From positions 1 through 64,000 of IMG/VR virus record IMGVR_UViG_3300032030_000024: a stretch of DNA of 64,000 nucleotides; one strand, written 5' to 3'. Positions 1 to 64,000 of the stretch are shown here, piece by piece. The notes under the pieces are model-generated. The model saw nothing but the letters and a program-made list of their open reading frames with translations. It did not search any database and was not told the origin of the DNA. Within the stretch, counting starts at the first letter, position 1. Each line of letters begins with the position of its first letter. Position numbers and translations under genes: made by a program. The stretch is from a virus (taxonomy: Duplodnaviria > Caudoviricetes).

Positions 1-121
1 AGGCATCGAGTACCGAGAGGGCCGCGAGGAATGGGGAGCGGAGAAAGGCAAGAAATACCTCGTCGAAGTACTGGGCCGACGCACCACGCTCGACGGGACA
101 AAACTATGGGAGGACTGAACG

Positions 122-658
122 ATGACCAGCAACAGCAAAGCAAAGAAGCAACAGCCGTCGCCCATCGAGGCGAACAAGCTCATTAACCGGCAGTTCTACC
201 GCCGGATGGAGGTGATGGACTATCCCGACATCATCCACGTGAAGAACGACGACCCGCACCGTTCCGACGTGGTATGCTTCAAGACCTTCGGGCAGGCTTA
301 CATGGACGTGGTGCCGCACCCAGCTACGACCGAGGATGACTACCAGACCACGCAGTACATTCGTCCCCGTATGCTGGCAAAGGCATGGAGGGAGCGCATC
401 TTCGACGCCATCGACCGCTTGAAGCAGGACGAGACGTTGCAGTTTGCAGGCTTCGGCCACGAGTTCGACCACTGCTCCGTCAGTCAGGTCATCGAGGGCT
501 TGTATATCGCGGTCGGCAATATGGAGGAAATGCTCCGCGAACTGGAAGAGACGGGCTGCATCCGTCCCTACAACCGGGAGCGGGAACGCCGCGAGCAGGA
601 AGAGCGCATCCGCAAGATACAAGAGGCGAAATCGAATCAAGACAAACAAATAATTTAA
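122..658 (+). CDS. hypothetical phage protein
   Basis: 178-aa ORF with upstream GGAGG, collinear with the next genes; no recognised motif. Confidence 0.6.
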   Translation: MTSNSKAKKQQPSPIEANKLINRQFYRRMEVMDYPDIIHVKNDDPHRSDVVCFKTFGQAYMDVVPHPATTEDDYQTTQYIRPRMLAKAWRERIFDAIDRLKQDETLQFAGFGHEFDHCSVSQVIEGLYIAVGNMEEMLRELEETGCIRPYNRERERREQEERIRKIQEAKSNQDKQII

Positions 659-674
659 AACGGAAAAGGCGATT

Positions 675-968
675 ATGACGAAGGCAGAATTATACCCGGC
701 GGCGAGGCATCTGCGGGAGGCCATCATCTGGTTTATGAAGGAGACGGAGCGGCTGAACGGGGTCAGGACGGCCAACGCGACACCGATGGCGCACGTCGCC
801 TTCGACCTCCGCAGGCGTGACGGGAAGCAGGTGGGCGTGCAGCACTTCCAGGTGCCGGCAGGGCACACGGACAAGCTCATCGAAGCGCTCACGGGCATCT
901 ATGCCGCCGAGGTCGAGGACTTGAAGCGCAGACTGACGAATCTGGAATCATATAACGAAAAGGACTAA
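675..968 (+). CDS. hypothetical phage protein
   Basis: 97-aa ORF tightly packed in a + strand operon. Confidence 0.6.
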   Translation: MTKAELYPAARHLREAIIWFMKETERLNGVRTANATPMAHVAFDLRRRDGKQVGVQHFQVPAGHTDKLIEALTGIYAAEVEDLKRRLTNLESYNEKD

Positions 969-973
969 CGATT

Positions 974-1325
974 ATGAGAGAAATCAAATTCAGAGCGAAG
1001 CCAAACAAGGCTTATTTCTTTGAGTCGGACAACGTGCCGACGACGGACGGCTTCGTGTTCGGCACGCCCGACACGAGGATGCTCAACGTGCCTGGTGCCG
1101 ACAAGTGGCGCAAGGGGCACAAAATGGTTGACCAGCCCAGCATCGTGGCGATGACGCGCGACGGGTGGCCTACGTCGGCTACGACAACGACGCGGCGGCC
1201 TTCTGCCTCTATCATCCCGACGGCAGGCACGGCGGCACTCTGTGCAGGAACGGCGGCGACGCGGCCATCAAGGTGGTCGGCAACCGCTACGACAATCCCG
1301 AACTGATCAAGGTCAGGAAGGTATG
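974..1325 (+). pseudogene. YopX-family protein, frameshifted or internally deleted
   Basis: N-terminus MREIKFRAK and C-terminus IKVVGNRYDNPELI are YopX hallmarks but lie in different frames; the central GQxTGxxDxNGxxIYEGD block is absent near 1145. Confidence 0.7.
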
Positions 1326-1539
1326 AACAAACACAGATTCAACGGATTACACGGATTAAGATACACGATATGAAGGTACTTGACCGTTTATATTATATTA
1401 ATGTTCGCGTAATGATAGAGAGAAATGCCGTAAACGCAAGAAAAAGAGAGTGTTACGGCATTTTTACAGCTAACAGAAGCTAAAGACGCGCCTTATATGC
1501 AAAATAGAGCTAACATATTTGGATATAAGACACCTTATT

Positions 1540-1613
1540 CGTACCTTTGTACCAACAAAACGAAACAACCCCTTAGAACCCCGCAACGTAAAGGCCAGTT
1601 GCAAACGAGTATG
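1540..1613 (+). promoter_or_regulatory. Bacteroidota sigma-A promoter plus conserved leader (copy 1)
   Basis: TACCTTTG at 1542-1549, then ACCAACAAAACGAAAC..CCCTTAGA..ACGAGT-ATG, similar to the copies at 36523-36601 and 47069-47140. Confidence 0.6.
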
Positions 1614-2543
1614 AATACCAATAAGTCCCTTACCGAGCTGACAAACGAGATTCTGACCGCCAGAATGAGTGCCAACAAGAAGCAAGAAGCCCTTGTAAAG
1701 CTTGGCGTAACGCCATACGAGGCAATGGTGCTTGCCCGCGCCTCGATGCCCCTGCCGACGCCACGCGGCCACCGTACCCGCCCTGCCATCTTCACCTACA
1801 CCTTTGGCGTAGAGATAGAGTGCGTAGGTTGCTGCTACACCGACTTCTTCAACGCTGCCCGCCGCAACGGACTCAGCGTGTACGACCAGGTGTATTACAA
1901 CCACCGCGACATGCCTCAGTACAAGCTGACCACCGACAGAAGCATCAACGGCACGAACCCTGCCGAGTGCGTCACGCCAGCCCTGAACAGCACGGACGGC
2001 TTTGAGAGCCTACAGGCATGCTGCAATAGCCTGCGCGAAATTGGCGCTACCGCCAACAGCAGCTGCGGACTGCACGTACACATCGGCGCAGCCAGCCTTA
2101 CCGACCAAGAGTACTGCAACGTCTTCGTGAACTACATGCGCCTTGAGACCGCCATCGAGAGCTTTCTCGCACCGAGCCGCAGAGGACGAAATGCCCGCTG
2201 GTGCGCAAGCCTCCGCAAACACGAGTACGCAGTGCTCGATGCCACCACAAAGAATGATATGCGGGCTGCCCTGGATAACAACCGCTACCACAGCGTCAAC
2301 GCCAACGCCTACAGCGCCCACAGCACCATCGAGTTCAGACAGCATCAGGGCTCGACCAACTTCACCAAGATTAGCCATTGGGTAAAGTTCTTAGGCAAGC
2401 TGGTAGAGTTCAGCAAGACCAACCGCCTCACCGAGAACATCGACCGCATCGAGGACATCCCCTTCTTGACGCAGACCGAGAAGAACTGGTTCGCCAGCCG
2501 CAGACGCGAGTTTGAGGCTCGTACAGGCCGCAGAGTGGCATAA
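1611..2543 (+). CDS. amidoligase family protein (COOH-NH2 ligase)
   Basis: TFGVEIE, ECVTP, SCGLHVHIG and TIEFRQHQG motifs; start placed at 1611 after the conserved ACGAGT leader. Confidence 0.85.
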   Translation: MNTNKSLTELTNEILTARMSANKKQEALVKLGVTPYEAMVLARASMPLPTPRGHRTRPAIFTYTFGVEIECVGCCYTDFFNAARRNGLSVYDQVYYNHRDMPQYKLTTDRSINGTNPAECVTPALNSTDGFESLQACCNSLREIGATANSSCGLHVHIGAASLTDQEYCNVFVNYMRLETAIESFLAPSRRGRNARWCASLRKHEYAVLDATTKNDMRAALDNNRYHSVNANAYSAHSTIEFRQHQGSTNFTKISHWVKFLGKLVEFSKTNRLTENIDRIEDIPFLTQTEKNWFASRRREFEARTGRRVA

Positions 2544-2647
2544 AGGCACAATCACCCCACCGCCAGCAAGAAAACGCGACGGTGGGGCTTGAAACCGCCT
2601 CAGACACAAACGAAAAAAGTCAAACCATCAAACAATAAAAAACGATT

Positions 2648-3187
2648 ATGTGCGTGATAATAATACGTCCGGCAGGTAAAAGCCTGCCACCGAAGAGTGA
2701 ATTGAGAAAAGCCTATAACATGAACCACGATGGCTGCGGATTCGTCAGCAAGTCCACGTCCTATCACAGCATGGACTTCGAGGACTTCTACGAGCACCTG
2801 AAGGCCGTCCCGAAGAGCGAGCCTGTCATCATACACTTTCGGTGGGCTACCCACGGGTCTGTGAGCATCAAGAACACCCACCCGTTCTACGACAAGGCCA
2901 CGGACACCTACTTCGCCCACAACGGTGTACTCCCGATTACACCGCACGGCGACAGGACGGACAGCGAGGAGGCATTCCGCAAGTACCTCGTGCCGGCCAT
3001 CAAGAAGGACGGCTATGACGGCGACATGCTCAGATACACCGTCAACCAGATTATCGGTGGCAGTAAGTTCGCCTTCATGCACGAGGGCAAGATAAAGCTC
3101 TTCGGACACTTTGAAGAATACGGCGGTTGCCTCTACTCAAACCTGCGTCACCTGCCTTACAGCAGGGCGTGGTTTATGGCAAGCTGA
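2648..3187 (+). CDS. class II (Ntn) glutamine amidotransferase-like protein
   Basis: N-terminal MC, NHDGCG, HFRWATHG, NTHPF, FAHNG and TDSE motifs; the usual amidoligase partner. Confidence 0.85.
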   Translation: MCVIIIRPAGKSLPPKSELRKAYNMNHDGCGFVSKSTSYHSMDFEDFYEHLKAVPKSEPVIIHFRWATHGSVSIKNTHPFYDKATDTYFAHNGVLPITPHGDRTDSEEAFRKYLVPAIKKDGYDGDMLRYTVNQIIGGSKFAFMHEGKIKLFGHFEEYGGCLYSNLRHLPYSRAWFMAS

Positions 3188-3493
3188 CCGCCAGCGAAGC
3201 ACGGCATATTGCCGTGTGGCGATTGGGTCTCAATCATACTCGCGACCCGTCGCCTTTTAACTAAGGGTTGCCCCAAGGACGTTGTGAAACGCATACTTGG
3301 GGCTTTTTTTGATTACAAAAGCTAAATTACTGAGGTCTGTATGCGCGAGCCTGCAATAAGCGAGCAGATGATTGATGATTAACACATAGCTTAATGAAAA
3401 AACGAGGCTCACACGGCCTCGTTTTCTTGTTTGCGGGTAACCATCCCACACAACAGACTTCTTTGCGACAACGGCAAAGCAAACCGCCTTAAA

Positions 3494-3964
3494 TCAAACC
3501 GTCTGCTGCCAGCCCTGCGCGTTAGTGTAAAGAACCCTGCCGAGATGGAACATCAGGTAAGTACCGTCGCACGTTATATCCGTCAGCGCAACGGTGGCCG
3601 TCAGCGCATTCTTGCCCCTGCCCACGTACAGCACAAGCGCGTCGTAAGGCCGCAGGTAGCGCTTGCCGTCCTCCTCATAGCTACACTTGTTCACGTAGTA
3701 TTGATTCCCCCAATCCCTATACTCTATCTTCTTCGTACCAGCAAGGATGGCATCGAGGTACACCTTGTGGATGGAGAGCATCAGCGTCTTCATGCCCGTG
3801 GTCTTGGGCTTCAGCGGCTCCTTTAATGCAATCGTTTGCACAGGCCTTGGAAGCACGGCGCTCAGTTCCTGCTTCGTGATAATACGCAACAGCCTTTCAG
3901 CCTTGGCATCGTAGTTCAGGCTCGCATCGTTCACAATGGCTTGTATTTCCTGCTGTAATGTCAT
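3494..3964 (-). CDS. ASCH-domain protein
   Basis: LSIHKVYLDAILAGTKKIEYR ASCH motif. Confidence 0.75.
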   Translation of the reverse strand: MTLQQEIQAIVNDASLNYDAKAERLLRIITKQELSAVLPRPVQTIALKEPLKPKTTGMKTLMLSIHKVYLDAILAGTKKIEYRDWGNQYYVNKCSYEEDGKRYLRPYDALVLYVGRGKNALTATVALTDITCDGTYLMFHLGRVLYTNAQGWQQTV

Positions 3965-4177
3965 AATGGTGATATTTTCGGCAAAGATAACACTTTTTTC
4001 GGGATTGCAGCAAAAAAGTACAGAAGTTTAGGGTTTTTTGGAAGTCTGGCAACATGGGGCATGGTGTCAAAAACGAAAATATTTGGTAACAAAACATATA
4101 ATGGGTAATATATGCAAAATATAGCTAACTTATGCCAAAACGGTAGTCCAAACTATGCATATATTAAATATATTTCG

Positions 4178-4185
4178 TATCTTTG
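4178..4185 (+). promoter_or_regulatory. -7 promoter element upstream of scaffold A, array A and dCas12f
   Basis: TATCTTTG matches the Bacteroidota TAnnTTTG consensus, about 50 nt upstream of scaffold A. Confidence 0.65.
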
Positions 4186-4235
4186 CATCATATTACGAAA
4201 ACGAGCATGACGAATGAAACAAGCAACAATATTTC

Positions 4236-4287
4236 GGGCGGGCTGTACCGCCTTAACGTAAGGGCATCAGCCACTTATGAAGTACCT
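4236..4287 (+). ncRNA. tracr/omega-like scaffold A
   Basis: GGGCGG-GCTGTA-CCGCCT hairpin (loop complementary to repeat end TACAGC); CGTAAG/CTTATG hairpin; GTACCT complementary to repeat AGGTAC; abuts repeat A1. Confidence 0.75.
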
Positions 4288-4446
4288 CCTGTAAAGGGTC
4301 TGAATATTCAAGGTACATACAGCTACTTTATCATTTCAGATTCTCCTGTAAAGGGTCTGAATATTCAAGGTACATACAGCGCTGGAGCAGTTGCCTGAGA
4401 AACTGGTGCGCCTGTAAATGGTATGAATATTCAAGGTACATACAGC
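4288..4446 (+). CRISPR. CRISPR array A (3 x 36-bp repeats)
   Basis: CCTGTAAAGGGTCTGAATATTCAAGGTACATACAGC at 4288 and 4345, variant at 4411; spacers 21 and 30 bp. Confidence 0.8.
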
Positions 4447-4485
4447 GGCAGCCGTTATACAAAAAAATACAAAAACGGTAACAAT

Positions 4486-5637
4486 ATGGTAATAACAAGA
4501 AAAATTGAGGTCTTCGTTTGTGAGGACGACAAAGACCTTCGTAGGGCATACTACGATAAGCTCTATGCCAACAGAGACATAGCCGTGAAAGTGGCAAACA
4601 TGGCAATGAGCCACCTCTTTGCCCTTGACAACACCATGCCATACCTTTCGGCTGAAGACAAGGAGCTGATAGAGTTCCTTGGCGTGAGGGGCAACAAGGC
4701 CACGAAGCAGAACGCACCATACGTTGCCGCGAGCGAAGCATTCAAGGGTAAGGCCGACATGGGCACAATTTCCTGTGTGCTACAGAACGCGCAGAAGATG
4801 TACGCGGATGACCGCAAGCGCGGCATGTGGGACAGGTCGTTGCGCTCCTACAAGCAGAACATGCCAGTGCCGTTCAAGGCCGGCAGATTCCTGAACCTCC
4901 GCTTTGCTGAGTACACCAACGGCGAGGGTGAGAAGCGCGAAGGCTGCTTCTTCACACTGATGGGCGTACCCTTCCAGATGCGCTTCGGGCGTGACCGCAG
5001 CGGCAACAGGCTCATCGTAGAACGCGTGATTAGCGGAGAGTACAAGATGTGCACATCATCGCTCAAGTTCGACGGCAAGAAGGTCTTCCTGCTGCTCTGC
5101 ATGGATATTCCCAAGAAGGAGGTGAAGCTCGACGAGAAAAAGACTATGTATGCCTACCTTGGCGTGATGAATCCTATTATCTGCACCTGTGACGTGAGGG
5201 CAGCAAAGGAGTATGACAGCGGGTATAAGTGGTGGGAGATTGGCACGAAGGAGGAGTTCAACTACCGCCGCCGCCAGATTCAGGAGGCCGTGCACCGCTG
5301 CCAGATAAACAACCGCTATTCCGAGGGCGGCAAGGGGCGCAAGCGCAAGTGTCAGGCTATTAAGCGCTGGCACGAGAAGGAGAAAAACTACGTTGACACC
5401 AAGCTCCACACCTATAGCCGTATGCTCGTCGACCTTGCCGTGAATCACGGATGCGGCAAGATAGTGCTGCTCAACCAGACGACACGTGAGGACAAGGCAA
5501 AAGAGGACAACCAGAACGGTGAGCCCTTTGTGCTGCGTAACTGGAGCTACTACGGATTGAAGGACAAGATTTCCTACAAGTGCAAGATGGTGGGCATAAA
5601 GATGATAGTTGACAAGGATAAAGAGAATGAAGAATAA
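4486..5637 (+). CDS. cas12f: Cas12f-like protein, predicted nuclease-dead (383 aa)
   Basis: C-half resembles AsCas12f1 (GGKGRKRK..HTYSRMLVDLAVNHGCGKI..LRNWSYYGLKDKISYK); RuvC-I GIDLG reads YAYLG, RuvC-II MEDL reads LLNQ; the protein ends before the Zn finger/RuvC-III; the ORF-track start at 4423 lies inside repeat A3. Confidence 0.85.
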   Translation: MVITRKIEVFVCEDDKDLRRAYYDKLYANRDIAVKVANMAMSHLFALDNTMPYLSAEDKELIEFLGVRGNKATKQNAPYVAASEAFKGKADMGTISCVLQNAQKMYADDRKRGMWDRSLRSYKQNMPVPFKAGRFLNLRFAEYTNGEGEKREGCFFTLMGVPFQMRFGRDRSGNRLIVERVISGEYKMCTSSLKFDGKKVFLLLCMDIPKKEVKLDEKKTMYAYLGVMNPIICTCDVRAAKEYDSGYKWWEIGTKEEFNYRRRQIQEAVHRCQINNRYSEGGKGRKRKCQAIKRWHEKEKNYVDTKLHTYSRMLVDLAVNHGCGKIVLLNQTTREDKAKEDNQNGEPFVLRNWSYYGLKDKISYKCKMVGIKMIVDKDKENEE

Positions 5638-5648
5638 GACAAAATACC

Positions 5649-5699
5649 GGGTACGCTGTAGTGCCTTATGCGGAGGTTTGACCACTCCGTAAGTTGCCT
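5649..5699 (+). ncRNA. tracr/omega-like scaffold B
   Basis: GGGTAC-GCTGTA-GTGCCT hairpin; GCGGAG/CTCCGT hairpin; GTTGCCT complementary to repeat AGGCAAC. Confidence 0.75.
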
Positions 5700-5723
5700 T
5701 TCCGTTTGACTTCTAAAGAGTTA

Positions 5724-5862
5724 GGTGTAACACATCCGAAAAAGTAGGCAACATACAGCAAAACCAAGAACGTATTAAATTGAGCAATAGGTGTGACACA
5801 TCCGAAAAAGTAGGCAACATACAGCCGTAAGCATAAACAGACCATTACGGCAATCGGTGTAA
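5724..5862 (+). CRISPR. CRISPR array B (2 full 36-bp repeats plus a truncated third)
   Basis: GGTGT(A/G)ACACATCCGAAAAAGTAGGCAACATACAGC at 5724 and 5790; two 30-bp spacers; GGTGTAA remnant at 5856. Confidence 0.75.
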
Positions 5863-5907
5863 TAAGCAACGTACATTCCATGTAGATTCAGACAAATAAA
5901 AACTATT

Positions 5908-6186
5908 ATGAACAGATTCGCATTAGACACAAAAGTTAGCGGCATGGCCTTGGACGAGTACATGGCAAAGCTGATTGAAAAAAACGAAAAACAGGATATA
6001 GATATTGAGCGCGGAAAGCTCACCGTGAGCATACTGAAGCAAATGAACAACCGTTCCCGACTCCTTATTGATGCCGCGAAGTTTGAACTAAAAAGTCGCG
6101 ACTTCGTGAGAGAGGCGGTTGCCGCTCTTGAAACTGCCTCCCCTAAAGAAACGGAAAAAGAACATAAAGACAAAGATGCAGCATAG
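5908..6186 (+). CDS. small helical phage protein between arrays B and C
   Basis: 92-aa ORF; IERGK..ILKQM..RLLIDAAKF resembles a widespread uncharacterised phage family. Confidence 0.7.
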   Translation: MNRFALDTKVSGMALDEYMAKLIEKNEKQDIDIERGKLTVSILKQMNNRSRLLIDAAKFELKSRDFVREAVAALETASPKETEKEHKDKDAA

Positions 6187-6202
6187 CAATGTGCTTCCCA
6201 AC

Positions 6203-6254
6203 GGGGCGGCTGTACGCCCTTGTCGTAAGGCTGACAAGCACTTATGAACTATCT
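6203..6254 (+). ncRNA. tracr/omega-like scaffold C
   Basis: GGGGCG-GCTGTA-CGCCCT hairpin; CGTAAG/CTTATG hairpin; CTATCT pairs with repeat AGGTAG (one G-U); same length as scaffold A; abuts repeat C1. Confidence 0.75.
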
Positions 6255-6620
6255 GTTGTATGAGCATACAAAATGAAAGGTAGATACAGCTGAAAAACAG
6301 GAATCCTAAATTTTCGTGAGGTTGTATGAGCATACAAAATGAAAGGTAGATACAGCTGCAAGGGATGCGAGAACAGGAAGATACGTGTTGTATGAGCATA
6401 CAAAATGAAAGGTAGATACAGCTTCCATTGGTGGGTAATATCCTGCTTGCGCGTTGTATGAGCATACAAAATGAAAGGTAGATACAGCAAACGCAGCACC
6501 AAGTCTTGTGCACCCCAAGTTGTATGAGCATACAAAATGAAAGGTAGATACAGCACCGAAAAATAAGTACCTGATTTCATTATAATTGTATGAGCATACA
6601 AAATGAAAGGTAGATACAGC
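6255..6620 (+). CRISPR. CRISPR array C (6 x 36-bp repeats, 5 x 30-bp spacers)
   Basis: GTTGTATGAGCATACAAAATGAAAGGTAGATACAGC at 6255, 6321, 6387, 6453, 6519 and 6585 (last starts with A); unique 30-bp spacers. Confidence 0.97.
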
Positions 6621-6703
6621 GAAGTGCAACATTGTGCTGAAGAAATTGGTGACGTTACGTCAATGTAAATATATAATTGCCCGTGAGGGTAGACCTCTCT
6701 TGC

Positions 6704-9091
6704 CTATAGAAAATCCGAAAGTATCTGCGAGTCGGATGCTCCACCGATAAGGCTCCCACGCTCCACAATTCCCGTTAGGCAGTCGCAGTTTGATACAAGT
6801 ATTCCGTTTGCATAAAAACAACCGACATCTTCAACGGTGATATTATACACGTCCTTTAGGGTGGAGGTTTTTGTATGTTGTGCTACATGAATGGGAACAG
6901 AATTTGCGGTCTGGGCGACTTGGTTTCGCCTTTCCGTATTTAAATTCTTTTCCACATTGTATGCAAACTGCTGTGTATGTAGGTTGGTGATAATAGTACA
7001 TTTCGCAGCACTTGTCGCTACAGAAGCTTGCATCCGTGTAGACAGATAAGAAACCACGTCCACAATACCTGCAAATACTGACCTTTTTCTTTTTTTTGCA
7101 ATGTGCGTGTACTTTATGCCATGCTCTCCCCTCTTCACTTCTGTGCCATTCCGTTGCAGCAGCACATCTTTCGTATTGATGCACAGCCATCTTCTCGCGG
7201 TATTCAGGATCTTGCCACCTCTTCTTGCCATGTTCCGATAAGTGTTGCTTAATCGGTAAACACTCCAAATTGCTGATGTCGTTATTAAAAGTATTGCCGT
7301 CCTTGTGATGAATGCAGCAGTCTTTAGGTACTTCCCGTCCATTATAAAACTCCCACACAGCGACATGCAGGCTCTTAGCACCTTTTCGTCCTTCGTTGCT
7401 CTTTGACTGACTGAGATAATACCTTCCCTTCCCCATAAGACGGTATTCGATTCCGTTGAAAGTAATAATCTGTTTAACCTCCATTTCATCTGCTCTTTAA
7501 ATCCGTACAAAGATAAAGCTTTTTCATCACACTTGCAAATTTCTTTAAACTCTTTAGCATTGAAAACACGATGTCCTTCTGTGGCAGTCAAACCAAAACG
7601 TTTTATAACATTTTTATGGCCTGTTTTCCCACTTGCAAGTACTTTTCGCAAGCCAAAAGGAGTAATAACATAATCTCCAACCTTGACATTTTCTATGTTC
7701 TTGTTACCCCATAAAGTAGCGACTTTAGTACCTGCTACAAAACAATGGTCGTCGTGAGCATTGTTTCCCTCCTTTCGGTAGGACTTCACTCCGCTGGCAA
7801 ACTCCGGCCACCTGCGTTCCCAATTCGACGGAAAGATTATCATGTTGTTCACCTCTGCCGACCGTTGGAAGATGCGTACCTGCTTGTTCTTCGTCTGCGT
7901 AAAAGGCAAGAAGGTGGTCTTTGCGTTGCCATACTCACGGCACAGCCTTTCCACGTTCCTTCCAAACGTCCTGCCACCGTTGTTGCTCTCGATGGCACAG
8001 TAGCGCACCTCGTCCTTCGACAGCATCTGCGCTTCTGCCTGTTCCGTGTATTCCATCGACTTCTTCGTAAACAAAATATCAATGATATAATAGCCGTCCT
8101 TCATGGCGAGGTAGTCGATGGAACAGAGGTAATCAGCTCCCGTGTCTGCCGTGTCGGTATAGTTGCAGACCACTCCAAGGCGTTTGTTCGGCAGTATGTC
8201 GTAGGTCTTGAACGGGTGCTCGTACATCAGGCCTTCCATCGGGGTCGGGTTTTGCATGTACTGAGTCTCAAAGACAAAGCTGTTGGCGTTGTTTATCTTG
8301 TCAAGTTCCTCTACGGTGAACTTGTACGGCCACAAGGACTGTCGCTCACCGTTCTTATCTACAGATATGGCTGGCAGGGAAATCACCCTCCAATCGTCTG
8401 GCTCCACCTCCTGCAAATAGCCGCAAAGGTCATGCTCATGCAATCGCTGCATGATGATGACAATAGGCGTGTTGCGGGAATTGACACGGTTACGGATGGT
8501 TGTCTCAAAGCGGCGGTTCACGCGCTCACGCACCACGTCCGACAGGGCATCCTCTGGCTTGATGGGGTCGTCGATGACAATAGCACCGCTGAAACGGTAC
8601 GGTTCCCCCTCTTTTTCGACGAGACCTGCACCGAAGCCTGTAATCTGGCCGAGCGTAGAAGTGGCGTAAAGCCCGCCTCCCTGGTCGGTGTCCCACTGGC
8701 TCTTCATGTTCTTTCCGTATGTGATGCGGGTGGGGTAGAGTGACCTATAAGCCTCAGACTGCACTATCTGCTTAACGGCGATAGAGTTGTCCTGTGCGAG
8801 GTTTGCAGAGTAGGAAAGGTGGATGAAACGGGAAGCAGGATTGACCGCCAAGCCCATAGCGATGAAGTTCTTGACGGCAATCTCTGTTTTGCCCGACCTC
8901 GGAAAAATGTTGATGATGAGCTTGTTGCACTTGCCGTTGAGCACGTCATCGAGCGCATCACAGATGAGCTTATGGTGTCCACCTATGATGAACTTCATGT
9001 CGTGCCCTTCCTTGAAGAAGTAGCGTGTGAAGTTGAGCGAGCTTTTCAGCGTCCACGCCCGCAGGATGTCGGTGTCGTACAGTTCAGCCAT
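6704..9091 (-). CDS. terL: terminase large subunit, intein-containing
   Basis: Walker A PRSGKT, IVIDDP, IMQRLHE, YMQNP, IESNNGG; the joined extein reads HDDH-CDCLTG. Confidence 0.93.
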   Translation of the reverse strand: MAELYDTDILRAWTLKSSLNFTRYFFKEGHDMKFIIGGHHKLICDALDDVLNGKCNKLIINIFPRSGKTEIAVKNFIAMGLAVNPASRFIHLSYSANLAQDNSIAVKQIVQSEAYRSLYPTRITYGKNMKSQWDTDQGGGLYATSTLGQITGFGAGLVEKEGEPYRFSGAIVIDDPIKPEDALSDVVRERVNRRFETTIRNRVNSRNTPIVIIMQRLHEHDLCGYLQEVEPDDWRVISLPAISVDKNGERQSLWPYKFTVEELDKINNANSFVFETQYMQNPTPMEGLMYEHPFKTYDILPNKRLGVVCNYTDTADTGADYLCSIDYLAMKDGYYIIDILFTKKSMEYTEQAEAQMLSKDEVRYCAIESNNGGRTFGRNVERLCREYGNAKTTFLPFTQTKNKQVRIFQRSAEVNNMIIFPSNWERRWPEFASGVKSYRKEGNNAHDDHCFVAGTKVATLWGNKNIENVKVGDYVITPFGLRKVLASGKTGHKNVIKRFGLTATEGHRVFNAKEFKEICKCDEKALSLYGFKEQMKWRLNRLLLSTESNTVLWGREGIISVSQRATKDEKVLRACMSLCGSFIMDGKYLKTAAFITRTAILLITTSAIWSVYRLSNTYRNMARRGGKILNTARRWLCINTKDVLLQRNGTEVKRGEHGIKYTHIAKKRKRSVFAGIVDVVSYLSTRMQASVATSAAKCTIITNLHTQQFAYNVEKNLNTERRNQVAQTANSVPIHVAQHTKTSTLKDVYNITVEDVGCFYANGILVSNCDCLTGIVERGSLIGGASDSQILSDFL
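6788..7744 (-). mobile_element. intein in TerL (319 aa)
   Basis: starts CFVAGTKV, ends VYNITVED..FYANGILVSN followed by C. Confidence 0.9.
6843..7484 (-). CDS. HNH homing endonuclease in an alternative frame inside the TerL intein
   Basis: LHVAVWE..IHHKDGNTFNNDISNLECL HNH motif plus CxxC zinc ribbons; frame differs from terL. Confidence 0.85.
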   Translation of the reverse strand: MEVKQIITFNGIEYRLMGKGRYYLSQSKSNEGRKGAKSLHVAVWEFYNGREVPKDCCIHHKDGNTFNNDISNLECLPIKQHLSEHGKKRWQDPEYREKMAVHQYERCAAATEWHRSEEGRAWHKVHAHCKKKKKVSICRYCGRGFLSVYTDASFCSDKCCEMYYYHQPTYTAVCIQCGKEFKYGKAKPSRPDRKFCSHSCSTTYKNLHPKGRV

Positions 9092-9479
9092 CTGCTTCGC
9101 CTTCTTTCGTTTCCTCTTCTAACATCTTGTAAAACTCTGTCGTAAGCCATCCTATCAGGTATGCCCACGGTTCTGCATCCGCATCGTGGTTCACCTCACA
9201 ACGGCAAAGGATTTTGTTGGCGACGTGGAATATCTCATGTGCAATATCACCGCAGTTATCCTTATGCCTAACGAATACGCAGAAGTCGCCTTTGTCGAGG
9301 GAAGTGGTGCAGCCATTGCATCTTTTGGGGTCTTTAATATCATCCATGATGCACTTGTAGTCGTCCTCCGTAAGATACTCCTGATAATCCTCGTAGAACT
9401 TTTCCCACTCTTCAACGGTAGGCTCAACCATCATAACAACGGTTGTGAGGTATATGCGGACATCGACAATCTTAATCAT
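9084..9479 (-). CDS. hypothetical protein with HExxH motif
   Basis: IAHEIFH..AEPWAYL. Confidence 0.65.
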   Translation of the reverse strand: MIKIVDVRIYLTTVVMMVEPTVEEWEKFYEDYQEYLTEDDYKCIMDDIKDPKRCNGCTTSLDKGDFCVFVRHKDNCGDIAHEIFHVANKILCRCEVNHDADAEPWAYLIGWLTTEFYKMLEEETKEGEADG

Positions 9480-9481
9480 GC

Positions 9482-10003
9482 CTAATACTCCTCCTCAATC
9501 TTCTTCAACACTTGCTTCGCCTCTTCGGGTGTCATGGATGTTGGTGCGCCAAGACTACCACCGTTGGTTGTCACGTCCACTTCCTTCTTCACCGCTCCGA
9601 ACTGGCGGTCACGCAGCAAGTCCACGACCTTCGTGCGACCGTTCTTCATATCCATGATGGCGGCACGGGTAAGGGTGGTGAGGTACGCGGGCGAAGCGTC
9701 CGACGATCCGAGCTTGTTCAGCTCCTTGACACCAAGGGCAAGGACAAGGTTCTCGATGTAATCAACCTCGTCTATGCTCAACCCGTCAATCTCAGCGGCC
9801 TTCTTTGCCCCAAGGACGCTTTTAAGGAGTTCGGGAATCCTGTTCTTGCCCTTGGCTCCCTTCGGCCTCCCTGCGGGGTTGCCGCTCTGTCCTGGCTTGA
9901 AGCAGTGCGGGCGCAGGTCACGTTCATACTGTTCCCTGCCTTCCTCACTCAGCTGTCTGGTTCGCGCCGCTCTTGACCTTCTCTCTTTTCTTTCGTTTGC
10001 CAT
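9482..10003 (-). CDS. terminase small subunit-like protein
   Basis: FKPGQSGNPAGRPKG motif and C-terminal DVTTNG; upstream of terL. Confidence 0.75.
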   Translation of the reverse strand: MANERKERRSRAARTRQLSEEGREQYERDLRPHCFKPGQSGNPAGRPKGAKGKNRIPELLKSVLGAKKAAEIDGLSIDEVDYIENLVLALGVKELNKLGSSDASPAYLTTLTRAAIMDMKNGRTKVVDLLRDRQFGAVKKEVDVTTNGGSLGAPTSMTPEEAKQVLKKIEEEY

Positions 10004-10029
10004 AACTCATATATTTTAGTTTAACACAT

Positions 10030-10746
10030 TTATTCAAACATTTTCAGAAGTTCCTCACCCTTTGCAAACTTCGCGTCGGGTGCGATGCCCATCATGTCGC
10101 AGAAGGCTACGAAGTTGTCGTAGCTGGAAAACGACAGCGTTATGTGCGCCGCATCGTTCAGGGCATCGCGCTGCGCTATTTCCCGCGTCTTTGCCTTCCC
10201 CTCCTTCACCTTTGCCTTGTTCGCCTCGTACTCCTCAGAGCCTTTCTCTGGCACGGCCTTGGTGGGTTTCAGCATTTCACCGAAAAGGTCTGGCGTTTCC
10301 TCGCTGCCTCCCGTGGCGATATTCAGGATGTCGTCTATCTCGCTCTGGTCAAGACCTATCTCGCCAAGGTCTATCTCGTCGGCGAAGTTGGCAAGGAGGT
10401 CAAGGTTGTACGAAGTGTCGCCTGCCGCCATGTACGCCAGCTGCTGTTTCTCTTCCTGCTCGTTCATGTGTACCACCTCCACCTTCACCTCGTAGTCCGT
10501 CTCTGGAGTGCCGTCGTAGCCGTAGTACAAATCCATTGCAGATATTCTGCGATGGCCGTCAATAAGGTTTCCCGAAGTCTCGTTCCACACTATGCCACCG
10601 AGATAGCCAACCTTTTTCAGGTTTTTCTCTTGTGTTTTTATCCTGTCCTCACGGTGAATTTTTGGGTTGAGAGGGTTTTTCCGAATATCAGAACGCTTTA
10701 TTATTCGCGTCTCTGACGTTGTCAGCTGCTTCACCTTCTTTGCCAT
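10030..10746 (-). CDS. ParB/Srx-like protein
   Basis: NP..IVWNETSGNLIDGHRR. Confidence 0.8.
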   Translation of the reverse strand: MAKKVKQLTTSETRIIKRSDIRKNPLNPKIHREDRIKTQEKNLKKVGYLGGIVWNETSGNLIDGHRRISAMDLYYGYDGTPETDYEVKVEVVHMNEQEEKQQLAYMAAGDTSYNLDLLANFADEIDLGEIGLDQSEIDDILNIATGGSEETPDLFGEMLKPTKAVPEKGSEEYEANKAKVKEGKAKTREIAQRDALNDAAHITLSFSSYDNFVAFCDMMGIAPDAKFAKGEELLKMFE

Positions 10747-10837
10747 ATTCTCCTGCTTTAAAGTTCGTTACTCATATTATTTTGCTAAATCTCTTTAAAT
10801 TACGCGCCCATGACTTGCACGTCTCAAACAAATTGCT

Positions 10838-10960
10838 TATCTTTGTATCGTCATTGAAGCCGATATGACGCTAAACATCATCGGACAGGCACAGGGCTTC
10901 CGCTCATAGCGGCAAGTTGTGTAACCGAATCCAAACCTCGCTTCGGCGGGGTTTGATGCT
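10838..10960 (+). ncRNA. candidate pseudoknot sRNA, copy 1, convergent with nuclease gene
   Basis: TATCTTTG promoter, GTCAT/ATGAC stem, loop CCGAT pairs with ATCGG, second hairpin, TTCG-loop terminator. Confidence 0.6.
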
Positions 10961-10961
10961 T

Positions 10962-11522
10962 TTAATACGTCCGCACTTCACCAGACCTCTTGATGTAGTA
11001 ACCGTGATAGCCTTTCTCCGACAGCTCGTGAATCTTGTCACGGAACTTACGCCATTTCCCGTCCAACATGAACACCGTCATTTCGGCTCCCTGCTTCGTG
11101 GTGGCTTTCTCGGCGTGGGAGAGCATATACTTGGTACTCGTGCACCATTTCAGGTCGGCTGGCCTTCCGTCAATGGTGATGTCGTAGGTCTCGCCCTTCT
11201 TATCGTCCTGCCTCAGTACCACGTTGTGGCCGTCCTTCGCCAAGGCTCTCGACATGGTCTTCTCCTTGCGGTACACCTCCATGTTCTCCTTGCTCGCCAG
11301 CCCCTCGTTAGTCCTTTCCGCAAGTATGGTGAGAGACCCGCCGCCTTTGAAGGTTTCGTGGGTGTTTATGATGTCGCTTGCCTTCAGCTCCGGCAGTAGC
11401 CTGCTGCTTCGCTTTCCGCTGCGCTTGGCGGGAGAAGTTGGCAGCGGGCGCGGCAACGATTCTCTCACCGCGTTCAAGGCTCTCACGCCCCCTTCCCGTG
11501 CCACTGCTACCTCCTGTGCCAT
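10962..11522 (-). CDS. leader-bearing protein with CdiA-like (PD-D/ExK) nuclease domain
   Basis: leader MAQEVAVAREGGVRALNAV; C-terminal YDITIDGRPADLK..KQGAEMTVF. Confidence 0.7.
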   Translation of the reverse strand: MAQEVAVAREGGVRALNAVRESLPRPLPTSPAKRSGKRSSRLLPELKASDIINTHETFKGGGSLTILAERTNEGLASKENMEVYRKEKTMSRALAKDGHNVVLRQDDKKGETYDITIDGRPADLKWCTSTKYMLSHAEKATTKQGAEMTVFMLDGKWRKFRDKIHELSEKGYHGYYIKRSGEVRTY

Positions 11523-11528
11523 TGCTTA

Positions 11529-13784
11529 CTACTCAGCCCAAGCGTCCAACGTTTCCCTGTCGTAAATCTCCATTATACTTTTTTGAGACCCATCAGGCTC
11601 AATACGGAACACATCAGCATAGTTGTGCTTATGCTTTATGTAACGAGCCAATATTACAGAAACATAGTGAGGGGCAAGTTCAATCATACGGCATGTTCTA
11701 CCCAACTGTTCCGCAGCTATCAACGTAGTGCCAGAACCACCGAATCCATCAAACACAACATCACCCTTTTTTGAACTATTTTTCATCAGATAACCTACTA
11801 ACCCTACAGGTTTTTTCGTAGGGTGGTCCAAGGATTTTGTCGGTCTTTCCCAATCAATTACAGTTGACTGCTTGCGGTCAGAGTACCAGTTATGACCTGC
11901 ACCTTCCTTCCATCCGTAAAGGCAATTGTGGGTAATTATTCCGTCAGAAATATAGTGGTTGTGCTTTTCTACAGCAAGAGAATAAACCATACCTTCAAAC
12001 GGCTCAAATGTAACCGCATCAATTGATTTCCAATGAAAATTAGGAGCAGTTACACTATCACCAGTTGGAATAGGAATCTGCATTAACTCAGGAACAAGGT
12101 TACATGCATTTACTTTTGCCGTTACTCGTGTACTGAAACGCTCGTGAATGTTCTTTCTGTCAATAAGTGGGAATCTCTCTGAACGTCCAAAGTCGTGAAG
12201 TAGGCGATGAGCATTCTCCTGCATCGTTGCAAGGTCAAGGGAGCTGTAAATATTTGAAATTTGCTCTTCATTCCTTATCTTTGTATAGTCAGGATGTTTT
12301 AAACCACGCTGTACCTCCCAATGTGTATATGGAATCCCGTATTTTACTGCAAGTATCTGTTCACCTACCTGCGCATCCAAAGTGTTGTCGTATAAGTCAA
12401 GCAGCCACGCTTCATCAGCCTTTTCTTGATTAAATCGGCTTTTGAGTCCAAACTGACGAGCGTCATAGGCAACAGTATGACCTACACGCCACCAGTCGCC
12501 ACGTCTCATGATATAGGTGCAATAGCGTTTTCGGTTTTTTCCGTTAAATCTAATGCTGAACTCATGGTTATCAGTAGCGCGAGTTGTCTTTCCGTCAACG
12601 GTAACGGAATACATCAAACCGTTGTATTTCCGACTTGCAGTTTCTATGGCATAGCCACCATTACGATAGCCTTTTACTTGCCCACTGAAAGTATCAAATG
12701 TGATTACTCGGTCTTTGTTTGTCAACGCCTCAATGGGTTTAAGACCTTCCGTAGTTTGCACCATCGTACCTGCTGGTTGGCAAGGCTCATGTTTCCATTG
12801 GTAATCTTGCCTGCCCATAACGAACGAGTTTTTGTTCCATATCAGTGTCTGACGTAGTGTCATATCCCCTGCGTTCATAAGCGCAAGCCTAAAATAGTAG
12901 CTATTACTGTCAGAATGGAAAATATAATAAGTCCCACCTGGTTGCAATATTTGTTTTGCTTCTGTAAAAGCTTTTACAAGGAATTCAAGAAATCCTTCAC
13001 CAGAGAGATTGTCGTTTAGTACGAGTAAACCATCACCCTTTTCAGCACGCATACTGCCGTCAAAACCATAGTTTACCGCATAAGGAGGATCGGTCAGCCA
13101 TATGTGAGCCTGTTCTCCATTCGGAAAAAGACGTTGAACATCCTCCTGTTTTGTTGAGTCACCACAAAGCAGCAAATGCCTTCCGAGTTTCCACATCTGC
13201 CCCTCCTTGATAATCTCATCCGTCTCTATATCGTTCTGCTCGAAATCATCATCCTCCGTCACAGAACTCTCTTCCATTGGTGACACCCCTGGAGCAACGA
13301 GCGAGCCTTCCGCACCGCTGCCTTCTGCACCGCCTATAGAGCCACCGTTAGCCACATCATCCTCCAATGCCTGTCCGAGGTCGGGAAGGTCTATGGCGGC
13401 AAGTTCTATCTCGTCCATCGACCACTCGTTGAGCAGCAGCTCGAAGTCCGTCTCGCCGAAGCTGGAGTTGTCCTTCAGCACTATGCGGCGCAGCTTCTCG
13501 ATGGGGAATCCCGTATGCAGCACCTTGCAGGGCACTTCCTTGTAGCCGAGCTCCTTCATGGCACGGTAGCGCATATTGCCGCCAGCCACGACGTAGCCGA
13601 GGTCTGGGTTGCCCGTGTCATATACTATCAGCTCTCGCAGTTCGAGCATCTCAGGGTCATCCTTGATGCTCTGTACCAGTTTCTTGTACTTCTCGTCGCG
13701 TATGAAGCGCGGGTTCTTCGGCAGTCCCTTCACCTGTCCGATGTTGGGGAATACCTGTGTGATTGGCAGTTGTTCTGTGTTCAT
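11529..13784 (-). CDS. ParB-fused N6/N4 DNA methyltransferase, intein-containing
   Basis: ParB-like N-terminus (GGNMRY), TDPPY, HPTKKP, DGFGGSGTT. Confidence 0.9.
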   Translation of the reverse strand: MNTEQLPITQVFPNIGQVKGLPKNPRFIRDEKYKKLVQSIKDDPEMLELRELIVYDTGNPDLGYVVAGGNMRYRAMKELGYKEVPCKVLHTGFPIEKLRRIVLKDNSSFGETDFELLLNEWSMDEIELAAIDLPDLGQALEDDVANGGSIGGAEGSGAEGSLVAPGVSPMEESSVTEDDDFEQNDIETDEIIKEGQMWKLGRHLLLCGDSTKQEDVQRLFPNGEQAHIWLTDPPYAVNYGFDGSMRAEKGDGLLVLNDNLSGEGFLEFLVKAFTEAKQILQPGGTYYIFHSDSNSYYFRLALMNAGDMTLRQTLIWNKNSFVMGRQDYQWKHEPCQPAGTMVQTTEGLKPIEALTNKDRVITFDTFSGQVKGYRNGGYAIETASRKYNGLMYSVTVDGKTTRATDNHEFSIRFNGKNRKRYCTYIMRRGDWWRVGHTVAYDARQFGLKSRFNQEKADEAWLLDLYDNTLDAQVGEQILAVKYGIPYTHWEVQRGLKHPDYTKIRNEEQISNIYSSLDLATMQENAHRLLHDFGRSERFPLIDRKNIHERFSTRVTAKVNACNLVPELMQIPIPTGDSVTAPNFHWKSIDAVTFEPFEGMVYSLAVEKHNHYISDGIITHNCLYGWKEGAGHNWYSDRKQSTVIDWERPTKSLDHPTKKPVGLVGYLMKNSSKKGDVVFDGFGGSGTTLIAAEQLGRTCRMIELAPHYVSVILARYIKHKHNYADVFRIEPDGSQKSIMEIYDRETLDAWAE
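11925..12782 (-). mobile_element. intein in DNA methyltransferase (286 aa)
   Basis: starts CQPAGTMV, ends VYSLAVEKHNHYISDGIITHN followed by C. Confidence 0.9.
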
Positions 13785-14048
13785 ATATTTGCTATCCTAA
13801 ATACTAATATGCTGCAAAGATACTAAAATATTTATTAACCAAACAGTATTTAACGAATATTTTGCATATTACGGCTTTCGGGAATAAAAATAGGGTGACA
13901 TTGCTGCCACCCTAACCAACACGGCAAAGTGATGGTCATAGTCTTGCCACGTATCGGCTGAACGTATAGTCTGTACAGCCGTCATTGGCGCAAAGGAATC
14001 TTGCCAGCACCTTCACGTCAAGTCTCTCGTTTGGTTTCGTCTTTTTCC

Positions 14049-14327
14049 TCATAGCCTTCTTAGCAGCCGCGAGCCTACCCACACGAGCCCGTCCCACAAG
14101 GCATTTCCAGCTATATTGCTGCTGAAGTCAGAAAGCCATGTCTGGCCTGATACTTTCCTGTGTATTTCGCCAATCTCCCTTTCTTGCTTCTGTAGTGCCT
14201 GTAGTATGTCGTCACGGCTCTTATCCTGCATGGTAAGCTGTACGAAGGTGCGCTTGTCCTCTGGCGACATCTTCCCGCACATATCCTCCAGCAGCTTCAT
14301 GCGTAACAGCTCACGGTAGGTGTTCAT
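14049..14327 (-). CDS. hypothetical protein
   Basis: 92-aa ORF overlapping the upstream gene's stop. Confidence 0.6.
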   Translation of the reverse strand: MNTYRELLRMKLLEDMCGKMSPEDKRTFVQLTMQDKSRDDILQALQKQEREIGEIHRKVSGQTWLSDFSSNIAGNALWDGLVWVGSRLLRRL

Positions 14328-14803
14328 AGGCTCCAGTGCCTCACATTGAAGTTCTCATCTTTGTCTGTGAGTTTGTCAACCGCGAGTTCATAGACGGCAT
14401 TAAATAGCTTGTCGCTGTCAATATACTTCTCCAATGTCTTCTTGCTATCCGACATTTCCATGTTCATGACTGCGAACAAGGCACAGCTGTTGTAGCATGG
14501 CTCATGTTCAAGCTCAAAGTCGTGCTTCTCCATCGCCGCCTTCCACTGCTCCCAGCTCCACGGTGCACTCGGAACCATGTCGCCGACAATCCTTTCGGCC
14601 TCGCGCGGTGTGAGGTAGTTCTTCCAGCGGATGCTTTCGAGCTGACTCAGGAACTCCTCTGCTTCACTTGACTTGTTGTTCACGAACCAGTAAAACATCC
14701 GTTTCAGTACCTGCCCGAAGACGTGCATGTTCTCTACCTTGTCGGAGCTTGCCATCATATTATAGAGGGCGTTGAACTCCTGTCTCATTTCTTCTGCTGT
14801 CAT
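14324..14803 (-). CDS. hypothetical protein
   Basis: 159-aa ORF in a compact operon. Confidence 0.7.
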   Translation of the reverse strand: MTAEEMRQEFNALYNMMASSDKVENMHVFGQVLKRMFYWFVNNKSSEAEEFLSQLESIRWKNYLTPREAERIVGDMVPSAPWSWEQWKAAMEKHDFELEHEPCYNSCALFAVMNMEMSDSKKTLEKYIDSDKLFNAVYELAVDKLTDKDENFNVRHWSL

Positions 14804-14908
14804 TTCTTCTTCTTTTTATTGGGTTTAACTTCCGTCTCTGCCATCTTCGTAGCTTGCACAGAGACGCTTTGCTTCGACGGACAGAACGGACATGGTGCTT
14901 GGGGCACG

Positions 14909-15244
14909 CTACGCTCCGTCATCGGCTGTATCTGCTGCTGAATAAATCTTTCCATAAATCCTACCGTATTGCTTGTCAATGAATGCGAATAACAGTTGTA
15001 GCCATGTGGCCGCATAGGAAGAGAGGAACGAAGCGGCAGTCATAGATATCATTTTCGTGGGCTCACGAAAAAGGTCAGTACAAGTCAGAAAGCCGTATGT
15101 CATCACCGCCCAGAAACTGAAGCACTTCCCGCAGTTGATAACGGGCAGCTTGTGCTTGACAATCCCCTCAATGGCGGCAATCAGACCAAGGTGGTTGGCT
15201 GTCACGCAGGAGAACACTATCATCGCCACTTCGCTCCATTCCAT
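14909..15244 (-). CDS. small membrane protein with CxxC
   Basis: hydrophobic segments; CGKCFSFW. Confidence 0.6.
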   Translation of the reverse strand: MEWSEVAMIVFSCVTANHLGLIAAIEGIVKHKLPVINCGKCFSFWAVMTYGFLTCTDLFREPTKMISMTAASFLSSYAATWLQLLFAFIDKQYGRIYGKIYSAADTADDGA

Positions 15245-15247
15245 ACA

Positions 15248-15730
15248 CTATGCTCCCGTTGCCACGTTGATACTCGTTGTAATGGCAATCTGGTTGGTGC
15301 AAGGCTTTGTGCTCTGACAACAGCCACAGCCATTGGTGTTCACGTACTGCGTGATTGGCTTTGGAGAAGCGGCCACGGTTCCGATGGTGAGCGTAGGTGA
15401 CGTAGCTGCCGAGCACGGAAGGCAAACACGCTTAGACACGTATTCCACACGGGGTGTGCAGCTGTTACACGGGCGATAAGTCACTGTGCCAGCAATCTGG
15501 CACTCCTGACAGTAAGCATCGTTGCCTACAGAGATAGGAGTTCCTACTGCTGTTGCCGTCAGTTCACATAATACGGGATGCGTCGGGTCTACCAACAGCA
15601 TCTGACGTCCGCCACATGAGTAATGGGTAAGACCGATTTCGTAGGTGGCATCGGCTGGAGTGCCACCAGGGTACGGAACGAGGAAGTCAAAAGCATCCTG
15701 TCCGTTTCTGTAACTACAATTGCAATTCAT
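15248..15730 (-). CDS. cysteine-rich beta-type protein
   Basis: many Cys, Thr/Val-rich. Confidence 0.65.
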   Translation of the reverse strand: MNCNCSYRNGQDAFDFLVPYPGGTPADATYEIGLTHYSCGGRQMLLVDPTHPVLCELTATAVGTPISVGNDAYCQECQIAGTVTYRPCNSCTPRVEYVSKRVCLPCSAATSPTLTIGTVAASPKPITQYVNTNGCGCCQSTKPCTNQIAITTSINVATGA

Positions 15731-15771
15731 AATAGTTTAGTTTTTGTGTTGTTGATTATCTTGGGGCTCTA

Positions 15772-16116
15772 TTATGCTGCGCCGTCCCCTTCCTGCGCTG
15801 TCTCGGTATTCGTCTCAGGCGCTGATGCCACGGACGCATCTTCCATAATCACCTTTTCGCCTGCGTTGGGGTCAAAGACCGTCGCCTCGCTGTCCTGAAT
15901 GGCTTCTACCTTCGCCTTCAGCTCCTCTATCGTTCCTGCCATCGCCTCCACAGATGCCCGCATCGACTGAACCATGCGCATGGTGTTGTACGTGAACTGT
16001 GCCGCACAGTACTGCCACTGTTGCCTGCGGTCGTTGATGGCACGGCAGTTAAGACAGTCGCCCGTGCACTGGAATCTCTGCTGCTGCTGTTGCTGCTGCT
16101 GTTGGGTCTGTTCCAT
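15772..16116 (-). CDS. polyQ/Cys protein
   Basis: Q9 tract, CTGDCLNC, coiled coil. Confidence 0.6.
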   Translation of the reverse strand: MEQTQQQQQQQQQRFQCTGDCLNCRAINDRRQQWQYCAAQFTYNTMRMVQSMRASVEAMAGTIEELKAKVEAIQDSEATVFDPNAGEKVIMEDASVASAPETNTETAQEGDGAA

Positions 16117-16121
16117 ATCCT

Positions 16122-16331
16122 TTATTGTTTGAAAAACCTGATTATCTGACTTAATACGAATGGGCTGTCACTAAGCCTTGACACCGCCTCCGCTATCTTG
16201 TCGCCAGAGACCATCGCCCCGTGCTGCCCGATGATGTTGATGAACTGTATGACGGCTTTCCGTCCGCGTTCCGCTTCCTCGTCTGAATCTGCGTATATCT
16301 TCAGACTGATTTCCCTTGTTCCCTTTACCAT
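16122..16331 (-). CDS. hypothetical protein
   Basis: 69-aa ORF in operon. Confidence 0.55.
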   Translation of the reverse strand: MVKGTREISLKIYADSDEEAERGRKAVIQFINIIGQHGAMVSGDKIAEAVSRLSDSPFVLSQIIRFFKQ

Positions 16332-16354
16332 ACTCTTGCCGTGTTACTTGTTAG

Positions 16355-16717
16355 TTATTCGTTTATCGGTGGTAGCGGTTCTGCCGCAGCTTCAGTGGCT
16401 ATTGGCAGCGCTCCCTTGTTCTTGACGATGGAGTATATCATCTGGTAGCCCTGAACAATATCGCCCTGATTCTCCTTTATCCATGCGAAGATGTCCGAGG
16501 CGTTGCTCTTCACCTGCTGCATGAACGTAGGGGCTACGGGGTCGAAGTCGGGAAGGTTCAGGTTCTTGCTGTAGAAGTCGAACATTTCCTGCGCCTTCTG
16601 TATGTCGCCATTGTTGTACATCATGGCTACCTGTATCAGCTGTGCCTTGCTCGTGGGCACGTAGTTCTGTATAAACTCCATCTTCTGCTTCCTTTCCTTT
16701 CTGTTAAACCATAACAT
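16355..16717 (-). CDS. hypothetical protein
   Basis: start shortened to MLWFNRK; in operon. Confidence 0.6.
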   Translation of the reverse strand: MLWFNRKERKQKMEFIQNYVPTSKAQLIQVAMMYNNGDIQKAQEMFDFYSKNLNLPDFDPVAPTFMQQVKSNASDIFAWIKENQGDIVQGYQMIYSIVKNKGALPIATEAAAEPLPPINE

Positions 16718-16855
16718 GTTGCCGTGTTTTGTTACCAGATTTTTGTTACCATTTTTTCTATTTTGATAACATGATAACAAGATTCTAAGCAGGTTGGAAC
16801 CTGCTTGTCTGCATAGTTTCCTACACATTAAGCAGATTCCTTCCTAAATTTCCGC

Positions 16856-17431
16856 TTAACCGTTGCATCCGCATCCGCTTGCGGGGCAGTTGCACGGCCC
16901 TTCCTGCCACAGTGACACGCGCTGCGGTGACTGCTGGTACTTGCCAGTCATCACGTCTGCGAGAATCTTTGCAGATGCCTCGTTGGTGGCAATCTGGCTT
17001 GCGGAGAGCTGCCCCTGCTGCGAACCGCTGACGGAGTCGTTGATGGTGGCAGTCAGATTGATGTCACCGGCGGTACGTGCGTCGGTCTCACGCTCAAGGC
17101 CACGGATGACGCGGTCAAGCGTAGCGTTCGTGTTCGCGTTCTGCTGGTTCATCAGCTGAAGGGCGGCGGCGTACTGCGTAGCGGCCTGCTCCTTGGCAGA
17201 CTGTGCGGCTTCCTTGGCCTGGTTAGCCTTTGCCGATGCCTGCATGCCACCGAATATCCATGCCGTAGCTGCGGCAACAGTGCCGACCGTTCCGAGGACA
17301 AGCCCTGCCACTCCGATACCGCTGGTGTGGCTCTTGGCCTGCATGTGCTGTGTTTTGAACTGCTCGTATGGGGTCATGTCGTCCCTGCCCAAGCTCTTCA
17401 GCATCATCAAATCATTCATTTCGAGTGCCAT
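16856..17431 (-). CDS. membrane/coiled-coil protein with Cys-rich tail
   Basis: GVAGLVLGTVG TM segment; C-terminal CNCPASGCGCNG. Confidence 0.7.
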   Translation of the reverse strand: MALEMNDLMMLKSLGRDDMTPYEQFKTQHMQAKSHTSGIGVAGLVLGTVGTVAAATAWIFGGMQASAKANQAKEAAQSAKEQAATQYAAALQLMNQQNANTNATLDRVIRGLERETDARTAGDINLTATINDSVSGSQQGQLSASQIATNEASAKILADVMTGKYQQSPQRVSLWQEGPCNCPASGCGCNG

Positions 17432-17566
17432 AATGTCTCTTGTGTTTGTGTTGTGAATAAAAATAGTTACCTTTGTCGTAGCGCTTTGACAAAGGCAAAG
17501 TTAAGTATTAGATTTGTTGTAGGAAAGAGGCCTCGTGAAATGCCAAGTGACAGGTGGTGACACCTT

Positions 17567-17794
17567 TTAACACTCCATTGAAAGGCGCTTGAATGCTCGT
17601 TGAATGGTTCGCTTCGCAACACGAAGCTCGTCGGCTATCTCCATGATGGCACGGTCGTATTTCATGCCGTTTCTTCTCATGTGCCTGAAACGCTCGTAGG
17701 CATCAATATATTCGTAGTCTGTGAGGTAAACGCCATTCCGTGACATCGTTTTTAACGTTTCAGCCCCTAATTTCAGCATTTCATGAACTTTCAT
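17567..17794 (-). CDS. small HTH protein
   Basis: EIADELRVAKRTIQRAFKR. Confidence 0.7.
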   Translation of the reverse strand: MKVHEMLKLGAETLKTMSRNGVYLTDYEYIDAYERFRHMRRNGMKYDRAIMEIADELRVAKRTIQRAFKRLSMEC

Positions 17795-18019
17795 AGTGCA
17801 AATCCTTTGACATGTTAAACTTTTTGGTTATCTTTGCACCCATCATCTCACCTTTTGCGGACACAATAATGCCTCGCTACGACGAAGAAGAAGGGTCTAT
17901 TCCCCCCGACCGTCGCTGCGAGGCGTCATAAGTGAAAGGTGAGATGTTTATTTATGAAAGTCGGGGGATTTTTCTTTTCCCCTTTGTCTTTTTTGAATGG
18001 TCGTCAGGACTCACCGCAT

Positions 18020-18748
18020 TCACCGCCAGCTCATCTGCCTTATCAGCTCCATAGCCTGCCTGCCGTCGGCATTCAGGATGGCATCGGAATTGTAGCGGAA
18101 CCGTGCGGGAATGCGTTTCATTTCCTCGTCGGTGCAGTAGATGCTGTTCACCTTGTCGGCAAGCATGAGGCGCAGCGACGTGTAGTCGATGCCCCACACC
18201 ACATAGTCCTTAGTCCAGCCGTAGCGCTCACAGGCGGTGTCTATGAGCGAGCCGAAGACGGACTTGCCTCCGAAGGTGAGGTTGTTCTTGTCATCCCTGG
18301 CCTTGATACGCAGCACCTCGGCCAGCCTGTCCTGCTCCTTGTCTATGCCGAAGTGCTTCATGATGACTGCCGTCCTGTCGGAAGAGAGCAGTATAATCAT
18401 CAGCGCGGCAATGTCCTCCTCGGACAGCTCCCTCTCAAAGAGGGCTTTCCTTTCCGCGAGCATTGCCGTGTCCTCCACCTCGTCCTTTGTCTTGCAGGTG
18501 TGGTAGCAGATGATGGTCAGGCAGGCATCCTTCTTCTCCCCTGCAAGGCGCAGGGCTTCCATTGGGAGGTTACGCTGCACGTTCTGCGGGTCTATCCCAA
18601 GGCTGTCTATGCAAGGCTGTAGCAGGTACATCTTGCCAAGCGTCACGGGATGCAGGGCGAAGTGCCTGTCACCTACGGAGAAGCCGTATGGCCTGCCCAT
18701 AAGCGTGTAGGCAACATACTGCTCAATGTCCTTCTTGTCTTCTTCCAT
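18020..18748 (-). CDS. putative tail assembly chaperone
   Basis: HPVTLGK and RYGWTKDYVVWGI motifs typical of Bacteroidota siphophage tail modules. Confidence 0.6.
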   Translation of the reverse strand: MEEDKKDIEQYVAYTLMGRPYGFSVGDRHFALHPVTLGKMYLLQPCIDSLGIDPQNVQRNLPMEALRLAGEKKDACLTIICYHTCKTKDEVEDTAMLAERKALFERELSEEDIAALMIILLSSDRTAVIMKHFGIDKEQDRLAEVLRIKARDDKNNLTFGGKSVFGSLIDTACERYGWTKDYVVWGIDYTSLRLMLADKVNSIYCTDEEMKRIPARFRYNSDAILNADGRQAMELIRQMSWR

Positions 18749-18791
18749 TCCTAATAAATAAACAGTTACTTGAAAGGGGATGATGGCCTAT

Positions 18792-21700
18792 TCAATTACT
18801 CTCCCACACCAAATTTTCGCCAATATAAACTCTCTTCACTTCCTTATCTCCAATATACCTTTTCTTCAACCCGGCAGTAGTGCTACTTTCAATAGGAAGA
18901 TTGTCAATACTTCCAGCTGTAACAGTTACTGAGCTACCTGCTAATGGCTGAGGTGTAACTTGTTCTGTTGTAGATTCTGCAAGAGGATAGACAATAATAA
19001 CAGGAGTGCCGTTTGCGTATTGGTCGGCAAGGTATTGTTTAAATGCTTCAATGGTTGTTATTTCTGAATGAAAACATACCGTTGAATATATTTGACTTTG
19101 AGCACCCCTTGTAATATAGCCTTGACCTATTGTAACATCCGCAATCGATACACCGTTTGATAACATTTCAAAATGTGTACAATAAGCAGGAATAGAACGT
19201 GCGGAAGATTTTACTATACTAACAGGTGTAAAGTTAAGATAGAACCTTGAATACTGGCTTTCACGACCCCATGCTTCCGTACCATTCAACACCTTTATCG
19301 CTACATTCCTTGTAACCTTACCATCAAGTACACTCTGGGTGTCTTTATAATCACCTACATCAAGTAGCATTTCTGCATTAGCGGTATTGCCTAAATTGTC
19401 GGTTACGACTTCTTGAGTACCGTCGGTGTAGATTTCAACTTCATCATCAACAGCACCTGCTGTAAAATCTCCCGTGCCTGCGTTGGTTAAGAAGGTATTA
19501 GTTACAGTATCATAGAACCCAGCAACACCTGCAAGAGTTTTGCAAGGAATAAGTCTTTGAACTAATGTACTACCGTTCCATACCTCATATTCAGCCCAAG
19601 TTGATACACCACCGCCAACAAAAGAACCTACAGTATTTGTACCACCTAAGTACAGATTATATATATTGGATGACCAGCTTTCATTAGTTAAACATCCGCA
19701 TTTTAAATCATCCCATCTATCAACATCATCAATAATAAGTTTTTTACTTATCGGGTTAAACTCAATAGTGTGATAATTTGCACCCCAACTAACAACAGCA
19801 GGATTACTACCAGTATCAGCACCATCGTGTGAGTAAATACCTAAATTATTACTACCTGTCCAACCAAGTATGATACAAGAATTAGCTGTATAGCTGGTAT
19901 TTGTTTTTGCACCCCAAATGTTGTGATTATAAGGTGCTGTTCTTTTGACTTTAAATTTATAAGTATAAGCGGAATTTGCTTTTATACCTGTGTCAATATA
20001 AGAATTACTGTCAAAGGTTATACTCTCAACCATTTGATATCCTAACGGTAAACCGCTCTTGTTATGTACCTTCACCACTCCATTATTACACCAAATACCA
20101 GTAGGAGCATCGGGTGTAGGAATTGCACCTTTGACACTGAGAGTGTATTCTACAGGAGTAGCAAGTTCATAGTAGAGCATTACACCTGACAAATTGTTAA
20201 TATTGACATCCCTAGAAAGAACAATTGCAGGAGAATTGTATGTAGGAGAATAAAATACAGCGATACAATTACTGGTTTCCCTCCCCCAAATAATAGAAAA
20301 AGCTTCAATATCGTATTTACTACAAATTACATTATTTTTGACATTTGGATTGAATGTTGTAATAGGTATTGACAAGTCTAAGTTTCTGTTTAAATAATAT
20401 CTTATAGTATCGTTGCCATTAACCAAATCAAAGTCATTGCTATATACACCCAAATCCACAACGCCAACTCTCTTAACAGCAGTACCATGTTCAAAGTCAA
20501 TCTCATCCTTAATACTACCTGCTTGACATAGACCATTAGGAAACATCACAGTACCATTAATATCTGTTAGGGTAGTAATAGGGAAAGGATATTCCTTATC
20601 ATTAATTACAGTAGAAGGAGTATTAACTGATAATAGACTACCTGCATCATAAGGATAGTAATCTTTAAGACCTACATTAGTGGATAGCCAAGTATTGAAA
20701 TCAGAAACACTGTTTATCTGGTCAGCAATACCCATAGCTGTTAGGTCAAAGCATTCTACACTAGAAATATAAAAAACAGCACCAATAGTTCCTCCAAATC
20801 CTAATCTAATCTCATTATATTGATTAGTTTGGCACGTAAATAATCCCGATTTCTTTTTAAAAGAAGTATTTGTAAAACTGATAGTAACACTATTAGAACT
20901 ACCTCCGAAATAAGTTATTGCACTTTGAGTTCCATTAGATACCCGTGCAACAACGGATAATATATATTTGTGTCCTACAATATAGCTAATAGGATGTTGC
21001 ATCGTATAATCAGTAGATGTACTATTAGTAATAGATAATATTTTATTTATTACAGAAGTAGGATTGTTTCCATGTTTTCTCCATCCAGTAGTACCATTAC
21101 TAAAGTCGCCATTCTCTACAAGTTGATTCCACTTCACAGTATTACCTTTCATACTCTTAACAGGAGCATAATCAGTAGCTTGAGTCCTAACAACCTCAGT
21201 AGGCTTAGCACTTACAGTAACAGGTTCACCATACTCGCATGTAGGCGTAGTATAAACAATATCAGGCCCTGCAATAAATGAGCCATTATCAACAACATTA
21301 GGTAATATAAATGTACCATTAACTTTATTGAAAATACCTAAAGCATTATCTGAATCACGTCTGCAAGGTACAACAACAAAGCTTGAATTAATCCTTGCAC
21401 CATAAAATCTTGTACCTTGATACGCAAAATAAGTAGAATTGCTGTATTTACCTCTAAAAATTTCTATTTCGCCTATATCTGTTAGGGTAGAAGGAGCATT
21501 AGTAAAACTACCAATAAGAGTGCCATTAACATAAAATCCTGTCTTATTTACTTTTGCTGTGAATTTAGCAACACCATCTGAATTATTATCAGTAATTGTT
21601 TCACTACCAAGTGTACCTATTACCATTTGACTTGCATTTGCCTTAGCTATTCTAAAGTAATCCATGCCAGATTTGCATTGTGCAACCATAAGCTGAGAAG

Positions 21701-21893
21701 AAGTAGACATTATATTACTTGCTGTAATCTCCATTTCTGTATCTATATCAGCCATTATACCAGTTGCAAAATACACTCCTTCTGTAGCAATCTCAAGATA
21801 TTCTAACTGTGTATAACCAACAGGAAGCACTCCCTGCCGACATTTGCCAGCAAGGAGCACCTTTTGTAATTTATTAGTTGGATAAGTAATCAT
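18792..21893 (-). CDS. large virion adhesin / tail-fibre-like protein
   Basis: 1033 aa, repeated lectin-like blocks (LPxGY..IDTG..PC), CBM-like NGDFSNG; AT-rich. Confidence 0.65.
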   Translation of the reverse strand: MITYPTNKLQKVLLAGKCRQGVLPVGYTQLEYLEIATEGVYFATGIMADIDTEMEITASNIMSTSSQLMVAQCKSGMDYFRIAKANASQMVIGTLGSETITDNNSDGVAKFTAKVNKTGFYVNGTLIGSFTNAPSTLTDIGEIEIFRGKYSNSTYFAYQGTRFYGARINSSFVVVPCRRDSDNALGIFNKVNGTFILPNVVDNGSFIAGPDIVYTTPTCEYGEPVTVSAKPTEVVRTQATDYAPVKSMKGNTVKWNQLVENGDFSNGTTGWRKHGNNPTSVINKILSITNSTSTDYTMQHPISYIVGHKYILSVVARVSNGTQSAITYFGGSSNSVTISFTNTSFKKKSGLFTCQTNQYNEIRLGFGGTIGAVFYISSVECFDLTAMGIADQINSVSDFNTWLSTNVGLKDYYPYDAGSLLSVNTPSTVINDKEYPFPITTLTDINGTVMFPNGLCQAGSIKDEIDFEHGTAVKRVGVVDLGVYSNDFDLVNGNDTIRYYLNRNLDLSIPITTFNPNVKNNVICSKYDIEAFSIIWGRETSNCIAVFYSPTYNSPAIVLSRDVNINNLSGVMLYYELATPVEYTLSVKGAIPTPDAPTGIWCNNGVVKVHNKSGLPLGYQMVESITFDSNSYIDTGIKANSAYTYKFKVKRTAPYNHNIWGAKTNTSYTANSCIILGWTGSNNLGIYSHDGADTGSNPAVVSWGANYHTIEFNPISKKLIIDDVDRWDDLKCGCLTNESWSSNIYNLYLGGTNTVGSFVGGGVSTWAEYEVWNGSTLVQRLIPCKTLAGVAGFYDTVTNTFLTNAGTGDFTAGAVDDEVEIYTDGTQEVVTDNLGNTANAEMLLDVGDYKDTQSVLDGKVTRNVAIKVLNGTEAWGRESQYSRFYLNFTPVSIVKSSARSIPAYCTHFEMLSNGVSIADVTIGQGYITRGAQSQIYSTVCFHSEITTIEAFKQYLADQYANGTPVIIVYPLAESTTEQVTPQPLAGSSVTVTAGSIDNLPIESSTTAGLKKRYIGDKEVKRVYIGENLVWESN

Positions 21894-23266
21894 ACGCTCT
21901 CAATGATATTATATTCAGTATTCACGTCTTTAGTAGTCAAGGCATCATATTGAGCCTGAGTAAGGAGAACAATGGTTCTTACAGAAGTGCTTGTAACAAC
22001 TTCATTAGCTTCAATACCACTGTCAGTAAGATTGCCATTAGCATCAAGTCCAGCAAGATTCCCACTTGTAGCATTAGTAACCTTGTCGACTTTACCTGAC
22101 AAAAGAGCGGTAAGGTTGGCAGTAGTGGTATAATCAGCAAGAGCGGTATTCAATGCAGTAGTAGTAACATAGCCACTGAGGTCAATGCTGGTATCACCAA
22201 TCTTCACAAAGTCATTATTGGCATACACATATTCCTCGTATTTGTCACTTCCACTAATAGAAGCAGGGCCGATGAGATAGAGTACATTGTTAGCTGGGGT
22301 AGTAACCTCGCTTGAACTTGCATATATCTCATAATGGAATTGCTGAATAGCACCGATAAGAGCAGCTACTTCCGCCTTGGTGTAAGTCTCACTCTTGAGA
22401 TAATAGTTTGTTAAATCATTAACAGACTTAGTGATAAATCCACTAAGTTCTATTTCCTTTACTTTAGCAGATATGGTGTTAGCCTTGTATACTTCTACAT
22501 GATAATCACCTGAATTTTCACCTATTCTTATCCTGCCTACAGGCCACTCACATTTATATGACTCATTATTATTTAAAGTTATATAAGTAGATGTGTCTCC
22601 ATCTTTATAGATATAAACACTTACACCATTATTAACTATTATAGAGCCTTGTTGGATTGGAGCACTATAGTCTATTCGAATCCAGCTATAAGCATCATCT
22701 GTTCCTTCAAAAATAGTTGGCTTTATATTTTGAGCAACTCCTCCGCTATTTACCAAATTATCACTTTCAACAGTAGGTTCATTATCTACTCCCTGCCAAT
22801 CAGTGACAACAGTACTCCAAGTAGTAGACATTAGTCTATATTGAACATACTTATTGTCAGAACTCTGAATGAACTTGATGCTCATACCGCCTTTGCGGAG
22901 AGCATCTGGAACGTTTTCACCATCGGTGCCAAGGGCAGCGGTGAGGTCTGCGTAGGTGGCCGGAACGGGAGGTGTGCCGGTAGCATGGTAGGCAGAAATG
23001 TCGAACATTTCCGTGGCCACCACGGGGGTTTCACCACCACCACCGGGTGTCGGGGGCATCGGGTCGTCCTTGTGTGCGTTGTACAGCTGTACGAACCGCG
23101 TCTTTCCGTCGGGAAGGAGGATAAGGTCGTAGTCCTCGTTGTTCTTCGTTGAAACCAAGAGGATGTCACCGTACTCATACACCTTGTTCAAACCGACGAA
23201 ATGGCGCAGCGTCCCGAAGATGCGCTTTACGCCGTCACGTCTACCGTTGAATATCTCTCTTTGCAT
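21890..23266 (-). CDS. tail-fibre-associated structural protein
   Basis: SDNKYVQYRL..WQGVD, KYEEY..IGDT and LTQAQYDAL modules common in phage fibres. Confidence 0.6.
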   Translation of the reverse strand: MQREIFNGRRDGVKRIFGTLRHFVGLNKVYEYGDILLVSTKNNEDYDLILLPDGKTRFVQLYNAHKDDPMPPTPGGGGETPVVATEMFDISAYHATGTPPVPATYADLTAALGTDGENVPDALRKGGMSIKFIQSSDNKYVQYRLMSTTWSTVVTDWQGVDNEPTVESDNLVNSGGVAQNIKPTIFEGTDDAYSWIRIDYSAPIQQGSIIVNNGVSVYIYKDGDTSTYITLNNNESYKCEWPVGRIRIGENSGDYHVEVYKANTISAKVKEIELSGFITKSVNDLTNYYLKSETYTKAEVAALIGAIQQFHYEIYASSSEVTTPANNVLYLIGPASISGSDKYEEYVYANNDFVKIGDTSIDLSGYVTTTALNTALADYTTTANLTALLSGKVDKVTNATSGNLAGLDANGNLTDSGIEANEVVTSTSVRTIVLLTQAQYDALTTKDVNTEYNIIESV

Positions 23267-23609
23267 ATCTGTCAGTATTTATGGTTATTGTTCTTGTGCC
23301 GAAGCCCTGTTACTTACAATGTCCCGAACGCTCTCCTCAGAGGGCACCGCAGCCGTGTTCACAAGTGACTTTGCCTTCCTTGGCATAGAAGTCTACCTTG
23401 AAGTCACACTGTGCAAGGGTCTTGTCGCCCATGCTTGCCTCGTCCACGTTCAGCGTGAACTTTATCTTTGATTCTTTTTCCTGTTGTTGCCATATCCTTT
23501 GGCTTTTTTCGCGTTCCTTTTTCTTTTTTCCGAAAATGGATGAAGATGGAGCTTTCTGACTTCTCCTTCCCCATCCATTTTCTTGCCCTGACGTAAGGTG
23601 ATGACGTTA

Positions 23610-24164
23610 TCAGTCGTTGTCCTCGTAGGCTTCGTTGGAGAAAGTGACGGCATCATCCTGGTCTTCTGCCATCATCTCGGTGTTCTCTGCGAAGGAGACC
23701 ACGCCATTGCCGAGTGTCACCTTACCCCACTTCACGGTGTTGGTGTCTGCCGTGGATGGAGAAAGGGCATCGTGCGTGACATTCCAGATGGCACCCTCGT
23801 TGGTGGTGAAGTTGTCCTGGATATTCATTGCGGAACGCTCGATGTAGAAGCCGTCGGTGTCTGCGTCTTCCGGCTGGAGAAGAACGGCGTACTCGGCCTT
23901 CACGACACCATCCTTGTTGGGCGCGGGCTGGTTACGGCCTTGCGCCTTACGGATGTTGTAGGCGAGCTGATAGGTGTTCTTCTTGTACTTCACGGCCTCG
24001 TTCTCACCGCCCTCAATCTTGGCTTCCATCTTGTCACCCTGCGTGGTCGACAGGTTGGTAGAGTCCTCGACGGGAGTAGCAAGAAGCTTCCACTTGGCAT
24101 TGTCATCAGAGAGATTCTTGATGAGCAGTTTGGGTTTGCCCCAACTCAAAGGAACGTTATTCAT
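23610..24164 (-). CDS. major tail (tube) protein
   Basis: SWGKPK..TPVEDST..GDKMEAKIEGG; position after tail completion gene. Confidence 0.75.
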   Translation of the reverse strand: MNNVPLSWGKPKLLIKNLSDDNAKWKLLATPVEDSTNLSTTQGDKMEAKIEGGENEAVKYKKNTYQLAYNIRKAQGRNQPAPNKDGVVKAEYAVLLQPEDADTDGFYIERSAMNIQDNFTTNEGAIWNVTHDALSPSTADTNTVKWGKVTLGNGVVSFAENTEMMAEDQDDAVTFSNEAYEDND

Positions 24165-24168
24165 TGTA

Positions 24169-24576
24169 TTACTCGTTTACTTGTTTGTACTCTATTTTGT
24201 TGTTGATGATATACTCGTCGGCTCCGTCGACTTCAAGTACCCGCTGCTGTAAGAGCGTGGCGCGGAAGTCGGAGCCTCTGAACACCTCAAACAGGCTGCT
24301 TGCAAGGTCGCACAGCACATCAAGCCTTTTCGTCTGTTCCTCGGCCTGACCGTTCACGACATTGGCGGCGACGTAGATGTTCACGTTCACCGTGGCCGTC
24401 TGTATCTGGCCGTTGACGTTGGCAAGCACGGAAATGACAATGTCCTCCTTCTTCGAGCCGACAGGACGCTTGCCCGTCTTACGGACAACTCCCGTTATCT
24501 CGCGCTCAAGCTCAGAGCCTTGGATGTGATGAAACACATCGGTCTTGATGGCAATGTCATTCTTCATAGCTTCCAT
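24169..24576 (-). CDS. tail completion/terminator protein
   Basis: EDIVI..VNVNIYV; synteny. Confidence 0.65.
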   Translation of the reverse strand: MEAMKNDIAIKTDVFHHIQGSELEREITGVVRKTGKRPVGSKKEDIVISVLANVNGQIQTATVNVNIYVAANVVNGQAEEQTKRLDVLCDLASSLFEVFRGSDFRATLLQQRVLEVDGADEYIINNKIEYKQVNE

Positions 24577-25049
24577 GTGTTTATTTCCCTGATAGCTTTC
24601 TCCTTGGCATCCTCAAGCCTCTGCCTGACCACCGACTCTGCCCAGATGCGTGTTGATTCAAGCACATCCTTGGAGTCGCGAGCCTCCACCGTTTCCGCGT
24701 AGTCCATAGCTGCAACCATTGTCATTGCCACACAGTCCGAATACTGTCCTGCAAGACTCTGCACCATGCTGCGCCCCCTTGCGCTGCCCGTGCTTCCTTC
24801 GAGCACTTGGGCGAACTCCGTGGAGAAATAGACCTTGCCGTGGTCGTAGACCGCACCGCCTATCGAGCTTCTGAGGTTGCCCGTCACATCGTGGAAACTC
24901 TCGTCCCAACCCCTGTTGCGGGCTTTCTCGTCTGCCTCCCTGACGATGTCCGCAAGGGCTTGCCTCATACATTCCGTGATATGCTCGGATGCGCGTTGAA
25001 GAAACGACGCTATCCCGCTCACGGAGGTCTGACATACTATCCTAAGCAT
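24564..25049 (-). CDS. HK97 gp10-like neck protein
   Basis: DVTGNLRSSIG..AAMDYA..VE..DVL. Confidence 0.75.
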   Translation of the reverse strand: MLRIVCQTSVSGIASFLQRASEHITECMRQALADIVREADEKARNRGWDESFHDVTGNLRSSIGGAVYDHGKVYFSTEFAQVLEGSTGSARGRSMVQSLAGQYSDCVAMTMVAAMDYAETVEARDSKDVLESTRIWAESVVRQRLEDAKEKAIREINTWKL

Positions 25050-25383
25050 ATATCTTGCACTGCCACTGATAGCGGGCAAAGCCCTTCACGGTCAGCTCCT
25101 TCTGTTCCATCCCGTTGACGGTGGTCAGCCGCAGCCGTTCACCGTAGGCAAACTCCCTCGCCTTGGGATTGTGGAGTATGATGGTGAATGAGAAGGTAAT
25201 CTGCTTTCCGTCGCGGTCGGGCAGGGCAATGACGTTGTTGCGTCCTGCGGGGACGGCGTTGCACCGTCCGAACCTGACCCATTCCCCCTCATCGGGGGTG
25301 TAGTCACCGTTCTCGTCGTAGCCGCCTCCCTGCCCTTCCACGAAGTATTCAAGTTCGTAGGCGTTGAAATCGAGTACAGGCAT
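25042..25383 (-). CDS. head closure / head-tail adaptor
   Basis: GGYDENGD; size and synteny. Confidence 0.65.
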   Translation of the reverse strand: MPVLDFNAYELEYFVEGQGGGYDENGDYTPDEGEWVRFGRCNAVPAGRNNVIALPDRDGKQITFSFTIILHNPKAREFAYGERLRLTTVNGMEQKELTVKGFARYQWQCKIYA

Positions 25384-25712
25384 CAGCAGTTGATATATAC
25401 CTTCGGCGCGGCGGCATCTTCCTTCGCCTCCTCGCCAATTTCACCATACAGAGCGTTGGCTCTTTTGAGGATGGCCTTTCTCTGGGCATCAGTGAGCGCC
25501 CCCACCGACTTGTCTGCCTCAGAGAAGTTCACTGCCTGAATGAGAGAGAAAAGACAGTCAGCCAGTGCACCCTTGTAGCCTTTCCCTGCGGCAACGTCGG
25601 CTGTGAAGCCGTCATCACCGTCGAGACCCCTTCGGATGACGATGTTCTCAACCTTCCCGTAGGGGATGGGGAAGAACACCTCGTCGTGCAATGCCTGGAT
25701 GACTGTCTTCAT
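25383..25712 (-). CDS. head-tail connector
   Basis: follows the capsid gene; helical, SEADKS..ANALY. Confidence 0.65.
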   Translation of the reverse strand: MKTVIQALHDEVFFPIPYGKVENIVIRRGLDGDDGFTADVAAGKGYKGALADCLFSLIQAVNFSEADKSVGALTDAQRKAILKRANALYGEIGEEAKEDAAAPKVYINC

Positions 25713-25725
25713 CGTTCAATAATCT

Positions 25726-27018
25726 TTAGTTGACTGGAGTTACCTTGCCCTGAAGCTCGTTCTGCTGTTCCTCGGAGAGCTTGTTCACAGCCTTGATGAT
25801 AGCTGCGTCAGTGGTGGTGGTCTTCAGGCGTGTGCTGCCTACCTCGTTCAGCGCGGTGACGAAAGCTGCCTTGTCGTACTTGTTCCCCCATACGGTCACA
25901 TATACATCAGTGGTGTCAGCCTCCTCAGCTGCGGGGTCAAGCTCCTGTCCCTGCGAAATATCGTAGATGTAAATCTGGTCGATATTCTCGATGATAGGAG
26001 CAACGATGGCCTGTCCCGTGGTGGTCTCGCGCAGCGGGTTCGTCTCGCGGAAGCGGGCGATGAGCTTGTAGTTGTCAATCGTTGCGTAGAGCACGTTCTC
26101 CACAGGGTTCGTCTGCTCTGCCAAGCGGCCATATACCAGCGTTCCGACAATCTCGCCCGTGACGAAGATGATACGGTTGTCGTCCCAAGGCTTCACGCTC
26201 TTGCGGACACCATTCTCCTCAACGATAACCGAGCGGTTCACCTTCACGAACGTCACACCGCCAGTCTCGTCGGAAAACGACTCGTCGAACTTGTTCGGTG
26301 TGGGAACGGGCAGGGTGAAGTCGTCAGATACGATACGGCGCTCATAGTTGGCAGACAGCTCGCGAGCCTCGCGGGTGTGGCGCAGCACATCGTATGTGGC
26401 CTTGGAAATCCAAATCTGATAGATATTGACACCGTTCTCCTGTGCCTTGGCAATAACGTCGAGGATGTCCTCAAGCGACGGCTCGCCCTTGGTCGAGGAA
26501 TAGAAGGTGTTCTTCTCCAGATAGCCGAAGTTGATGCGCATGAGAGCGTTGGGGTTGTCCTCGTCCTTGATGGCCACATAACCACGGGAGAGACCATAGA
26601 GGAAGTTGTATTCGTTACGCTCGTCGATAGCCTGTGCGCAGGCAACGGGGTCGTTGGCCAGCTTGCGGGCGATGAGCTGGGCGTTGCCGCCCTGTGCCTC
26701 CATAGTGTTGAGCGCGTTGATGTCCGACTCCTTCAGGACGCGGCTGATACCGATCTTTGGCAGCTTGCCGTTGGACGTCTGGATGGTGTCGCGCTTCTTG
26801 ATGGGAAGCGGGCTGTCCATAGACACGAAGTCGGCAGCAACGTAGGTGGTGTCGGAAACGGTGCTCTCCCACTTGTTGTCGGGCGAGTACTCCTCGTTCA
26901 GGTGTGACTTGTGCAGATAGGTGAGATTACGGTCACGCTTGCCGTTGACCGTCTCGATAAGACGCTGGAGCATCGGGAAGAAGCGCTCCAGGTACTTCTG
27001 AAATAATGACTGTAACAT
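25726..27018 (-). CDS. major capsid protein
   Basis: 430 aa, VAADFVSMDSPLP..GKLPKI; follows scaffold and decoration genes. Confidence 0.85.
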   Translation of the reverse strand: MLQSLFQKYLERFFPMLQRLIETVNGKRDRNLTYLHKSHLNEEYSPDNKWESTVSDTTYVAADFVSMDSPLPIKKRDTIQTSNGKLPKIGISRVLKESDINALNTMEAQGGNAQLIARKLANDPVACAQAIDERNEYNFLYGLSRGYVAIKDEDNPNALMRINFGYLEKNTFYSSTKGEPSLEDILDVIAKAQENGVNIYQIWISKATYDVLRHTREARELSANYERRIVSDDFTLPVPTPNKFDESFSDETGGVTFVKVNRSVIVEENGVRKSVKPWDDNRIIFVTGEIVGTLVYGRLAEQTNPVENVLYATIDNYKLIARFRETNPLRETTTGQAIVAPIIENIDQIYIYDISQGQELDPAAEEADTTDVYVTVWGNKYDKAAFVTALNEVGSTRLKTTTTDAAIIKAVNKLSEEQQNELQGKVTPVN

Positions 27019-27073
27019 GTTGTTGTGTTATCCTTAAAACAATCTTCTTACCTTAAAAAAACGCTTCGCTCCC

Positions 27074-27457
27074 TTAGTCGTGGTTGAAAACGATGGTCGG
27101 GACGGCGGCCTTGAATGCAGCCGCAATAGTGGTGATAGGATAGGGCAAGGCTTTGTCGTTGACCTCACCGATGGTCAGCACAGCGGCCATTTCCGAGCCG
27201 TCCTTGGGGACGCTGTTCTCGATGATGCCGCAGTACTCATAGCCGTTGGGCAGACTGCCAAGCGCACCGTTGCTGACGGGGAAGGGCTTGTAGACCTTCT
27301 TTGTCTCGGTGTCGCGGATGCAGACATGACCAGCGCGGACGTACTCGTCAGGGAAATTGGTGAAGTCAAGGGCTACGCCGCCCTTGATGCCGTCCACATG
27401 CTTGCGGATAACGATAGGGTCGTTACCGAAGCCGTACTCTGTCTTAGTGTTTGCCAT
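27074..27457 (-). CDS. head decoration protein
   Basis: IKGGVALD..AGH..GEVN..LPY; directly upstream of capsid. Confidence 0.7.
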   Translation of the reverse strand: MANTKTEYGFGNDPIVIRKHVDGIKGGVALDFTNFPDEYVRAGHVCIRDTETKKVYKPFPVSNGALGSLPNGYEYCGIIENSVPKDGSEMAAVLTIGEVNDKALPYPITTIAAAFKAAVPTIVFNHD

Positions 27458-27479
27458 TTCTTTTTACCTTTTTTGAAGT

Positions 27480-28358
27480 TTAACTCATGATTGCGGCAAG
27501 CGCGTCAATCTCCGCCTCGGTCATGGGCTTCTGCTCGTCGCCCTGTCCCTGCTGCTCTCCTGCACCGGGCTTGCCTAACTTATCAAGTCCTTGGTTGGCA
27601 CGTTCCTGGTTCATGGCCTTGATGTCCTCCTGCACCCCGCTGACGAACTCGTTGAAGTCCTCGTCGGAGTCGAAAGTCATCTTGGCATAGTTCTTCTTGA
27701 TGCGCTCACCGTACACGCCCGAACCCTCAAGGATGGTGGCCAGCTGCTTCTCGCGGTTCTCCTTCACCTTCTCGGTCTTCATGGCGATGAACTCGTTACG
27801 GAAAGCCTCGAACTCCTCCTGCTGCTTCTTGGCGGCTTCCTGCTGCTTCTTCATGGCAGCGGTCTGCTCCTTCAGCTGCTGTGTGAGCTTCTCGTTCTCC
27901 TGCTTCAAGCCCTTTGCCCAATCCGATTCGAGAAGCTTCTGGAATCCTGCTTCCTCAGCAGCCTTGCGAGCTGCCTCCTCAGCGGCCTTGCGCTCTTCCT
28001 CGGCTTTCTTGGCAGCTTCCTCCTCCTCTGCCTTGCGTTTTGCCTCGGCCTCTTCCGCAGCTTTTCGTGCGGCTTCCTCCTCGGCCTTGCGCTTGGCTTC
28101 TGCCTCGGCCTCCTGGCGCTTCTCCTCCTGCTTCTGGATAATGCGGTTAGCGTGACTCTGCGCGAGCTCAAGGTGGAATATTGCCGCGTCCACTTCCTTC
28201 GTGGCCGCTGCCGTCATTGCCTCGTCCGTTGCATCGTCCTCTACATTGAGGTTGTCAGCAATCTTCGTTGCGACACCCTCCAGCTCCTCCTTCGTGAACC
28301 CGAGACTCTTGGCCTTCGGTTTCAGAAGTTCCAGTACCAACTTGGTTTTCTTGTTCAT
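27480..28358 (-). CDS. capsid scaffolding protein
   Basis: K/E/A-rich coiled coil at the head of the capsid operon. Confidence 0.7.
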   Translation of the reverse strand: MNKKTKLVLELLKPKAKSLGFTKEELEGVATKIADNLNVEDDATDEAMTAAATKEVDAAIFHLELAQSHANRIIQKQEEKRQEAEAEAKRKAEEEAARKAAEEAEAKRKAEEEEAAKKAEEERKAAEEAARKAAEEAGFQKLLESDWAKGLKQENEKLTQQLKEQTAAMKKQQEAAKKQQEEFEAFRNEFIAMKTEKVKENREKQLATILEGSGVYGERIKKNYAKMTFDSDEDFNEFVSGVQEDIKAMNQERANQGLDKLGKPGAGEQQGQGDEQKPMTEAEIDALAAIMS

Positions 28359-28617
28359 AACTCTTATGTTTGATTAATAAATATTAAGCAGCGGCAAATT
28401 TATCGAAAAGTATTTATCTAACAAACGTTTTAACAAATATTATGTGAATTTTTAAGTTAAAAATATGCCATATATGCGCAAAAGCGGCTTTTTAGTTGCA
28501 TATATGGCAATTATCTGCTGATTGTTGGTACAAAGGTACAAAAACAACAAAGGGACGACAACCACATACGGTTATCGTCCCTAAAAACGGAATTACCCTT
28601 AGTGCGGCCTTTTACGG
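28342..28617. repeat. ~275-bp duplicated terminator-promoter-start unit, copy 1
   Basis: near-identical to 35049-35323. Confidence 0.9.
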
Positions 28618-28618
28618 T

Positions 28619-28945
28619 CTATTCTTCTGGCGGGTTGTCCTCCGGGTCAAGGAGGAAGAAGCCGCCGTCTCGTGTGCGCAACGGGCCGTCTGAGGTGGAT
28701 AATACGGTCAGTTCGCCTCCGCTTACGCTGCACACCTCGCCCACAGACAGCTCCAGCTGCCGTACCGGACTGACGGCAAGCGTCGCCTGTCTGTCAGGCT
28801 CTCCAGCCACCGTCGCCTGTGCCTTCCCGCTCACTTCCAGCGACGCCTGTGCCGAGGCTGTCACCGAGAGGGTTGCTGCGGCGAAGGTGCCGACGGTCAG
28901 GCTGGCCAGCGATACCGGGGTGATGGTAAACAATAGACAAGCCAT
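28619..28945 (-). CDS. hypothetical structural protein
   Basis: Thr/Ala/Val-rich, C-terminal LRTRDGGFF. Confidence 0.55.
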   Translation of the reverse strand: MACLLFTITPVSLASLTVGTFAAATLSVTASAQASLEVSGKAQATVAGEPDRQATLAVSPVRQLELSVGEVCSVSGGELTVLSTSDGPLRTRDGGFFLLDPEDNPPEE

Positions 28946-28951
28946 GACACA

Positions 28952-29305
28952 CTACGGGTTTACGAGTTTACCAAGGGAAGCAACAGCAATCTCGTTACGC
29001 ACACCGTCATTCGCATCCGAGTCGGTGATATAGGCCGTGGCGATGACGCGCATGTCTCCAACGTTCAGGTTCTGCGTGTCGACGATGGCATACCACACGT
29101 CCACGGGATCGCCCTGCTCCGGGGTGACCGTCTCCTTGAAGATTACAACGTCCGTAGGGTCTTCGCCACTGCGTGTTTTGTGACCGACTACGCTACTGCG
29201 AGGCGACGCCACCGCGATGTCAAACTCATCCTCGTCCATCGAGAACCCTTCTGCCTGAAGGTTGATGGTGAACTTAATCTCTGATCCTTTGAAAAAATTA
29301 GCCAT
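28952..29305 (-). CDS. Ig/BppU-like small virion protein
   Basis: paralogous to 32197-32628 (GSEIKF..GFSMDEDEF vs GTDLKY..GFTLDHDDF). Confidence 0.6.
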   Translation of the reverse strand: MANFFKGSEIKFTINLQAEGFSMDEDEFDIAVASPRSSVVGHKTRSGEDPTDVVIFKETVTPEQGDPVDVWYAIVDTQNLNVGDMRVIATAYITDSDANDGVRNEIAVASLGKLVNP

Positions 29306-29382
29306 AAAAATTTAATTTTAGTGATTATTCATTAAGAAAATACGGGCGGTGCGGTGTTGCCCTTGACGCGAGGCTGAACCGT

Positions 29383-32190
29383 CTATGCCGCCGTTCCCGT
29401 GGCATCGACCCACGTCACGGCGAAGTCGTTGCCGATGGCGGCGGCATAGACGGGCATACCCAGCGTTGTGTCGAAATACGTGAAGCCCACGTAGATCTTC
29501 CGCCCCTCCGGCCGTGATGCCGTCGTGCCGTGTCTGCTGACGTTCATCTCAGCCCCGTCATACTCTGACAGCGACCGGTTCTCATAGATCTCCACGCTGT
29601 TCCCGTCAACGGCAGACCGGATGACGATGTACGGGTATTCCGCCGGGTCAGGCGCATTGAAGACAGCCTTCCCCATGTTCTTCTCGGTGACGACGGCCAG
29701 CATGTCCTCTCCGTCCGCAGTCCCGGTCTTCGAGAAATACAGGCTGGTATAGCCGCTCCGGAAGGTGGCGAAGTAAGCCTTGCCGCATTCCAGCGTGTTC
29801 TGCTCGATGATGGGGCTTGCCTTGCCGGCGCTCCACGCCTTCAGCCTGGCACTGCCGATGCCTGCGGACGTGTAGCCCATCTTGTTCTGGTCCTGGATGT
29901 AGACGGTCTCTCCGATGCTCTCGGCAGGGACAGGGATGTCAGGGACAGACCAGTTCTTGTCCGTCTTCGCACAGCCTTTGCTGTCCGAGATGAGCAGCGG
30001 AGTACTCCTTGTGCTGTTATGGACGTTATGGTTGAAGACCACGGACGCGCCGCTGCTCACGGAGACGATCGCCTTGGAAGTTGTCGAAGGGCCTTGCTTC
30101 AGGGTGTTGTCCAGCATGTTCACGACGGCACCGTTGGCAACCTGCACCATCACATTGTCTGCCACGTTCGTCGCATTGTTGTCCCGGACGGTTCCCTGGA
30201 AGCGGCTGATGTAGAACACATAGTTGACATTGCGCTCGCTGCCGTCGTAGCGGAGGATGTTCCCGGAGATGGCACCCTTGCACATCGTCGCTGCCGACGG
30301 CTTGACGATGATACACCCGTCGTTGAAGATGTTGTCCGTGATGAAGACCTCCCTGGTCTCGATGTTACGGAGCTCGAACCCTCTGCGGAGGATGACATTG
30401 TTGCTGAACACGACTTTCTGGATCTTCCCCTCGCGCAGGAGAAGGCCCCCGCAGATGTTGTTCCTGAACACGAAGCTGAGCAGCTCCTTCTTACCTCCCT
30501 GCAGGTCGTAATGCACGAAGCCGTGGAACTTCGTTCCCTCTATGACCAGTGAGTAGTCGTTAAAGTCAGTCTTTTCATCGTTGTAGTAGAGGAGGTTCGC
30601 CGTGTCGGTGCTGAAGATCTCACAGTTACGGATGGTCAGGCCGGCTCCGTGGAATCCAGCACCCACCTTATACAGCCTGCAGTTCTCCACCGTCACGTTG
30701 TTGCCGCCCGTGTCACAGCTGACATGAGGCGCGTCGATTTCCTCGTAGCGATAGTATTCTGAATTGGCATGAACGTCCAGGTCGTCCTTGGTGTGGGCGT
30801 CGTTGCTGAACCGTTCGAACTGCAGCCTCCTGTAGGTGAAGTTCCTGTTCACGACACAGTAGAGTCCATTGCCTCCGCCTGTTGCCAAGGCATGCCAGTT
30901 GGCCCTGAACGTACAGTCGGACACCAGGAAGTCCTGGCCGTGACTGATGGCAAGCCCATAGGCGTCATCTATGCCCGTGACGTAGCTTCTGATGCGGCAG
31001 CCGGTGATGCGGAAGGACATACCGAGGAGGAATGTGGCCGCAACGTTGTTGCCGTAGTTCTCGACGGTGACGTTCTCCATCAGGCTGTCGATGTGGCCGT
31101 TGACCTCAAGCGTATAGTAAGCCTGCGTCTGGCCGGAATGCCCGTGGCTGAACATCTTGAAGTCTGAGAGCATGTACCGTTTCGGTCTGAAATGCGATAT
31201 GGCGATGCGGTAGCCCGGAGCGTTCCCCATCGTTGTCACGTCACCTGTCCCGAATGCCATCGGATAGGTCCCGTACAGGTCACTGTGGAGATATACCGTG
31301 TTTCCTTCCTTCGAGTAGACGCGGACGATTTCGCTCGCCCTATGGTAGGCCCTCCCCTTATTGAAGCTACCGTCCACCACGTCGGTGATGACCAGGTAGT
31401 CGCCCGCCTCAATATCCGTCGCGTCCGTCACGCTGAGGGTGTTGTCGCCCTTTGACGCGTCTGCCGTCAGCGTACATCCCTCAATCAGGCTACAGCAGTC
31501 CTTGGTGCCGAAAGCCATTCCTGCACCGTCGTAGGTGTCAATGACGGTCGCGTCACCGTCACCGAAGACCTTGCAGCCGGCCATGAACGAAATCTTCCGG
31601 CAGACGGCATAGTGGCCGGAGGGGATATAGACGGCCTTCGACCTTGTCTCCTCGTTATCCAGGACGCGGGCAAGGTTCTCGAAGCCCAGCGTATGCAGGG
31701 CCTTGTTCCCTTCGTCCTCCACGTCCGACGGAGTGGCACCGAACATCTGGGGTGTCAGCACGTCGTTGTCACAGCTGCCGCTGATGGTCACGCCTGCAAA
31801 CGAGGGCCTGCCTTCAATGCGGGTGTGGCTGAGGATGAGAGACCCGTTCGAGACGGAGCCTCCCTCAAACCGCAGGGACACACTGGCAGGAAGGGTGACA
31901 CTGTCCCCCTGGAGGTCGAAGTCGTCCTGGATGATGTAAATCTTTCCTGCCTTCGTGACCTGCCCGGCAAACGCCTTGTTGCCTACCAGCACCACATAGT
32001 CCAGCGGGCTTCCCGTCCCACCTCCCCCGCCGCCCTGCGGCAGGTTCTCCACGTCCTCGATCAGGCTGTTGAGGACATCCTGCGTCTCTGACACGGACTG
32101 TGACAGCGCATTCCATTCAGACGCGCTGCAGGTGTCACCGCTACTCTTCTCAACGTGGACGTATGTCGGTATTATCTTCTCTGTTTCCAT
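29383..32190 (-). CDS. tailspike with parallel beta-helix (putative depolymerase)
   Basis: PQMFGA..VYIPSGHY..GDG start of beta-helix, Asn-ladder repeats, C-terminal GTTASRP..YFDTTLG..WVDATG. Confidence 0.8.
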   Translation of the reverse strand: METEKIIPTYVHVEKSSGDTCSASEWNALSQSVSETQDVLNSLIEDVENLPQGGGGGGTGSPLDYVVLVGNKAFAGQVTKAGKIYIIQDDFDLQGDSVTLPASVSLRFEGGSVSNGSLILSHTRIEGRPSFAGVTISGSCDNDVLTPQMFGATPSDVEDEGNKALHTLGFENLARVLDNEETRSKAVYIPSGHYAVCRKISFMAGCKVFGDGDATVIDTYDGAGMAFGTKDCCSLIEGCTLTADASKGDNTLSVTDATDIEAGDYLVITDVVDGSFNKGRAYHRASEIVRVYSKEGNTVYLHSDLYGTYPMAFGTGDVTTMGNAPGYRIAISHFRPKRYMLSDFKMFSHGHSGQTQAYYTLEVNGHIDSLMENVTVENYGNNVAATFLLGMSFRITGCRIRSYVTGIDDAYGLAISHGQDFLVSDCTFRANWHALATGGGNGLYCVVNRNFTYRRLQFERFSNDAHTKDDLDVHANSEYYRYEEIDAPHVSCDTGGNNVTVENCRLYKVGAGFHGAGLTIRNCEIFSTDTANLLYYNDEKTDFNDYSLVIEGTKFHGFVHYDLQGGKKELLSFVFRNNICGGLLLREGKIQKVVFSNNVILRRGFELRNIETREVFITDNIFNDGCIIVKPSAATMCKGAISGNILRYDGSERNVNYVFYISRFQGTVRDNNATNVADNVMVQVANGAVVNMLDNTLKQGPSTTSKAIVSVSSGASVVFNHNVHNSTRSTPLLISDSKGCAKTDKNWSVPDIPVPAESIGETVYIQDQNKMGYTSAGIGSARLKAWSAGKASPIIEQNTLECGKAYFATFRSGYTSLYFSKTGTADGEDMLAVVTEKNMGKAVFNAPDPAEYPYIVIRSAVDGNSVEIYENRSLSEYDGAEMNVSRHGTTASRPEGRKIYVGFTYFDTTLGMPVYAAAIGNDFAVTWVDATGTAA

Positions 32191-32196
32191 GATTTC

Positions 32197-32628
32197 TTAT
32201 GTTAGTATAATCGGGAATGCGCACCCAAAAGTCCATTCGTGTACTCTGCTGTTACAGTTTGTCGCCATCACACGCTCATAGCGGACGGCCATCCCGTCCG
32301 TACCCGCACAGCGGCAGCTCCTTGGCTCACACGGGCATACGCCGACATCCACGAGGTGCCGCATGTCGGTCACGCCCTGTGTGCCGTCGGCAAAGTCCGT
32401 ATCTCTCAGGTGACACGTCAGCGTGGCATAGTAGGAGCCATTGCGGACTTCCGGCATGACGAAATACCATCTGCCGTCGGTGTCACGCAGGAAGTCCCTC
32501 TTGCCGATGACGTATCTCGGCTGGCCATACCTGTTGCGTATGGTCAGCGAGAAGTCGTCATGGTCAAGGGTGAACCCGTCCAGCTCTACCGACAGCCTGT
32601 ACTTCAGATCAGTTCCCGGTGCTATCAT
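32197..32628 (-). CDS. Ig/BppU-like small virion protein
   Basis: start placed at MIAPG; paralog of 28952-29305. Confidence 0.6.
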   Translation of the reverse strand: MIAPGTDLKYRLSVELDGFTLDHDDFSLTIRNRYGQPRYVIGKRDFLRDTDGRWYFVMPEVRNGSYYATLTCHLRDTDFADGTQGVTDMRHLVDVGVCPCEPRSCRCAGTDGMAVRYERVMATNCNSRVHEWTFGCAFPIILT

Positions 32629-32632
32629 AGGT

Positions 32633-33139
32633 TCACTCGATGTATTTTTCGTAAACAGACCAGTCGATGCTGTCCTTCTCAGCCCAGCCGTCGGCCAGCT
32701 GCTGGTTCTTGTAGTCCATCCACGTGCCGAAGAAGTCAATAAGGGCATTGACGCTCGTGAAGGTGTGATAGACGGGCGTTCCGTCAGGCTGCTCGCCGAT
32801 CTTCCGCTTCATGGGGAGGGTCGCCCCCTCGGTCTGCAGGGCACGGTCGTAGTCTGCCTTCCAGTTCATCTGGTTCTCCTCGGAGAGCCATACCGGCTTG
32901 CCGTTCCATGTGAGGCCGCTGGTGATGCGCTCCCTGACACGCTGGTTGATGTCTTCCGTGATGGCGGCCTTGACGGCCTTCATGTCCGGCTCGCCGTCAC
33001 GCTTGTGATAGAAATACACCTCATGCCACGTGGCATGAATACCGTCTGGCTCCGGCTGCTGTCCGTAGCAGACCACGGTGCGACTACGCTCCTTTCTGAC
33101 AGGGGCGTACAGTGCTGATATTCCATAAACTTTGCTCAT
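32633..33139 (-). CDS. tail-fibre assembly-like protein (DUF4376-like)
   Basis: GLTWNGKPVWLSEENQMNWKA..GWAEKDSIDW. Confidence 0.65.
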   Translation of the reverse strand: MSKVYGISALYAPVRKERSRTVVCYGQQPEPDGIHATWHEVYFYHKRDGEPDMKAVKAAITEDINQRVRERITSGLTWNGKPVWLSEENQMNWKADYDRALQTEGATLPMKRKIGEQPDGTPVYHTFTSVNALIDFFGTWMDYKNQQLADGWAEKDSIDWSVYEKYIE

Positions 33140-33201
33140 CGTTCTATGAATCTTTTATCGTTTGATAATATCTTTTCGAAAGTGCGGGCCGGCGTGTAAG
33201 G

Positions 33202-35013
33202 CTACACGACGGCACGCATGGGAAATCCCTGTGACGCGCGGTGGAAACCGACTTCGCGTGTTCCGTCAGCCGAGCCCTTGAAACCGTATGCGAACAGCTT
33301 GTCGTTCTCGTCGACTTGGTGAAACGTTGACGACCAGTATTGGACGAACTCGTTGGGTTTGGCGACTTCATTGCCTCCATTTGCCCATCCACAGGCAGGC
33401 AAGAAGATGGAACTGTTGTTCACTCTTGACGTGAACCGGATGCCATTCCTGCTGTCCACCTGTACATACTCGGCCTCACAGTTGGCGATGAGCTCTTCAA
33501 ACTCAGCCTTCGTCGGCATGCGGCAAGGTGTACCCAGGGCTGCCAGAACGGCATCATGGCTTGCGTCGTTGCTGGCTATGCTTGCCCTCAAGGAGCATCC
33601 AGGCGAGTCAGGATAATACTCGGTGTCGGCGAACTTGACACCGTCAACGAATCTCGTCCCGCTCAGAAGATGGCCGTCGATGTTACCCCATGAGTAGAAG
33701 CATCCGGGTTCGGTCGGCTGGCCGATAGTGTAATTTCCCTGGCCGTCCTTGGTGATGTTTCCCTCGGCCCACAGCGTCCCGGAGGGCAGGCCAAGGTCGA
33801 CAAAGCCTGTCGGCACCACTTTCAGCCGCACAGTCTTCGTGGCCGAGACAGTACCGCCGCCTTCGAGCGTCGCCGTGATGGTCAGTGTCACTTCCATCGT
33901 GTTGGACGGCATCGAGGAGACCGTAAGCGTTGCGCCTGCCACCCCGTTGGCAGATACGATGATGTTACCGCCATACGACGTGTTGACGCTGGCGGCCAGC
34001 GAGGCGATGCCACGGTTGTAGTTGGCAGGAAGGATGCTTCCGATGGTGTAGGCGTATGTCCCTGCTGCGATAATCGTCTCATCACCGCTGATGGCGAACG
34101 ACGAGACGGGGATGCTCTGCACCGTCAGCGTCTCCGTCTGTGTATAGACATTGCCCTTGGCATCGGTGGCCGTAATCAGGAGCGAGTACTCCCGCGTGGC
34201 TGCCGGAATGCTGATGACGGTTGCCTTCAGCCGCAGGTTCTGGAGGCTGTCGAGGGCTACTGACAGGTACGCGTCCGAGCTGGCGCTGCTGCCTCCGTAG
34301 GACAGCTCTGCCCTGACGGATACCACGGGAACGGTGTACTCCGCGTTGACGGGTATCAGGACAAGGTTGCTGTCACCCGTCTCCGTCAGGGTCTCCGTAC
34401 CGCTCACGGTGAATCCTCCCATGAGCACCAGCTTCCTTGCCGTCACAGTGACCTTCTCAGACTCGATGCCTCCTGGGATAAACGCAGAGATTCCTACGTT
34501 CACGTCAGTGTTCACGGACGGGACTGTCAGGACACCCGTGCTGCAGTTCAGCGAGAACCCGTTGAGCGTGGCCGTGCCGTTATTCTCTTCGACGGGTGTG
34601 TTCCCGTTCCAGAGGCGGAAGTGTGCAGTGCCCGACGTGTTGGAGATGGTGGCCGCGAATCTTACGGTGTCCCCGCCGAAGACCACACACGCATTGCCGT
34701 GGATGGTGGTGTCGCTCGAAGTGACGGTGATGCTCGGAGTGAACGTTGCAGCGATGTCATCCTCGTGCAGCAGCTTGGACGTGTTGCCTGCATCGTATGC
34801 GACGGCATCCGCTTCGCTGTGGAAGAACTGCAGCTTCCCGTGATGGACGCGGGAGTACCCGTAGCTCTCTTTGATTTCCTCATTGTTGGCGGCGATTGCC
34901 TCTGGAATCCCATTCAGGAAGGTACGGTCGTGTACGTCATCAAGAAGACCTTGAACCTCCTGCTTGTTATAGCTGAGGTAGCGTGGGTCGATGTTTACTT
35001 TTCTGGTTGCCAT
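33202..35013 (-). CDS. Ig-repeat adhesin with C-terminal C-type-lectin-fold domain
   Basis: VDLGLPSGTLWA..RMPT..FLPA..YWSS..GFPMRAV. Confidence 0.75.
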   Translation of the reverse strand: MATRKVNIDPRYLSYNKQEVQGLLDDVHDRTFLNGIPEAIAANNEEIKESYGYSRVHHGKLQFFHSEADAVAYDAGNTSKLLHEDDIAATFTPSITVTSSDTTIHGNACVVFGGDTVRFAATISNTSGTAHFRLWNGNTPVEENNGTATLNGFSLNCSTGVLTVPSVNTDVNVGISAFIPGGIESEKVTVTARKLVLMGGFTVSGTETLTETGDSNLVLIPVNAEYTVPVVSVRAELSYGGSSASSDAYLSVALDSLQNLRLKATVISIPAATREYSLLITATDAKGNVYTQTETLTVQSIPVSSFAISGDETIIAAGTYAYTIGSILPANYNRGIASLAASVNTSYGGNIIVSANGVAGATLTVSSMPSNTMEVTLTITATLEGGGTVSATKTVRLKVVPTGFVDLGLPSGTLWAEGNITKDGQGNYTIGQPTEPGCFYSWGNIDGHLLSGTRFVDGVKFADTEYYPDSPGCSLRASIASNDASHDAVLAALGTPCRMPTKAEFEELIANCEAEYVQVDSRNGIRFTSRVNNSSIFLPACGWANGGNEVAKPNEFVQYWSSTFHQVDENDKLFAYGFKGSADGTREVGFHRASQGFPMRAVV

Positions 35014-35048
35014 TATCTTTTTGTTTTTGGTTGGTGTTTATGGGAATA

Positions 35049-35323
35049 TTGGTTTTCTTGCCATAACTCTTATGTTTGATGAATAAATATTAATCAGCGG
35101 CAAATTTATCGAAAAGTATTTATCCAACAAACGTTTTAACAAATATTATGTGAATTTTTTAAGTTAAAAATATGACATATATGCGCAAAAGCGGCTTTTT
35201 AGTTGCATATATGGCAATTATCTGCTGATTGCTGGTGCAAGGGTACAAAAACAAGAAAAGGGGCGGCAACCACATCGGTTATCGCCCCTAAAACGAAATT
35301 ACCCTTAGTGCGGCCTTTTACGG
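35049..35323. repeat. ~275-bp duplicated unit, copy 2
   Basis: near-identical to 28342-28617. Confidence 0.9.
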
Positions 35324-35407
35324 CCTTTTCTTTTGCGGGGGTGACACAGTTGCCAACCCAGTATATTTTGTGCGCCCTACGGCCTTTTCTGTGCGTCGTG
35401 CGGCCGT

Positions 35408-35635
35408 CTATTCGAAATACATGCTGTCACAGATAATGCTTACGCCGCCATGCCAGTCGAGTCCTTGTATCGATGATGCCTCTTGAAAGGTGAACTCGCC
35501 GCAGACGTACTCCTCGGCATAACTGCCGTTGATGCTGTACTCGTCGACGGCTGCTGCGAAATACGGTGCGGCCACGAGTGCCATGCCACCGCAATAGCCG
35601 TGCCTGCTTTTTGGCCTTAACTGAAATACATCCAT
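35408..35635 (-). CDS. hypothetical protein
   Basis: GYCGGMALVAA small phage protein. Confidence 0.55.
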   Translation of the reverse strand: MDVFQLRPKSRHGYCGGMALVAAPYFAAAVDEYSINGSYAEEYVCGEFTFQEASSIQGLDWHGGVSIICDSMYFE

Positions 35636-35639
35636 ACCT

Positions 35640-36080
35640 TTATATGCTCAGTCCTTCTACCTTGCGGATGAACATGTCTGGCTTTGCCCATTTATTCTCG
35701 TCAAAGGACTTTGGCAGCTCTTTGTCTACCAAAAACACCATGCGGCCAATGCTGCAGATGTTACTGCCACCGTCGAAGTGGTCGTACTTATAGTCAAGAT
35801 TGACTGATACCACGTAATACTTCTCACTTGCCTTGTAATAGCGGTCTTTCTCGTCCTTCGGTGTGATGGCCACCATGAAGCCGTCTACTACAAGCTTCTC
35901 GAACATCATGGGCATCTGCCGAATCGGTGCACTCTCAAACCGATATAGCAGAAGGTCTTGATGCTTGTTCTCGAATACCTCCGTATCTTTTACCTGCTCA
36001 CTTACGCCAAGCCGTGCCAGTGTCATGTTTACCTCACTGAGGATATACTCTCTAACGTCGTTTCTGATTAATGTCTTCAT
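35640..36080 (-). CDS. hypothetical protein
   Basis: 146 aa; ACGAGT-ATG start context. Confidence 0.65.
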   Translation of the reverse strand: MKTLIRNDVREYILSEVNMTLARLGVSEQVKDTEVFENKHQDLLLYRFESAPIRQMPMMFEKLVVDGFMVAITPKDEKDRYYKASEKYYVVSVNLDYKYDHFDGGSNICSIGRMVFLVDKELPKSFDENKWAKPDMFIRKVEGLSI

Positions 36081-36123
36081 ACTCGTATATTATAAAGGTG
36101 ATACTTCTTTATCGTGGTGGGGC

Positions 36124-36525
36124 TTAGTTGTATAAGCCCATCCTCTTCAACTTCTTTGTCACGCCATCGCTGATGTCTTTCAGTTCAAAGGCTCTGCTGA
36201 CGTGCTCGCCCGTTGCCCTCTCATATACATAAGGCTCTGCGCCATCGTAGGGGCTGTAAAGGTTAGCCATATAGATGTCTGCGTAATCCGTGCCGCAATT
36301 CTCTACGGCGTACTTGTTGGCCTCGTAGATTCTCTTGGCCTCGGCCTCGGTCAGCCCCTTGGCGATAATCACCTCATCGGGTGCTTTTGCGCCGCAAGGC
36401 AGCTCGTTGAAGCAGTCGGTATATACGAACCAGCTGTGCTTGTAGGTCTCGCTCTTCTCAACCTTGTCGGTGAACCTGTACCAATCCTGCCAAGTGTTGA
36501 TGCTGTTGATGATGTTCTGTACCAT
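36124..36525 (-). CDS. hypothetical protein behind conserved leader
   Basis: start placed at MVQNII after ACGAGT. Confidence 0.65.
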   Translation of the reverse strand: MVQNIINSINTWQDWYRFTDKVEKSETYKHSWFVYTDCFNELPCGAKAPDEVIIAKGLTEAEAKRIYEANKYAVENCGTDYADIYMANLYSPYDGAEPYVYERATGEHVSRAFELKDISDGVTKKLKRMGLYN

Positions 36526-36601
36526 ACTCGTCTTGCGCCGTGTTTGGGTCTTGCGCTCTTGACCTCTAAGGGGGTGTTTCGTTTGTTGGTACAAAGATAC
36601 G
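36523..36601 (-). promoter_or_regulatory. promoter plus structured leader (copy 2)
   Basis: TATCTTTG..CCCTTAGA GGTC-AAGAGCGCAA-GACC..ACGGCGCAAGACGAGT-ATG. Confidence 0.7.
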
Positions 36602-36699
36602 AAAAGAATGGCAATGGTGCAAGAAAGACCGCCATTTCTTAGCTTTAGTTAGCTATAAAGGCGGTCTTTTAGCTTTTGTAACCAAAAAGACGATAGCAC

Positions 36700-36867
36700 T
36701 CACCGCCTTTTCAGCGTCAGCCTAATAAGGTCGTTGCTGGAGAAGAAACCGTCCACGGCTCCTTCCTTGCAGTCTCTCTTTGCCCTTGCCAGCTGCTCCT
36801 CCGACAAGTCCTTTACGGACAGCCCGTAGGTCGCCAGCCGCTGCTTTAACTCGTTGTCCTTTGCCAT
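36700..36867 (-). CDS. small hypothetical protein (55 aa)
   Basis: MAKDNELKQRL..., below ORF-track cutoff; last gene of the cassette. Confidence 0.5.
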   Translation of the reverse strand: MAKDNELKQRLATYGLSVKDLSEEQLARAKRDCKEGAVDGFFSSNDLIRLTLKRR

Positions 36868-36870
36868 AGC

Positions 36871-37101
36871 CTACCTCCTTTCCAGTTGTCCTATCTTCCT
36901 GTTCAGTACGTTCATCCGTGAGCTGTATTCTGCCTCGGATAACTCACCACGGGCATACATCTGCATCACCCCGGCCTTCTGCTGACGGTACAGGTCGAGA
37001 TAGTCACTCACCGTGTGGCCGCTTGCACGTGCCTTGTCGCTGCGCATGGCGTTCAACGGGCTAACGCTCGATTCCCTTGCCACAGTGCTTTCTTTTGCCA
37101 T
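36871..37101 (-). CDS. leader-family protein
   Basis: MAKESTVARESSVSPLNAM. Confidence 0.75.
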   Translation of the reverse strand: MAKESTVARESSVSPLNAMRSDKARASGHTVSDYLDLYRQQKAGVMQMYARGELSEAEYSSRMNVLNRKIGQLERR

Positions 37102-37102
37102 A

Positions 37103-37705
37103 TTAACCTCCTATTTTTTTGATTATTCGTTTTATTCTTTCCTTAAATGCCTTGTCATCGCGATTCACCCTTGCCTCGGCATAGTCTATCTTCTGACCTT
37201 TGTGGTCAACGCGATAGACGTGCTTTTCCATATCTCGGTTCACCTGCGAGCGGATGGACTCAAACTGCGTCGGGTTGTCCCGAAAACGCTCCGCCACCTT
37301 CTTTCCTTTCGGTGTGTTTCTAATGTCACCCCATTTTCTGTCAAGTGCCTCGGCTACGTTGCGAAGCTTGGTGCTTCCGTAGTAGTCGTTGATATCATCC
37401 TCACCACCCTTGTTGAACCACCCGTCAGGGTCAAGTCCGAAGAACGGATACCATTTACCGCTTTCCACGCTGTACTTCCTTCCTTGGCCAGTCGAGAGGT
37501 AGAATGGCATATCCACACCATTGATGTTGACGATGACTATCTTTCTGTCAGCGAGGTCTATCATGCCTTGATACACACCATCTATTTTCATCTTGTGAAA
37601 GTGTGTTCCCTCTGGCAGACCATCGGATTTTATCCTGGGTGCAGTGCCCATTGCATTCAATGGGCTGACACTTCCCTCTCGCACTGCTACTACTTCTGCA
37701 CTCAT
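37103..37705 (-). CDS. leader-family protein
   Basis: MSAEVVAVREGSVSPLNAM; globular C-terminus with PFYLSTG..KWYPFFG. Confidence 0.75.
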   Translation of the reverse strand: MSAEVVAVREGSVSPLNAMGTAPRIKSDGLPEGTHFHKMKIDGVYQGMIDLADRKIVIVNINGVDMPFYLSTGQGRKYSVESGKWYPFFGLDPDGWFNKGGEDDINDYYGSTKLRNVAEALDRKWGDIRNTPKGKKVAERFRDNPTQFESIRSQVNRDMEKHVYRVDHKGQKIDYAEARVNRDDKAFKERIKRIIKKIGG

Positions 37706-37708
37706 AGC

Positions 37709-38338
37709 TTACCCTTTCTTCTTAGTATATTTCCAACCAAGCTCATCAGCCACAAGTTTGTTTATCTTGTGAAAGAATGTCACTGCATAGCGGTTATAGG
37801 CCGTCTGCGAGCCTCGCATGAGGTCGTAGTACGTCTGTCCGTTCACCGTCACCTCGTCAGCCGCCTTTTTGTACGCCCTGCGGACAGCCGCCTGCGTCAC
37901 GCCCCACTTGTCACCGTTCCGCTTGATGGAGAAGGTATAGGTTGGAGTGACGGCACGTATCTCCTTCGCATTGAACTTCACTGCAAGCACGGCATCCTCC
38001 GCAGAGAAGGAGTTGCCGATGCGCATATAGCCGCGTTCCGAGAGCGCCGACGGGTGGTTGTGCGTCATGATGAGGTTCTCGCCCGGCACGTCACTGTCGC
38101 GGAGTGACACGCGGTCGCGCTTCCCCTGCTTGCGGTTGAGCTGGTTGCCTGCATCGTCGTAGAAGGCCATCGCCTCGTTCTCCTCCTGCCGCTGGCGGTT
38201 CTCGTAGGAGAGGATGGCACGTTTCAGCGAAGCGGAATAGCCGTTCTCCGTCACCCCGCCTACCGTCCTCACGTCACCGCGCACGGCGTTGCCAGCGTTT
38301 GCCGTGGAGTGCTCCCTTGCCGATGTTACCTCTTTCAT
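37709..38338 (-). CDS. leader-family protein with JAB/MPN-like domain
   Basis: MKEVTSAREHSTANAGNAV; E..THNHPS..FSAED. Confidence 0.75.
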   Translation of the reverse strand: MKEVTSAREHSTANAGNAVRGDVRTVGGVTENGYSASLKRAILSYENRQRQEENEAMAFYDDAGNQLNRKQGKRDRVSLRDSDVPGENLIMTHNHPSALSERGYMRIGNSFSAEDAVLAVKFNAKEIRAVTPTYTFSIKRNGDKWGVTQAAVRRAYKKAADEVTVNGQTYYDLMRGSQTAYNRYAVTFFHKINKLVADELGWKYTKKKG

Positions 38339-38344
38339 ACCTTA

Positions 38345-38692
38345 TTACCTGCTTACTATTTCATCCCACGCGAGCTTTCGCCACTTGCGGACATTAGCCC
38401 TTGCCGAATCGGAAATACGATAACTCGTGCTGAAATGCTCTGCCACGGCATAGAAATTGCCAAGCTGCCTGTCGGTCATTGCTTCACGCTCCAGATACTT
38501 GAAAGCATCCGCATTATCGGCATTCCTCTTTTCAAGATGCCGCGTTATGGCGTTGTACTCCTTGTCGGGAATCTTGTTCACGTCACGTGGGACACGTATC
38601 TTGCCGATATACCGCGTCCGTGAATTGCTCGGCCTTACCGCGTTTAACGGCTTTGCCGAACTTTCTCTTGCTGTTGTCACCTCCTGTGCCAT
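38345..38692 (-). CDS. leader-family protein
   Basis: MAQEVTTARESSAKPLNAV. Confidence 0.75.
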   Translation of the reverse strand: MAQEVTTARESSAKPLNAVRPSNSRTRYIGKIRVPRDVNKIPDKEYNAITRHLEKRNADNADAFKYLEREAMTDRQLGNFYAVAEHFSTSYRISDSARANVRKWRKLAWDEIVSR

Positions 38693-38703
38693 ACTACCAA
38701 CAT

Positions 38704-38973
38704 TTAAGCTGTCATGTTTATGTATTTCATATTAGCCTCCATTTCCCTGATGCGAAAGTTCAGGTACTCGATGCTTTTCTCAGCTGCATAACGCTCACGG
38801 TTGTCTGAGGCGTATGTGTAGCGGTCTTCCGCTTCTTGCAGCTGCCCACGGTACTTGTCACGCAGCTGCGCATACTCACGGTACGCTCTCTGCCTGCGGG
38901 CTTTGTCACCGTCCGATACTGCGTTGAGCGTCTTCGCCCTTGCTTCCCTTGCAATATATGCCTCTGCTGCCAT
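38704..38973 (-). CDS. leader-family protein
   Basis: MAAEAYIAREARAKTLNAV. Confidence 0.75.
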   Translation of the reverse strand: MAAEAYIAREARAKTLNAVSDGDKARRQRAYREYAQLRDKYRGQLQEAEDRYTYASDNRERYAAEKSIEYLNFRIREMEANMKYINMTA

Positions 38974-38979
38974 AGCCCT

Positions 38980-39408
38980 TTACTTTTTGGTCTTTTTTCG
39001 GATTATCAGCCGATGCTCGTTCTTCCACGGGTCTGTCGAGCGCAGCTCTAAGATTCCATCGGTGCGGTCAGCTGCTTTCCAGTTGGTCTCTCCCAAGCCA
39101 GAACGGTTAAGAGCCTCTGCCACCTTTTTTGCACCACCGCCAACGGAATTTCCTACGACATAGTCAAACGCTCGTCTCTGGTCTTCCGTTCCAATATTCT
39201 TCAAGAACGGATATTTTTCACGCCTCAGTTTCTCGGTTAGGGCAAACGTGTGATTAGTGACGGCCATAGGAGTGCCATCTTTCCCCACTACCGTTGCCCT
39301 GTAGTTGCTTCTGAAATCACTTATGACTCTATCGGCTCTCCCAGGAGACCCTGTTGCGTTGAGCGGCCTTGCCTTGCTCTCACGCGCTATCGATACCTCT
39401 GCTGCCAT
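38980..39408 (-). CDS. leader-family protein
   Basis: MAAEVSIARESKARPLNAT. Confidence 0.75.
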   Translation of the reverse strand: MAAEVSIARESKARPLNATGSPGRADRVISDFRSNYRATVVGKDGTPMAVTNHTFALTEKLRREKYPFLKNIGTEDQRRAFDYVVGNSVGGGAKKVAEALNRSGLGETNWKAADRTDGILELRSTDPWKNEHRLIIRKKTKK

Positions 39409-39412
39409 AACA

Positions 39413-39724
39413 CTATACTATTATGCCGTTACTACGCCATATCTTCTTCTGAAGATCATCTATTTCCGCTTGTACCCTTGCTCTTTGCGGAGGAGGGTAG
39501 CTTGATACGCTTCTTCTCAGTGCGTCAAGACGCTGCTGCATCTGCCGCTGGGAAGAAGTCTGCGGCATGGTCAGCGCATCGAAATAGTCCTGCCTGCCAC
39601 CGTTCTTGTTCTGTGACGGGTAGGTTGCACGCCCAAGGCTTCTGTCTGTGCGCCTGCTGACGGCATTTGCTGCCCGCAGTCCCATCACTTTTGTTTACCT
39701 TGCAATTGTTGCTTCTTTAGCCAT
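39413..39724 (-). pseudogene. leader-family gene with nonsense codon in the leader
   Basis: MAKEATIAR*TKVMGLRAANAV; TAA at 39695-39697 where paralogs have Glu. Confidence 0.7.
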
Positions 39725-39729
39725 AGTAC

Positions 39730-39993
39730 TTAGTTTTTAATAACCAGTTTATAACCGTGCGGAAGGTCATAGTTCCCGTCCGCATTGTTCCACTTAGTAG
39801 GCTCATCGCGGTATGCTGAGTAGTCCCACAGACCGCTCTCCACGACCTTGCCCTTCTCGTTGTAGACCTTGACGTAGGAATCATCGTAGAATCCCCTGTC
39901 ACTCTTCGGCACTTTTGATGATCGCCGTGCCGTTCCCGTTGCGTTAAGGGGTCTGGCACCACCCTCTCTTGCTACTGTTGTCTCTTTTGCCAT
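39730..39993 (-). CDS. leader-family protein
   Basis: MAKETTVAREGGARPLNAT. Confidence 0.75.
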   Translation of the reverse strand: MAKETTVAREGGARPLNATGTARRSSKVPKSDRGFYDDSYVKVYNEKGKVVESGLWDYSAYRDEPTKWNNADGNYDLPHGYKLVIKN

Positions 39994-40017
39994 AGAAAAT
40001 ATTTTTAAAGTTCTTTA

Positions 40018-40512
40018 CTACGCATCCGCAAAAACACGTCCGTCACTGAGCGTTACCTGTAATTTTGTGTACTCGGAATGGAAGTCGTTCTTCAGACGCT
40101 CCAGATACCGCCTGCACTCCAACTTGCACATGTATAGGTTATGGAGAAGGAAATTGCCGCACGTCTCTGGAGTCGTAGCGGGGACTTCCTTCTGCGTGAG
40201 TATCCACTCCATACACTCGATAGTAAGCCGCCTCATATCCTCAACGATGTAGCTGCCCGTCATTATGACGTACATTCCCGTGAGGCATCCCATCGGTCCC
40301 ACATACACCACATCGTCCTTGACCTCGCTGTTGCGGAACCACGTTGCCATCAGATGCTCCATGCTGTGCATCGCTGCTGGCGCAACAGCAGGCTCCATGT
40401 TCGGCTCGGTGATGCGCAGGTCAAAGGTGGTGAAGCCTCTGTCCTGCCGCGACACGTAGATGCCAGGCTTCAGATGCGTGTGGTCGATGGTGAAACTCTG
40501 TATAACTTCCAT
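40018..40512 (-). CDS. luxS: S-ribosylhomocysteine lyase
   Basis: SFTIDH, FDLR..PN, HSMEH, GPMGCLTG, CGN. Confidence 0.93.
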   Translation of the reverse strand: MEVIQSFTIDHTHLKPGIYVSRQDRGFTTFDLRITEPNMEPAVAPAAMHSMEHLMATWFRNSEVKDDVVYVGPMGCLTGMYVIMTGSYIVEDMRRLTIECMEWILTQKEVPATTPETCGNFLLHNLYMCKLECRRYLERLKNDFHSEYTKLQVTLSDGRVFADA

Positions 40513-40527
40513 AATTGTATTTTTTAC

Positions 40528-40761
40528 TTAACGGTTACCAAGCATCCTGTCTACTGCCCTGCGGATGCGAGTGTTGTTACGCTGCTGGTTGGCGGGAACG
40601 TATGGCATATTGCCAGAAATATTGCCGTAATGCCTCTGGAGGTTGTAGGCACGGAGCCTTACCGCCTGCTCTGCGGTACTTAGACCGTTGCGGCGTGCCT
40701 CCTCGCGGTTCATGAATGCCCGTGTGCGGCTGCTCATCGCTACTGTTGCTTCTCTTGCCAT
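40528..40761 (-). CDS. Arg-rich protein with partial leader
   Basis: MAREATVA... Confidence 0.6.
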   Translation of the reverse strand: MAREATVAMSSRTRAFMNREEARRNGLSTAEQAVRLRAYNLQRHYGNISGNMPYVPANQQRNNTRIRRAVDRMLGNR

Positions 40762-40851
40762 AATCTTCAACTTTTATTGTTCAACGTTTTATATTATGCT
40801 AAATCTTACTAAATTTATTGCGTTTTACTTGCATTGTTCAGATATTACGCT

Positions 40852-40966
40852 TATCTTTGCAGTGTCATTGATGCCGATATGACTTTAATACAATCGGACA
40901 AGGCTGTGTTACGCTTCGGGCGGCTCGGACTACCCTCGCCTCGGACTTCGGTTCGGGGCGTTGATA
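40852..40966 (+). ncRNA. candidate pseudoknot sRNA, copy 2, convergent with nuclease gene
   Basis: TATCTTTG, GTCATTGATGCCGATATGAC..ATCGGACA, TTCG-loop terminator. Confidence 0.6.
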
Positions 40967-40968
40967 TT

Positions 40969-41460
40969 TTAGAAAGTCTTCAACTTTAATTCGTCCGTCA
41001 AGAAGTAGTAGCCGTGAATACCTCTTTTTGTAAGCTTTTCCACCTCTGTTTTCATTCTCTCATTCCATTTATCAAACTGAAACACTACTAAGTCTGCGCC
41101 TTGCCTGCCTATGGCATCATCCGCATGACGTTTTATGTTGTTATGGCTACCAAGCCTTTTTAAGTCTGCAAGGACACCATTTATCCTTATATCCGGCGAT
41201 GGTATGCCGGGAATCTCATTCAGATGCTCAACGGTAAAACCTTGTGAAGCGAGGAATTTAGCCATCTGCTGCTCCTTCCTGTACTTATAGTATTCGGTCT
41301 TATTTGTCTGCCCGAAATTATACCTACGTTCATCAGTAAGGAGTTGACCGCCATTTTCGTAATAGACAACAGGTGTATATACGTTTGAGCGATTGGCTAC
41401 ACCCATGACGTTCTGTGGCACCCAATCTTCTTCCTTGTATATATACGTTTCTCTTGCCAT
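40969..41460 (-). CDS. divergent leader-family protein with CdiA-like nuclease domain
   Basis: MARETYIYKEE..PQNV; SPDIRINGVLADLK..RQGADLVVF; paralog of 10962-11522. Confidence 0.7.
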   Translation of the reverse strand: MARETYIYKEEDWVPQNVMGVANRSNVYTPVVYYENGGQLLTDERRYNFGQTNKTEYYKYRKEQQMAKFLASQGFTVEHLNEIPGIPSPDIRINGVLADLKRLGSHNNIKRHADDAIGRQGADLVVFQFDKWNERMKTEVEKLTKRGIHGYYFLTDELKLKTF

Positions 41461-41463
41461 ACG

Positions 41464-42672
41464 TTACTCTTTCTTCTCCTGCTTCTCCTTCTGAGCGTAG
41501 TCGTGGCATACTCTCCGAAGAGATTGTTGGATACAATCGTGACTGCCGCTTTGGATAACCTCTGAGGTCTTACCATCACTCTCCAATTCGTAGATGCCCC
41601 TACGAAGTATGTTGTTAGCCGCCAGCAGGTCGCGGTCGTGAATCGTTCCGCATTCATGGCATACCCATTGCCTGTCCGACAACTTCAACTCTTTGTTTAT
41701 ATATCCGCACTCGCAGGTCTTGGAAGATGGGTAGAAGCGGTCTATCTTGTGAACCACAACACCGTACTTCGTGGCAATGTACTCCAACTTCTGAACGAAA
41801 TCCGCATGGGCGAGGTCGTGCATCTTCCTTCCCCAACGTCTGTTCATCCCTTCAAGGTTCAAGTCCTCGATGAAGATGGTGTCGTACTTTCGGCATAGTT
41901 CGTGGGCGAGTTTCCATTGGAAATCGCTGCGCCTATTGCAGATGTCGTTCATAAGATGGTCTAAATCCTTACGCTTGCGCTCACGGTTGCTGCTGCCCTT
42001 CTTACACTTGCTGAGATTGCGGCTTCTCCTGCGTAACTCGACAAGGCTTCCTTTCAAGAACTGAGGATTGTCGTAGGCCGTGCCGTCCGACAAGGTTAGG
42101 TACTTCTTCAAACCGAAGTCAATGCCAACGGATGCACCTTTGAGTGTCTTTCCGTACTTGCTCGGCTCTGCATCTGTGACAATAAATATATAATATTCTC
42201 CGATACGGCTTCTGTATAAAACTACTCTCTTAATTCTTCCTTCATATTGTCTACTTTTGTAATATTTGAATGACTTTCCTAATTGTACAAACGATATACT
42301 ATTTTCTTTTAAATCACACACATTTACACTCCATTTTCCATGATTACAAACGCCTTTAAAAACAATACTTGAGAAGTCCTTTGCTTTCTTAAATTTTGGA
42401 GGACGACTTGCAATATGGTTAAAAAATCTTTTGCAAGATTCATCAAGACGCTCAAGGATTTCTTGTACAGCCATAGCACTAAGCAGTTTCCTTTTTATTC
42501 TTTTTGCTTGATGCTTCTGCATATCATAGAGCGATATATATTTTCCAAATAACCTATAATATCTTTTATATAATGCCAAAGCATGATTCCATACAAAGCA
42601 AGCCTCGTTCATCATCGCATCAAGATACTTGGTGCGATGTGTCCGATAGAGTTTATACTTGTACGTCATCAT
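41464..42672 (-). CDS. tnpB: IS200/IS605 TnpB RNA-guided nuclease (catalytic residues intact)
   Basis: YKYKLY HTH, GIDFGLK, IFIEDL, PSSKTC, CxxCG.IHDRDLLAANN. Confidence 0.93.
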   Translation of the reverse strand: MMTYKYKLYRTHRTKYLDAMMNEACFVWNHALALYKRYYRLFGKYISLYDMQKHQAKRIKRKLLSAMAVQEILERLDESCKRFFNHIASRPPKFKKAKDFSSIVFKGVCNHGKWSVNVCDLKENSISFVQLGKSFKYYKSRQYEGRIKRVVLYRSRIGEYYIFIVTDAEPSKYGKTLKGASVGIDFGLKKYLTLSDGTAYDNPQFLKGSLVELRRRSRNLSKCKKGSSNRERKRKDLDHLMNDICNRRSDFQWKLAHELCRKYDTIFIEDLNLEGMNRRWGRKMHDLAHADFVQKLEYIATKYGVVVHKIDRFYPSSKTCECGYINKELKLSDRQWVCHECGTIHDRDLLAANNILRRGIYELESDGKTSEVIQSGSHDCIQQSLRRVCHDYAQKEKQEKKE

Positions 42673-42761
42673 ACTGCAAAGATAATATTTATGTGTTTAG
42701 TAAACAAATACTTTAGACATCTTTAGCTTCTTTTTCTGATTCGTTTTTTTTCTTCCAATCG
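41504..42761 (-). mobile_element. tnpB-only element inserted in the 3' end of the PAPS-reductase-like gene
   Basis: right-end hairpin TCTC-TTCG-GAGA then TATGCCA; removal restores an in-frame FEYDYAQKEKQEKKE*; boundaries inferred. Confidence 0.55.
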
Positions 42762-43429
42762 TATTCAAACAACAACCTCTCACAATCCGGGTACTCCGAG
42801 TATATGCGCTGCAAGTCCTTCGGGAACTTCTCACGGATGTACAGCAGGTAGTCGAGGTCGCTGATGTTCTGCCCGTTGCTCTGGCCTTTTGCGCCGTATT
42901 TCTCTGGCGGTATCAGGCCGTTCCTGTCAATGTACTCCAAGATGTCCTTGTTCTTGTAGTGCGAGAGAGGATAGCACTTCTTCGATTTCTCGCAGATGGC
43001 CTCCATCGTGTACGTCCGCAGCATACAGCGGCGGTTTAGACTGTCGCTCTGCTTGAAGCCGTAGAAAGCCCACTCGATTCCGAACTTCTGCCGCAGCATG
43101 TCTGTGAGGCTCGCCATCGTCTGTAGCTTCATCTTCGGATTCTTCTCATGCCCCATGTAGCCGTACTTCACGTATGAGAAAACGGCGAAGTGGGGAATCT
43201 GGTAGAACTCGCAGTTCGCGTACTTCTTGCGGGCGTAGTTGATGTAGCGGCTGATGTGCTCCATGTCCTTCACGATGTACATGAACACACAGACCACCCG
43301 CTTGAACCTCGGTGCGAGTATGTCGAGCAGTGCTATGGAGTCCTTGCCCGACGCGGAATGGAAGAGTATCACCTCCTCCACGCCGCGCTTGGCTATCTCA
43401 TCACAGATTAGAAGTGCCTTGTCTAACAT
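42713..43429 (-). CDS. PAPS reductase family (PP-loop) protein
   Basis: SASGKDS, GFKQSDSLNRR, YPLSHY. Confidence 0.85.
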   Translation of the reverse strand: MLDKALLICDEIAKRGVEEVILFHSASGKDSIALLDILAPRFKRVVCVFMYIVKDMEHISRYINYARKKYANCEFYQIPHFAVFSYVKYGYMGHEKNPKMKLQTMASLTDMLRQKFGIEWAFYGFKQSDSLNRRCMLRTYTMEAICEKSKKCYPLSHYKNKDILEYIDRNGLIPPEKYGAKGQSNGQNISDLDYLLYIREKFPKDLQRIYSEYPDCERLLFEYDWKKKNESEKEAKDV

Positions 43430-43441
43430 GAGTTTTAACTT

Positions 43442-43540
43442 CTATAACTTTGAATGTCCTTCATAGTGAAACCATTCCGTTTCAGCCTCTTGATGGCCTT
43501 TGAGCCTTCGCCTCTTGAAGATTGTTGCTTCGCTTGCCAT
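43442..43540 (-). pseudogene. truncated leader-family remnant
   Basis: MASEATI followed by a short frame, 32 aa in total. Confidence 0.4.
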
Positions 43541-43561
43541 AATTTTATCCTTTCTTTGTTT

Positions 43562-44053
43562 TTATAAACTTCTTGTTTGTTTTCTTGGTTTTCTTAACAT
43601 TTGCGAGGAGAAATCCTTTATATCTTGTGTATAACCACGACCTTCGCCTGTTCTTATTCTAATGGTCTTGTCTGCCATATCACCGTTAACGCTAAACCTA
43701 TATCCTTCTACCACGCCTTTCCTGTAGCCTTTCTGGTTTTTGCTTACCTTAAAATCAACCTCGTCACCGACTTTGAACTTCTTAGCAGCAACTTTAAATG
43801 CTAAAGCCTCTTTTATCTCCTTTTTGATTTCCTTACGGTGGTAATCGGCATTACTTTTTATCTTTTCCGTTCCGCCCTTGAGTATGGCCTTGCCTGCAAA
43901 ATCCTCGTCTGGAGCCTTTAATGCAGCTTTGCTGTCATTAATAAACTTAGATACATCTTGCAGTACCTTATTATTGTTGCTTCTATTGGCATTGCCAACC
44001 GCATTTATAGGATTTATATTTCCCTCACGTGCTGAAAATACCTCACTTGCCAT
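43562..44053 (-). CDS. leader-family protein with SH3/KOW-like C-terminus
   Basis: start placed at MASEVFSAREGNINPINAV; FKVGDEV. Confidence 0.75.
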   Translation of the reverse strand: MASEVFSAREGNINPINAVGNANRSNNNKVLQDVSKFINDSKAALKAPDEDFAGKAILKGGTEKIKSNADYHRKEIKKEIKEALAFKVAAKKFKVGDEVDFKVSKNQKGYRKGVVEGYRFSVNGDMADKTIRIRTGEGRGYTQDIKDFSSQMLRKPRKQTRSL

Positions 44054-44078
44054 AATTCTAAAACTTTTAAATTGTATT

Positions 44079-44486
44079 TTACTTTCTCTTGGCCGCTGCC
44101 GCAAGCCTCTTGAGCCTGCGCACACCCTGATTCAGCTCACGGTTGTAGGCCGCACGTTCAGCCTTTGCCTGTGCAAGGAGGGCGCGGTCTGTCGTGAACG
44201 AAGAGTTGGCATAATTGCCAAGCGGGTACTTCTCACGGAGTTCACTCCGCAAGTTCTGTACCTGCGTCTCATACTCATCATCAATCCTCCTGTCACGCTC
44301 GTCACGCCGCAGGCTTTCATAGATGCGCATGTTCACACCCTGCTCCTCCAGCTCCCGTCTGTAAGAGTCACTGACTGGACGTGTGGTGATACTGCGGAAC
44401 GGGTTAGCCCTCCGCTGTGTGCCACTGCTGACGGCATTTAGCGGGTTTGCACTACTCTCCCGCGCCACGTATGATTCTTGTGCCAT
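44079..44486 (-). CDS. leader-family protein
   Basis: MAQESYVARESSANPLNAV. Confidence 0.75.
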   Translation of the reverse strand: MAQESYVARESSANPLNAVSSGTQRRANPFRSITTRPVSDSYRRELEEQGVNMRIYESLRRDERDRRIDDEYETQVQNLRSELREKYPLGNYANSSFTTDRALLAQAKAERAAYNRELNQGVRRLKRLAAAAKRK

Positions 44487-44559
44487 AATTATTAAATATA
44501 TGAGTTACTTATAAAAAATTGCAAAGAGAGGGGCACCCGTGCCCCTCCCGTATTGCTGC

Positions 44560-44784
44560 TTAACGCCCGAAGGCTTGGCGGGTACGCCGCGCTTGACGTG
44601 CACCAGAGGTGGAGATGACGTTCTGCACTCGGCTTGCTCGGTTGTTGGCGTTGTTGCTGTTACGGCCACGGCCATAACCACCTGCTGTGCCTTGAAACGA
44701 ACCGTCTGCACCGAAACGAGCATAGCCTGCGTAGGTACGTGCTCCAGTGCTCTGATTCACCTGATAGACTTCTCTTGTTGGCAT
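44560..44784 (-). CDS. small basic R/G/N-rich protein
   Basis: low-complexity basic protein followed by a GAGGGGCAC hairpin. Confidence 0.6.
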   Translation of the reverse strand: MPTREVYQVNQSTGARTYAGYARFGADGSFQGTAGGYGRGRNSNNANNRASRVQNVISTSGARQARRTRQAFGR

Positions 44785-44933
44785 AATCCTTAGAAAATTA
44801 CCGATTCAAAAACTCATATATTCTCTTTGTCGTTTGTGCGGAAGGCGAAGGATTCTAACCTCCCGTATAATAAACCTACTTCGTTTCGCAACGGTTCGGT
44901 GTCGTGATATTATGAAAATAATAAAGACTGTTG

Positions 44934-45006
44934 TGGAGCTTGACGGAATCGAACCGACGACCTTCTGCTTGCAAAACAGACGCTCTCCCAACTGAGCTAA
45001 AACCCC
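44934..45006 (-). tRNA. tRNA-Ala(UGC)
   Basis: GGGGTTTTAGCTCAGTTGGGAGAGCG-TCTGT-TTTGCAA-GCAGA-AGGTC-GTCGGTTCGATTCCGTC-AAGCTCCA; G3:U70 pair; CCA not encoded. Confidence 0.92.
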
Positions 45007-45263
45007 GTTACGGCATCCCATCCTTGCCTCTGTACGACTGCCCGATGTGGATGGTAAGGCCGCTTTCGCGTGTCGCTTCCTTTATGCCGTTTGTATTTCA
45101 AAGAACTCTGTTTAAGGGGTACGGGGAGGGTTTGCTTTTACGCCTGCCTTATCTCCCGTTTGCGGTGGCCGGCGAACACCACCTTTCAACCCTTCGCAGT
45201 CCCTATCGTTTAAAGGGTGGGGCTATCGCATCAGCCGTAGCAGCGACTCGCCCCATTGCCCTT

Positions 45264-45806
45264 TTATTTCTCTGTTTTGATGTCCGTGCCAATCACGTCA
45301 CCTATGACGAAGTAGTAGTACAACGGGCGGTTCGGGTCTTTCTTAGCCTCGAAGCTCGCAAGCATCTCGTCGAACTCATGGCAGTCGAAACGCTCCTGAA
45401 GCTGCTCAACGTTCTGTCTCGTAATACCTATGAGCGCGTTCTCGGTGCAGGTCACGTCCAGGAACCAGCTGTTGTTGTAGTTGTGGAAATGGATCTTCTC
45501 CACGGGGCGGGTGGCGCACATGAACTCCTCGAAAGCCTCCATCGCCTCCTCGTCCTTCTCGTGCTTCTGTCGGAAGTCGCTCATCCACTTGTCAACCTTC
45601 TTGTCCGTCAGGCGGTCGAAGTAGTGGTCTGAGAAGGCGCGAATCTCCACCTTCTTCTCACCCTTGACGATGGCTTCGGCAAAGGGCTTGCGCATAATCA
45701 GGTTCAGGCACTTCACTGGTTCTGGCTGGGGAGCCTGATACTTCTCAAAGAACTCGTCCATCGCAGCGAAATACTGCTCGTCGGTCATTTCTGTGTACTT
45801 ACTCAT
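45264..45806 (-). CDS. ASCH-domain protein
   Basis: [21 protein letters not shown]. Confidence 0.8.
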
Positions 45807-45903
45807 ATCTTTAACTTTTTTATTTTACCCGATACGCGGGTTACGTTTGCAAAAATAAAACTTTTCTATTTAATCACCAAACATTTAACGAATATTTTGC
45901 ATA

Positions 45904-46140
45904 TCATTCATAATTTTCGGCATACCAGTCCATTGCCATCTGCTCAAAATGGGCTACGCTGGCTTCTTTCGGCTCGTCACCGCACTTGGCTGCTACCTCG
46001 GCTCTGGAGCAGTGGAACACCCGCACCTTGCCGTCCTTGGTCATAAACCGCATTTCGTACCGTTCATCATTCTTGCAAGACCTCTCCATACTGCAAAGGT
46101 TGTGGTCTGTCATAAATACCAGCCATGTCCTATCGTTCAT
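45904..46140 (-). CDS. hypothetical protein
   Basis: 78-aa ORF. Confidence 0.5.
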   Translation of the reverse strand: MNDRTWLVFMTDHNLCSMERSCKNDERYEMRFMTKDGKVRVFHCSRAEVAAKCGDEPKEASVAHFEQMAMDWYAENYE

Positions 46141-46252
46141 ATTGTCGCGTTTTTAAGGCCGTGTGGCCGTTTGTTTTCTCTTTGTGGTATAGTTGCCAGC
46201 CTTGGCCGTGAAAAGCGAACCATGACCGCTTTCTGTGCGTCAGCGGGCGTTT

Positions 46253-46450
46253 TTATTTGAAAGGGCAGTTCTTGCACCTGTCCGTCCGCTCTTCTTTGCA
46301 GACAAATGCGTTGTCAATATCTACCTCGATAATCTCCTCACCCCGCACTTGATAGTTGAACGTGCGCTCTAAGTCGCGCCTGTCGGTGGTCAGCGGACAA
46401 ATCATCATGCCGCTGCGGGTTCTCAGACAAAAGCATTTCGTCGTACTCAT
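46253..46450 (-). CDS. small Cys-rich protein
   Basis: C-terminal CKNCPF. Confidence 0.5.
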   Translation of the reverse strand: MSTTKCFCLRTRSGMMICPLTTDRRDLERTFNYQVRGEEIIEVDIDNAFVCKEERTDRCKNCPFK

Positions 46451-46462
46451 ATCGTCTCGTTT

Positions 46463-47071
46463 TTAGTTCATTAATACCGTTATGTCGTATGCGCTCATGG
46501 GGTCTGCCACCGTGCCGCAGAAGCTGGCGATAATCTGTAGGTCTATCAACCTGTCGCAGCCCGTGAGGTCGTACCGCCACACCTTGCGGCACTCTGCGCT
46601 GCCCATCTGCCCTTGGTAGTCGCACTTGGTAAGCAGCATCCTCACGTCGCCCTCGGCGGCTATGGCATCCATCACGTCCTCGACTGCCGACCAGTCGTTA
46701 TCGTAATACTTGTGGCTCGTCAGCGGCTGTATGGCCTTGTAAGCCCTGCGAATGAAAGTCCTCTTGTTCAGCATAGTCGTTTTATTAGCCGTGATACTGC
46801 GTCCACCACTGATATTGAAAGTCCTTTTACTTCTCATGACGGCATTCTTATCGCGCATGGTGTGAAGCCTTGCTCTCACCCCTGCCTGCTGTGCGCTGTA
46901 CCATGCGAGGCTCATCGGCGTACCGCCAAGCTCTCCACATGATGCAAACCAATGACAATCACCGAAGGCGTTCTCGTCGAAGAAGAAGCCCTGCTCTCTC
47001 AGGTTCTCAACTGATGTATTGTAGCGGGTTGCCTCTGCTGTCATCATCTCGTTGCGCTGTGTCATTGTCAT
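46463..47071 (-). CDS. hypothetical protein behind conserved leader
   Basis: start placed at MTMTQR after ACGAGT. Confidence 0.65.
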   Translation of the reverse strand: MTMTQRNEMMTAEATRYNTSVENLREQGFFFDENAFGDCHWFASCGELGGTPMSLAWYSAQQAGVRARLHTMRDKNAVMRSKRTFNISGGRSITANKTTMLNKRTFIRRAYKAIQPLTSHKYYDNDWSAVEDVMDAIAAEGDVRMLLTKCDYQGQMGSAECRKVWRYDLTGCDRLIDLQIIASFCGTVADPMSAYDITVLMN

Positions 47072-47140
47072 ACTCGTCTTGCGCCGTGTTATGGCCTTGC
47101 GCTCTTGGCCTCTAAGGGTTTTCGTTGATGCAAAGGTACG
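47069..47140 (-). promoter_or_regulatory. promoter plus structured leader (copy 3)
   Basis: TACCTTTG..CCCTTAGA GGCC-AAGAGCGCAA-GGCC..ACGGCGCAAGACGAGT-ATG. Confidence 0.7.
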
Positions 47141-47202
47141 AACGACGTGCCATATACGCAAGTTTTTAATCACTCTTTAGCTTAACTCGCCGACCTTTAG
47201 CT

Positions 47203-47463
47203 TTAGTTAGCTGCCATACCGCCAACACGAAGACTTTCTATCTCATCTTCGAGCTTTTTTATGCGCTCACGGAGGCGGTCGGACTTCAACGTGGAGAAGT
47301 TTATCCTTGCATGGCGCATGCCATAGCCGAAGCCCATGCCGTCAATACGCCTGTGCTCCCTTATAGTCTCATCATGCAGCCTTTCTTCAAGCTCCTTTTT
47401 CTTTTCAAGAAGCCGTTGTGTTCTGTCCGTTTTCCCCATAGCCGTTTTCTCCAGAATCATCAT
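47203..47463 (-). CDS. hypothetical coiled-coil protein
   Basis: 86-aa ORF. Confidence 0.5.
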   Translation of the reverse strand: MMILEKTAMGKTDRTQRLLEKKKELEERLHDETIREHRRIDGMGFGYGMRHARINFSTLKSDRLRERIKKLEDEIESLRVGGMAAN

Positions 47464-48139
47464 GTACTATTTTAAATCCATCGAGTTTACAGTTCTCCTC
47501 GAACTTCGCGCTGCGCTGTGTCTGGTCGTCGTAATAGATTGTGTAACGCCCTGCCGACCCTTCCGAGCAGTCCACGTCAAGCAGGTAGCCGCGTTTCAGC
47601 GCCGAACTCCGATGATGGATCTGCGACATCGTATATGCCTTTGTCAAGACCACCTTCAGGTTCGTCTTGCGCTCAAGGCCATACACTACGCGCAGCCTTT
47701 CCTTCCGTATCAGTTCCTTTCGGCTGGCGCTATGCCGCTTCATCAGCTCCTCGTAACGCTTGGGGTCGCTCTCCCTCAGCTTCCCGATGGGACTTTTCCG
47801 CTTGCCGTCCCGCATGTCCTGCCAGTACCTTTGGAGGCCGGCTATCGTTGCCTCACATGGCAAATGCCCGCGCTTGCGGTCATAGCAGCCGTTCCGCTCG
47901 TTGGTCTTGGCTGCACGTCTGTTCCTGCGCTTATGAATCGCCTCCAAGCCCCGCTTGCTCTTCGCCAGCCCGTAAAACGCCCGAAGCTTGCGGAGCGTTT
48001 CTATGCCCACGCCCATTGCCTTGGCTATCCGTTCGTTCTCGGTCACGGGATAATACTTGCAGAGCCATTCCTCTTGTGCCTCGTCGAGCACAATCTTGTT
48101 GTTTTTTGTCTTGTGTAGCGGTTGTGGAAACTTCTTCAT
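47405..48139 (-). CDS. HTH-containing hypothetical protein
   Basis: WLCKYYP..NERIAKAMGVGIETLRK. Confidence 0.6.
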   Translation of the reverse strand: MKKFPQPLHKTKNNKIVLDEAQEEWLCKYYPVTENERIAKAMGVGIETLRKLRAFYGLAKSKRGLEAIHKRRNRRAAKTNERNGCYDRKRGHLPCEATIAGLQRYWQDMRDGKRKSPIGKLRESDPKRYEELMKRHSASRKELIRKERLRVVYGLERKTNLKVVLTKAYTMSQIHHRSSALKRGYLLDVDCSEGSAGRYTIYYDDQTQRSAKFEENCKLDGFKIVHDDSGENGYGENGQNTTAS

Positions 48140-48355
48140 AGGTTCGTTCTTTTCCTGTTCAACATCCACGTGGGTAGTTCCCGTGGTTCATCTGCGGATG
48201 GTCTAATGCCGCCCTGACGAACCAAAGTCCCTCTGGGCATTTTGCCACGCTCTCTGCCTCTGGGTTGGCGACGTGCAGCAGATACCGCTTGCACCGTCCC
48301 CTGTTCGGGCATTCCCTGCCCCTGCATAGGTTTGATGTCCTCTCTGTCATAGCCT

Positions 48356-48751
48356 TCACTCAATTATTTCTGGTATGTTTATGTCAAGCCAGCACAATAC
48401 GTCTGGCTGGTTCCAACCACCTTTGCCGTAGCGTTTCGGATGGTATGTGGTGACCTCTCCTGTCTCGACATTCTTCCCCGTCCATGATTCCTGCGGTCTA
48501 TGGGCGAACACCACCTTGCCCTTAGTAGTCAGCGCTATCACTTCGCGGTCGATTTCAGGCAGTTCGTCGCCTTCTGCCATCTTCCACCACATCGAATCGT
48601 CAATGAGCCGTTCCATTTCCTCGGCTCCACAGCTGAAAGCGTCCTTAATGTCTTGCAACGTGAGCGGCTTGAAGGATAGTGCCATTGCGCGGCCTCTCAT
48701 GTAGTTGCTCGCGCCCTCTGCGATTCTTGCTTTTCTTACGTTGTCTGTCAT
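48356..48751 (-). CDS. DUF551-like protein
   Basis: W..ELPEIDREVI..VLCW. Confidence 0.55.
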   Translation of the reverse strand: MTDNVRKARIAEGASNYMRGRAMALSFKPLTLQDIKDAFSCGAEEMERLIDDSMWWKMAEGDELPEIDREVIALTTKGKVVFAHRPQESWTGKNVETGEVTTYHPKRYGKGGWNQPDVLCWLDINIPEIIE

Positions 48752-48949
48752 AACTCTATCATTTTTTCGTTATTATCACCTGCCACGGCTTCTGCTTCGG
48801 TGGTTCCGGGCAGAGCTCGCAACGCCTACAGTGGTGCTTGTCATACCACATTTCCCTGATATGCTCCGCATCGTACACGCACACTATCGGATAGTAGCCG
48901 TAGGGCTGACTGCCGTAGATGCAGTTAAGGCAGATGCTTTCCTTCTCGT

Positions 48950-49591
48950 TCATCGCCCAGCCTGTTCACGTAGCGTCTCTGCTGCGAACTCCAATGCGTC
49001 GATGAAGGTTTCAAGCTCGCTGTCACCGCCAAACATAATCTCAACCTTTCCCGTCTCACCGCAGCTTGTCCCCGAAACCTTCACGGCCATATCCGTGCTA
49101 CTAAGGTCTTCGATGCGGAAATACGTCCTGCCTCCATGACCTGAGTCACCTCCGCAATAACCAGTCGTTCCAACCTCCACCTCAATGATGTTGGCGCTTG
49201 TGAACTCCCGTTTCACCGTCTGGACTTCCACACCGTCCACATCCACAGTCCCATGCTTGATACCGTTCCTGTATTCCTTAAACGCGGTGGCAACCTCCTC
49301 GTAAGAAGGTGCTTTTACTCCTATCGCACGTAAAAACTCCATCCCGCGACATTCGCAAAAGTCCATGAAATGGTGATAGTCCTCTGAGTCGGTGTAGCCA
49401 AGAGGAACATAGAAAGGCGAAGGTTCGTTCCGCCCCATCCACGTTTTCTTCTCAACAGGGTTAAAATGAAACATCCCGTGCGCCTGAGAATACTCCAGCA
49501 GGATGTCAAAGTTTCGCTCACGCGCCTCCTCAATGCCGAGGCAGGCTTCTTTCAGCGCCTTCAAATAGGCTGTCAGTCTTTCGTCGTTCAT
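48950..49591 (-). CDS. hypothetical protein
   Basis: GTTGYCGGDSGHGGRTYF motif. Confidence 0.65.
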   Translation of the reverse strand: MNDERLTAYLKALKEACLGIEEARERNFDILLEYSQAHGMFHFNPVEKKTWMGRNEPSPFYVPLGYTDSEDYHHFMDFCECRGMEFLRAIGVKAPSYEEVATAFKEYRNGIKHGTVDVDGVEVQTVKREFTSANIIEVEVGTTGYCGGDSGHGGRTYFRIEDLSSTDMAVKVSGTSCGETGKVEIMFGGDSELETFIDALEFAAETLREQAGR

Positions 49592-49603
49592 AATATTTGT
49601 TTA

Positions 49604-51043
49604 TTAAAATGGTTGTTGATTGTTGTTATCTGATGGTGCGGGAAACGGTGTGTCTTCTTTACCATCACAGCCGAATGTAGTGTCAGGTAAACCCATGCCG
49701 CTGTCAGTAAACAGCGTGTACTCTGGGTTGAAGTCCATGAGGAACTCCGAGCCACCAGTGCTGCGTCCCTTGTTGAGTATCAGCAACGCCTTGTTTGTCG
49801 TGTCAGCCACCCATGAGAAGTCGCCAGTGAATTTCTTTCCCTTCGTGTTCGGGTCTGCGTCTGGACGGTCAATCATCACCACCGTGTCTGCGCCCTCCTC
49901 AATCTCACCGCTGCCACGAAGTCCAAACTTTGATATTATTCCTTCCTTCACCCCAGCTCTGTTCATCTGGCTCAATACTATCACGGCTACGTGTAGCTCC
50001 TTGGCAATATTCTTTAGCTCACGCGACATTGTGGCAAGGGAAATGGCCTCGTTCTCATACGTCTTTTCTGATTTGAGAATTTGCAGGTAATCCACCACAA
50101 ACAGCTTCACACCGTACTTCTGACGCATTGTCCTGATGGAGCGTAGCAGTCTCTCAAATTTCACCGTTGCGTCCTCATCGATATACAGTGGATATTTTGC
50201 AAAGTTATTAGTCACCTTCGCCAGCCTGTCAAGCTCAAAGTCCGCAAGTTTCCTGTGCAGTATATCCAACGCCTTCATGCCCATGTCGGCACTTAGCACC
50301 CGCGCCCACAGCTCCTCCACGCCCATCTCAAGGGAATAATATGCCACGCCTATGCCCTTACGGGCAACGTTCACAGCAATATTCATGGCAAGGCTTGACT
50401 TTCCCACTCCAGTTCTGGCCGCGATGATAACAAGCTGGTCATCATGGATGCCGTAGTTGCAGTCAAAAGCCCTAAAACCTGTCATTATGCCTGGCGGCAC
50501 ATTTCCGTCTCTAACGTCAAGAGCATGCTTCTTGATTCGTTCCATTGCCATAGATGCCGTCGTTATGCCGTCCGCACCGTCATTGCCGACAAGCTCCATG
50601 ACGTTCTTCTGCCCGTTGATTATCGTCTCGTCAAGGGAAACGCCCATCTTCACCGCATCATCGGCACACTGCTGGAAGTATAGCCTTGCCATGTTGCGCT
50701 TGTAGTAATCGGACAGCTTGCGGACGTTCTGCGAAAAGGTGTCCTTGTCACTCAAAGCCACCATGCGCTGAATCTCCATCCTGTCGCCACTGTTCCCGCC
50801 ATCGTTAAGCACCGTGGCCACCGTTACGGGTGTTGCCGCCTCGCCTTTGTCAATTAACGATTTTGCGGCATCAAACACAGCCCTGTACTCATCGTGGAAC
50901 ATATCGCCAACAAGCACGTCGGAGTTCTGCCTGTAAAGCTCGTTGTACCTCAGAATCGTACCGATGACGGCACGTTCTGTGTCCTCGCTGCGCAGGACTA
51001 CTGCCTGCATGTTCGTTTTGCTCTGATTCGTCTTATTGTCCAT
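49604..51043 (-). CDS. dnaB: replicative DNA helicase
   Basis: AARTGVGKS, SLEM, VDYLQ, LSQMNR, LRGSGEIEEGAD. Confidence 0.93.
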   Translation of the reverse strand: MDNKTNQSKTNMQAVVLRSEDTERAVIGTILRYNELYRQNSDVLVGDMFHDEYRAVFDAAKSLIDKGEAATPVTVATVLNDGGNSGDRMEIQRMVALSDKDTFSQNVRKLSDYYKRNMARLYFQQCADDAVKMGVSLDETIINGQKNVMELVGNDGADGITTASMAMERIKKHALDVRDGNVPPGIMTGFRAFDCNYGIHDDQLVIIAARTGVGKSSLAMNIAVNVARKGIGVAYYSLEMGVEELWARVLSADMGMKALDILHRKLADFELDRLAKVTNNFAKYPLYIDEDATVKFERLLRSIRTMRQKYGVKLFVVDYLQILKSEKTYENEAISLATMSRELKNIAKELHVAVIVLSQMNRAGVKEGIISKFGLRGSGEIEEGADTVVMIDRPDADPNTKGKKFTGDFSWVADTTNKALLILNKGRSTGGSEFLMDFNPEYTLFTDSGMGLPDTTFGCDGKEDTPFPAPSDNNNQQPF

Positions 51044-51407
51044 CGCAGTATTTTATTAGCTCGTCTATCGCTTCCTCTAACGTCCACTTTACACCCGTTA
51101 TCGGCTTGGCCATTTTGCAGAACTGGATATATATCTCTACAAGAAAGCAGCATATATTGCCGACCTTCTCCGCTGGAGCCTTCTGGTTGTCGATGATGTA
51201 CTGCCCTATATCGTCCGCGCAGGTGCATTCCCATCCAGCCTCGTACATTTCGCAGATGACCCTGTATACCCACCGCAGCTGCCTGTTGGCGAACATGTCG
51301 GGAAGAAGGAAGTCCCTGCACTGCTTGTAGGCAGACATCCCATCGCCAGCCCATATAGACATCAGCTTGGCGATAATGAAGTATTCTATGGCCTCGCGCT
51401 TCGTCAT
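51033..51407 (-). CDS. DnaB N-terminal-like small protein
   Basis: LLPDMF..RWVYRVI; between rep and dnaB. Confidence 0.5.
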   Translation of the reverse strand: MTKREAIEYFIIAKLMSIWAGDGMSAYKQCRDFLLPDMFANRQLRWVYRVICEMYEAGWECTCADDIGQYIIDNQKAPAEKVGNICCFLVEIYIQFCKMAKPITGVKWTLEEAIDELIKYCDGQ

Positions 51408-52471
51408 CCTTTATTCACTTTCATGTGTTTGCGGAACACCCCGATAAGCCCGTCCTGCGGCGTTATTGGGCTTTGCAGTAATAAGTCCACCGTGTCAGCC
51501 ATCTTCTTTGCATCACTGCCACACGCATTGAGCATTTCAATGAAGTTGTCAAGCGTGACGTGGAATATAGGCATCACCCTTCCTCTTTCGGATGCATCAA
51601 ACTTGTTAGATAGCCATATTACGAAATTTGAGTGACGCTCCTGAAGGGTTGCCTCCTTCTTCAGCTGTTCGGTATCACTGCTAACTGTTCTCTCGGTTAT
51701 TTCATCATTCCAACACTCGCCGTTCAGATATGTTTCAGGGTGCTTGCGATAGTTCTTGTCTGGTGTTGCTTTTACATAAGCAGCCGTGTGCCAAATTGCC
51801 TTTGCCCATATTTCGGGTGATAGTTTCAGCCATTTTAAACGAGCGGTTTTCCTTCCCTTTTTATTGTCATAAAGCTCCCACCATGCCTCAAAAAGCATTT
51901 CAGGAGGATATTTTTGACAAATGCAGATTATATCTATAATATCTATAATAGCTAAGAGATGTACGCGCGCGATGTGCGCCGCTTCGCCGCCGCTTACTGC
52001 GCCGCTTGGTGCGCCACTTTGTGCGCCGCCAAGTTCTGTAAGTATTTGTAAAACAGTAGGGTTAAGTGCGCCGCTTCCCGCGCCGCTTACTGCGCCGCTT
52101 GGTGCGCCGCATTGTGCGCCGCATTCTTGTTTCGCTTCTTCTATGGTCGTTTTGTCTGCAAGAGAAAGCATTGTTATGACAGTACCATTGACAATGGTAT
52201 GGTAGATAATATGCTCCTTTTTTACAAGCAATTGCAAATATCTCCGAACGTTTGTTTCTGGCCATCCAAAGGCTAATGCAAGTTCTCGTGATGACGTGAC
52301 AAGTTGTCCCTTCTTGCACTTCACCCCATGTACCACATCGTCATCATCAGTATAACGTGCATGGTTGGCGAGATACACAAAAGCTTCCACCTTGCAGAAG
52401 GTGTGTCGCTCCGGGGATAAGTCCTCTATCAAGTCCCAGGGAATCTTTGGAATGTACCGTTTTGCTGCCAT
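51404..52471 (-). CDS. replication initiator protein
   Basis: N-terminal wHTH (GQLVTSSRELA..GW..VRRYL), C-terminal FEAWWELY..HPETYLN..WNDE. Confidence 0.8.
   Translation of the reverse strand: MAAKRYIPKIPWDLIEDLSPERHTFCKVEAFVYLANHARYTDDDDVVHGVKCKKGQLVTSSRELALAFGWPETNVRRYLQLLVKKEHIIYHTIVNGTVITMLSLADKTTIEEAKQECGAQCGAPSGAVSGAGSGALNPTVLQILTELGGAQSGAPSGAVSGGEAAHIARVHLLAIIDIIDIICICQKYPPEMLFEAWWELYDNKKGRKTARLKWLKLSPEIWAKAIWHTAAYVKATPDKNYRKHPETYLNGECWNDEITERTVSSDTEQLKKEATLQERHSNFVIWLSNKFDASERGRVMPIFHVTLDNFIEMLNACGSDAKKMADTVDLLLQSPITPQDGLIGVFRKHMKVNKG
51973..52124. repeat. iteron-like 12-bp repeats, putative origin
   Basis: two blocks of five GCGCCGC-type repeats at 12-bp period flanking an AT-rich spacer, inside the rep gene. 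Confidence 0.7.
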
Positions 52472-52835
52472 ATTTTACTCAACCTTTCCTTTTATGCGGG
52501 AACACAGCTCTTTGTGACATTACGACCGCACATCCGGCATGTGTTGTGGTCACGCGCCTTAATCCTTTTACTGATTTCGTACCATTCCTTAGTATGATAC
52601 TGCCGCAAAAAATCTTCTTTTTCCATTTGCATTCCTTTTTTGTTACGCATCCGTTTTTAAGCAAAGGATAAGGGCGAATGAAAGACGGAATGCTTAACTT
52701 TCATTTTGGCTTTTGGCGGCAGCTACCCGCCTCACGCCCTAATCCGATGCAAAGATAACAGATATATGCAAAACAACCGCTTCCGTATATGCTAATAATA
52801 TTTAATTAACAAACTATTTAGCATATCGGGGCGCA

Positions 52836-53333
52836 TCATACGCCTGTTGAGCCGAAGCCGTTCTCGCCCCTGTCCGAAGAGGAGGCGATTGCGTCGGTGC
52901 TCTCCAGTTCCACGTCGGGGACTGTCACGACCTGCATCTGTGCAATGCGCATGCCCTTCGGGAGATAGACCATCTGCCCCTCCACAATGCATTCCCTCAC
53001 GTTGATGATGGCACCGACATGCCCCCCGTACCCTGAATCGACAAGCCCCCTGACAACGTCTGCGTCAATGCGGGTCTTGCTTCCGCTCAGGAAGCCCTGT
53101 CCCTCCATGTACACACACTCCATCCCCTTCGATGACAGTCCGCTTCTCGGCTGTATCGTTGCTGCGAACCCCCTCGGCAGCTCAATGGAGAAGCCAAGGT
53201 CAACAACCTGCCTGCCACAGAACAGCTCCGTGTCACGCGGTACGAAAACATCAAACGCAGCATCGCCCTCGTGCTGCTTCTCAGGCATAATGCCATCGTA
53301 AAGTTTTACTTTAATCTTTGTTGGATAATTCAT
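52836..53333 (-). CDS. dut: dUTPase
   Basis: AAFDV, PRSG, GLVDSGYGG, RIAQ, RGENGFGSTG. Confidence 0.92.
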   Translation of the reverse strand: MNYPTKIKVKLYDGIMPEKQHEGDAAFDVFVPRDTELFCGRQVVDLGFSIELPRGFAATIQPRSGLSSKGMECVYMEGQGFLSGSKTRIDADVVRGLVDSGYGGHVGAIINVRECIVEGQMVYLPKGMRIAQMQVVTVPDVELESTDAIASSSDRGENGFGSTGV

Positions 53334-53334
53334 G

Positions 53335-53901
53335 TTATATATGTATTTTAATACCTTTTTTCTTACTCAGCCGCCTTGCCTCGGCGGTGTAGTGTCTTAT
53401 CATGTCCTTAAGCTCCGCGTCGCTCCATTTCCGTTCCTGGTTGTGCAGGACGTTAAGTTGTTCAAAACGCTCATCGCCAATCTTTGCAAGGAGATTGTCC
53501 GTATAGCCTTTAAGATGGTTGGAATCATGGCAGTTGCAAATCGCACACTCCGCATTAACGTTTCGTTCATCCCAGCGCGTACTCATACATCGCCGTGAAT
53601 AGTAGTGCCCAGCCTGCATTTGCTCAAACGGTAGCACCCGTCCGCAGGAGATACAGACGGTGTTGCCGCCGTACATGGCATCACGGAGCCTCACGAATGC
53701 CGAGAATACCATGTCGAGCCGCTTGGCGAGGTCTACCTTGTCCCGTCCGTTGCGCCTGTGAGCCTTTTCCTTGCCAGACACGGGCTTTTCTCCGTCCCTC
53801 TTGGGTGTCAGTGCCGCAGGCTTTCTTTTGAACGGTGTGCGCCTTAACACTGCGCCCTTGCTGCGGAGTGGGGTGGTGCGCTTCAATGAGTTCCACGTCA
53901 T
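53335..53901 (-). CDS. NinG-like recombination nuclease
   Basis: FVRLRD..CISCG..AGHY..RWDERNVNAECAICN. Confidence 0.85.
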   Translation of the reverse strand: MTWNSLKRTTPLRSKGAVLRRTPFKRKPAALTPKRDGEKPVSGKEKAHRRNGRDKVDLAKRLDMVFSAFVRLRDAMYGGNTVCISCGRVLPFEQMQAGHYYSRRCMSTRWDERNVNAECAICNCHDSNHLKGYTDNLLAKIGDERFEQLNVLHNQERKWSDAELKDMIRHYTAEARRLSKKKGIKIHI

Positions 53902-54407
53902 ACGGGCTCGGTGGCTTTGGTGACTATTCTCAGGTCGATGCCCTTCAGGTAGTGAAGCATCTTCATCCGCAGCTCGAAGTCGCGGGAAACGGCCTTCAGC
54001 GAGCCCTTGGTGTCCTCCACGACCTCCACGCCGCCCTTCTCGTAGACGAAATCGGCTGTGTAGAACACCCCCGTGTACGTCCTGCGCCTTACCGTCTTGT
54101 CCTTGGTCTTCAGGTGTACCACCACGTCCTCGTACTCATCGGGAAATAGGTCGTACCTCACCTGTAAGCGCAGGTTCTTTATCTCCCCGCGTAACTGGCA
54201 CTCTCTGAGGTATATATACCTGTTCCGTTCAAGCTCCGACGCAAAGCTGATCCCGTTGTATTCGCACCGTCTGTTGCCGTACTTGCTCCTTGCCTCCTTC
54301 TTCACATCCACGAGGAGCCCGCCACCGACGATGGCCGTCTTTTGCCGTTTCCGTGGCTTCTGCCGCAAGAACGCCCTGTACTCCGATACATTTATCCTGT
54401 CCTTCAT
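53898..54407 (-). CDS. DUF1064 family nuclease
   Basis: SKYGN..FAS..E..YTADFVY..VEDTKG. Confidence 0.85.
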   Translation of the reverse strand: MKDRINVSEYRAFLRQKPRKRQKTAIVGGGLLVDVKKEARSKYGNRRCEYNGISFASELERNRYIYLRECQLRGEIKNLRLQVRYDLFPDEYEDVVVHLKTKDKTVRRRTYTGVFYTADFVYEKGGVEVVEDTKGSLKAVSRDFELRMKMLHYLKGIDLRIVTKATEPV

Positions 54408-54417
54408 ATCCTTGCCC

Positions 54418-54645
54418 TCACACCGCGCTTTTGACCGTCAGCCCCAGCTCTATCGCCACAGGCTCGTCCTTCCATGTCAGGACGGGAAGCTCGAAGCCCT
54501 CGGACTCCATCTGCATGACGAGAGACGAGAAGCAGGCAAGCTGCTCCCCGCACCACACACGGAAATGCTCGTTTCTCTCTGGCAGGCCGGTGAACACGCA
54601 CCCCTGCCCGCTGCCGCTGACGGCATAATACAGTGTCTTTGTCAT
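54418..54645 (-). CDS. hypothetical protein
   Basis: 75-aa ORF in operon. Confidence 0.5.
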   Translation of the reverse strand: MTKTLYYAVSGSGQGCVFTGLPERNEHFRVWCGEQLACFSSLVMQMESEGFELPVLTWKDEPVAIELGLTVKSAV

Positions 54646-54685
54646 AAATACCGTTATTTGCTATATTTTCTCTTTAATCTTTCTT

Positions 54686-55030
54686 TTACAGGTTACTGAA
54701 CGTTTTCATGTATTTGCAGGCAAAGTCCATTGCCTTCCCCAAGTCGGACGGTAGCGGCATCCTGTGCCATGACGGTACATGTCCGCCCCGCCTGTACCTG
54801 TTGGCCTGAATGAGCACGGCCATATAGTGACGCATCTGCCTCCTGCTGACGAAATGCTCCTGTGCCGCACACTCATTGCCGCACTCCTTCACCTCGGCAA
54901 ACAGGAACGGGCAGCAGCCGTAGCCATGCGTGTCCTCGGCGTAGAACCAGGCACACTCACCGCAGCACCGCCCTTCCCCCCTGCCTTTTGCCTTGTCGTT
55001 TCTCTTGCTCATGATATTGCTGTTTACCAC
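54686..55030 (-). CDS. Cys-rich hypothetical protein
   Basis: CGECAWF..GCC. Confidence 0.5.
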   Translation of the reverse strand: MVNSNIMSKRNDKAKGRGEGRCCGECAWFYAEDTHGYGCCPFLFAEVKECGNECAAQEHFVSRRQMRHYMAVLIQANRYRRGGHVPSWHRMPLPSDLGKAMDFACKYMKTFSNL

Positions 55031-55073
55031 AAATTTTATTTGTCATTCTTCCTTGAACACTGCTTCACGGGTC

Positions 55074-55817
55074 TCACGGGAACAGTGACTGCTGGATGAC
55101 CTTCTTGCCATTTGGCAGTTTTGTCTGCCCCAAGCATTCTCTGTTAAATCTCTCTATACTTTTCTCGTAATATTCTCTATCCAACTCACAACCTACAAAA
55201 TCAAACCCCAATTTATAAGCTGCAATTCTTGAAGAGCCGCTTCCTGTCATCGGGTCGAATATCCTGTCGCCCTCCTTGGCGTAGTTCTTCAGCAGCCATG
55301 CGTACAAGGCAACGGGCTTCTGGGTGGGATGGATGCGCACCTCGTTCTTCTGCTTGTTGCCCTGCTGACGATTGGCGATGTTCACGTCAGTACTGCAGCA
55401 CTCGCCTTGGAACATTCCCTGCCACATATAGTGTACGATGTCCGTCCGCTGATTGAACGACTGATAGGCGATTTCGCAGCCGTATTGGTCACTGTCGCCG
55501 TTCATCTTGTCCCACACAATCATACCGCCTGCCAGTCCGAAGTAGTTGGCTCCCCATATAATGACGTTCCTGCTTATCCTCATAATTTCGTTGAAGAAGT
55601 CCTGCTCAGGTGGCCGTGCGTCCCAATCCTTCTTGCCGTAGTCAGGTGATTCGACCCGCAGATACGAGCCGTTCCGCTGCCGAACCACGCAAGGCTTCTT
55701 GGATGGCTTGTCCGCGCCTATCCCATACGGAGGATCTGCAATGGTTAGCTCGAACGCCTTGTCGGGCAGCGTCCTCATATAATCCATACAATCAACGTTA
55801 AATACTTCGCTTGTCAT
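55074..55817 (-). CDS. N6/N4 DNA methyltransferase
   Basis: ADPPY, HPTQKP, DPMTGSGS. Confidence 0.92.
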   Translation of the reverse strand: MTSEVFNVDCMDYMRTLPDKAFELTIADPPYGIGADKPSKKPCVVRQRNGSYLRVESPDYGKKDWDARPPEQDFFNEIMRISRNVIIWGANYFGLAGGMIVWDKMNGDSDQYGCEIAYQSFNQRTDIVHYMWQGMFQGECCSTDVNIANRQQGNKQKNEVRIHPTQKPVALYAWLLKNYAKEGDRIFDPMTGSGSSRIAAYKLGFDFVGCELDREYYEKSIERFNRECLGQTKLPNGKKVIQQSLFP

Positions 55818-56127
55818 CGTCCGTAAATCTTATATGAATATCTTTTGTCGTTAAGCCACCCTAAAACCCTGCTCGTTCCTGTACGACAGGTCATAGGAGC
55901 ATGTGAACATCCTTTCAACTTTCATCTTGCGGTCATATCCCACGCAGGTGAAGCCAAGCGCAGAGCCGAAACACTCAAATACCGAGTCGCCCCATCTTAC
56001 CGCAATGCGCATCAGCTCACCGTCCCTCACCGCACACTCGACATAGATAGGAGTGGTGAAGGTAAAGTGCCAGTACCATAGCCTGTCACCCTTCCGCAAG
56101 TCCTTCAGCTTCTTGTTCGTCATACCA

Positions 56128-56598
56128 TTATCGTTCCTTTCTCCTAATGATGGCCAGCGGCTCGTCGCCAACAGGAGAAGTGGGGCTTTCAGCATCTACA
56201 GTCCATCGGGACTTCTCACCGTCCGGCCTGTCAAGCCACAGCTGGTGACGTAGAACAAAATGAATATCAATGAGGATGTCGGCTGTGTCGTCATAGTGGA
56301 TGCCATACATCGAATTACTCTCACGGCCCCAGAAACGACGCTTTATCCACTTGCACAGGGATTCCGCTTCATGGCGCATGTTATACCAGCCTCCATCCCA
56401 TTCCTTATCCATGCCGTGACCACCAACGGCCTCCTTGCAGCGCTTCTCCCAAGCCGCCTCAAACAGCTCTTGGAATGCACCGTCCTGCCCCTGAATGCAA
56501 CGCGCAAACTGGTCACAGGCATAGGAAAGAATTTTAACCTGCCGCTCGGTCAGCTCTACCTGATAGGTACGCTGCTCTTTCCCCTTCTCCTTCGTCAT
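56128..56598 (-). CDS. hypothetical protein
   Basis: 156-aa ORF in operon. Confidence 0.6.
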   Translation of the reverse strand: MTKEKGKEQRTYQVELTERQVKILSYACDQFARCIQGQDGAFQELFEAAWEKRCKEAVGGHGMDKEWDGGWYNMRHEAESLCKWIKRRFWGRESNSMYGIHYDDTADILIDIHFVLRHQLWLDRPDGEKSRWTVDAESPTSPVGDEPLAIIRRKER

Positions 56599-57428
56599 CC
56601 CTTTATCACATTCTTAATATCACCGACAATCTCTCCACCGTAGTATGCCTTGTAGGGAACAACCTCCATACGCTTCTCCGTCAGTGACTCAAGCTTGCTC
56701 GCCGTGTAGAGCCTCCCAGGGTCATTGGCACTCATGCGCTTGGCAGACATGAAGGCAAGACCCCTGTCAAGACCTCGCTCCACACAGGTCATCGTACTGC
56801 TTCCGTCGGGTTGGTCGGAACGCATCACCGCCCATTCCTCACGGTCGTCAAGCACAACGTCGCACTCTGCAACATCACGGTACACACGCCATATCCTGTC
56901 CTCACGGTCTATCTCTATCAGAGGCTCCGTGTCACGCGGCGCTTCCTGCCTGTCACCGAGGCTCCACCGTATAGGCAGCTGTGCCCAGCGGAAGAACTGC
57001 TCGTAAAGGTCGGCAGACTCATTATCCATTTCCCTTGCGCCGTCAGCGGTCTGATAGCTCTCCCAGAACTTGAACCAACGGTCGCAGGCTTTCTGATACT
57101 CAGCGCAAGCCCGCTTCAGCTCGTGCTTGTTCATGCCGCAGGCATCAAAAAGGACTGCAGCCTGCTCGTAGACAAGCTGGGAAACAGTGGTCAGGGCATG
57201 CATGGCACAAAGGAGGTTGCTGACACGGGTGATGACCCCCTGCTTCTCAGCATCGTCATAGCTGAGACCCTTCACCCCCAAGCCCTTCAAGCGCCCAAGG
57301 ACGGCTTCCTTGTCAATAGCCCTGTGTATAGGTACAACAATCTCGTTCTTCATCGCATCAATACCATTGGAAAGTGTATGTATCAACGGTGGGATACTTG
57401 TCACACCCAACGCACTCCTCGCGTTCAT
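56595..57428 (-). CDS. hypothetical protein
   Basis: 277-aa ORF in operon. Confidence 0.6.
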   Translation of the reverse strand: MNARSALGVTSIPPLIHTLSNGIDAMKNEIVVPIHRAIDKEAVLGRLKGLGVKGLSYDDAEKQGVITRVSNLLCAMHALTTVSQLVYEQAAVLFDACGMNKHELKRACAEYQKACDRWFKFWESYQTADGAREMDNESADLYEQFFRWAQLPIRWSLGDRQEAPRDTEPLIEIDREDRIWRVYRDVAECDVVLDDREEWAVMRSDQPDGSSTMTCVERGLDRGLAFMSAKRMSANDPGRLYTASKLESLTEKRMEVVPYKAYYGGEIVGDIKNVIKG

Positions 57429-57447
57429 ATCTGTCCTCTCTCATGGC

Positions 57448-57786
57448 CTACTTGAATTTAGTGAGCTTGCTTATTCCCATAGCTTCCTCGAAATAAACGT
57501 CAAGACCGATGGCGGTAGCCACGTCAAACTCCACCTTGCAGCCCTTGCTGTGAACGAACCTGCTCATCATGTAGATAGCATCGCACGACAGCAGCAGCTC
57601 AATGTCACGCTTCATGTGGGCGTGGGTGCCTGCGTCAACAGGCAGGCCGTTCTCCATAGGACTGACAACCTCCCATCCCAAACCCTCCAGCTCTTCCTTC
57701 TTCTTGCGGAAGGTCTCGCGCCTCTCCTCGATGTCGTAACCGCTTATGGGCGCACTCAAGTAAATCTTCTTGGAATAATTCTCCAT
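57448..57786 (-). CDS. DUF4406 (nucleoside deoxyribosyltransferase-like) protein
   Basis: IYLSAPISG..CDAIY..SKGCKVE. Confidence 0.85.
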   Translation of the reverse strand: MENYSKKIYLSAPISGYDIEERRETFRKKKEELEGLGWEVVSPMENGLPVDAGTHAHMKRDIELLLSCDAIYMMSRFVHSKGCKVEFDVATAIGLDVYFEEAMGISKLTKFK

Positions 57787-57917
57787 AATTGTTAATTTTG
57801 ATAGTTTTTTATTCTGTTTAGTTGTTATTTTATCAACTATTCTTCTGCTTTTTCAAAAACGCTGTTAAAATTTAACGTTCCCCGCTGCATGGTTGTGCAA
57901 ACGATTGCACAGCCCCT

Positions 57918-60176
57918 TTACGTTATTCTCACGTTAGTCAGCTGCCGTCCTTTGGAGAACACCGCCCATCGTTCCGTTCCCAGCTTTTCGAGTCCGATTT
58001 TTAGGTCTGCGACGGCTCCGAATCGTCGGTAGTTGCCAGCGAGGTCTATGACCCAAGCGTCTTTTTTGTCCTTGTGGGGACGTATTGCCCGGCCACAATT
58101 TCCCGTAATAAGAATTTTCCCGTTTCGTCTTGTTACGATTGTCCCTATTTCGTTTCGCACGCACCATATTTCTTCTCCTTGACTCTCCTCTATGATTGGC
58201 TTGGCTCGATGATACCCTTTCTTTGAAATGCTGATACTTCCATCCTTAACGTTATACCCAGCGATAGAAGCATGTTTCATTTTTTTTAAATAGAGCGTGT
58301 AAGCCTCGTTTCCATAATTGTTGACATAAGTGGTTATTTTTGCCCTATAACCTCGTCTTAATGCGAGACTTTGAAGTCTGTCACAGTAGTTTTTGTGAAT
58401 GCCTCCGCAAATACACAATGTATCTTTCTTGTAGCCTATAGGGTTAGAATGATCACCATCTGCCATATAGATGGTTTCGAGAAACACGTCAAACTGATGT
58501 TCGTTGAATTGCTCATACATCTCTGACCATGTCTTACAGCCGAGAATATACCCGTCATATTTATTCCAACCACGCAATCCTTTCGCCTTATCAATATTCT
58601 TGCGAGGGTCTCCATGCGAAATCATAAAACGTACTGTTCCCGCAAATTTTGCTGCCTCCCCTTTTCTTTGCTGGTAACATTTACCGTAGCGTAGTCCACA
58701 AACTTTTATAACCCTTTCAATTTCTTTTATATATTGTTGATTTTTAAGTGACTGAACAATATGTACGCATTTAGTATTTTTGTTAACTGAACCGTCAGAA
58801 ATACACCATCCAAGAAAGCGTATCTCGTCATCAGTAAGGTTAACTCCATCCATCTTTTCAATCCCACTTACGGGAACTTCATAGAATCCCCTCCTGTTGA
58901 AGATTTTGAGTGCTTCCTCTTTTTTGTACTCTAAAGCCCCTTTCGCCTTAACCAGTAGTTCATGCTCGCCTGTTACTTTGAAATCAAGATGCTGGTTTTT
59001 AAAGGATACAAACAGCTCTCCATCATAAGTTTTTCTATGAACCATCTGCTGGATGGGAACAAATAAAATTTCCCCGTTTCTGTATGCGGCTACGAGGTCA
59101 TCTTGCTTTATGCTTTCGTAGTCCATAAAGCCGCGTTTTGTAAGTATTTCTGTTTTCATATCTAAACACATTTGGTAATACAAAGCGAGTGACTTTGTCG
59201 GTCTTGCGAGGATTACGGTGTCAAGTTCTGGGTAGTCGAATCCTGTGGAAAGGCATGCTGCGTTTGTGACCACCTGTATTCTGCCTTCTTTGAAGTCGTT
59301 AATAATCTTTTCCCGTTCTTTCTTCGGTGTCTCGCCTGTGACGATAGCCGCCTTTACGCCTTGCTGGAGCAGTACGTTTCGGAGGTGTTCGCTTTCTTTA
59401 ACGAATCGTGTGAACACGAGGATTCCCTTGCGCGGTATGCCGCTTTTTGGGTTCAGGGCGCGTAGTGTGGTGTAGGCGAGCTTGTCGTAGAATCCGCTGC
59501 GTTCGTACTCGGCTACGAGTGATTTGTCGTCGTAGTCGCTTCCTGTGGAGTTGCTTCGGACGTTTTGCAGGTCTATTGTGGTGAGGTCGTGGTACTTCAG
59601 CTCTGCGAGGTAGCCTTTGGAAAGGAGGTCTGTTATCTGGCAGTAGTATAGAACCTTGTCGAAGATGCGGGGTCTTGTGCGTGTTATGAACTCAAGGACG
59701 GAAGAGCCGTTGGATGCTTGTGTCAGGCGATAAGGCGTGGCTGTCAGCCCTATTACCCTGCGGTCTTTCCTGCGATGGATAAAACGCTCGTACATCCCGC
59801 CTTTTGCTTCCACTCCGTGTGCCTCGTCCACGATAATGTATTTGAAGAGGTCGAAATCTGCTGGGTGGTTGTTCACGCTGCCTATGGTGGCAAACGTGAC
59901 CATTGATATTTTCTTTTGCCCTACCGAAGCGGAATACATGGTGCTGATACCTTTCTCCACCTTCTCCATCTTGTCGTGGTTTTGTTGTAAGATTTCACGG
60001 CTGGGACAGAAGATAAGGATTGGTGCTCCGAGCCTGTGGGCTATGTCGGCTATCAAGACAGACTTTCCGCTGCCAGTGGGCATGATAATGAGACCGTTAC
60101 CATCTGTAGTGCTTTGCAGGAATGTCACGGCAGCGTCCGATGCTGCTTTTTGGTATTCACGCAGTACAATAGCCAT
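57918..60176 (-). CDS. SF2 DEAH-box helicase, intein-containing
   Basis: PTGSGKS, DEAH, GLTATP, TGFDYP, QM-CGRAIR. Confidence 0.92.
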   Translation of the reverse strand: MAIVLREYQKAASDAAVTFLQSTTDGNGLIIMPTGSGKSVLIADIAHRLGAPILIFCPSREILQQNHDKMEKVEKGISTMYSASVGQKKISMVTFATIGSVNNHPADFDLFKYIIVDEAHGVEAKGGMYERFIHRRKDRRVIGLTATPYRLTQASNGSSVLEFITRTRPRIFDKVLYYCQITDLLSKGYLAELKYHDLTTIDLQNVRSNSTGSDYDDKSLVAEYERSGFYDKLAYTTLRALNPKSGIPRKGILVFTRFVKESEHLRNVLLQQGVKAAIVTGETPKKEREKIINDFKEGRIQVVTNAACLSTGFDYPELDTVILARPTKSLALYYQMCLDMKTEILTKRGFMDYESIKQDDLVAAYRNGEILFVPIQQMVHRKTYDGELFVSFKNQHLDFKVTGEHELLVKAKGALEYKKEEALKIFNRRGFYEVPVSGIEKMDGVNLTDDEIRFLGWCISDGSVNKNTKCVHIVQSLKNQQYIKEIERVIKVCGLRYGKCYQQRKGEAAKFAGTVRFMISHGDPRKNIDKAKGLRGWNKYDGYILGCKTWSEMYEQFNEHQFDVFLETIYMADGDHSNPIGYKKDTLCICGGIHKNYCDRLQSLALRRGYRAKITTYVNNYGNEAYTLYLKKMKHASIAGYNVKDGSISISKKGYHRAKPIIEESQGEEIWCVRNEIGTIVTRRNGKILITGNCGRAIRPHKDKKDAWVIDLAGNYRRFGAVADLKIGLEKLGTERWAVFSKGRQLTNVRIT
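58098..59168 (-). mobile_element. LAGLIDADG intein in helicase motif VI (357 aa)
   Basis: starts CLDMKTEILT, contains FLGWCISDG and IYMADG, ends ITGN followed by C. Confidence 0.9.
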
Positions 60177-60177
60177 A

Positions 60178-60870
60178 TCACCAAGCAGTCATGTTTTTTA
60201 TCTGTTTTCGGCAATGAGCGCAAAGCTGTTCGTTGGTTGGTACGGCTTCGCGCTTTGCATCGAACTCCTGTCGCTGCAATCCCGTTGCCATGTCGTAGGT
60301 GATGAATGTCTTGGCGATAAAGGCATCATCCTTGCGTTCCCCGAGAAGTACTCCGTCGTTGATGCTTAGGCAGATGTTGTCGTGCCCGTTGTAGCGGACG
60401 GAGCGCCCGACGAACTGACTGCCTTCCGTTTCCTCCCCGTAGCCGTTGTTGGTGAAGTACTGCTTCATCAGCTCTATGCCCGTCTTGTACGTGTTGATGC
60501 GTTCTCTGTACCGTTTCCACATGTGGGCGGTAAACACCATCCTGTCCATGAAGTGCATCCAGTTCAGCTTCTGCGTGTATGCGGTAAGGCCAGCAGGTGT
60601 GTGCTGCAATGCGAGTATGCACATGCCGTTCTGCTTCAGGTACTTCCTGCCGTATGCAGCAGCCATGACAAGGTAGCTGTTCTTGCGCGGTGACGTGTAC
60701 TGCCACCACACGGTCATGGGGAAACGCGCACATTTCAGTGCCCGCTTCTTCATGTCCTCGCGCTTGTGCACCCACCACCCTGAGACGTTGTCCCTGTCGG
60801 CTTCAAGCTCCCGGAACACCTCTGCGGTTGTCATCGTGTCTACTATCATGGTCTTGGCATTTGTTTCCAC
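60178..60870 (-). CDS. hypothetical protein
   Basis: FTAHMWKRYRER..AKTFI, possibly RNase-like fold. Confidence 0.6.
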   Translation of the reverse strand: METNAKTMIVDTMTTAEVFRELEADRDNVSGWWVHKREDMKKRALKCARFPMTVWWQYTSPRKNSYLVMAAAYGRKYLKQNGMCILALQHTPAGLTAYTQKLNWMHFMDRMVFTAHMWKRYRERINTYKTGIELMKQYFTNNGYGEETEGSQFVGRSVRYNGHDNICLSINDGVLLGERKDDAFIAKTFITYDMATGLQRQEFDAKREAVPTNEQLCAHCRKQIKNMTAW

Positions 60871-61583
60871 TCCCTGCCGTCGAGCAGTGAGCCGTTCTTA
60901 TACTTAGACCGCTTCACTCCGTCCTCGCCCCATGCGCCCCATTGCTTGAAGAAGAAATCAACGAAGTTGCGCTGGCAGGCATCACGGAGGGTACGGAACC
61001 ACTCTACGGGCGTTCTGCGGGCATTTGTGCCGCTTTCACCACCTGTTATAACCCAATCAATGCCACGGAGGTTTATGCCCCACAAATCGCCCAGCAATGG
61101 CTCACAGCTCAAGAATCGCACCTTCGCGCCATTTATGTTTCTGAGGTGGTTGATGCGGTCGAAATGCTTGTCACTCTCGCACGTCACACCGAGCCAGACA
61201 TTCGTCGGAACACCGCGTAGCGGGTTGAAGTATTCAGCCATGCGTTCAGCCCGTTTAGTCAGTATCTGATAGGTATGCTGTGGCGTGTTGCGTATCACGT
61301 CCATTACCTTGTCGATATATTCAAAGGGCACGTCCTCGTGGAAAAGGTCGCCCATAGAACACACGAACACCATGCGGGGCTTCTTCCACTTATACGGCTC
61401 GTTAATGCACTCTGGGTGAAGCGTTACCTTGAAACCGTTCTTGTACTTTTCCTTGCTTGCTGGCATGGCCTGTAGCCGCTTCGCCATTACCTCGGCGTAG
61501 CAGTTGCGACAGGCTTCGCTGACCTTAGAACAGCCCGATATAGGATTCCATACAGATTCAGTCCATTCGATTTTTGTTGCCAT
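60846..61583 (-). CDS. phage Gp37/Gp68 (DUF5131) radical-SAM-like protein
   Basis: TKIEWT..WNP..GC..SEACRNCYA, SMGDLFH, SCEPLL, GGESG, FFKQWG. Confidence 0.9.
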   Translation of the reverse strand: MATKIEWTESVWNPISGCSKVSEACRNCYAEVMAKRLQAMPASKEKYKNGFKVTLHPECINEPYKWKKPRMVFVCSMGDLFHEDVPFEYIDKVMDVIRNTPQHTYQILTKRAERMAEYFNPLRGVPTNVWLGVTCESDKHFDRINHLRNINGAKVRFLSCEPLLGDLWGINLRGIDWVITGGESGTNARRTPVEWFRTLRDACQRNFVDFFFKQWGAWGEDGVKRSKYKNGSLLDGREWKQMPRP

Positions 61584-61732
61584 ATTGATATGCGTAATAT
61601 TTTGATGCAAAGGTACAAAAAATATCCCAAAAATTTAATAAACAAATATAATTCTGTGCTAAACATTCTTAATATGCGCATACAAGCGCATATTAGAACA
61701 CCATTTTTACATTTTACTTATTATTTAAAGGG

Positions 61733-62026
61733 TTAAAATATTGATGTTAACTTGTTATTTTCGGCATCATGCCCAGTTAGATAGCACCACTCAAACTCAT
61801 TGAATGGGAAATACTCATTGTGTGTCATCTTCCCAATAGGATTACCATTATATACAAATCCATATCTAAATGCAGGATCAGTCTCACTCATATACCACAT
61901 CAGGATAAAATAGCCCATTCTCAATGAAATTCTACTCTTGGCTCTAACCAGTACTTCAGCAGCCTCACACTGTGGTAACTCTTCAGGATAATGATACCAC
62001 TTGATTTCTTTTGTTTCAGTTCTCAT
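61733..62026 (-). CDS. hypothetical protein
   Basis: 97-aa ORF. Confidence 0.5.
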   Translation of the reverse strand: MRTETKEIKWYHYPEELPQCEAAEVLVRAKSRISLRMGYFILMWYMSETDPAFRYGFVYNGNPIGKMTHNEYFPFNEFEWCYLTGHDAENNKLTSIF

Positions 62027-62038
62027 AATTCTTATTGT

Positions 62039-62281
62039 TTAAAGGGTTAGTCTTTTATCTGCGGGAAGCGAATGGTAGTAGGCATAGTCCGTACATTGAT
62101 GGACGTACTCAAGAATCATCGTCTGTTTTTCTGTAGGACTTTCGGCTTTAGCCGCCTCTGCCCATTCCTTTCGCATCTGCCAGTACTCGTCAGACCGCTT
62201 GCGACCTAACAGGTGGTTGCCCGTCTCGTTGTCGTATGCTACTTGTAACAGCAGCTCTCTTTCTTTTTTGGTTAGTTCCAT
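62039..62281 (-). CDS. hypothetical protein
   Basis: 80-aa ORF. Confidence 0.5.
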   Translation of the reverse strand: MELTKKERELLLQVAYDNETGNHLLGRKRSDEYWQMRKEWAEAAKAESPTEKQTMILEYVHQCTDYAYYHSLPADKRLTL

Positions 62282-62285
62282 ATTT

Positions 62286-62720
62286 CTATAAGATTTTATC
62301 TAATGCGTATTCGATAGCTTTCTCGCATGCTTCCTCGTAAGTGTCGCAGTGCTCGTCAAGGCCGTTATTGAGATAACTGGTCAGTATCTGGTACTTGCAA
62401 TGGGGCAGCGGCTTGATGAACGGCACCCAATGGTAGTATGGCTTTGGATTCCGCTTTATTCCATCGCAGAAGCACTTGTACTCGGCATGGATGTGGAGCA
62501 AGCGCTCTTCGCGTAGCCAGCTTACTATGCTATATAATGGTATTCGCATTGGATTTACATAAACAATACCGTCATAGCCTTTTCGTAAAACCATGTCGGT
62601 AAGCTTTTCTCCTGCACAACGGGTGTACTTGTCATTGCGCACGTCCCTTACAAGGATTGTTTCAAAACGGCTTACGATGCAATCGTTTTCGTCTATTTCC
62701 AAACAAATTTTCTGTCTCAT
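62286..62720 (-). CDS. hypothetical protein
   Basis: WLREERLLHI..TYEEACE phage motif. Confidence 0.55.
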   Translation of the reverse strand: MRQKICLEIDENDCIVSRFETILVRDVRNDKYTRCAGEKLTDMVLRKGYDGIVYVNPMRIPLYSIVSWLREERLLHIHAEYKCFCDGIKRNPKPYYHWVPFIKPLPHCKYQILTSYLNNGLDEHCDTYEEACEKAIEYALDKIL

Positions 62721-63055
62721 ACACTTTCATTGCTTAATTTGATTACAAAATACTCTACTCCAGGCTCTGCGCCCCATTCGGGCTTCCCTGTACCAATCAT
62801 AATTTCCTTAATCTTCTTCACCATGTGACTGTCGGCATCATCCTGCCTTGGATAGCCGAGGGTGAAGTGAGCGTGAGTGTAGCCTTTCACGTTGCAAGAC
62901 TGATAGTTGTTTCTGTACGAGAAAAGAGCATATTCAATTCCGAGCAGCCTCTTGCACCAATACGGCGTAATATTGCGGTATTCTTCGGGCTTCTCACCGC
63001 TGCGAATCATATCATACCATTTCCGCTTTAATGGCAGGTGCAGTTCTTTATTCAT
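62717..63055 (-). CDS. ASCH-domain protein
   Basis: LHLPLKRKWYDMIRSGEKPEEYR. Confidence 0.8.
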   Translation of the reverse strand: MNKELHLPLKRKWYDMIRSGEKPEEYRNITPYWCKRLLGIEYALFSYRNNYQSCNVKGYTHAHFTLGYPRQDDADSHMVKKIKEIMIGTGKPEWGAEPGVEYFVIKLSNESV

Positions 63056-63255
63056 ACGCTAATCCTCCTCAACAATTAGTTTCTTTGGGCTATTCTCATA
63101 TTTCACTTCTGGATATAAATCTGAGGGGATATGCTTCAAAAAGCTTTCTTCGTCTTTCTCGTCAATAAACTCACCTGTTCCATGTACTTTCACAGGCTTG
63201 TTTTTATAGAGATACAAACTACCGTTATCGTCTCTTGCAATCCAAATGTTCATAT

Positions 63256-63552
63256 TCAGCCCTCCTTTTGAAAAATATGTCTTACAAAATCTACGACCTT
63301 CTTTTCCACCTGTTGCATGGTTATCAGTTCGCCCAGCTCTTCCTTTGTGGCGAGAGCGAAGCAATGCAACTGTTCGTTGTATTCTCGCATAAGGCTCTCT
63401 ACCGTGTCACAGCCAGCAATGCGGATCGTCGCACCGTTCCATCTGAGGAACACGTCCTCGCGCATCTCTCTTGCCTTTGCGATAAGCTCTGGAAGAACAA
63501 GGTCTATGCTCTTGTCGCCAACTTGTCCTTCAAATAATACTCTCTGTCTCAT
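63256..63552 (-). CDS. hypothetical protein
   Basis: 98-aa ORF. Confidence 0.5.
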   Translation of the reverse strand: MRQRVLFEGQVGDKSIDLVLPELIAKAREMREDVFLRWNGATIRIAGCDTVESLMREYNEQLHCFALATKEELGELITMQQVEKKVVDFVRHIFQKEG

Positions 63553-63827
63553 ACGCTTTTTTGTGTTACAATAACTTTGTCCCCACCTTCCAAAGGTGAC
63601 AGGCCATTCTCTTTTCGCAATTCATTGACCGTCCTGTCCTTTGAGCAATACCAAGCAAAGAAAGCAAGGCCGAGCATTCCGCTTAATCCTCTAAACGCCT
63701 TGAACGGCTCGCTTTTTTCGCTCATAGTTCTTTATTGTCTGTTTCTTTTACGAACCTGTCAACGCTCTCAGCATCATACGATAGCACTAAGCCTACTGGA
63801 TAAATTTCATTCTCGTAGTATTTCATA

Positions 63828-64000
63828 TCATTTTGCGTTTAGCCTTTCCTTCAACCTTGTGTTTCTCTTCGTCACCGTCTGGTTCTTCACCGCCATAGCA
63901 AGAGCCTTCTTGCAACCGATGATAATACACAGCTTCTTTGCCCGCGTAATACCCGTATAGACGAGGTTCCGCTGAAGCATGATGAAGTGGGGCATCATCA
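63828..64000 (-). CDS. RecD2-like SF1 helicase, C-terminal fragment at window edge
   Basis: HFIMLQRNLVYTGITRAKK. Confidence 0.75.
   Translation of the reverse strand, partial: MMPHFIMLQRNLVYTGITRAKKLCIIIGCKKALAMAVKNQTVTKRNTRLKERLNAK

Follow-up and report, generated by a model that had tools for sequence, protein, structure and literature searches.

The locus lies on a 123.6-kb IMG/VR virus record (G000) from sheep-gut metagenomes, the first 64,000 nucleotides of which are the window analysed here. The record bears the hallmarks of a phage (TerL, a major head protein, a tail protein and DnaB), and related dcas12f loci sit on viral contigs of 65–135 kb; the carrier is a rumen Prevotella-type phage, probably a temperate one. 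Where gene blocks meet in this record, with the terminase adjoining, the gene of a Cas12f-like protein and a small open reading frame alternate with three CRISPR arrays, each preceded by a tracr-like leader:

4178–4185, + strand: Bacteroidota-type −7 promoter box TATCTTTG, the sole + strand box in the locus
4234–4287, + strand: scaffold A, a tracr-like leader fused to the first A repeat (90 nt including the repeat)
4288–4446, + strand: CRISPR array A, 3 repeats, with spacers at 4324–4344 (21 nt) and 4381–4410 (30 nt)
4486–5637, + strand: dCas12f gene, 383 aa (ATG at 4486, stop at 5637), assigned by homology and structure prediction
5647–5723, + strand: scaffold B, the tracr-like leader of array B (113 nt including the first repeat)
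5724–5825, + strand: CRISPR array B, 2 repeats, with a spacer at 5760–5789 and 30 trailing nt at 5826–5855
5908–6186, + strand: conserved small accessory ORF, 92 aa (72–84 aa in relatives)
6201–6254, + strand: scaffold C, the tracr-like leader of array C (90 nt including the first repeat)
6255–6620, + strand: CRISPR array C, 6 repeats, with 5 spacers of 30 nt

The phage protein is a Cas12f that is conserved, under selection and, as predicted from its active site, nuclease-dead. A phmmer search of the PDB aligned its residues 4–375 with residues 9–364 of the 365-aa ‘Nuclease-deactivated Cas12f’ 9n9c (E 2.6e-54, ~30% identity), and its residues 69–373 with the active Al3Cas12f 9nzo (E 5e-36). 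The RuvC-I aspartate of the active enzyme (VDLGI) corresponds to Y224 of the phage protein (AYLGV) and the RuvC-II glutamate (IQMERL) to L329 (IVLLNQ), and the Zn-finger and RuvC-III are absent, because the alignment to the 506-aa active Cas12f stops at its residue 414. These alignments confirm the preliminary description, in which a 383-aa Cas12f-like ORF with both substitutions and without the Zn-finger/RuvC-III had been recognised. A longer frame from 4423 also exists, its start falling within repeat A3. The best structures in Foldseek were 9n9c and 9n9m (E 1e-30 and 5e-29; AF2 pLDDT 86.8), with Cas12m structures appearing as distant matches only (E about 1e-6 to 1e-7), so the profile and structure comparison that the same description had proposed returned a dCas12f fold. 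The NCBIfam profile guided_TnpB was matched at positions 51–338 of 389 (E 1e-17), and the nearest relatives of the protein are Cas12f and dCas12f, not TnpB.

The dead state is common to the clade. All members (17/17) carry Y or F at the RuvC-I position and L, M or V at the RuvC-II position, and share an identical C-terminal truncation. Among 119 cluster representatives, the catalytic D and E co-occur with the C-terminal tail only from ~35% identity outward, all closer ones being in the same dead, truncated state. The dN/dS values within the clade, 0.02–0.13, indicate strong purifying selection, many pairs having saturated synonymous sites. A search for homologues found 849, and the best 120 of them are at least 80% identical and 377–405 aa long. 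One could argue from the loss of the catalytic residues and of the C-terminal third, and from the absence of adaptation genes, that we are looking at a relic, decaying and now functionless, of a phage Cas12f system that was formerly active. Neutral decay, which had initially been named as the outcome that could overturn a functional reading, is excluded by the dN/dS values together with the fixation of the dead state across the clade; the remnant explanation is thus effectively refuted, and we give it practically no weight. The number, identity and uniform length of the homologues also speak against it, as do the covarying RNA scaffolds and changing spacer content described below, and the presence of the locus in RNA libraries (as assembled contigs).

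As had been noted for the immediate surroundings, the locus is not accompanied by cas1, sigma factor or Tns genes. Cas1 was not found in five phage records including this one, Sigma70 region 2 (Sigma70_r2) was not found in G000 or five related phage records (two of the six being at least 91% complete), and there are no Tns-type genes among the annotated genes in the 48 kb surrounding the locus. The sole match resembling σ region 4 is a 181-aa LuxR/GerE HTH protein encoded at 73022–73567 of G000, 67 kb from dcas12f; a search of G002, a relative that is 91% complete, did not reveal it.

All repeats of the three arrays are 36 nt long, start with NNTGT and end with ATACAGC, and array A lies upstream and arrays B and C downstream of the gene. 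In these respects, and in the count of 8 internal spacers, the preliminary description holds; to it are to be added a spacer at 6621–6650, the upstream scaffolds and the conserved small ORF at 5908–6186. The segment 6621–6650, which lies beyond the last C repeat and is followed by no intact repeat, behaves as a real ninth spacer (C_tr). A third array B repeat was considered and is unsupported (identity 10/36). The arrays of relatives fit the same plan, with 36–37-nt repeats and ~30-nt spacers beside the effector gene, and spacer content differs among close relatives, chiefly at the leader end: the related loci L002 and L009 have trailer-end spacers in common and leader-end spacers that differ. 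Within array C, the leader-proximal spacer C_s1 matches its target at 30/30 positions and the trailer-end C_tr at 25–27/30, with mismatches mostly at third codon positions. Judged by this spacer turnover and the better match at the leader end, the arrays look active. As the phage has no Cas1, spacers are presumably acquired via the host machinery; many phage CRISPR systems are without a Cas1–Cas2 of their own.

The leaders are supported as RNA scaffolds by covariation. Over 24 leader-plus-repeat units, 97.4% of cells were paired, compared with 36–47% in slid controls, and the covariation score was 0.51, compared with less than 0.1 in the controls; both sides change in 17/26 pairs. In the anti-repeat helix all six pairs (6/6) change on both sides. 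The pseudoknot between the loop and the 3′ part of the repeat is likewise supported by covariation, with a C-G pair replaced by U-A in three L002/L009 units, whose repeats end in ACAAC. Scaffold A consists of a stem 1 with a GCTGTA loop, a stem 2 and the anti-repeat, and within this phage each of the three scaffolds matches the repeat of its own array. The −7 box at 4178 is predicted to be the promoter of the whole module, and likely is. In the RNA data, which are assembled contigs from two runs of one sample, contig cover, a weak indicator, is zero at 3982–4175 and high from ~4176 on; contig depth, to which DNA may contribute, is 18–56 across the locus and 0–9 on its flanks.

The module resembles canonical type V-F systems (Un1, As, Cn and Al3 Cas12f) in its miniature effector of the same fold, its 36-nt repeats with a similar 3′ half, its ~30-nt spacers located 3′ of the repeat and derived from foreign mobile elements, and a tracrRNA with two repeat:anti-repeat contacts, one adjoining the guide, which is predicted here by covariation. 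It differs from them in that the effector, predicted to be catalytically dead, is smaller by ~100–150 aa, each array has a tracr-like element joined to its upstream side, one protein is accompanied by three arrays with different repeats, and Cas1 was not found in the phage records.

The only characterised relatives are the dCas12f–σE systems of Bacteroidota, which act in RNA-guided transcription (Hoffmann et al. 2026, PMC13472631; structures 9n9c/9n9m, 10.1101/2025.06.10.658880). There, a protein of this fold turns on transcription that starts 46 bp downstream of the TAM, and the truncated RuvC is complemented by the C-terminal domain of σE (10.1101/2025.06.10.658880). The effectors are homologous over their full length, both have lost the RuvC residues and the Zn-finger/RuvC-III tail, the scaffolds measure about 90–113 nt and are followed on their 3′ side by the guide, and the hosts belong to Bacteroidota in both cases. 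However, σE systems have an operonic rpoE with a C-terminal extension, whereas the phage records searched are without a σE gene; σE systems use one or a few fixed guides of 14–16 nt at promoter-less sites upstream of susCD operons, whereas the phage has CRISPR arrays with fast-changing 30-nt spacers, aimed at mobile elements and often at sites within ORFs. The system is, moreover, phage-carried, and it has a conserved small helical ORF where the σE systems have σE and the HTH protein. Those bacterial relatives that are neighboured by σE or SusD share just 33–41% identity with the phage protein; directly upstream, bacterial relatives have a 266–285-aa ORF, which contains σ region 4 in the one scanned.

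Targets are known for 4/9 real spacers (the 8 internal ones and C_tr), all of which lie in arrays A and C:

4381–4410, + strand: spacer A_s2, matching at 25–29/30 positions the sense strand of a 142–145-aa ORF in a Prevotella mobile-element-like module
6291–6320, + strand: spacer C_s1, nearest to the leader, matching at 30/30 positions in contig L130
6357–6386, + strand: spacer C_s2, with a protospacer in a non-array context on a contig of rumen RNA run X2
6621–6650, + strand: spacer C_tr, at the trailer end, matching at 25–27/30 positions the sense strand of a 91-aa DUF3127-like ORF in Prevotella genomes

Targets were not found for the array B spacers (including the trailing 5826–5855), the short A_s1 and three C spacers. 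The C_s1 protospacer is intergenic, at 4159–4188 of L130, a metagenome contig that is phage-like, where it precedes an ORF by 125 nt; the flank of this target likewise occurs in rumen runs X1 (DNA) and X2 (RNA). An exact match to the first 20 nt of C_s2 is absent from IMG/VR; the first 22 nt of C_tr occur exactly in five loci of four Prevotella genomes. The targets of A_s2 and C_tr are neighbouring genes, ~585 bp apart on one contig and strand (G064:C51), and the matches to each recur in ~10–12 of 401 Prevotella-genus genomes. Members of the family of the 91-aa target occur in 101/381 genomes, frequently in several copies, with S24, Rha/ANT, DUF3987 and M15 genes as neighbours. The 18 kb around the Prevotella target module showed neither an integrase nor a capsid gene, and the protospacers of the module are absent from IMG/VR; it may be a satellite, a cryptic prophage or another island. 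The A_s2 protospacer also occurs in its native context in rumen RNA run X3, and the protospacer contexts of C_s1, C_s2 and A_s2 co-occur with the phage in the same sheep-gut runs. In addition, a spacer of the related phage L003 matches the related phage L007 at 27/30 positions, within an ORF.

The search of Prevotella genomes and viromes that had been suggested in the preliminary description yielded four spacers with targets in other elements; in the phage record itself, matches did not exceed chance. This bears on whether the guides could control the phage's own genes, such as a lysis–lysogeny or late-gene programme, in the way TldR- or σE-type systems act at fixed sites. The position of the module at a gene-block boundary beside the terminase and the autoregulation of related σE systems (PMC13472631) would suit such a role. 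Nevertheless, when the 16-nt seeds of 11 guides (the 8 internal spacers and 3 trailing sequences) were compared with the 123.6-kb record, outside which ~15% of the phage genome lies, 0/11 performed better than shuffled controls; close relatives do not conserve spacers, and four spacers have external targets. We regard self-regulation as very improbable.

Since at least four spacers match mobile elements of the same ecosystem, the system most likely binds and silences rivals rather than cutting them. We favour, with moderate confidence, a phage-borne, CRISPRi-like, binding-only interference against rival mobile elements, operated by a type V-F-derived CRISPR module whose effector would be unable to cut. 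We infer the following course of events. From the promoter at 4178, a single transcript would run through scaffold A, array A, dcas12f, scaffold B, array B, the helical ORF, scaffold C and array C. Each scaffold would form two hairpins; its anti-repeat GTNNCCT would pair with AGGNNAC of the repeat of its own array, and the hairpin 1 loop GCTGTA with the final six repeat bases TACAGC, giving a pseudoknot that adjoins the guide. The first repeat would pair in cis, producing a natural single guide of about 90–113 nt plus the spacer, and later repeats could pair with the scaffold in trans, as with a tracrRNA. dCas12f would load these guides, as an asymmetric dimer if it behaves like its homologues, form R-loops on matching DNA beside a short 5′ flank, tentatively with C at −2 and A at −1, and presumably remain bound without cleavage. 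The TAM is uncertain because the target flanks are not uniform (TCA, CCA, GCA, TCC, TGA and CAG, and TTG in the L003 orthologue). The guides would be aimed at other mobile elements of the same Prevotella/rumen community, one target being a multicopy chromosomal module and at least two being phage-like sequences. The chromosomal module comprises an S24 repressor, the DUF3127-like 91-aa ORF, a 142-aa ORF or a Rha/KilAC antirepressor, and a BT4734_N/DUF3987 primase-like gene. The outcome would be that early, antirepressor or replication genes of a rival are silenced, with CRISPRi as a form of inter-element warfare. The earlier suggestion of a multiplexed RNA-guided regulator acting on host or competitor genes is accordingly borne out as to the arrays and competitor targets, with silencing as the probable effect; the rewiring of host genes is borne out only in part, because the targets found belong to modules that resemble mobile elements, none of them being a core host gene.

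The orientation of the targets deserves separate consideration. All intragenic protospacers (3/3, one of them matched by the L003 spacer) have the sense of the gene, which means that their guides anneal to the template strand; the intergenic C_s1 protospacer runs in the direction of the genes that flank it. Dead Cas12a obstructs RNA polymerase when its guide pairs with the template strand in this way: ddCpf1 represses ~330-fold on the template strand and at most 6-fold on the other (PMC5460296). The orientation nevertheless fits a Cas12-type roadblock and σE-style activation equally, the guide having the same sense as the downstream genes in 4/4 oriented targets. Activation would proceed via a docked σ factor or RNA-polymerase adaptor, host- or phage-encoded, with a start ~46 bp downstream of the target, and genes of the resident elements would be switched on or hijacked instead of silenced. 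The closest solved and characterised relative, dCas12f–σE, works in this way (PMC13472631; 10.1101/2025.06.10.658880), the RuvC truncation that the σE C-terminal domain fills is conserved in the phage clade, and the phage has its σ region 4-like LuxR/GerE protein. Yet neither Sigma70 region 2 in the six phage records nor the LuxR-type protein in G002 was found, the relatives with σE or SusD neighbours are distant, with arrays and the helical ORF taking their place in the phage clade, three targets are within ORFs and not upstream of operons, and the spacers are diverse and turn over, as opposed to the fixed guides of σE systems. We thus consider activation unlikely.

The small ORF at 5908–6186 is part of the dCas12f module. 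It is syntenic with dCas12f throughout the phage clade, at 25% to 61% identity to the copy in the window; searches of Pfam and PHROG gave no family match, and the prediction is one long helix without a catalytic fold. Such a partner could make dCas12f a targeting module, which locates the DNA while a separate factor destroys, nicks or stops the replication of the element; this factor might be the 75–92-aa helical protein, a nuclease or helicase supplied by the host, or one of the nucleases that the phage itself encodes. The conserved synteny of an ORF from no known family, the truncated RuvC surface, at which docking is proven for σE systems (10.1101/2025.06.10.658880), and the neighbourhood of a replication-module gene among the targets are compatible with this explanation. 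It is difficult to reconcile with the single predicted helix, with the lack of a conserved nuclease, helicase or transposase gene beside the system in the 17 loci compared, and with the template-strand bias, which recruitment and destruction would not need; on balance, we have serious doubts about it. Like dCas12f–σE, the phage dCas12f may require a protein partner. A similarly speculative idea is that the helical protein is a non-σE partner on the truncated RuvC face, coupling spacer-programmed binding to RNA polymerase or another machine. If so, the virus would carry a natural hybrid of CRISPRa and CRISPRi, heritable and open to updating, which acquires spacers adaptively and by which resident mobile elements are switched on, hijacked or destroyed instead of simply being bound.

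For binding-only interference, the reading we prefer, there are several precedents, and each ingredient has been described separately: dCas12f as such, its linkage to CRISPR in bacteria, type V immunity by binding only, and CRISPR systems on phages. Cas12m and Cas12c provide host-encoded, binding-only type V immunity, and their RuvC residues are kept and used for RNA processing. The CRISPR systems of ICP1 and of huge phages cut their targets, that of ICP1 (type I-F) being directed at PLE, a chromosomal island; the present system is similar in targeting host-resident or competing elements, but differs in its dead effector and diversifying arrays. With Cas12m/Cas12c and engineered dead-Cas12a CRISPRi (PMC5460296) it would share transcription-blocking binding without cutting, and with dead Cas12a the template-strand preference, although the protein families are different. 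TldR on prophages is a phage-used RNA-guided DNA binder (10.1101/2023.11.30.569447, PMC13418256), but it descends independently from TnpB and represses a host gene with one ωRNA and a fixed guide; this ωRNA overlaps the 3′ end of its gene, unlike the phage guides, which come from arrays with upstream scaffolds. An rpoE-less dCas12f beside CRISPR arrays was reported as a ‘distinct cluster’ (Extended Data Fig. 1a,b of PMC13472631). By its features, that cluster is similar to the phage system, with a dead Cas12f near arrays, a covarying putative guide RNA upstream and a proposed repressor role, but it is bacterial (a Chitinophagaceae MAG), with the guide aimed at an efflux-pump promoter. A dead Cas12f with an array was also deduced as an evolutionary intermediate (PMC10691335, section 12), and the phage system fits this stage, preceding the fusion of tracrRNA and half-repeat. 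The searchable texts of PMC13472631 and PMC10691335 describe no phage carrier, multiple privately scaffolded arrays, spacer turnover or mobile-element targeting.

With its dead effector, arrays and separate adjacent scaffold, the locus appears to capture the stage of Altae-Tran et al. between Cas12f immunity and σE-coupled regulators. If binding-only interference is correct, this would be a natural use by a virus of a nuclease-dead effector and diversifying arrays against rival mobile elements, and dCas12f biology, so far the regulation of bacterial genes by fixed guides, would be widened to conflict between elements. It raises the questions of what a phage gains from binding alone and how spacers are added without Cas1–Cas2. 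One 383-aa protein apparently serves three repeat/scaffold pairs, which would amount to orthogonal compact guides for multiplexed CRISPRi. Experiments are feasible, since a system that is 66% identical and has an array is present in Prevotella sp. P2-180, an isolate in culture.

The IMG/VR virus record that has the window as its first 64 kb is 123,590 bp long, linear and about 85% complete. The window encodes the large terminase, the major head protein, a tail protein, a DnaB-type helicase and DNA methyltransferases; a tyrosine recombinase gene lies in the record outside the window. The module of the dCas12f gene, its CRISPR arrays and their leaders consists of the following elements:

4178-4185, plus strand: TATCTTTG promoter box, first element of the module
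4234-4287, plus strand: structured leader (scaffold A)
4288-4446, plus strand: CRISPR array A, 3 repeats
4486-5637, plus strand: 383-aa dCas12f ORF
5647-5723, plus strand: second leader (scaffold B)
5724-5825, plus strand: CRISPR array B, 2 repeats
5908-6186, plus strand: 92-aa small ORF
6201-6254, plus strand: third leader (scaffold C)
6255-6620, plus strand: CRISPR array C, 6 repeats
6621-6650, plus strand: further 30 nt, the trailer-end spacer C_tr

All repeats of arrays A-C are 36 nt long, start with NNTGT and end with ATACAGC, and differ in their interiors. The ORF and array coordinates were confirmed, and the preliminary description of a dead Cas12f ORF with three arrays of such repeats proved accurate. 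A degenerate third repeat of array B (10/36 identity) and a terminal repeat of array C (15/36 identity) were unsupported. Just upstream of the module (1497-3187, plus strand), a 348-aa Amidoligase_2 ORF is followed by a 179-aa class-II glutamine amidotransferase-like ORF, a pair also present in the related phage G003. The 795-aa large terminase ORF (6704-9091, minus strand) has a Hint/intein-like sequence in its C-terminal half and encloses, on the same strand in another frame, a 213-aa HNH_3 endonuclease ORF (6843-7484); together, these may mean that an intein or a homing endonuclease has inserted into TerL.

Twelve copies of the Bacteroidota -7 promoter box TATCTTTG are present in the window. 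One sample provided two metatranscriptomic runs, in which the contig depth was 18-56 over positions 4176-6300 and 0-9 over the flanking genes, with zero cover, at the contig level, at 3982-4175 and 6504-6697, while a DNA run covered the locus and its flanks evenly. The RNA cover fits a transcript from the promoter at 4178, as a contig-level signal that could include DNA.

Over its whole length, the 383-aa protein aligned with a nuclease-deactivated Cas12f from Flagellimonas whose structure is solved (PDB 9n9c; E 2.6e-54); alignments with active Cas12f enzymes were weaker. Y224 replaces the RuvC-I aspartate and L329 the RuvC-II glutamate, and, as the alignment to a 506-aa active Cas12f ends at residue 414 of that enzyme, the zinc finger and RuvC-III are missing. 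When the AlphaFold2 model of the protein (pLDDT 86.8) was searched with Foldseek, the nuclease-dead structures 9n9c and 9n9m ranked first, followed by active Cas12f, TnpB, Cas12k and Cas12m. Both substitutions and the truncation, read earlier from the sequence alone, were thus borne out by the alignments, and the Cas12f fold, which was to be checked, is present in the model. The opposing possibility raised at that stage, a copy merely decaying under neutral dN/dS, was ruled out: 849 homologues were found, the best 120 of which share at least 80% identity and have lengths of 377-405 aa; all 17 clade members have Y or F at the RuvC-I position, L, M or V at the RuvC-II position and the same C-terminal end point; and their pairwise dN/dS is 0.02-0.13. 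Among 119 representatives of 50%-identity clusters, the intact D, the intact E and the C-terminal tail occur together only from about 35% identity outward.

The guide RNA scaffolds were compared in an alignment of 24 leader-plus-first-repeat units from 13 loci, using RNAalifold and explicit pair counting. Four helices were supported. Two are hairpins (1 and 2), the first with a GCTGTA loop; in the third helix an anti-repeat, GTNNCCT, pairs with the AGGNNAC of the repeat's 3' half; and the fourth is a pseudoknot that joins the loop of hairpin 1 to the final six bases of the repeat. Across the units, 97.4% of the cells were paired, as compared with 36-47% when the partners were slid; double-sided changes were found in 17 of 26 pairs, and the covariation score was 0.51, while controls stayed below 0.1. 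Three units have repeats ending with ACAAC, and in these the hairpin-1 loop is GTTGTA. Moreover, each of the three scaffolds of the window's phage is complementary to the repeat of its own array (GTACCT-AGGTAC; GTTGCCT-AGGCAAC; CTATCT-AGGTAG, with one G-U pair). The lengths of scaffold plus repeat, 90 nt (A), 113 nt (B) and 90 nt (C), are close to the 85-105 nt measured for σE-type dCas12f guide RNAs (PMC13472631), and the upstream covarying scaffolds agree with a remark that, at rpoE-less dCas12f loci, CRISPR arrays are preceded by putative guide RNAs that covary (PMC13472631). The combination of a dead Cas12f with arrays and separate scaffolds also agrees with an evolutionary scenario in which dead Cas12f with arrays precedes the fusion of tracrRNA and half repeat (PMC10691335). 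A stand-alone unit of scaffold, single repeat and guide in the related phage L007 (6153-6315, plus strand), located downstream of that phage's dCas12f gene at a distance of about 4 kb, is a natural single-guide form that occurs side by side with arrays.

Four of the window's spacers, C_tr, A_s2, C_s1 and C_s2, have targets outside the phage. Of the searches suggested in the preliminary description, that of Prevotella genomes matched C_tr and A_s2, and an exact scan of IMG/VR with the opening 20 nt of each of C_s2, C_s3 and C_s4 gave no match. C_tr matched a 91-aa DUF3127-like ORF at 25-27 of 30 positions in the six loci checked at the sequence level, its first 22 nt being exact in five loci of four genomes, and by BLAST its target was present in about 10 of 401 Prevotella-genus genomes. 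A_s2 (4381-4410) matched a 142-145-aa ORF, the gene next to the 91-aa ORF, at 25-29 of 30 positions. The two protospacers share a strand in genome G064, at a distance of about 585 bp from each other. Mismatches to both targets fall mostly at third codon positions. The surrounding module also encodes an S24 LexA/CI-type repressor, a BT4734_N/DUF3987 primase-like protein, an M15 peptidase and, in some genomes, a Rha/KilAC antirepressor, in this order:

L119:7211-12789 (also L114, L120 and L121; Prevotella): S24 repressor, 91-aa DUF3127-like ORF, 142-aa ORF or Rha/KilAC, BT4734_N/DUF3987, M15

The 91-aa DUF3127-like family was found in 101 of 381 Prevotella-genus genomes, often in multiple copies, and the A_s2 and C_tr protospacers had no exact match in IMG/VR. 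The target module may be a satellite, a cryptic prophage or an island. A 24/30 match of C_tr in genome G364 was dropped, as it lies inside an unrelated 578-aa ORF. A canonical DUF3127 protein is encoded in the related phage L007 (4684-5058), near its own dCas12f locus.

The leader-proximal spacer C_s1 matched a 4.8-kb metagenome contig at 30/30 positions, in an intergenic protospacer that precedes, by 125 nt, an ORF with a virion-structural PHROG match. Sheep-gut runs contain the module locus, and loose ends of their contigs aligned to it show the C_s1, C_s2 and A_s2 protospacers with their native flanks; therefore, the targets co-occur with the phage in the same samples. Additionally, a spacer of the related phage L003 matched the related phage L007 at 27/30 positions within a 310-aa ORF. 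The three intragenic protospacers, this one included, are all on the sense strand, so that the guide pairs with the template strand, and the intergenic protospacer is oriented in the sense of the genes beside it. The 5' flanks of the protospacers (TCA, CCA, GCA, TCC, TGA and CAG, and TTG for the L003 orthologue) tentatively suggest a TAM that favours C at position -2 and A at position -1. A single contig of the rumen RNA run X3, from the sample in which the phage occurs, carries TGA rather than TCA just 5' of the A_s2 protospacer, with a Gln-to-Glu codon change; this could be TAM escape.

Related phages keep the architecture of the module but have different spacers. L002 and L009 share trailer-end spacers and differ at the leader end, which fits the polarity expected of spacer acquisition. 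When 53 spacers of related phages were compared with 455 kb of related phage genomes, the one clear match was that of L003 to L007, and one marginal self-match (23/29, E 0.008) appeared in G002 and G005. The guides of the window's phage matched its own 123.6 kb, with a 16-nt seed, no better than shuffled controls did; self-targeting, seemingly indicated by an enrichment of 5'-anchored 11-mers, was rejected on this test. Array B spacers gave chance-level matches only in 401 Prevotella-genus genomes, the seven-spacer array of L003 had no match in 381, and of 248 spacers compared with the Prevotella target loci, some of them taken from bacterial dCas12f loci, two matched, both from the window. 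Matches of 20-22 nt for C_s4 and C_s2 in single genomes were dropped as chance level for a 401-genome search.

The gene occurs in phage contexts at 12 IMG/VR loci and in rumen-assembly contigs (Mu-type portal, Clp protease, Acb2/Tad1-like gene); in GenBank phages (INPHARED), blastn with the arrays and the gene gave chance-level matches only. In genome collections, relatives at least 47% identical belong to Prevotellaceae, Bacteroidales and Paludibacter MAGs, and the isolate Prevotella sp. P2-180 (L034) carries a 66%-identical system with an array. Relatives at 33-41% identity are bacterial dCas12f proteins of Sphingobacterium, Parapedobacter, Leadbetterella and others, with a 266-285-aa ORF immediately upstream or a SusD gene; the 270-aa upstream ORF of the Sphingobacterium example contains σ region 4. 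In a subgroup of these at 39-41% identity (L045, L046, L048, L050, L055 and L067; MAGs of Bacteroidales, Muribaculaceae and Rikenellaceae), the dCas12f gene follows a SusD-like gene, at a distance of about 150-250 nt, and not a σE gene.

Owing to its homology to the solved dCas12f, the protein would by default be expected to form RNA-guided R-loops on target DNA without cutting it. Activation in the σE style, with initiation downstream of the TAM, would need the very target orientation found here. Sigma70 region 2 was not found in six phage records, that of the window included, the spacers are diverse and changing, and the targets lie inside genes of rival elements, which together argue for a transcription roadblock on rival mobile elements rather than for fixed-site σE activation. 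With dead Cas12a, targeting the template strand gives about 330-fold repression, and targeting the other strand at most 6-fold (PMC5460296), and every intragenic target found is in the orientation effective for dead Cas12a. The sole σ region 4-like match in the phage is a 181-aa LuxR/GerE HTH protein, 67 kb from the module and outside the window (73022-73567, minus strand, of the full record G000, equal to L124:9022-9567); its C-terminal HTH was matched at E 6e-14, its N-terminal 118 aa have no domain assignment, and the 91%-complete relative G002 yielded no counterpart.

The mechanism may also be a partner-dependent one, possibly through the conserved helical ORF, as the truncated RuvC face is a docking site in σE systems (10.1101/2025.06.10.658880). 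A homologue of the small ORF at 5908-6186 is present in every phage-clade locus with a readable region, usually just upstream of the upstream array. One long helix is predicted for it (pLDDT 84), and it matched no Pfam or PHROG family.

Type V immunity by binding alone is already known, as are phage-borne CRISPR systems that lack Cas1-Cas2; Cas1 was not found in the five phage records searched, including that of the window. Likewise known are dCas12f itself, rpoE-less CRISPR-linked dCas12f in bacteria, from a brief mention, and TldR on prophages. In the literature searched, we did not find the combination of a phage carrier, a dead effector serving several arrays with private scaffolds, spacer turnover and spacers against mobile elements of the host community. 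The same phage also encodes a full-length TnpB (402 aa; window 41464-42672, minus strand) with OrfB_IS605 and Cas12f1-like TNB zinc-ribbon domains, adjoined by a CdiA_C-like nuclease ORF (40969-41460, minus strand), and a tRNA-Ala (TGC) gene (44933-45006, minus strand).

What the first reader, a model, noticed from the sequence alone, without database searches (positions are those of the whole stretch)
10838..11522. CdiA-like nuclease paired with a convergent pseudoknot RNA (copy 1): candidate RNA antitoxin
Seen: just past the nuclease stop codon, the opposite strand has a TATCTTTG promoter followed by GTCAT-TGAAGCCGAT-ATGAC. The loop CCGAT can pair with ATCGG (10880-10884), giving an H-type pseudoknot, followed by a hairpin and a terminator. 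No protein immunity gene is evident. The same element sits beside the paralogous nuclease 30 kb away and nowhere else that I saw. Known: type III antitoxins (ToxI) are pseudoknots that inhibit RNases. Inference: a new nuclease-RNA toxin/antitoxin or decoy-substrate pair.
Basis: partly seen in the sequence, partly recalled or inferred. Interest (0 to 1): 0.8.

Follow-up and report, generated by a model that had tools for sequence, protein, structure and literature searches.

The report
Phage nuclease toxin with partner RNA
A rumen phage carries two copies of a toxin-like nuclease gene, each followed tail-to-tail by a small folded RNA gene instead of the usual protein "immunity" gene, and the same pairing recurs in dozens of Bacteroidales phages, so an RNA probably keeps this toxin family in check.

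Summary
The promoter box, pseudoknot, hairpin and terminator lie at the stated coordinates. A second copy sits at 40852-40971, and the 124-kb phage record holds no others.

The ORF (186 aa) is a PD-(D/E)xK domain. Its closest solved fold is the tRNase CdiA-CT of B. pseudomallei 1026b (Z 11.4). The domain family has at least 285 clusters, mostly at the C-terminus of MuF-type phage proteins.

In 46 of 54 distinct loci a TAnnTTTG promoter and a 60-165 nt RNA lie on the opposite strand, and the terminator U-tract touches the toxin stop codon. All share a core hairpin (5 of 7 pairs compensatory). A covariance model finds it only next to the toxin, and 700 kb of control DNA gave nothing.

The pseudoknot is real: S2 pairs in 14 of 14 sequences with two compensatory pairs, and S1 has seven sequence versions. 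It is an optional 5' module. No conserved protein immunity gene exists, Rfam has no match, and I found no paper.

RNA class follows the toxin tree, so toxin and RNA move as one cassette. Neutralisation is inferred, not shown. It is not a ToxIN-type system.

This scan noted the same pairing before on other DNA (e1-871039, e1-2163838, e1-5452112).

The parts
10815..10845 (+). Bacteroidetes-type promoter of RNA copy 1: TTG (10815-17), about 20 nt spacer, -7 box TATCTTTG (10838-45)
   Evidence: conserved between the two copies. A TAnnTTTG box lies at the same relative position in 51 of 54 related loci.
10849..10884 (+). H-type pseudoknot at the RNA 5' end. S1 is 10849-54 with 10865-70; L1 is UGAAG; S2 is 10860-64 with 10880-84; L3 is the A-rich 10871-79.
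   Evidence: S2 is 100% paired with 2 compensatory pairs, and S1 has 7 sequence versions.
10888..10926 (+). Core hairpin of the family: GG, 1x1 loop, 3 bp, 1x1 loop, long apical stem, then CC. This is the divergent 'D' version.
   Evidence: Fold. The family architecture comes from RNAalifold. Model R1 does not hit this copy; the assignment rests on architecture and on the shared pseudoknot.
10932..10963 (+). Intrinsic terminator (stem-loop 10932-55, U-tract 10960-63) that overlaps the nuclease stop codon by 2 nt
   Evidence: the same abutment is seen in 47 of 54 loci.
10962..11522 (-). 186-aa ORF. Residues 1-19 are a leader shared with about 11 other small ORFs of this phage, 20-57 a disordered linker, and 58-186 a PD-(D/E)xK CdiA-CT-like nuclease domain (E87, D114, D123-x-K125, Q144).
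   Evidence: (4g6v_A, Z 11.4).
40852..40971 (+). RNA copy 2: -7 box 40852-59; pseudoknot S1 40864-68 with 40879-83 and S2 40874-78 with 40893-97; core hairpin ('B' version); terminator 40937-60; U-tract ending in stop codon 40969-71
   Evidence: R1 hit at 40896-40970, 26.6 bits, E 3e-6.
40969..41460 (-). 163-aa paralogous nuclease ORF, 35% identical to copy 1, with a weak Pfam CdiA_C match

Best explanation
The nuclease ORF and the convergent RNA gene form one toxin-plus-RNA-immunity cassette.

The protein is a catalytically intact PD-(D/E)xK nuclease domain of the CdiA-CT(1026b) tRNase type. It is delivered as phage cargo. In this phage it sits behind a short shared N-terminal leader; in most relatives it is the C-terminal end of the head protein MuF.

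The RNA has its own constitutive-looking promoter and ends exactly at the toxin stop codon, so it is made as a discrete 60-165 nt molecule.

I propose that its conserved core hairpin binds the nuclease domain and blocks it in the producing cell. That would be type III-like decoy inhibition, taking the place of the protein immunity gene that normally follows such toxin domains. The hairpin consists of a GG/CC base, two fixed 1x1 internal loops and a single-stranded A-C-Y-C tail, a shape reminiscent of a tRNA acceptor-arm minihelix. The 5' pseudoknot is an accessory module that probably stabilises or folds the RNA.

Shown: the anatomy, the strand, the covariation, the exclusive linkage, the cassette co-inheritance and the intact catalytic residues.

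Inferred: toxicity, tRNA as the target, RNA-protein binding and neutralisation.
For: Fold: the AF2 model (pLDDT 81.5) best matches 4g6v_A, the CdiA-CT 1026b tRNase. Foldseek gives E 7e-4 and VIA-align gives Z 11.4 over 122 of 132 residues, with the next hit at 7.7.

Family: at least 285 clusters at 50% identity, mostly C-terminal domains. N-termini include MuF and Gln_amidase. R70, E87, D114, D/E123, K125 and Q144 are conserved in essentially all loci.

Linkage:
- 46 of 54 distinct loci have both a TAnnTTTG promoter and a terminator abutting the stop codon on the opposite strand.
- Model R1 gives 27 hits at E<1e-4 in 287 kb of toxin loci, all directly after the toxin stop. It gives none better than E 0.95 in 700 kb of control phage DNA.
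- In 151 Bacteroidales genomes the 3 strong hits are all next to the toxin domain.
- All 5 strong toxin hits among 401 genomes have the RNA.
- Pseudoknot-pattern hits in IMG/VR and metagenomes are real only beside the toxin.

Structure: 5 of 7 core pairs show compensatory changes, and the G.U pairs fit only the RNA strand.

Cassette behaviour: RNA class changes 7 times on the toxin-domain tree, against 23-28 in shuffles, while N-terminal architecture varies within clades. In L007 the copy-1 toxin+RNA block sits between PAPS reductase and LuxS, where the window has copy 2.

No conserved protein gene follows.

A terminator placed exactly at the ORF end argues that the RNA product matters, not antisense transcription through the ORF.

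In L100 an IS separates the toxin from the RNA by 1.2 kb, yet both are intact.

Published background: CdiA-CT 1026b cleaves the tRNA-Ala acceptor stem and is blocked at its active site by CdiI (PMC9086364). MuF toxins normally have downstream immunity proteins (PMC5576092, PMC11699363).
Against: - There is no experiment, and no test of RNA-protein binding is possible with these tools.
- Co-inheritance on a tree is expected for any adjacent pair.
- Any toxin transcript that continues past its stop codon is perfectly complementary to the RNA, so antisense action cannot be excluded.
- The tRNA-mimic idea is weak. Rfam's tRNA model does not match. The tail is A-C-Y-C, not CCA. The R1 cross-hits to tRNA 3' ends owe much to the terminator.
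- Copy 1 itself is not detected by R1.
- About 8 of 54 loci lack a clear RNA.
- The two pseudoknot/promoter segments in this phage may be homogenised by recombination.
Confidence: 0.4

Rival explanations
1. Type I-like antisense control. The RNA pairs with the 3' untranslated or intergenic part of the toxin transcript, which must run through the RNA gene's complement. This triggers RNase III-type cleavage and decay, as with the convergent txpA/RatA, bsrG/SR4 or par RNAI/RNAII pairs. The conserved folds would then serve RNA stability and fast pairing.
For: The layout is convergent with zero spacing. No sense-strand terminator is visible after the toxin ORF. A sheep-gut metatranscriptome contig runs uninterrupted across the RNA gene and the whole toxin ORF (10801-11518), so some transcript spans both. 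An earlier scan note on other DNA reached the same comparison (e1-871039).
Against: The RNA never overlaps the ORF or the ribosome-binding site. In MuF fusions, repressing the mRNA would also remove an essential head protein. A cis-antisense RNA has no need for a core hairpin with fixed internal loops kept across loci whose sequences have otherwise diverged. In L100 the RNA lies 1.2 kb away from an intact toxin gene. Contigs give no strand.
Confidence: 0.25
2. The RNA is not an antitoxin. It is a cofactor, substrate or regulator tied to the nuclease, for example an RNA loaded with the protein into the capsid, a specificity or activating RNA, or a sensor-controlled antisense promoter that sets when the cargo gene is expressed. 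The nuclease would be a counter-defence effector rather than a self-harming toxin.
For: The strict linkage and conserved structure fit any specific RNA-protein partnership. Phage-packaged 'polyvalent' proteins with nuclease domains have been proposed as counter-defence cargo (PMC5512222, title and abstract seen). The pseudoknot-hairpin-terminator order resembles a riboswitch-type attenuator.
Against: The closest characterised relative is a growth-inhibiting tRNase that needs an immunity factor (PMC9086364). The RNA occupies exactly the slot where immunity genes sit in polymorphic toxin cassettes. Minimal family members are only core hairpin plus terminator, which leaves too little for a ligand sensor (L138, L115, L141).
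Confidence: 0.2
3. The conserved segment is mainly a structural genome feature: a cassette boundary or recombination handle plus a terminator that insulates the downstream operon, with no function for the RNA product.
For: In L007 the homology breakpoints fall at the leader and at the RNA promoter/pseudoknot. The two copies share the promoter and pseudoknot far better than the rest.
Against: Compensatory changes in three helices, the strand-specific G.U pairs, and a promoter at a fixed distance in 51 of 54 loci all point to a transcribed, folded RNA.
Confidence: 0.08

Closest known systems
CdiA-CT/CdiI of Burkholderia pseudomallei 1026b (PDB 4G6V; Pfam PF18451 CdiA_C; PD-(D/E)xK tRNase)
   Same: It is the best structural match (Z 11.4). 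There is a weak Pfam match in copy 2 and in relatives. Both have an acidic/lysine catalytic set and sit as a C-terminal toxin domain on variable delivery proteins.
   Different: Sequence identity is about 15-18%. The carrier is a phage, not a type V secretion protein. The neutralising partner there is the protein CdiI bound at the active site (PMC9086364). Here no protein gene follows; an RNA gene does. Substrate not tested.
MuF polymorphic toxins of temperate phages (Jamet et al. 2017, PMC5576092; Bxa, PMC11699363)
   Same: Most relatives of this domain are C-terminal extensions of MuF-like head proteins (ORF lengths). The 1026b-type domain (cd13442) is listed among MuF toxin domains in PMC5576092. 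Exchange is cassette-like.
   Different: The window's two copies are not fused to MuF; they sit behind a 19-residue shared leader. The published systems are followed by small immunity ORFs, whereas here the follower is a convergent RNA gene.
Type III toxin-antitoxin systems (ToxIN, CptIN, TenpIN)
   Same: The proposed logic is shared: a folded, partly pseudoknotted RNA that inhibits a nuclease protein directly. Both are linked to phages.
   Different: There are no tandem repeats. The RNA is downstream and convergent with its own promoter, not upstream in the same transcript. The toxin has a PD-(D/E)xK fold, not a ToxN/AbiQ fold. Nothing indicates that the toxin processes the RNA.
Type I toxin-antitoxin pairs with convergent 3'-overlapping RNAs (txpA/RatA, bsrG/SR4, par RNAI/RNAII; nuclease toxins SymE, RalR)
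   Same: A small RNA with its own promoter lies convergent to a toxin gene. Complementarity to the toxin transcript's 3' region is unavoidable.
   Different: The toxin is a 130-residue enzyme domain, often part of a 500-aa structural protein, not a small membrane peptide. The RNA does not overlap the ORF. Its structure is conserved beyond what antisense pairing needs.

Membership tests
Type III TA (ToxIN-like) | Antitoxin is an array of tandem RNA repeats | tested here: not met
   A single-copy element; no repeats at either locus.
Type III TA (ToxIN-like) | Antitoxin lies upstream of the toxin on the same strand, separated by a terminator | tested here: not met
   The RNA is downstream, on the opposite strand, with its own promoter.
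Type III TA (ToxIN-like) | Toxin has the ToxN/AbiQ/CptN endoribonuclease fold | tested here: not met
   The fold is PD-(D/E)xK; the best match is 4g6v_A.
Type III TA (ToxIN-like) | RNA binds and inhibits the toxin protein | not testable with these tools
   Needs co-expression, pull-down or a structure.
Type I TA | Antitoxin RNA base-pairs with the toxin mRNA | tested here: inconclusive
   There is no overlap with the ORF or RBS. Overlap with a read-through 3' region is likely: an RNA-library contig spans 10801-11518, strand unknown.
Type I TA | Toxin is a small, usually hydrophobic peptide | tested here: not met
   The toxin is a soluble nuclease domain of 163-186 aa, or up to about 800 aa in fusions.
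CdiA_C / CdiA-CT 1026b tRNase family (PF18451) | PD-(D/E)xK core fold like 4G6V chain A | tested here: met
   Z 11.4, 122 of 132 residues aligned, rmsd 3.2. Foldseek probability 1.00.
CdiA_C / CdiA-CT 1026b tRNase family (PF18451) | Pfam model match above the gathering score | tested here: not met
   Copy 1 has no hit. Copy 2 scores 24.2 bits against a cut-off of 26.6. Some relatives pass (P0008 32.2, P0014 29.4). This is a divergent sister group.
CdiA_C / CdiA-CT 1026b tRNase family (PF18451) | Conserved catalytic acidic residues and lysine | tested here: met
   E87, D114, D/E123 and K125, plus R70 and Q144, are kept in essentially all of about 60 loci.
CdiA_C / CdiA-CT 1026b tRNase family (PF18451) | tRNA cleavage activity | not testable with these tools
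   Biochemical assay needed.
CdiA_C / CdiA-CT 1026b tRNase family (PF18451) | Cognate CdiI-type protein immunity gene immediately downstream | tested here: not met
   The next same-strand gene differs between loci: ParB-like, LuxS, or a phage morphogenesis gene.
MuF polymorphic toxin | Toxin domain fused to an N-terminal MuF head-protein domain | tested here: not met
   The window ORFs are 186 and 163 aa with a leader only. Many relatives are fused, e.g. P0008 with PF04233.
Any Rfam family | Match at the gathering score | tested here: not met
   The only hit in the window is a tRNA. The local E-value search gave only sub-threshold, terminator-driven hits. L095 and L097 gave none.

The most novel reading that the evidence does not exclude
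A new class of toxin neutralisation: a small folded RNA, not a protein, serves as the immunity factor of a polymorphic-toxin nuclease domain. It would act by mimicking the toxin's tRNA acceptor-arm substrate. Toxin and RNA are exchanged together as one cassette among gut and rumen Bacteroidales phages.
Probability: 0.3. Interest if true: 0.9.

Novelty: new variant of a known kind. Interest (0 to 1): 0.78.

Why it matters
Polymorphic toxins (CDI, Rhs, T6SS effectors, MuF toxins) are thought to be neutralised by cognate immunity proteins. Known RNA antitoxins belong to two narrow classes: type I antisense RNAs and type III repeat RNAs.

Here a whole toxin-domain family of at least 285 clusters, spread through gut and rumen Bacteroidales phages, has a structured RNA gene in the immunity slot. 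If the RNA neutralises the nuclease, three things follow:
- RNA-based immunity extends to polymorphic toxins.
- There is a compact natural RNA inhibitor of a tRNase-type enzyme.
- Annotation pipelines see these toxins as lacking immunity for a clear reason.

The system is directly testable. Minimal versions are about 60 nt, and cultured strains carry the module: Bacteroides stercorirosoris DSM 26884 (L140/L148) and Prevotella sp. S7-1-8 (L145).

Tried and rejected
- Rfam gathering and E-value searches gave no family.
- The exact 20-nt pseudoknot pattern in IMG/VR gave 0 hits.
- A 16-nt core pattern gave 83 loci, all chance matches.
- A specific copy-1-type pattern in metagenome contigs gave 0 hits.
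- The search for related loci with the single protein found nothing. Alignment A4 was too diverse to seed a scan.
- A profile search of PDB sequences found nothing useful; only fold comparison found CdiA-CT.
- The sigma-70 promoter scan found none. This is expected for Bacteroidetes-type promoters.
- The idea that a phage tRNA-Ala gene goes with the toxin is not supported: the window has one, but 49 other loci showed no consistent tRNA.
- The tRNA-mimicry idea is not supported by Rfam's tRNA model. It rests only on shape and on R1 cross-hits.
- RNA-library contigs cannot give strand, ends or level. The lack of cover over 9536-10741 is not evidence.
- R1 does not detect copy 1.
- R1 hits of 22-27 bits in whole genomes were terminators or tRNA 3' ends, not family members.
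- Literature searches found no description of an RNA partner for this toxin.

Full report
**Where the window comes from.** The window is the first 64 kb of a 123.6-kb IMG/VR virus record. The DNA run that holds it whole is labelled sheep gut metagenome. Its genes are phage genes: a large terminase with an intein, a ParB-methylase with an intein, and DUF5681. Its promoters are of the Bacteroidetes TAnnTTTG type.

**The observation.**
- -7 box TATCTTTG at 10838-45.
- Stem GTCAT/ATGAC at 10850-54 and 10865-69, extendable to 6 bp.
- Loop CCGAT at 10860-64 and its partner ATCGG at 10880-84.
- A long hairpin at 10888-10926.
- A terminator at 10932-55. Its U-tract overlaps the stop codon (10962-64) of the minus-strand ORF 10962-11522 by two bases.

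A second copy lies at 40852-40971, next to the ORF 40969-41460. The whole phage record has exactly these two. The two proteins are 35% identical. The two RNAs share the promoter and pseudoknot almost letter for letter but differ downstream. The plus strand folds better than shuffles (z -3.3 and -1.9) and better than the minus strand.

**The protein.**
- Copy 1 has no Pfam hit. Copy 2 has a sub-threshold CdiA_C hit.
- An AlphaFold2 model (pLDDT 81.5; residues 1-31 disordered) matches CdiA-CT of B. pseudomallei 1026b. Foldseek gives E 7e-4 and VIA-align gives Z 11.4 over 122 of 132 residues. The next hit is a type IIS restriction enzyme at Z 7.7.
- According to PMC9086364, that toxin is a PD-(D/E)xK tRNase. 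It cuts the acceptor stem of tRNA-Ala and is blocked at its active site by the protein CdiI.
- An exhaustive profile search found 285 clusters at 50% identity, 202 of them at E<1e-10. In most, the domain is the C-terminal ~130 residues of proteins of 250-875 aa. Their N-termini include MuF and Gln_amidase. This is the phage polymorphic-toxin pattern of PMC5576092.
- R70, E87, D114, D/E123, K125 and Q144 are kept in essentially every locus examined, so the enzyme is under selection.
- In this phage the domain sits behind a 19-residue leader (MAxExxxAREsxxxxLNAV). About eleven otherwise unrelated small ORFs at 36871-44486 share that leader (first noted in e1-5768785).
- By analogy with capsid-targeting sequences of T4 internal proteins (my own knowledge, not tested), the leader may replace MuF as the packaging handle.

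**The RNA is linked to the nuclease everywhere.**
- Close homologues (P0001-6) on metagenome contigs L006, L007 and L009 carry the same RNA on the opposite strand, directly after the stop codon. The neighbouring genes differ.
- More distant homologues showed the same layout: L095, L097, 21 IMG/VR loci, 27 loci from Bacteroidales genomes, and 5 more from a 401-genome sample.
- Of 54 distinct loci with enough flank, 51 have a TAnnTTTG box 45-200 nt from the stop. 47 have a stable hairpin whose U-tract ends within 6 nt of the stop codon, usually inside it. 46 have both.
- No protein gene is conserved after the toxin. The next same-strand gene is ParB-like, LuxS, or a phage morphogenesis gene, depending on the locus.

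**A common core.** All the RNAs share one hairpin:
- It is preceded by Y-A.
- It opens with two G-C pairs (GG...CC), then a 1x1 internal loop, three variable pairs and a second 1x1 loop (often U.U).
- It continues into an apical stem-loop of variable length.
- It is followed by a single-stranded A-C-Y-C-U-U-A-like tail and then the terminator.

RNAalifold recovers this on 16 sequences. Five of seven pairs show compensatory changes, and many G.U pairs would be C.A on the other strand.

**Covariance model R1.**
- It gave 27 hits at E<1e-4 in 287 kb of toxin loci. All were antisense and immediately after the toxin stop, and many were sequences not in the seed. Window copy 2 scored 26.6 bits.
- In 700 kb of unrelated phage contigs the best hit was E 0.95.
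- In 151 Bacteroidales genomes the three strong hits (38 bits or more) all sit beside the toxin domain.
- Weaker hits were terminators, two tRNA 3' ends, and one orphan core-like hairpin (L151).
- Copy 1 is not detected by R1. Its apical stem is long and divergent, but it has the same GG / 1x1 / 3-bp / 1x1 layout and the same pseudoknot.

**The pseudoknot.**
- It is present in about a third of members: both window copies, L006/7/9, L095, L099-104, L111/112, L116, L120, L132, L133, L143, L280/290.
- It is combined with at least five different core classes, so it is a modular 5' add-on. It changes state 6 times on the toxin tree.
- S2 is paired in 14 of 14 sequences, with CG->UA in five and AU->GC in three. 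Sliding the partner gives at most 58% paired.
- S1 is a 4-8 bp helix with seven different sequences.
- L1 (UGAUG) and the A-rich L3 are conserved.
- Pattern scans of IMG/VR and of metagenome contigs returned about 200 chance matches. The only matches with an S1 helix of at least 5 bp beside the pattern (six of them also with a TAnnTTTG box) lay next to the toxin domain; one of them lay at a locus edge whose toxin is seen in L102.

**Cassette behaviour.**
- On a tree of 55 toxin domains the RNA core class changes 7 times, against 23-28 in label shuffles.
- Long (fusion) and short (stand-alone) architectures mix within clades.
- In the related phage fragment L007, the copy-1-type toxin+RNA block sits between PAPS reductase and LuxS. 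In the window that position holds TnpB, copy 2 and its RNA. The homology breakpoints fall just inside the leader and at the RNA promoter/pseudoknot.
- So toxin domain plus RNA move as one unit, as toxin/immunity pairs do. Co-inheritance of neighbours is expected in any case and does not prove co-evolution.

**Expression.** Two metatranscriptome libraries from one sheep-gut sample hold contigs covering 10801-11518 and 10870-11119. That is the RNA gene plus the toxin ORF. Contigs give neither strand nor ends, and both libraries come from one sample. I take this only as a sign that the region is transcribed and that some transcript spans both genes.

**Mechanism.** I favour a folded RNA that neutralises the nuclease domain by binding it (confidence 0.4), for these reasons:
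- The RNA occupies the immunity slot.
- It has its own promoter.
- It is terminated exactly at the ORF end, which points to a discrete product rather than antisense transcription through the gene.
- It keeps a hairpin with fixed internal loops across loci that have otherwise diverged. A cis-antisense RNA has no need for that.
- In MuF fusions, mRNA-level repression would also remove an essential head protein.
- In L100 an IS separates an intact toxin from an intact RNA by 1.2 kb.

The resemblance of the core (GG/CC-closed helix plus A-C-Y-C tail) to a tRNA acceptor arm, and the tRNase relative's acceptor-stem target, suggest substrate mimicry. This is conjecture, and Rfam's tRNA model does not match.

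The main rival is type I-like antisense action on the read-through 3' region (0.25). It cannot be excluded, because complementarity there is unavoidable. Other roles (cofactor, regulator, boundary element) remain possible.

**Comparison and novelty.**
- The system is not a type III system by any testable defining feature.
- It is not a classical type I system.
- It is not a CdiA/CdiI pair, because no protein immunity gene is present.
- The window copies are not MuF fusions.
- Rfam 15 has no family for the RNA. I found no paper describing an RNA partner for this toxin.
- Earlier notes of this same scan describe the same pairing on other DNA (e1-871039, e1-2163838, e1-5452112). Those are unchecked AI notes, not publications, and I reached the result here from this window's own relatives.
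- I class it as a new variant of known kinds: an RNA antitoxin, and a polymorphic toxin cassette. It has a fair chance of being a new class if direct inhibition is shown.

Noticed in passing
window 6255-6625: CRISPR-like array: six 36-nt repeats (GTTGTATGAGCATACAAAATGAAAGGTAGATACAGC) with 30-nt spacers, right beside the terminase gene of the phage. Earlier notes e1-5768773 and e1-5768774 describe a Cas12f-like ORF and further arrays at 4178-6650.
   Followed up: no
window 36871-44486 (minus strand) and 10962-11522: About 12 small, otherwise unrelated ORFs start with the same leader, MAxExxxAREsxxxPLNAV (DNA repeats D4). Both nuclease ORFs carry it. It may be a capsid-targeting or cargo signal that replaces MuF.
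   Followed up: partly
window 44933-45006 (-): The phage encodes tRNA-Ala(UGC). The closest solved relative of the nuclease cuts tRNA-Ala. No tRNA is consistently found near the toxin in 49 other loci, so the link is unproven.
   Followed up: partly
window 41464-42672 (-): A TnpB (OrfB_IS605 + Cas12f1-like TNB) gene sits 3 nt upstream of nuclease copy 2. It has its own TATCTTTG box at 42677-84. It is absent from the syntenic place in L007.
   Followed up: partly
window 6704-9091 and 11529-13784 (-): Intein/Hint domains interrupt both the large terminase and the ParB-N6/N4 DNA methylase.
   Followed up: no
window 40018-40512 (-): The phage encodes LuxS (S-ribosylhomocysteinase) next to the copy 2 cassette. 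It is also present in L007.
   Followed up: no
L100 2393-3811: An insertion of about 1.2 kb with a transposase-like ORF separates an intact MuF-toxin gene from its intact RNA. The R1 hit is at 3653-3716 and the pseudoknot at 3766-3811.
   Followed up: partly
L127 1854-2465: The toxin domain is broken into two reading frames, yet the RNA is intact (R1 48.7 bits at 2394-2465).
   Followed up: no
L151 1501-1565: An orphan core-type hairpin (GUGCC-GAAA-GGUUC version, 26.6 bits) sits in a Bacteroidales genome with no toxin domain within 1.5 kb and no clear promoter. It could be an orphan immunity RNA or a relic.
   Followed up: partly
L150, L153 (hits of model R1): The RNA model cross-hits the 3' end of tRNA genes followed by a terminator, at 25-27 bits. 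This fits a shape likeness between the core hairpin with its tail and a tRNA acceptor arm, or it may only reflect the terminator.
   Followed up: partly
window 28356-28637 and 35062-35343: A direct repeat of about 280 nt (85-94% identical) with copies 6.7 kb apart (families D5-D7).
   Followed up: no
L167, L168: A distant subgroup of the nuclease (E87 replaced by N) has a convergent TAnnTTTG box. It lacks the family's core hairpin and a clear terminator.
   Followed up: no

What the first reader, a model, noticed from the sequence alone, without database searches (positions are those of the whole stretch)
36871..44486. Polymorphic cassette of proteins sharing an N-terminal MAxExxxARE..PLNA leader
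Seen: about 12 genes here, plus an outlier at 10962-11522, start with a ~19-aa motif (e.g. MAKESTVARESSVSPLNAM, MAQEVTTARESSAKPLNAV, MAAEVSIARESKARPLNAT, MAKETTVAREGGARPLNAT, MASEVFSAREGNINPINAV, MAQESYVARESSANPLNAV). The C-termini are unrelated: two CdiA-like nucleases, a JAB-like domain, an SH3-like domain and basic helical peptides. Known: T4 internal proteins use a short N-terminal capsid-targeting sequence, and MuF proteins carry variable toxin domains. Inference: this is an undescribed capsid-loading or delivery tag for a swappable set of injected effectors.
Basis: partly seen in the sequence, partly recalled or inferred. Interest (0 to 1): 0.86.

Follow-up and report, generated by a model that had tools for sequence, protein, structure and literature searches.

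The report
Shared leader tag on phage cargo genes
A group of about 120-kb phages of rumen and gut Bacteroidota puts the same 18-residue peptide on the front of over a hundred unrelated small, basic, cysteine-free proteins; it is most likely an address tag that loads swappable effector proteins into the virus particle, but packaging has not been shown.

Summary
The window holds 11 genes with the full leader MAxExxxARExxxxP(L/I/V)NA. Ten lie at 36871-44486, one of them with a stop at codon 10, and one lies at 11522. Three more copies are degenerate. All are on the minus strand, at the first ATG.

Conservation is at the protein level. Arg9 uses all six codons, third codon positions are 37% identical against 63-71% for first and second, and the upstream DNA is not conserved.

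A leader profile finds 114 protein clusters (at 50% identity) among 1.84 billion proteins. All are 61-253 aa and carry the leader at the N-terminus. Every genomic context examined belongs to one lineage of Bacteroidota phages.

The bodies fall into about 87 families. Median pI is 9.7, and 93-95% have no cysteine, against 12% of the phage's other small proteins. Some are stand-alone versions of domains known from polyvalent or polymorphic-toxin proteins.

My best reading, at about 50%, is a virion-loading tag analogous to the T4 capsid targeting sequence. It is not homologous to the T4 sequence, and no prohead protease or MuF domain was detected. Packaging, cleavage and the receptor are all unshown.

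This scan has noted analogous leader cassettes in other phage lineages.

The parts
44079..44486 (-). Leader gene, 135 aa (MAQESYVARESSANPLNAV); body family shared with 5 relatives
43562..44053 (-). Leader gene, 163 aa from the ATG at 44053 (MASEVFSAREGNINPINAV); the SH3-like body claim was not verified
43442..43540 (-). 32-aa remnant that keeps only MASEATI of the leader
42713..43429 (-). PAPS-reductase-family gene without a leader; it flanks the cassette in relatives too
41464..42672 (-). TnpB (OrfB_IS605 plus Cas12f1-like TNB) inserted in the cassette, with its own TAnnTTTG promoter at 42684
40969..41460 (-). 163-aa CdiA-CT-like PD-(D/E)xK nuclease with a degenerate leader (MARETYIYKEEDWVPQNVM)
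40771..40968 (+). Conserved element convergent on the nuclease gene, with a plus-strand TAnnTTTG promoter at 40852; a second copy lies at 10747-10961
40528..40761 (-). 77-aa basic protein with a degenerate leader (MAREATVAMSS...); orthologues in L009 and L040
40018..40512 (-). LuxS without a leader, embedded in the cassette
39730..39993 (-). Leader gene, 87 aa
39413..39724 (-). Leader gene with TAA at codon 10 (the Glu10 position); intact orthologues read MAGEVMKAREARVMGLRSRNAIGGRTDRAHGRAT
38980..39408 (-). Leader gene, 142 aa
38704..38973 (-). Leader gene, 89 aa, basic and helical
38345..38692 (-). Leader gene, 115 aa
37709..38338 (-). Leader gene, 209 aa, with a JAB/RadC-like motif (E55, H93-N-H95-P, S110..D115); present in every cassette examined
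37103..37705 (-). Leader gene, 200 aa; residues 48-130 form a domain also found inside 1415-1942-aa polyvalent-type proteins
36871..37101 (-). Leader gene, 76 aa; its C-terminus is probably the SHOCT-like one (three cassette members hit SHOCT, identities not listed)
36700..36867 (-). 55-aa helical protein without a leader, found with the cassette in L009 and L036; candidate accessory factor
10962..11522 (-). Outlying leader gene, 186 aa, a paralogue of the CdiA-CT-like nuclease; lies between the intein-bearing DNA methylase and the DGHRR-motif gene, as the cassette does in relatives
10030..10746 (-). 238-aa protein with a ParB/Srx-like DGHRR motif and no Pfam hit; interleaved with the cassette in relatives
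27480..28358 (-). Scaffolding protein, 292 aa (N-domain, ER/K helix, C-domain); candidate receptor, not shown to be one
25726..27018 (-). Major capsid protein (Phage_cap_E, phrog_29)

Best explanation
The 18-residue N-terminal peptide M-A-x-E-(V/T/I)-x-x-A-R-E-x-x-(V/A)-x-P-(L/I/V)-N-A is a portable address tag. During late infection it docks a changing set of small, basic, cysteine-free proteins onto a conserved part of the assembling virion. The scaffold is the most likely receptor; the portal or the inner capsid surface are alternatives. The tagged proteins are then enclosed with the DNA and ejected into the next host cell, where they act as early effectors such as nucleases and other host- or defence-directed domains. 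New cargo is recruited simply by gaining the leader.

Shown here: the tag exists, it is under protein-level selection, it is modular, it is limited to one phage lineage, and it sits on about 87 unrelated body families with a shared composition.

Inferred only: virion targeting, the receptor, ejection, and whether the tag is cut off (for instance after the invariant Glu10 or after Ala18).
For: 1. Modular, protein-level tag. M1, E4 and E10 are invariant and A2, A8, R9 and N17 are at least about 90% conserved across 61 and 114 sequences. Codons vary synonymously. The profile finds 114 clusters, all 61-253 aa, with the leader at the N-terminus in all but two probably mis-called starts.
2. The bodies are unrelated: 87 BLAST families among 168 proteins. 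Leader-extension modules and bodies are reshuffled between genes.
3. The class has its own composition. Median pI is 9.7 against 6.35. Arg is 10.8% against 6.5%. Cys is 0.09% against 2.4%. 93-95% have no Cys, against 12% of the other small proteins of the same phage. This fits proteins that sit with DNA and must pass a narrow channel.
4. The leader is low-confidence and does not pack on the body in both AF2 models: pLDDT 27-37 over residues 1-26 or 1-35.
5. Cargo types overlap with domains thought to be delivered with DNA.
- The 200-aa body domain lies inside 1415-1942-aa proteins that also carry RNase_T or LPD38.
- A YodL protein carries the leader in L040.
- The nuclease profile hits the CdiA-CT structure 4g6v.
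- One member has a JAB/RadC-like motif.
- Iyer et al. 2017 (PMC5512222) argue that such domains are injected with the DNA.
6. Position in the genome. In relatives the cassette lies directly upstream of methylase-TerS-TerL or next to the portal and scaffold, on the same strand, with 1-41 nt gaps between genes.
7. No MuF domain was found in three genomes of the lineage, so the usual carrier for phage toxin domains was not detected there.
8. Precedent. The 10-residue T4 CTS sits on a hypervariable set of internal proteins (PMC3012670, PMC9026906). The N-terminal 30 residues of P1 DarB direct a reporter into the capsid (PMC9024508).
Against: There are no data on virions.

No prohead protease of Pfam families S77, S78, S49 or ClpP was found in G000, G001 or G002. 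A T4-style load-then-cleave cycle is therefore unsupported. These records are judged 75-85% complete, and divergent proteases could escape Pfam.

The leader has no sequence homology to the T4 CTS.

A relative with homologous scaffold, capsid and portal genes (L034) has no leader genes in the 21 kb examined. The tag is therefore not a general feature of this capsid type.

No consensus promoter links the cassette to the structural operons. Expression timing is unknown.
Confidence: 0.5

Rival explanations
1. The leader is an intracellular docking or regulatory motif. It binds a common host or phage hub, such as a chaperone, a protease adaptor (degron), the replication or transcription machinery, or the conserved 55-aa or ParB-like proteins. 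It thereby controls the stability, timing or location of host-takeover proteins in the infected cell, without any packaging.
For: It is a short, flexible N-terminal peptide with invariant charged residues, like a linear motif. No protease was found. No receptor was identified. Leaderless genes are conserved next to the cassette. The toxin-like nucleases may need control in the producing cell, and a conserved convergent element lies beside both of them.
Against: It does not explain why 93-95% of the bodies lack cysteine and 83% have pI above 9. It does not explain the overlap with polyvalent-protein and toxin domains. It does not explain the consistent position beside packaging or head genes.
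Confidence: 0.25
2. The shared 5' end is a relic of gene duplication. It is kept as a recombination handle for swapping cassettes, or as a translation-initiation context, and the peptide itself has no function.
For: The genes are tandem paralogue-like cassettes with mosaic shuffling. Codon 2 is GCA in 56 of 60 genes and the upstream region is A-rich, as expected for Bacteroidota translation initiation.
Against: Third codon positions are only 37% identical, against 63-71% for positions 1 and 2. Arg9 uses all six codons. The longest shared exact run is 15 nt, with a median of 8. Conservation runs to residue 18 and then stops abruptly. The motif has been held across 114 clusters that differ by more than 50%.
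Confidence: 0.07
3. The leader is an export signal that sends the proteins out of the infected cell or into its envelope.
For: It is N-terminal, and the proteins lack cysteine, as many exported proteins do.
Against: The leader has no hydrophobic core, no twin-arginine motif and no lipobox. Bacteroidota type IX secretion uses C-terminal domains (established knowledge). The bodies are basic, nucleic-acid-type proteins and nucleases.
Confidence: 0.05
4. The invariant Glu4, Glu10 and Asn17 make the leader a substrate for covalent attachment or modification. The enzyme could be the Amidoligase_2 plus class-II GATase pair encoded near the terminase, which would tether the cargo to a virion component.
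For: Acidic and amide residues are invariant. Amidoligase_2 and GATase genes lie near TerL in the window and in L030.
Against: The only link is presence in the same genomes. The enzymes could equally serve nucleotide or DNA modification. No target lysine or acceptor is known.
Confidence: 0.05

Closest known systems
Phage T4 capsid targeting sequence (CTS) and the hypervariable internal-protein locus of T-even phages
   Same: Both are short N-terminal peptides shared by otherwise unrelated, mostly small and basic proteins in a fast-changing gene block. In T4 the first 10 residues suffice: residues 4 and 7 matter for targeting, and residues 8 and 10 (Glu) for cleavage (PMC9026906). Here residues 4, 8, 9 and 10 are invariant or nearly so, and position 10 is also Glu.
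   Different: There is no sequence homology. The conserved unit is 18 residues, not 10. No gp21-type (S77) or other known prohead protease was detected. The head is lambda-gpE-type with a separate scaffold, and the phage infects Bacteroidota and has a 2591-aa tape measure protein. Packaging is proven for T4 but not here.
N-terminal packaging signal of phage P1 DarB and the Dar internal proteins
   Same: In P1 an N-terminal signal of about 30 residues directs a protein, or a reporter, into the capsid to act on the next host (PMC9024508). A ParB/Srx-type protein accompanies the cargo genes: DdrB in P1, and a DGHRR-motif protein here (PMC5512222).
   Different: In P1 the signal is known on one 250-kDa protein, not on a family of over 100 small proteins. 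There is no sequence similarity.
Polyvalent proteins and MuF-fused toxin domains of phages (Iyer et al. 2017, PMC5512222)
   Same: The domain repertoire overlaps. The 200-aa body domain occurs inside RNase_T- or LPD38-bearing proteins of 1415-1942 aa. YodL, a RadC/JAB-like motif and a toxin-type nuclease also occur. In both cases the predicted role is to act early after entering with the DNA.
   Different: Here each domain is a separate small gene behind a common leader, not fused into one giant polypeptide or onto MuF. No MuF domain was found in three genomes.
Propeptides of ejection proteins in phiKZ-like and SPN3US giant phages
   Same: Paralogous head proteins share N-termini that carry an A-x-E cleavage motif. 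SPN3US gp53 and gp54 begin MANFVKSKLARESVE (PMC5694885), which resembles the ARES core seen here.
   Different: Those propeptides are mostly over 100 residues long, and cleavage by an identified prohead protease has been shown. Neither applies here.

Membership tests
T4-type capsid targeting sequence / internal proteins | Short N-terminal peptide shared by otherwise unrelated small proteins in a variable locus | tested here: met
T4-type capsid targeting sequence / internal proteins | Phage encodes a gp21-type (S77) or other prohead protease that removes the peptide after Glu | tested here: not met
   No S77, S78, S49 or ClpP match at E<=1 in G000; S78 and ClpP also absent from G001 and G002. 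Caveat: the records are 75-85% complete, and divergent proteases can escape Pfam.
T4-type capsid targeting sequence / internal proteins | Sequence relatedness to the T4 CTS | not tested
   No alignment to the T4 CTS was run. By eye the leader consensus shares only a Glu at position 10 with the T4 CTS as described in PMC9026906.
T4-type capsid targeting sequence / internal proteins | Tagged proteins are present in virions and are injected | not testable with these tools
   Needs virion proteomics or reporter packaging.
MuF-fused phage polymorphic toxins | N-terminal MuF (PF04233) head domain carrying the toxin | tested here: not met
   No PF04233 match in G000, G001 or G002. The leader proteins are 61-253 aa and have no such domain.
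Polyvalent proteins (Iyer et al. 2017) | Many effector domains in one giant polypeptide | tested here: not met
   All leader proteins are 253 aa or shorter, mostly with one recognisable domain or none.
Polyvalent proteins (Iyer et al. 2017) | Use of polyvalent-protein-associated domains | tested here: met
   Body residues 48-130 of the 200-aa protein match internal segments of P0300-P0303 (E 1e-26 to 1e-32), which carry RNase_T or LPD38. A YodL protein carries the leader in L040.
CdiA-CT type PD-(D/E)xK nuclease toxins | Profile or sequence match to a CdiA C-terminal toxin domain, with catalytic motif | tested here: inconclusive
   The family profile hits 4g6v_A at E 4.2e-4 (23 bits), and the PD...(D/E)LK motif is kept. 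Pfam CdiA_C scores 24.2 and 15.1 bits, below the 26.6-bit cut-off.
JAB/MPN (RadC-like) metallopeptidase fold | E...HxH...S..D motif on a JAB fold | tested here: inconclusive
   The motif is invariant in 6 orthologues. RadC Pfam scores only 11-12 bits. hhalign probability is 40%. Atlas feature scores are 0.80-0.86. The AF2 model has pLDDT 55.6 and the best structural match has Z 4.0.

The most novel reading that the evidence does not exclude
This is a virion-loading signal unrelated in sequence to the T4 CTS. It works without a classical prohead protease; the tag may be removed, if at all, by the leader-tagged JAB-like protein found in every cassette. In this Bacteroidota phage lineage it replaces covalent fusion (MuF or polyvalent proteins) with a portable 18-residue tag, so that any small cysteine-free protein can become injected cargo. 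It could then be used to deliver chosen proteins into rumen and gut Bacteroidales.
Probability: 0.35. Interest if true: 0.78.

Novelty: new variant of a known kind. Interest (0 to 1): 0.62.

Why it matters
If the tag loads proteins into virions, it reveals more than 100 families of candidate injected effectors, almost all without any known domain, in phages of a dominant gut and rumen phylum where very little is known about early infection. It would also show that the leader-plus-swappable-cargo logic of T-even phages arose independently in a different head type with no detectable maturation protease. It would give a simple handle, an 18-residue fusion, for testing protein delivery by Bacteroidota phages in laboratory strains. 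If the tag instead docks proteins inside the infected cell, it still defines a large, coherent set of host-directed proteins and a conserved binding partner worth finding.

Tried and rejected
- Co-folding of the scaffold (alignment A4) with the leader (alignment A1) gave no answer: score 0.00 against a mark of 0.32, and the controls were not run. This is not evidence either way. Capsid and portal were not tried because only one job was allowed.
- Megablast of the head region against cultured phages found nothing.
- The leader pattern in 185,579 species genomes gave three single matches. Two, in Rhodobacteraceae and Gemmataceae MAGs, are at the level expected by chance. One is a 2.6-kb contig binned with a roe-deer reticulum Bacteroidaceae MAG. 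No prophage host was obtained.
- Pfam and PHROGs leave nearly all bodies unannotated.
- The JAB-like family gave no PDB sequence hit and no structural match above Z 4.0.
- The 200-aa protein folded moderately well (pLDDT 70.7), but Foldseek against PDB found nothing at E<=0.001.
- I considered and rejected a RiPP leader (the bodies are 50-230-aa domains, not short cores) and a Sec, Tat or lipoprotein signal (no hydrophobic core, twin-arginine motif or lipobox).

Full report
**What the window is**

The window is the first 64 kb of a 123,590-bp IMG/VR virus record, classed as linear and about 85% complete.
- It encodes a lambda-gpE-type major capsid protein at 25726-27018 (Phage_cap_E, phrog_29) and a 292-aa scaffolding protein at 27480-28358.
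- It also encodes a pectate-lyase tailspike and an intein-bearing large terminase at 6704-9091.
- Outside the window lie an SPP1-type portal and a 2591-aa tape measure protein.
- The nearest cultured capsid relatives infect Cellulophaga, Porphyromonas and Riemerella. Database names on close capsid homologues mention Bacteroides and Parabacteroides.
- Start regions are A-rich without a Shine-Dalgarno sequence, and TAnnTTTG promoter motifs occur.
- Together these point to a Bacteroidota host.

- Eleven minus-strand genes begin with the full leader. Ten lie in 36871-44486 and one starts at 11522.
- One of the ten, starting at 39724, has TAA where every other member has Glu10. Its intact orthologues read MAGEVMKAREARVMGLRSRNAI....
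- Three further genes, starting at 41460, 40761 and 43540, keep only part of the leader.
- A leader HMM over the six-frame translation of the whole genome gives 11 hits of 32-50 bits, all at ORF starts. The next best hit scores 9 bits, and there are no internal hits in the giant proteins. These sequences helped build the model, so the informative result is the absence of hits elsewhere.
- The cassette genes are separated by 1-41 nt, apart from one 207-nt gap after the nuclease gene. The cassette is interrupted by LuxS, a TnpB element and a PAPS-reductase gene.

**Conservation is at the protein level**

- Across 63 leaders, Arg9 uses all six codons and Glu4 and Glu10 split GAA/GAG about evenly.
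- Among nine window paralogues, identity is 0.63, 0.71 and 0.37 at codon positions 1, 2 and 3. The longest shared exact run is 15 nt.
- The upstream DNA is only A-rich.

**Distribution**

- Degenerate DNA patterns found two other contigs of about 120 kb in IMG/VR and 14 metagenome loci. Most of these carry several leader genes.
- A profile of the first 32 residues (A1, 61 sequences) was searched against 1.84 billion cluster representatives. It found 114 clusters at E<=0.001, the best at 4e-10.
- All 114 are 61-253 aa. All carry the leader at the N-terminus, apart from two with probably mis-called starts.
- M1, E4 and E10 are invariant. A2, A8, R9 and N17 are at least about 90% conserved.
- Every longer context examined belongs to the same phage lineage. 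The usual order is PAPS reductase, leader genes, a DGHRR-motif (ParB-like) gene, up to about 16 more leader genes, DNA methylase, TerS (DUF5681) and TerL (L009, L030, L040). In L036 the cassette sits next to the portal and a few kb upstream of the scaffold and capsid genes.
- In the window a rearrangement has left one member (11522) at the methylase/ParB/TerS site. The rest lie upstream of the tail-fibre and head genes.
- A 94-kb relative with 59% capsid identity (L034) has no leader genes in the 21 kb examined, although it has a RadC gene there.

**The tagged proteins as a class**

- The 168 non-redundant proteins fall into 87 body families by BLAST at 1e-3.
- There is clear module shuffling. 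For example, the extension MGLRSRNAIGGRTDRAHGRAT is joined to different bodies.
- Compared with the other small proteins of the same phage, they are very basic (median pI 9.7 against 6.35) and Arg-rich (10.8% against 6.5%).
- They are almost cysteine-free: 0.09% against 2.4%, and 93-95% have no Cys at all against 12%.
- Pfam recognises almost none of them.
- In two AF2 models the leader is low-confidence and detached from the body.

**The bodies that could be annotated**

- Nucleases. The two nuclease-like proteins (40969-41460 and 10962-11522) are paralogues. Their profile hits the Burkholderia CdiA-CT structure 4g6v at E 4e-4, with a PD...(D/E)LK motif. Pfam CdiA_C scores are below the cut-off.
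- The 200-aa protein. It shares a domain of about 85-115 residues, at 49-66% identity, with internal parts of 1415-1942-aa proteins that also carry RNase_T or LPD38. These are polyvalent proteins in the sense of Iyer et al. 2017 (PMC5512222). The fold itself matched nothing in PDB.
- YodL. In L040 a YodL-domain protein carries the leader.
- The JAB-like member. It is present in every cassette and has an invariant E...HNHP...S..D motif. The other support is weak.

**Mechanism**

The best-supported reading is an address tag that loads variable effectors into the virion.
- The arrangement parallels the T4 CTS and the hypervariable internal-protein locus (PMC3012670, PMC9026906) and the P1 DarB signal (PMC9024508).
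- The composition fits proteins that are packed with DNA and later pass the tail channel.
- The recognisable cargo domains are those predicted elsewhere to enter with the DNA.
- The genes sit beside packaging or head genes.
- No MuF carrier domain was detected in the lineage.

Against a strict T4-like cycle:
- No S77, S78, S49 or ClpP protease was found.
- The capsid protein has no propeptide-like extension.

The tag may therefore stay on, or be removed by something unrecognised. The A-R-E core resembles the A-x-E sites of phiKZ-like phages (PMC5694885), but that is only a resemblance. Receptor, packaging, ejection and cleavage are all inferred. I put this reading at about 0.5. An intracellular docking or degron motif is at about 0.25. 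The remaining readings share the rest.

**Comparison and novelty**

The system works like the T4 CTS but is not a member of that family. There is no homology, the conserved unit has a different length, no protease was detected, and the head type and host phylum differ. It is best classed as a new variant of a known kind. This scan has recorded analogous leader cassettes in other phage lineages, including marine giant phages and Lu11-like and T4-like jumbo phages. Those are unchecked notes on other DNA and are not evidence for this case.

Noticed in passing
window 10747-10961 and 40771-40968 (+): Both CdiA-CT-like nuclease genes are followed by a conserved convergent element (78% mean column identity). 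It has a plus-strand TAnnTTTG promoter motif at 10838 and 40852, then GTCATTGA.GCCGATATGAC and ATCGGACA blocks. It could be an antisense or antitoxin RNA for the nuclease.
   Followed up: partly
window 39695-39724 (-): A leader gene carries TAA at the otherwise invariant Glu10 codon. Translation could restart at the GTG at 39688. It is either a recent pseudogene or an untagged variant.
   Followed up: partly
window 41464-42672 (-): A TnpB (OrfB_IS605 plus Cas12f1-like TNB) element with its own TAnnTTTG promoter is inserted between the PAPS-reductase gene and the nuclease gene. A second transposase-like gene lies at 4423-5637 (+).
   Followed up: partly
window 40018-40512 (-); L036 7254-9849: LuxS is embedded in the cassette. 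In relative L036, MetK, a PNP_UDP_1 nucleosidase and LuxS sit together just upstream of the scaffold gene. This is a phage-borne SAM / S-adenosylhomocysteine recycling set. MetK also lies at G000 94372-95589.
   Followed up: no
window 1497-3187 (+): Amidoligase_2 (PF12224) and a class-II glutamine amidotransferase lie side by side near the terminase. The GATase recurs next to TerL in L030. Their function in this phage is unknown.
   Followed up: no
window 6704-9091 and 11529-13784 (-): Both the large terminase and the N6/N4 DNA methylase carry inteins. Relatives have one or two inteins in the methylase, and L040 has none.
   Followed up: no
window 27480-28358 (-): The scaffolding protein has conserved N- and C-terminal domains joined by an E/R/K/A-rich stretch that looks like a single alpha-helix. 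The length of this stretch varies among 45 homologues.
   Followed up: partly
G000 84892-92667 and 79380-84407 (-), outside the window: There is a 2591-aa tape measure protein followed by a 1675-aa protein. This implies a very long tail.
   Followed up: no
L036 11261-12817: In a 162-kb relative the major capsid protein is 518 aa and carries a weak BACON-domain hit. This suggests a capsid-displayed carbohydrate-binding module.
   Followed up: no
window 44933-45006 (-): A tRNA-Ala (TGC) gene lies just upstream of the cassette.
   Followed up: no
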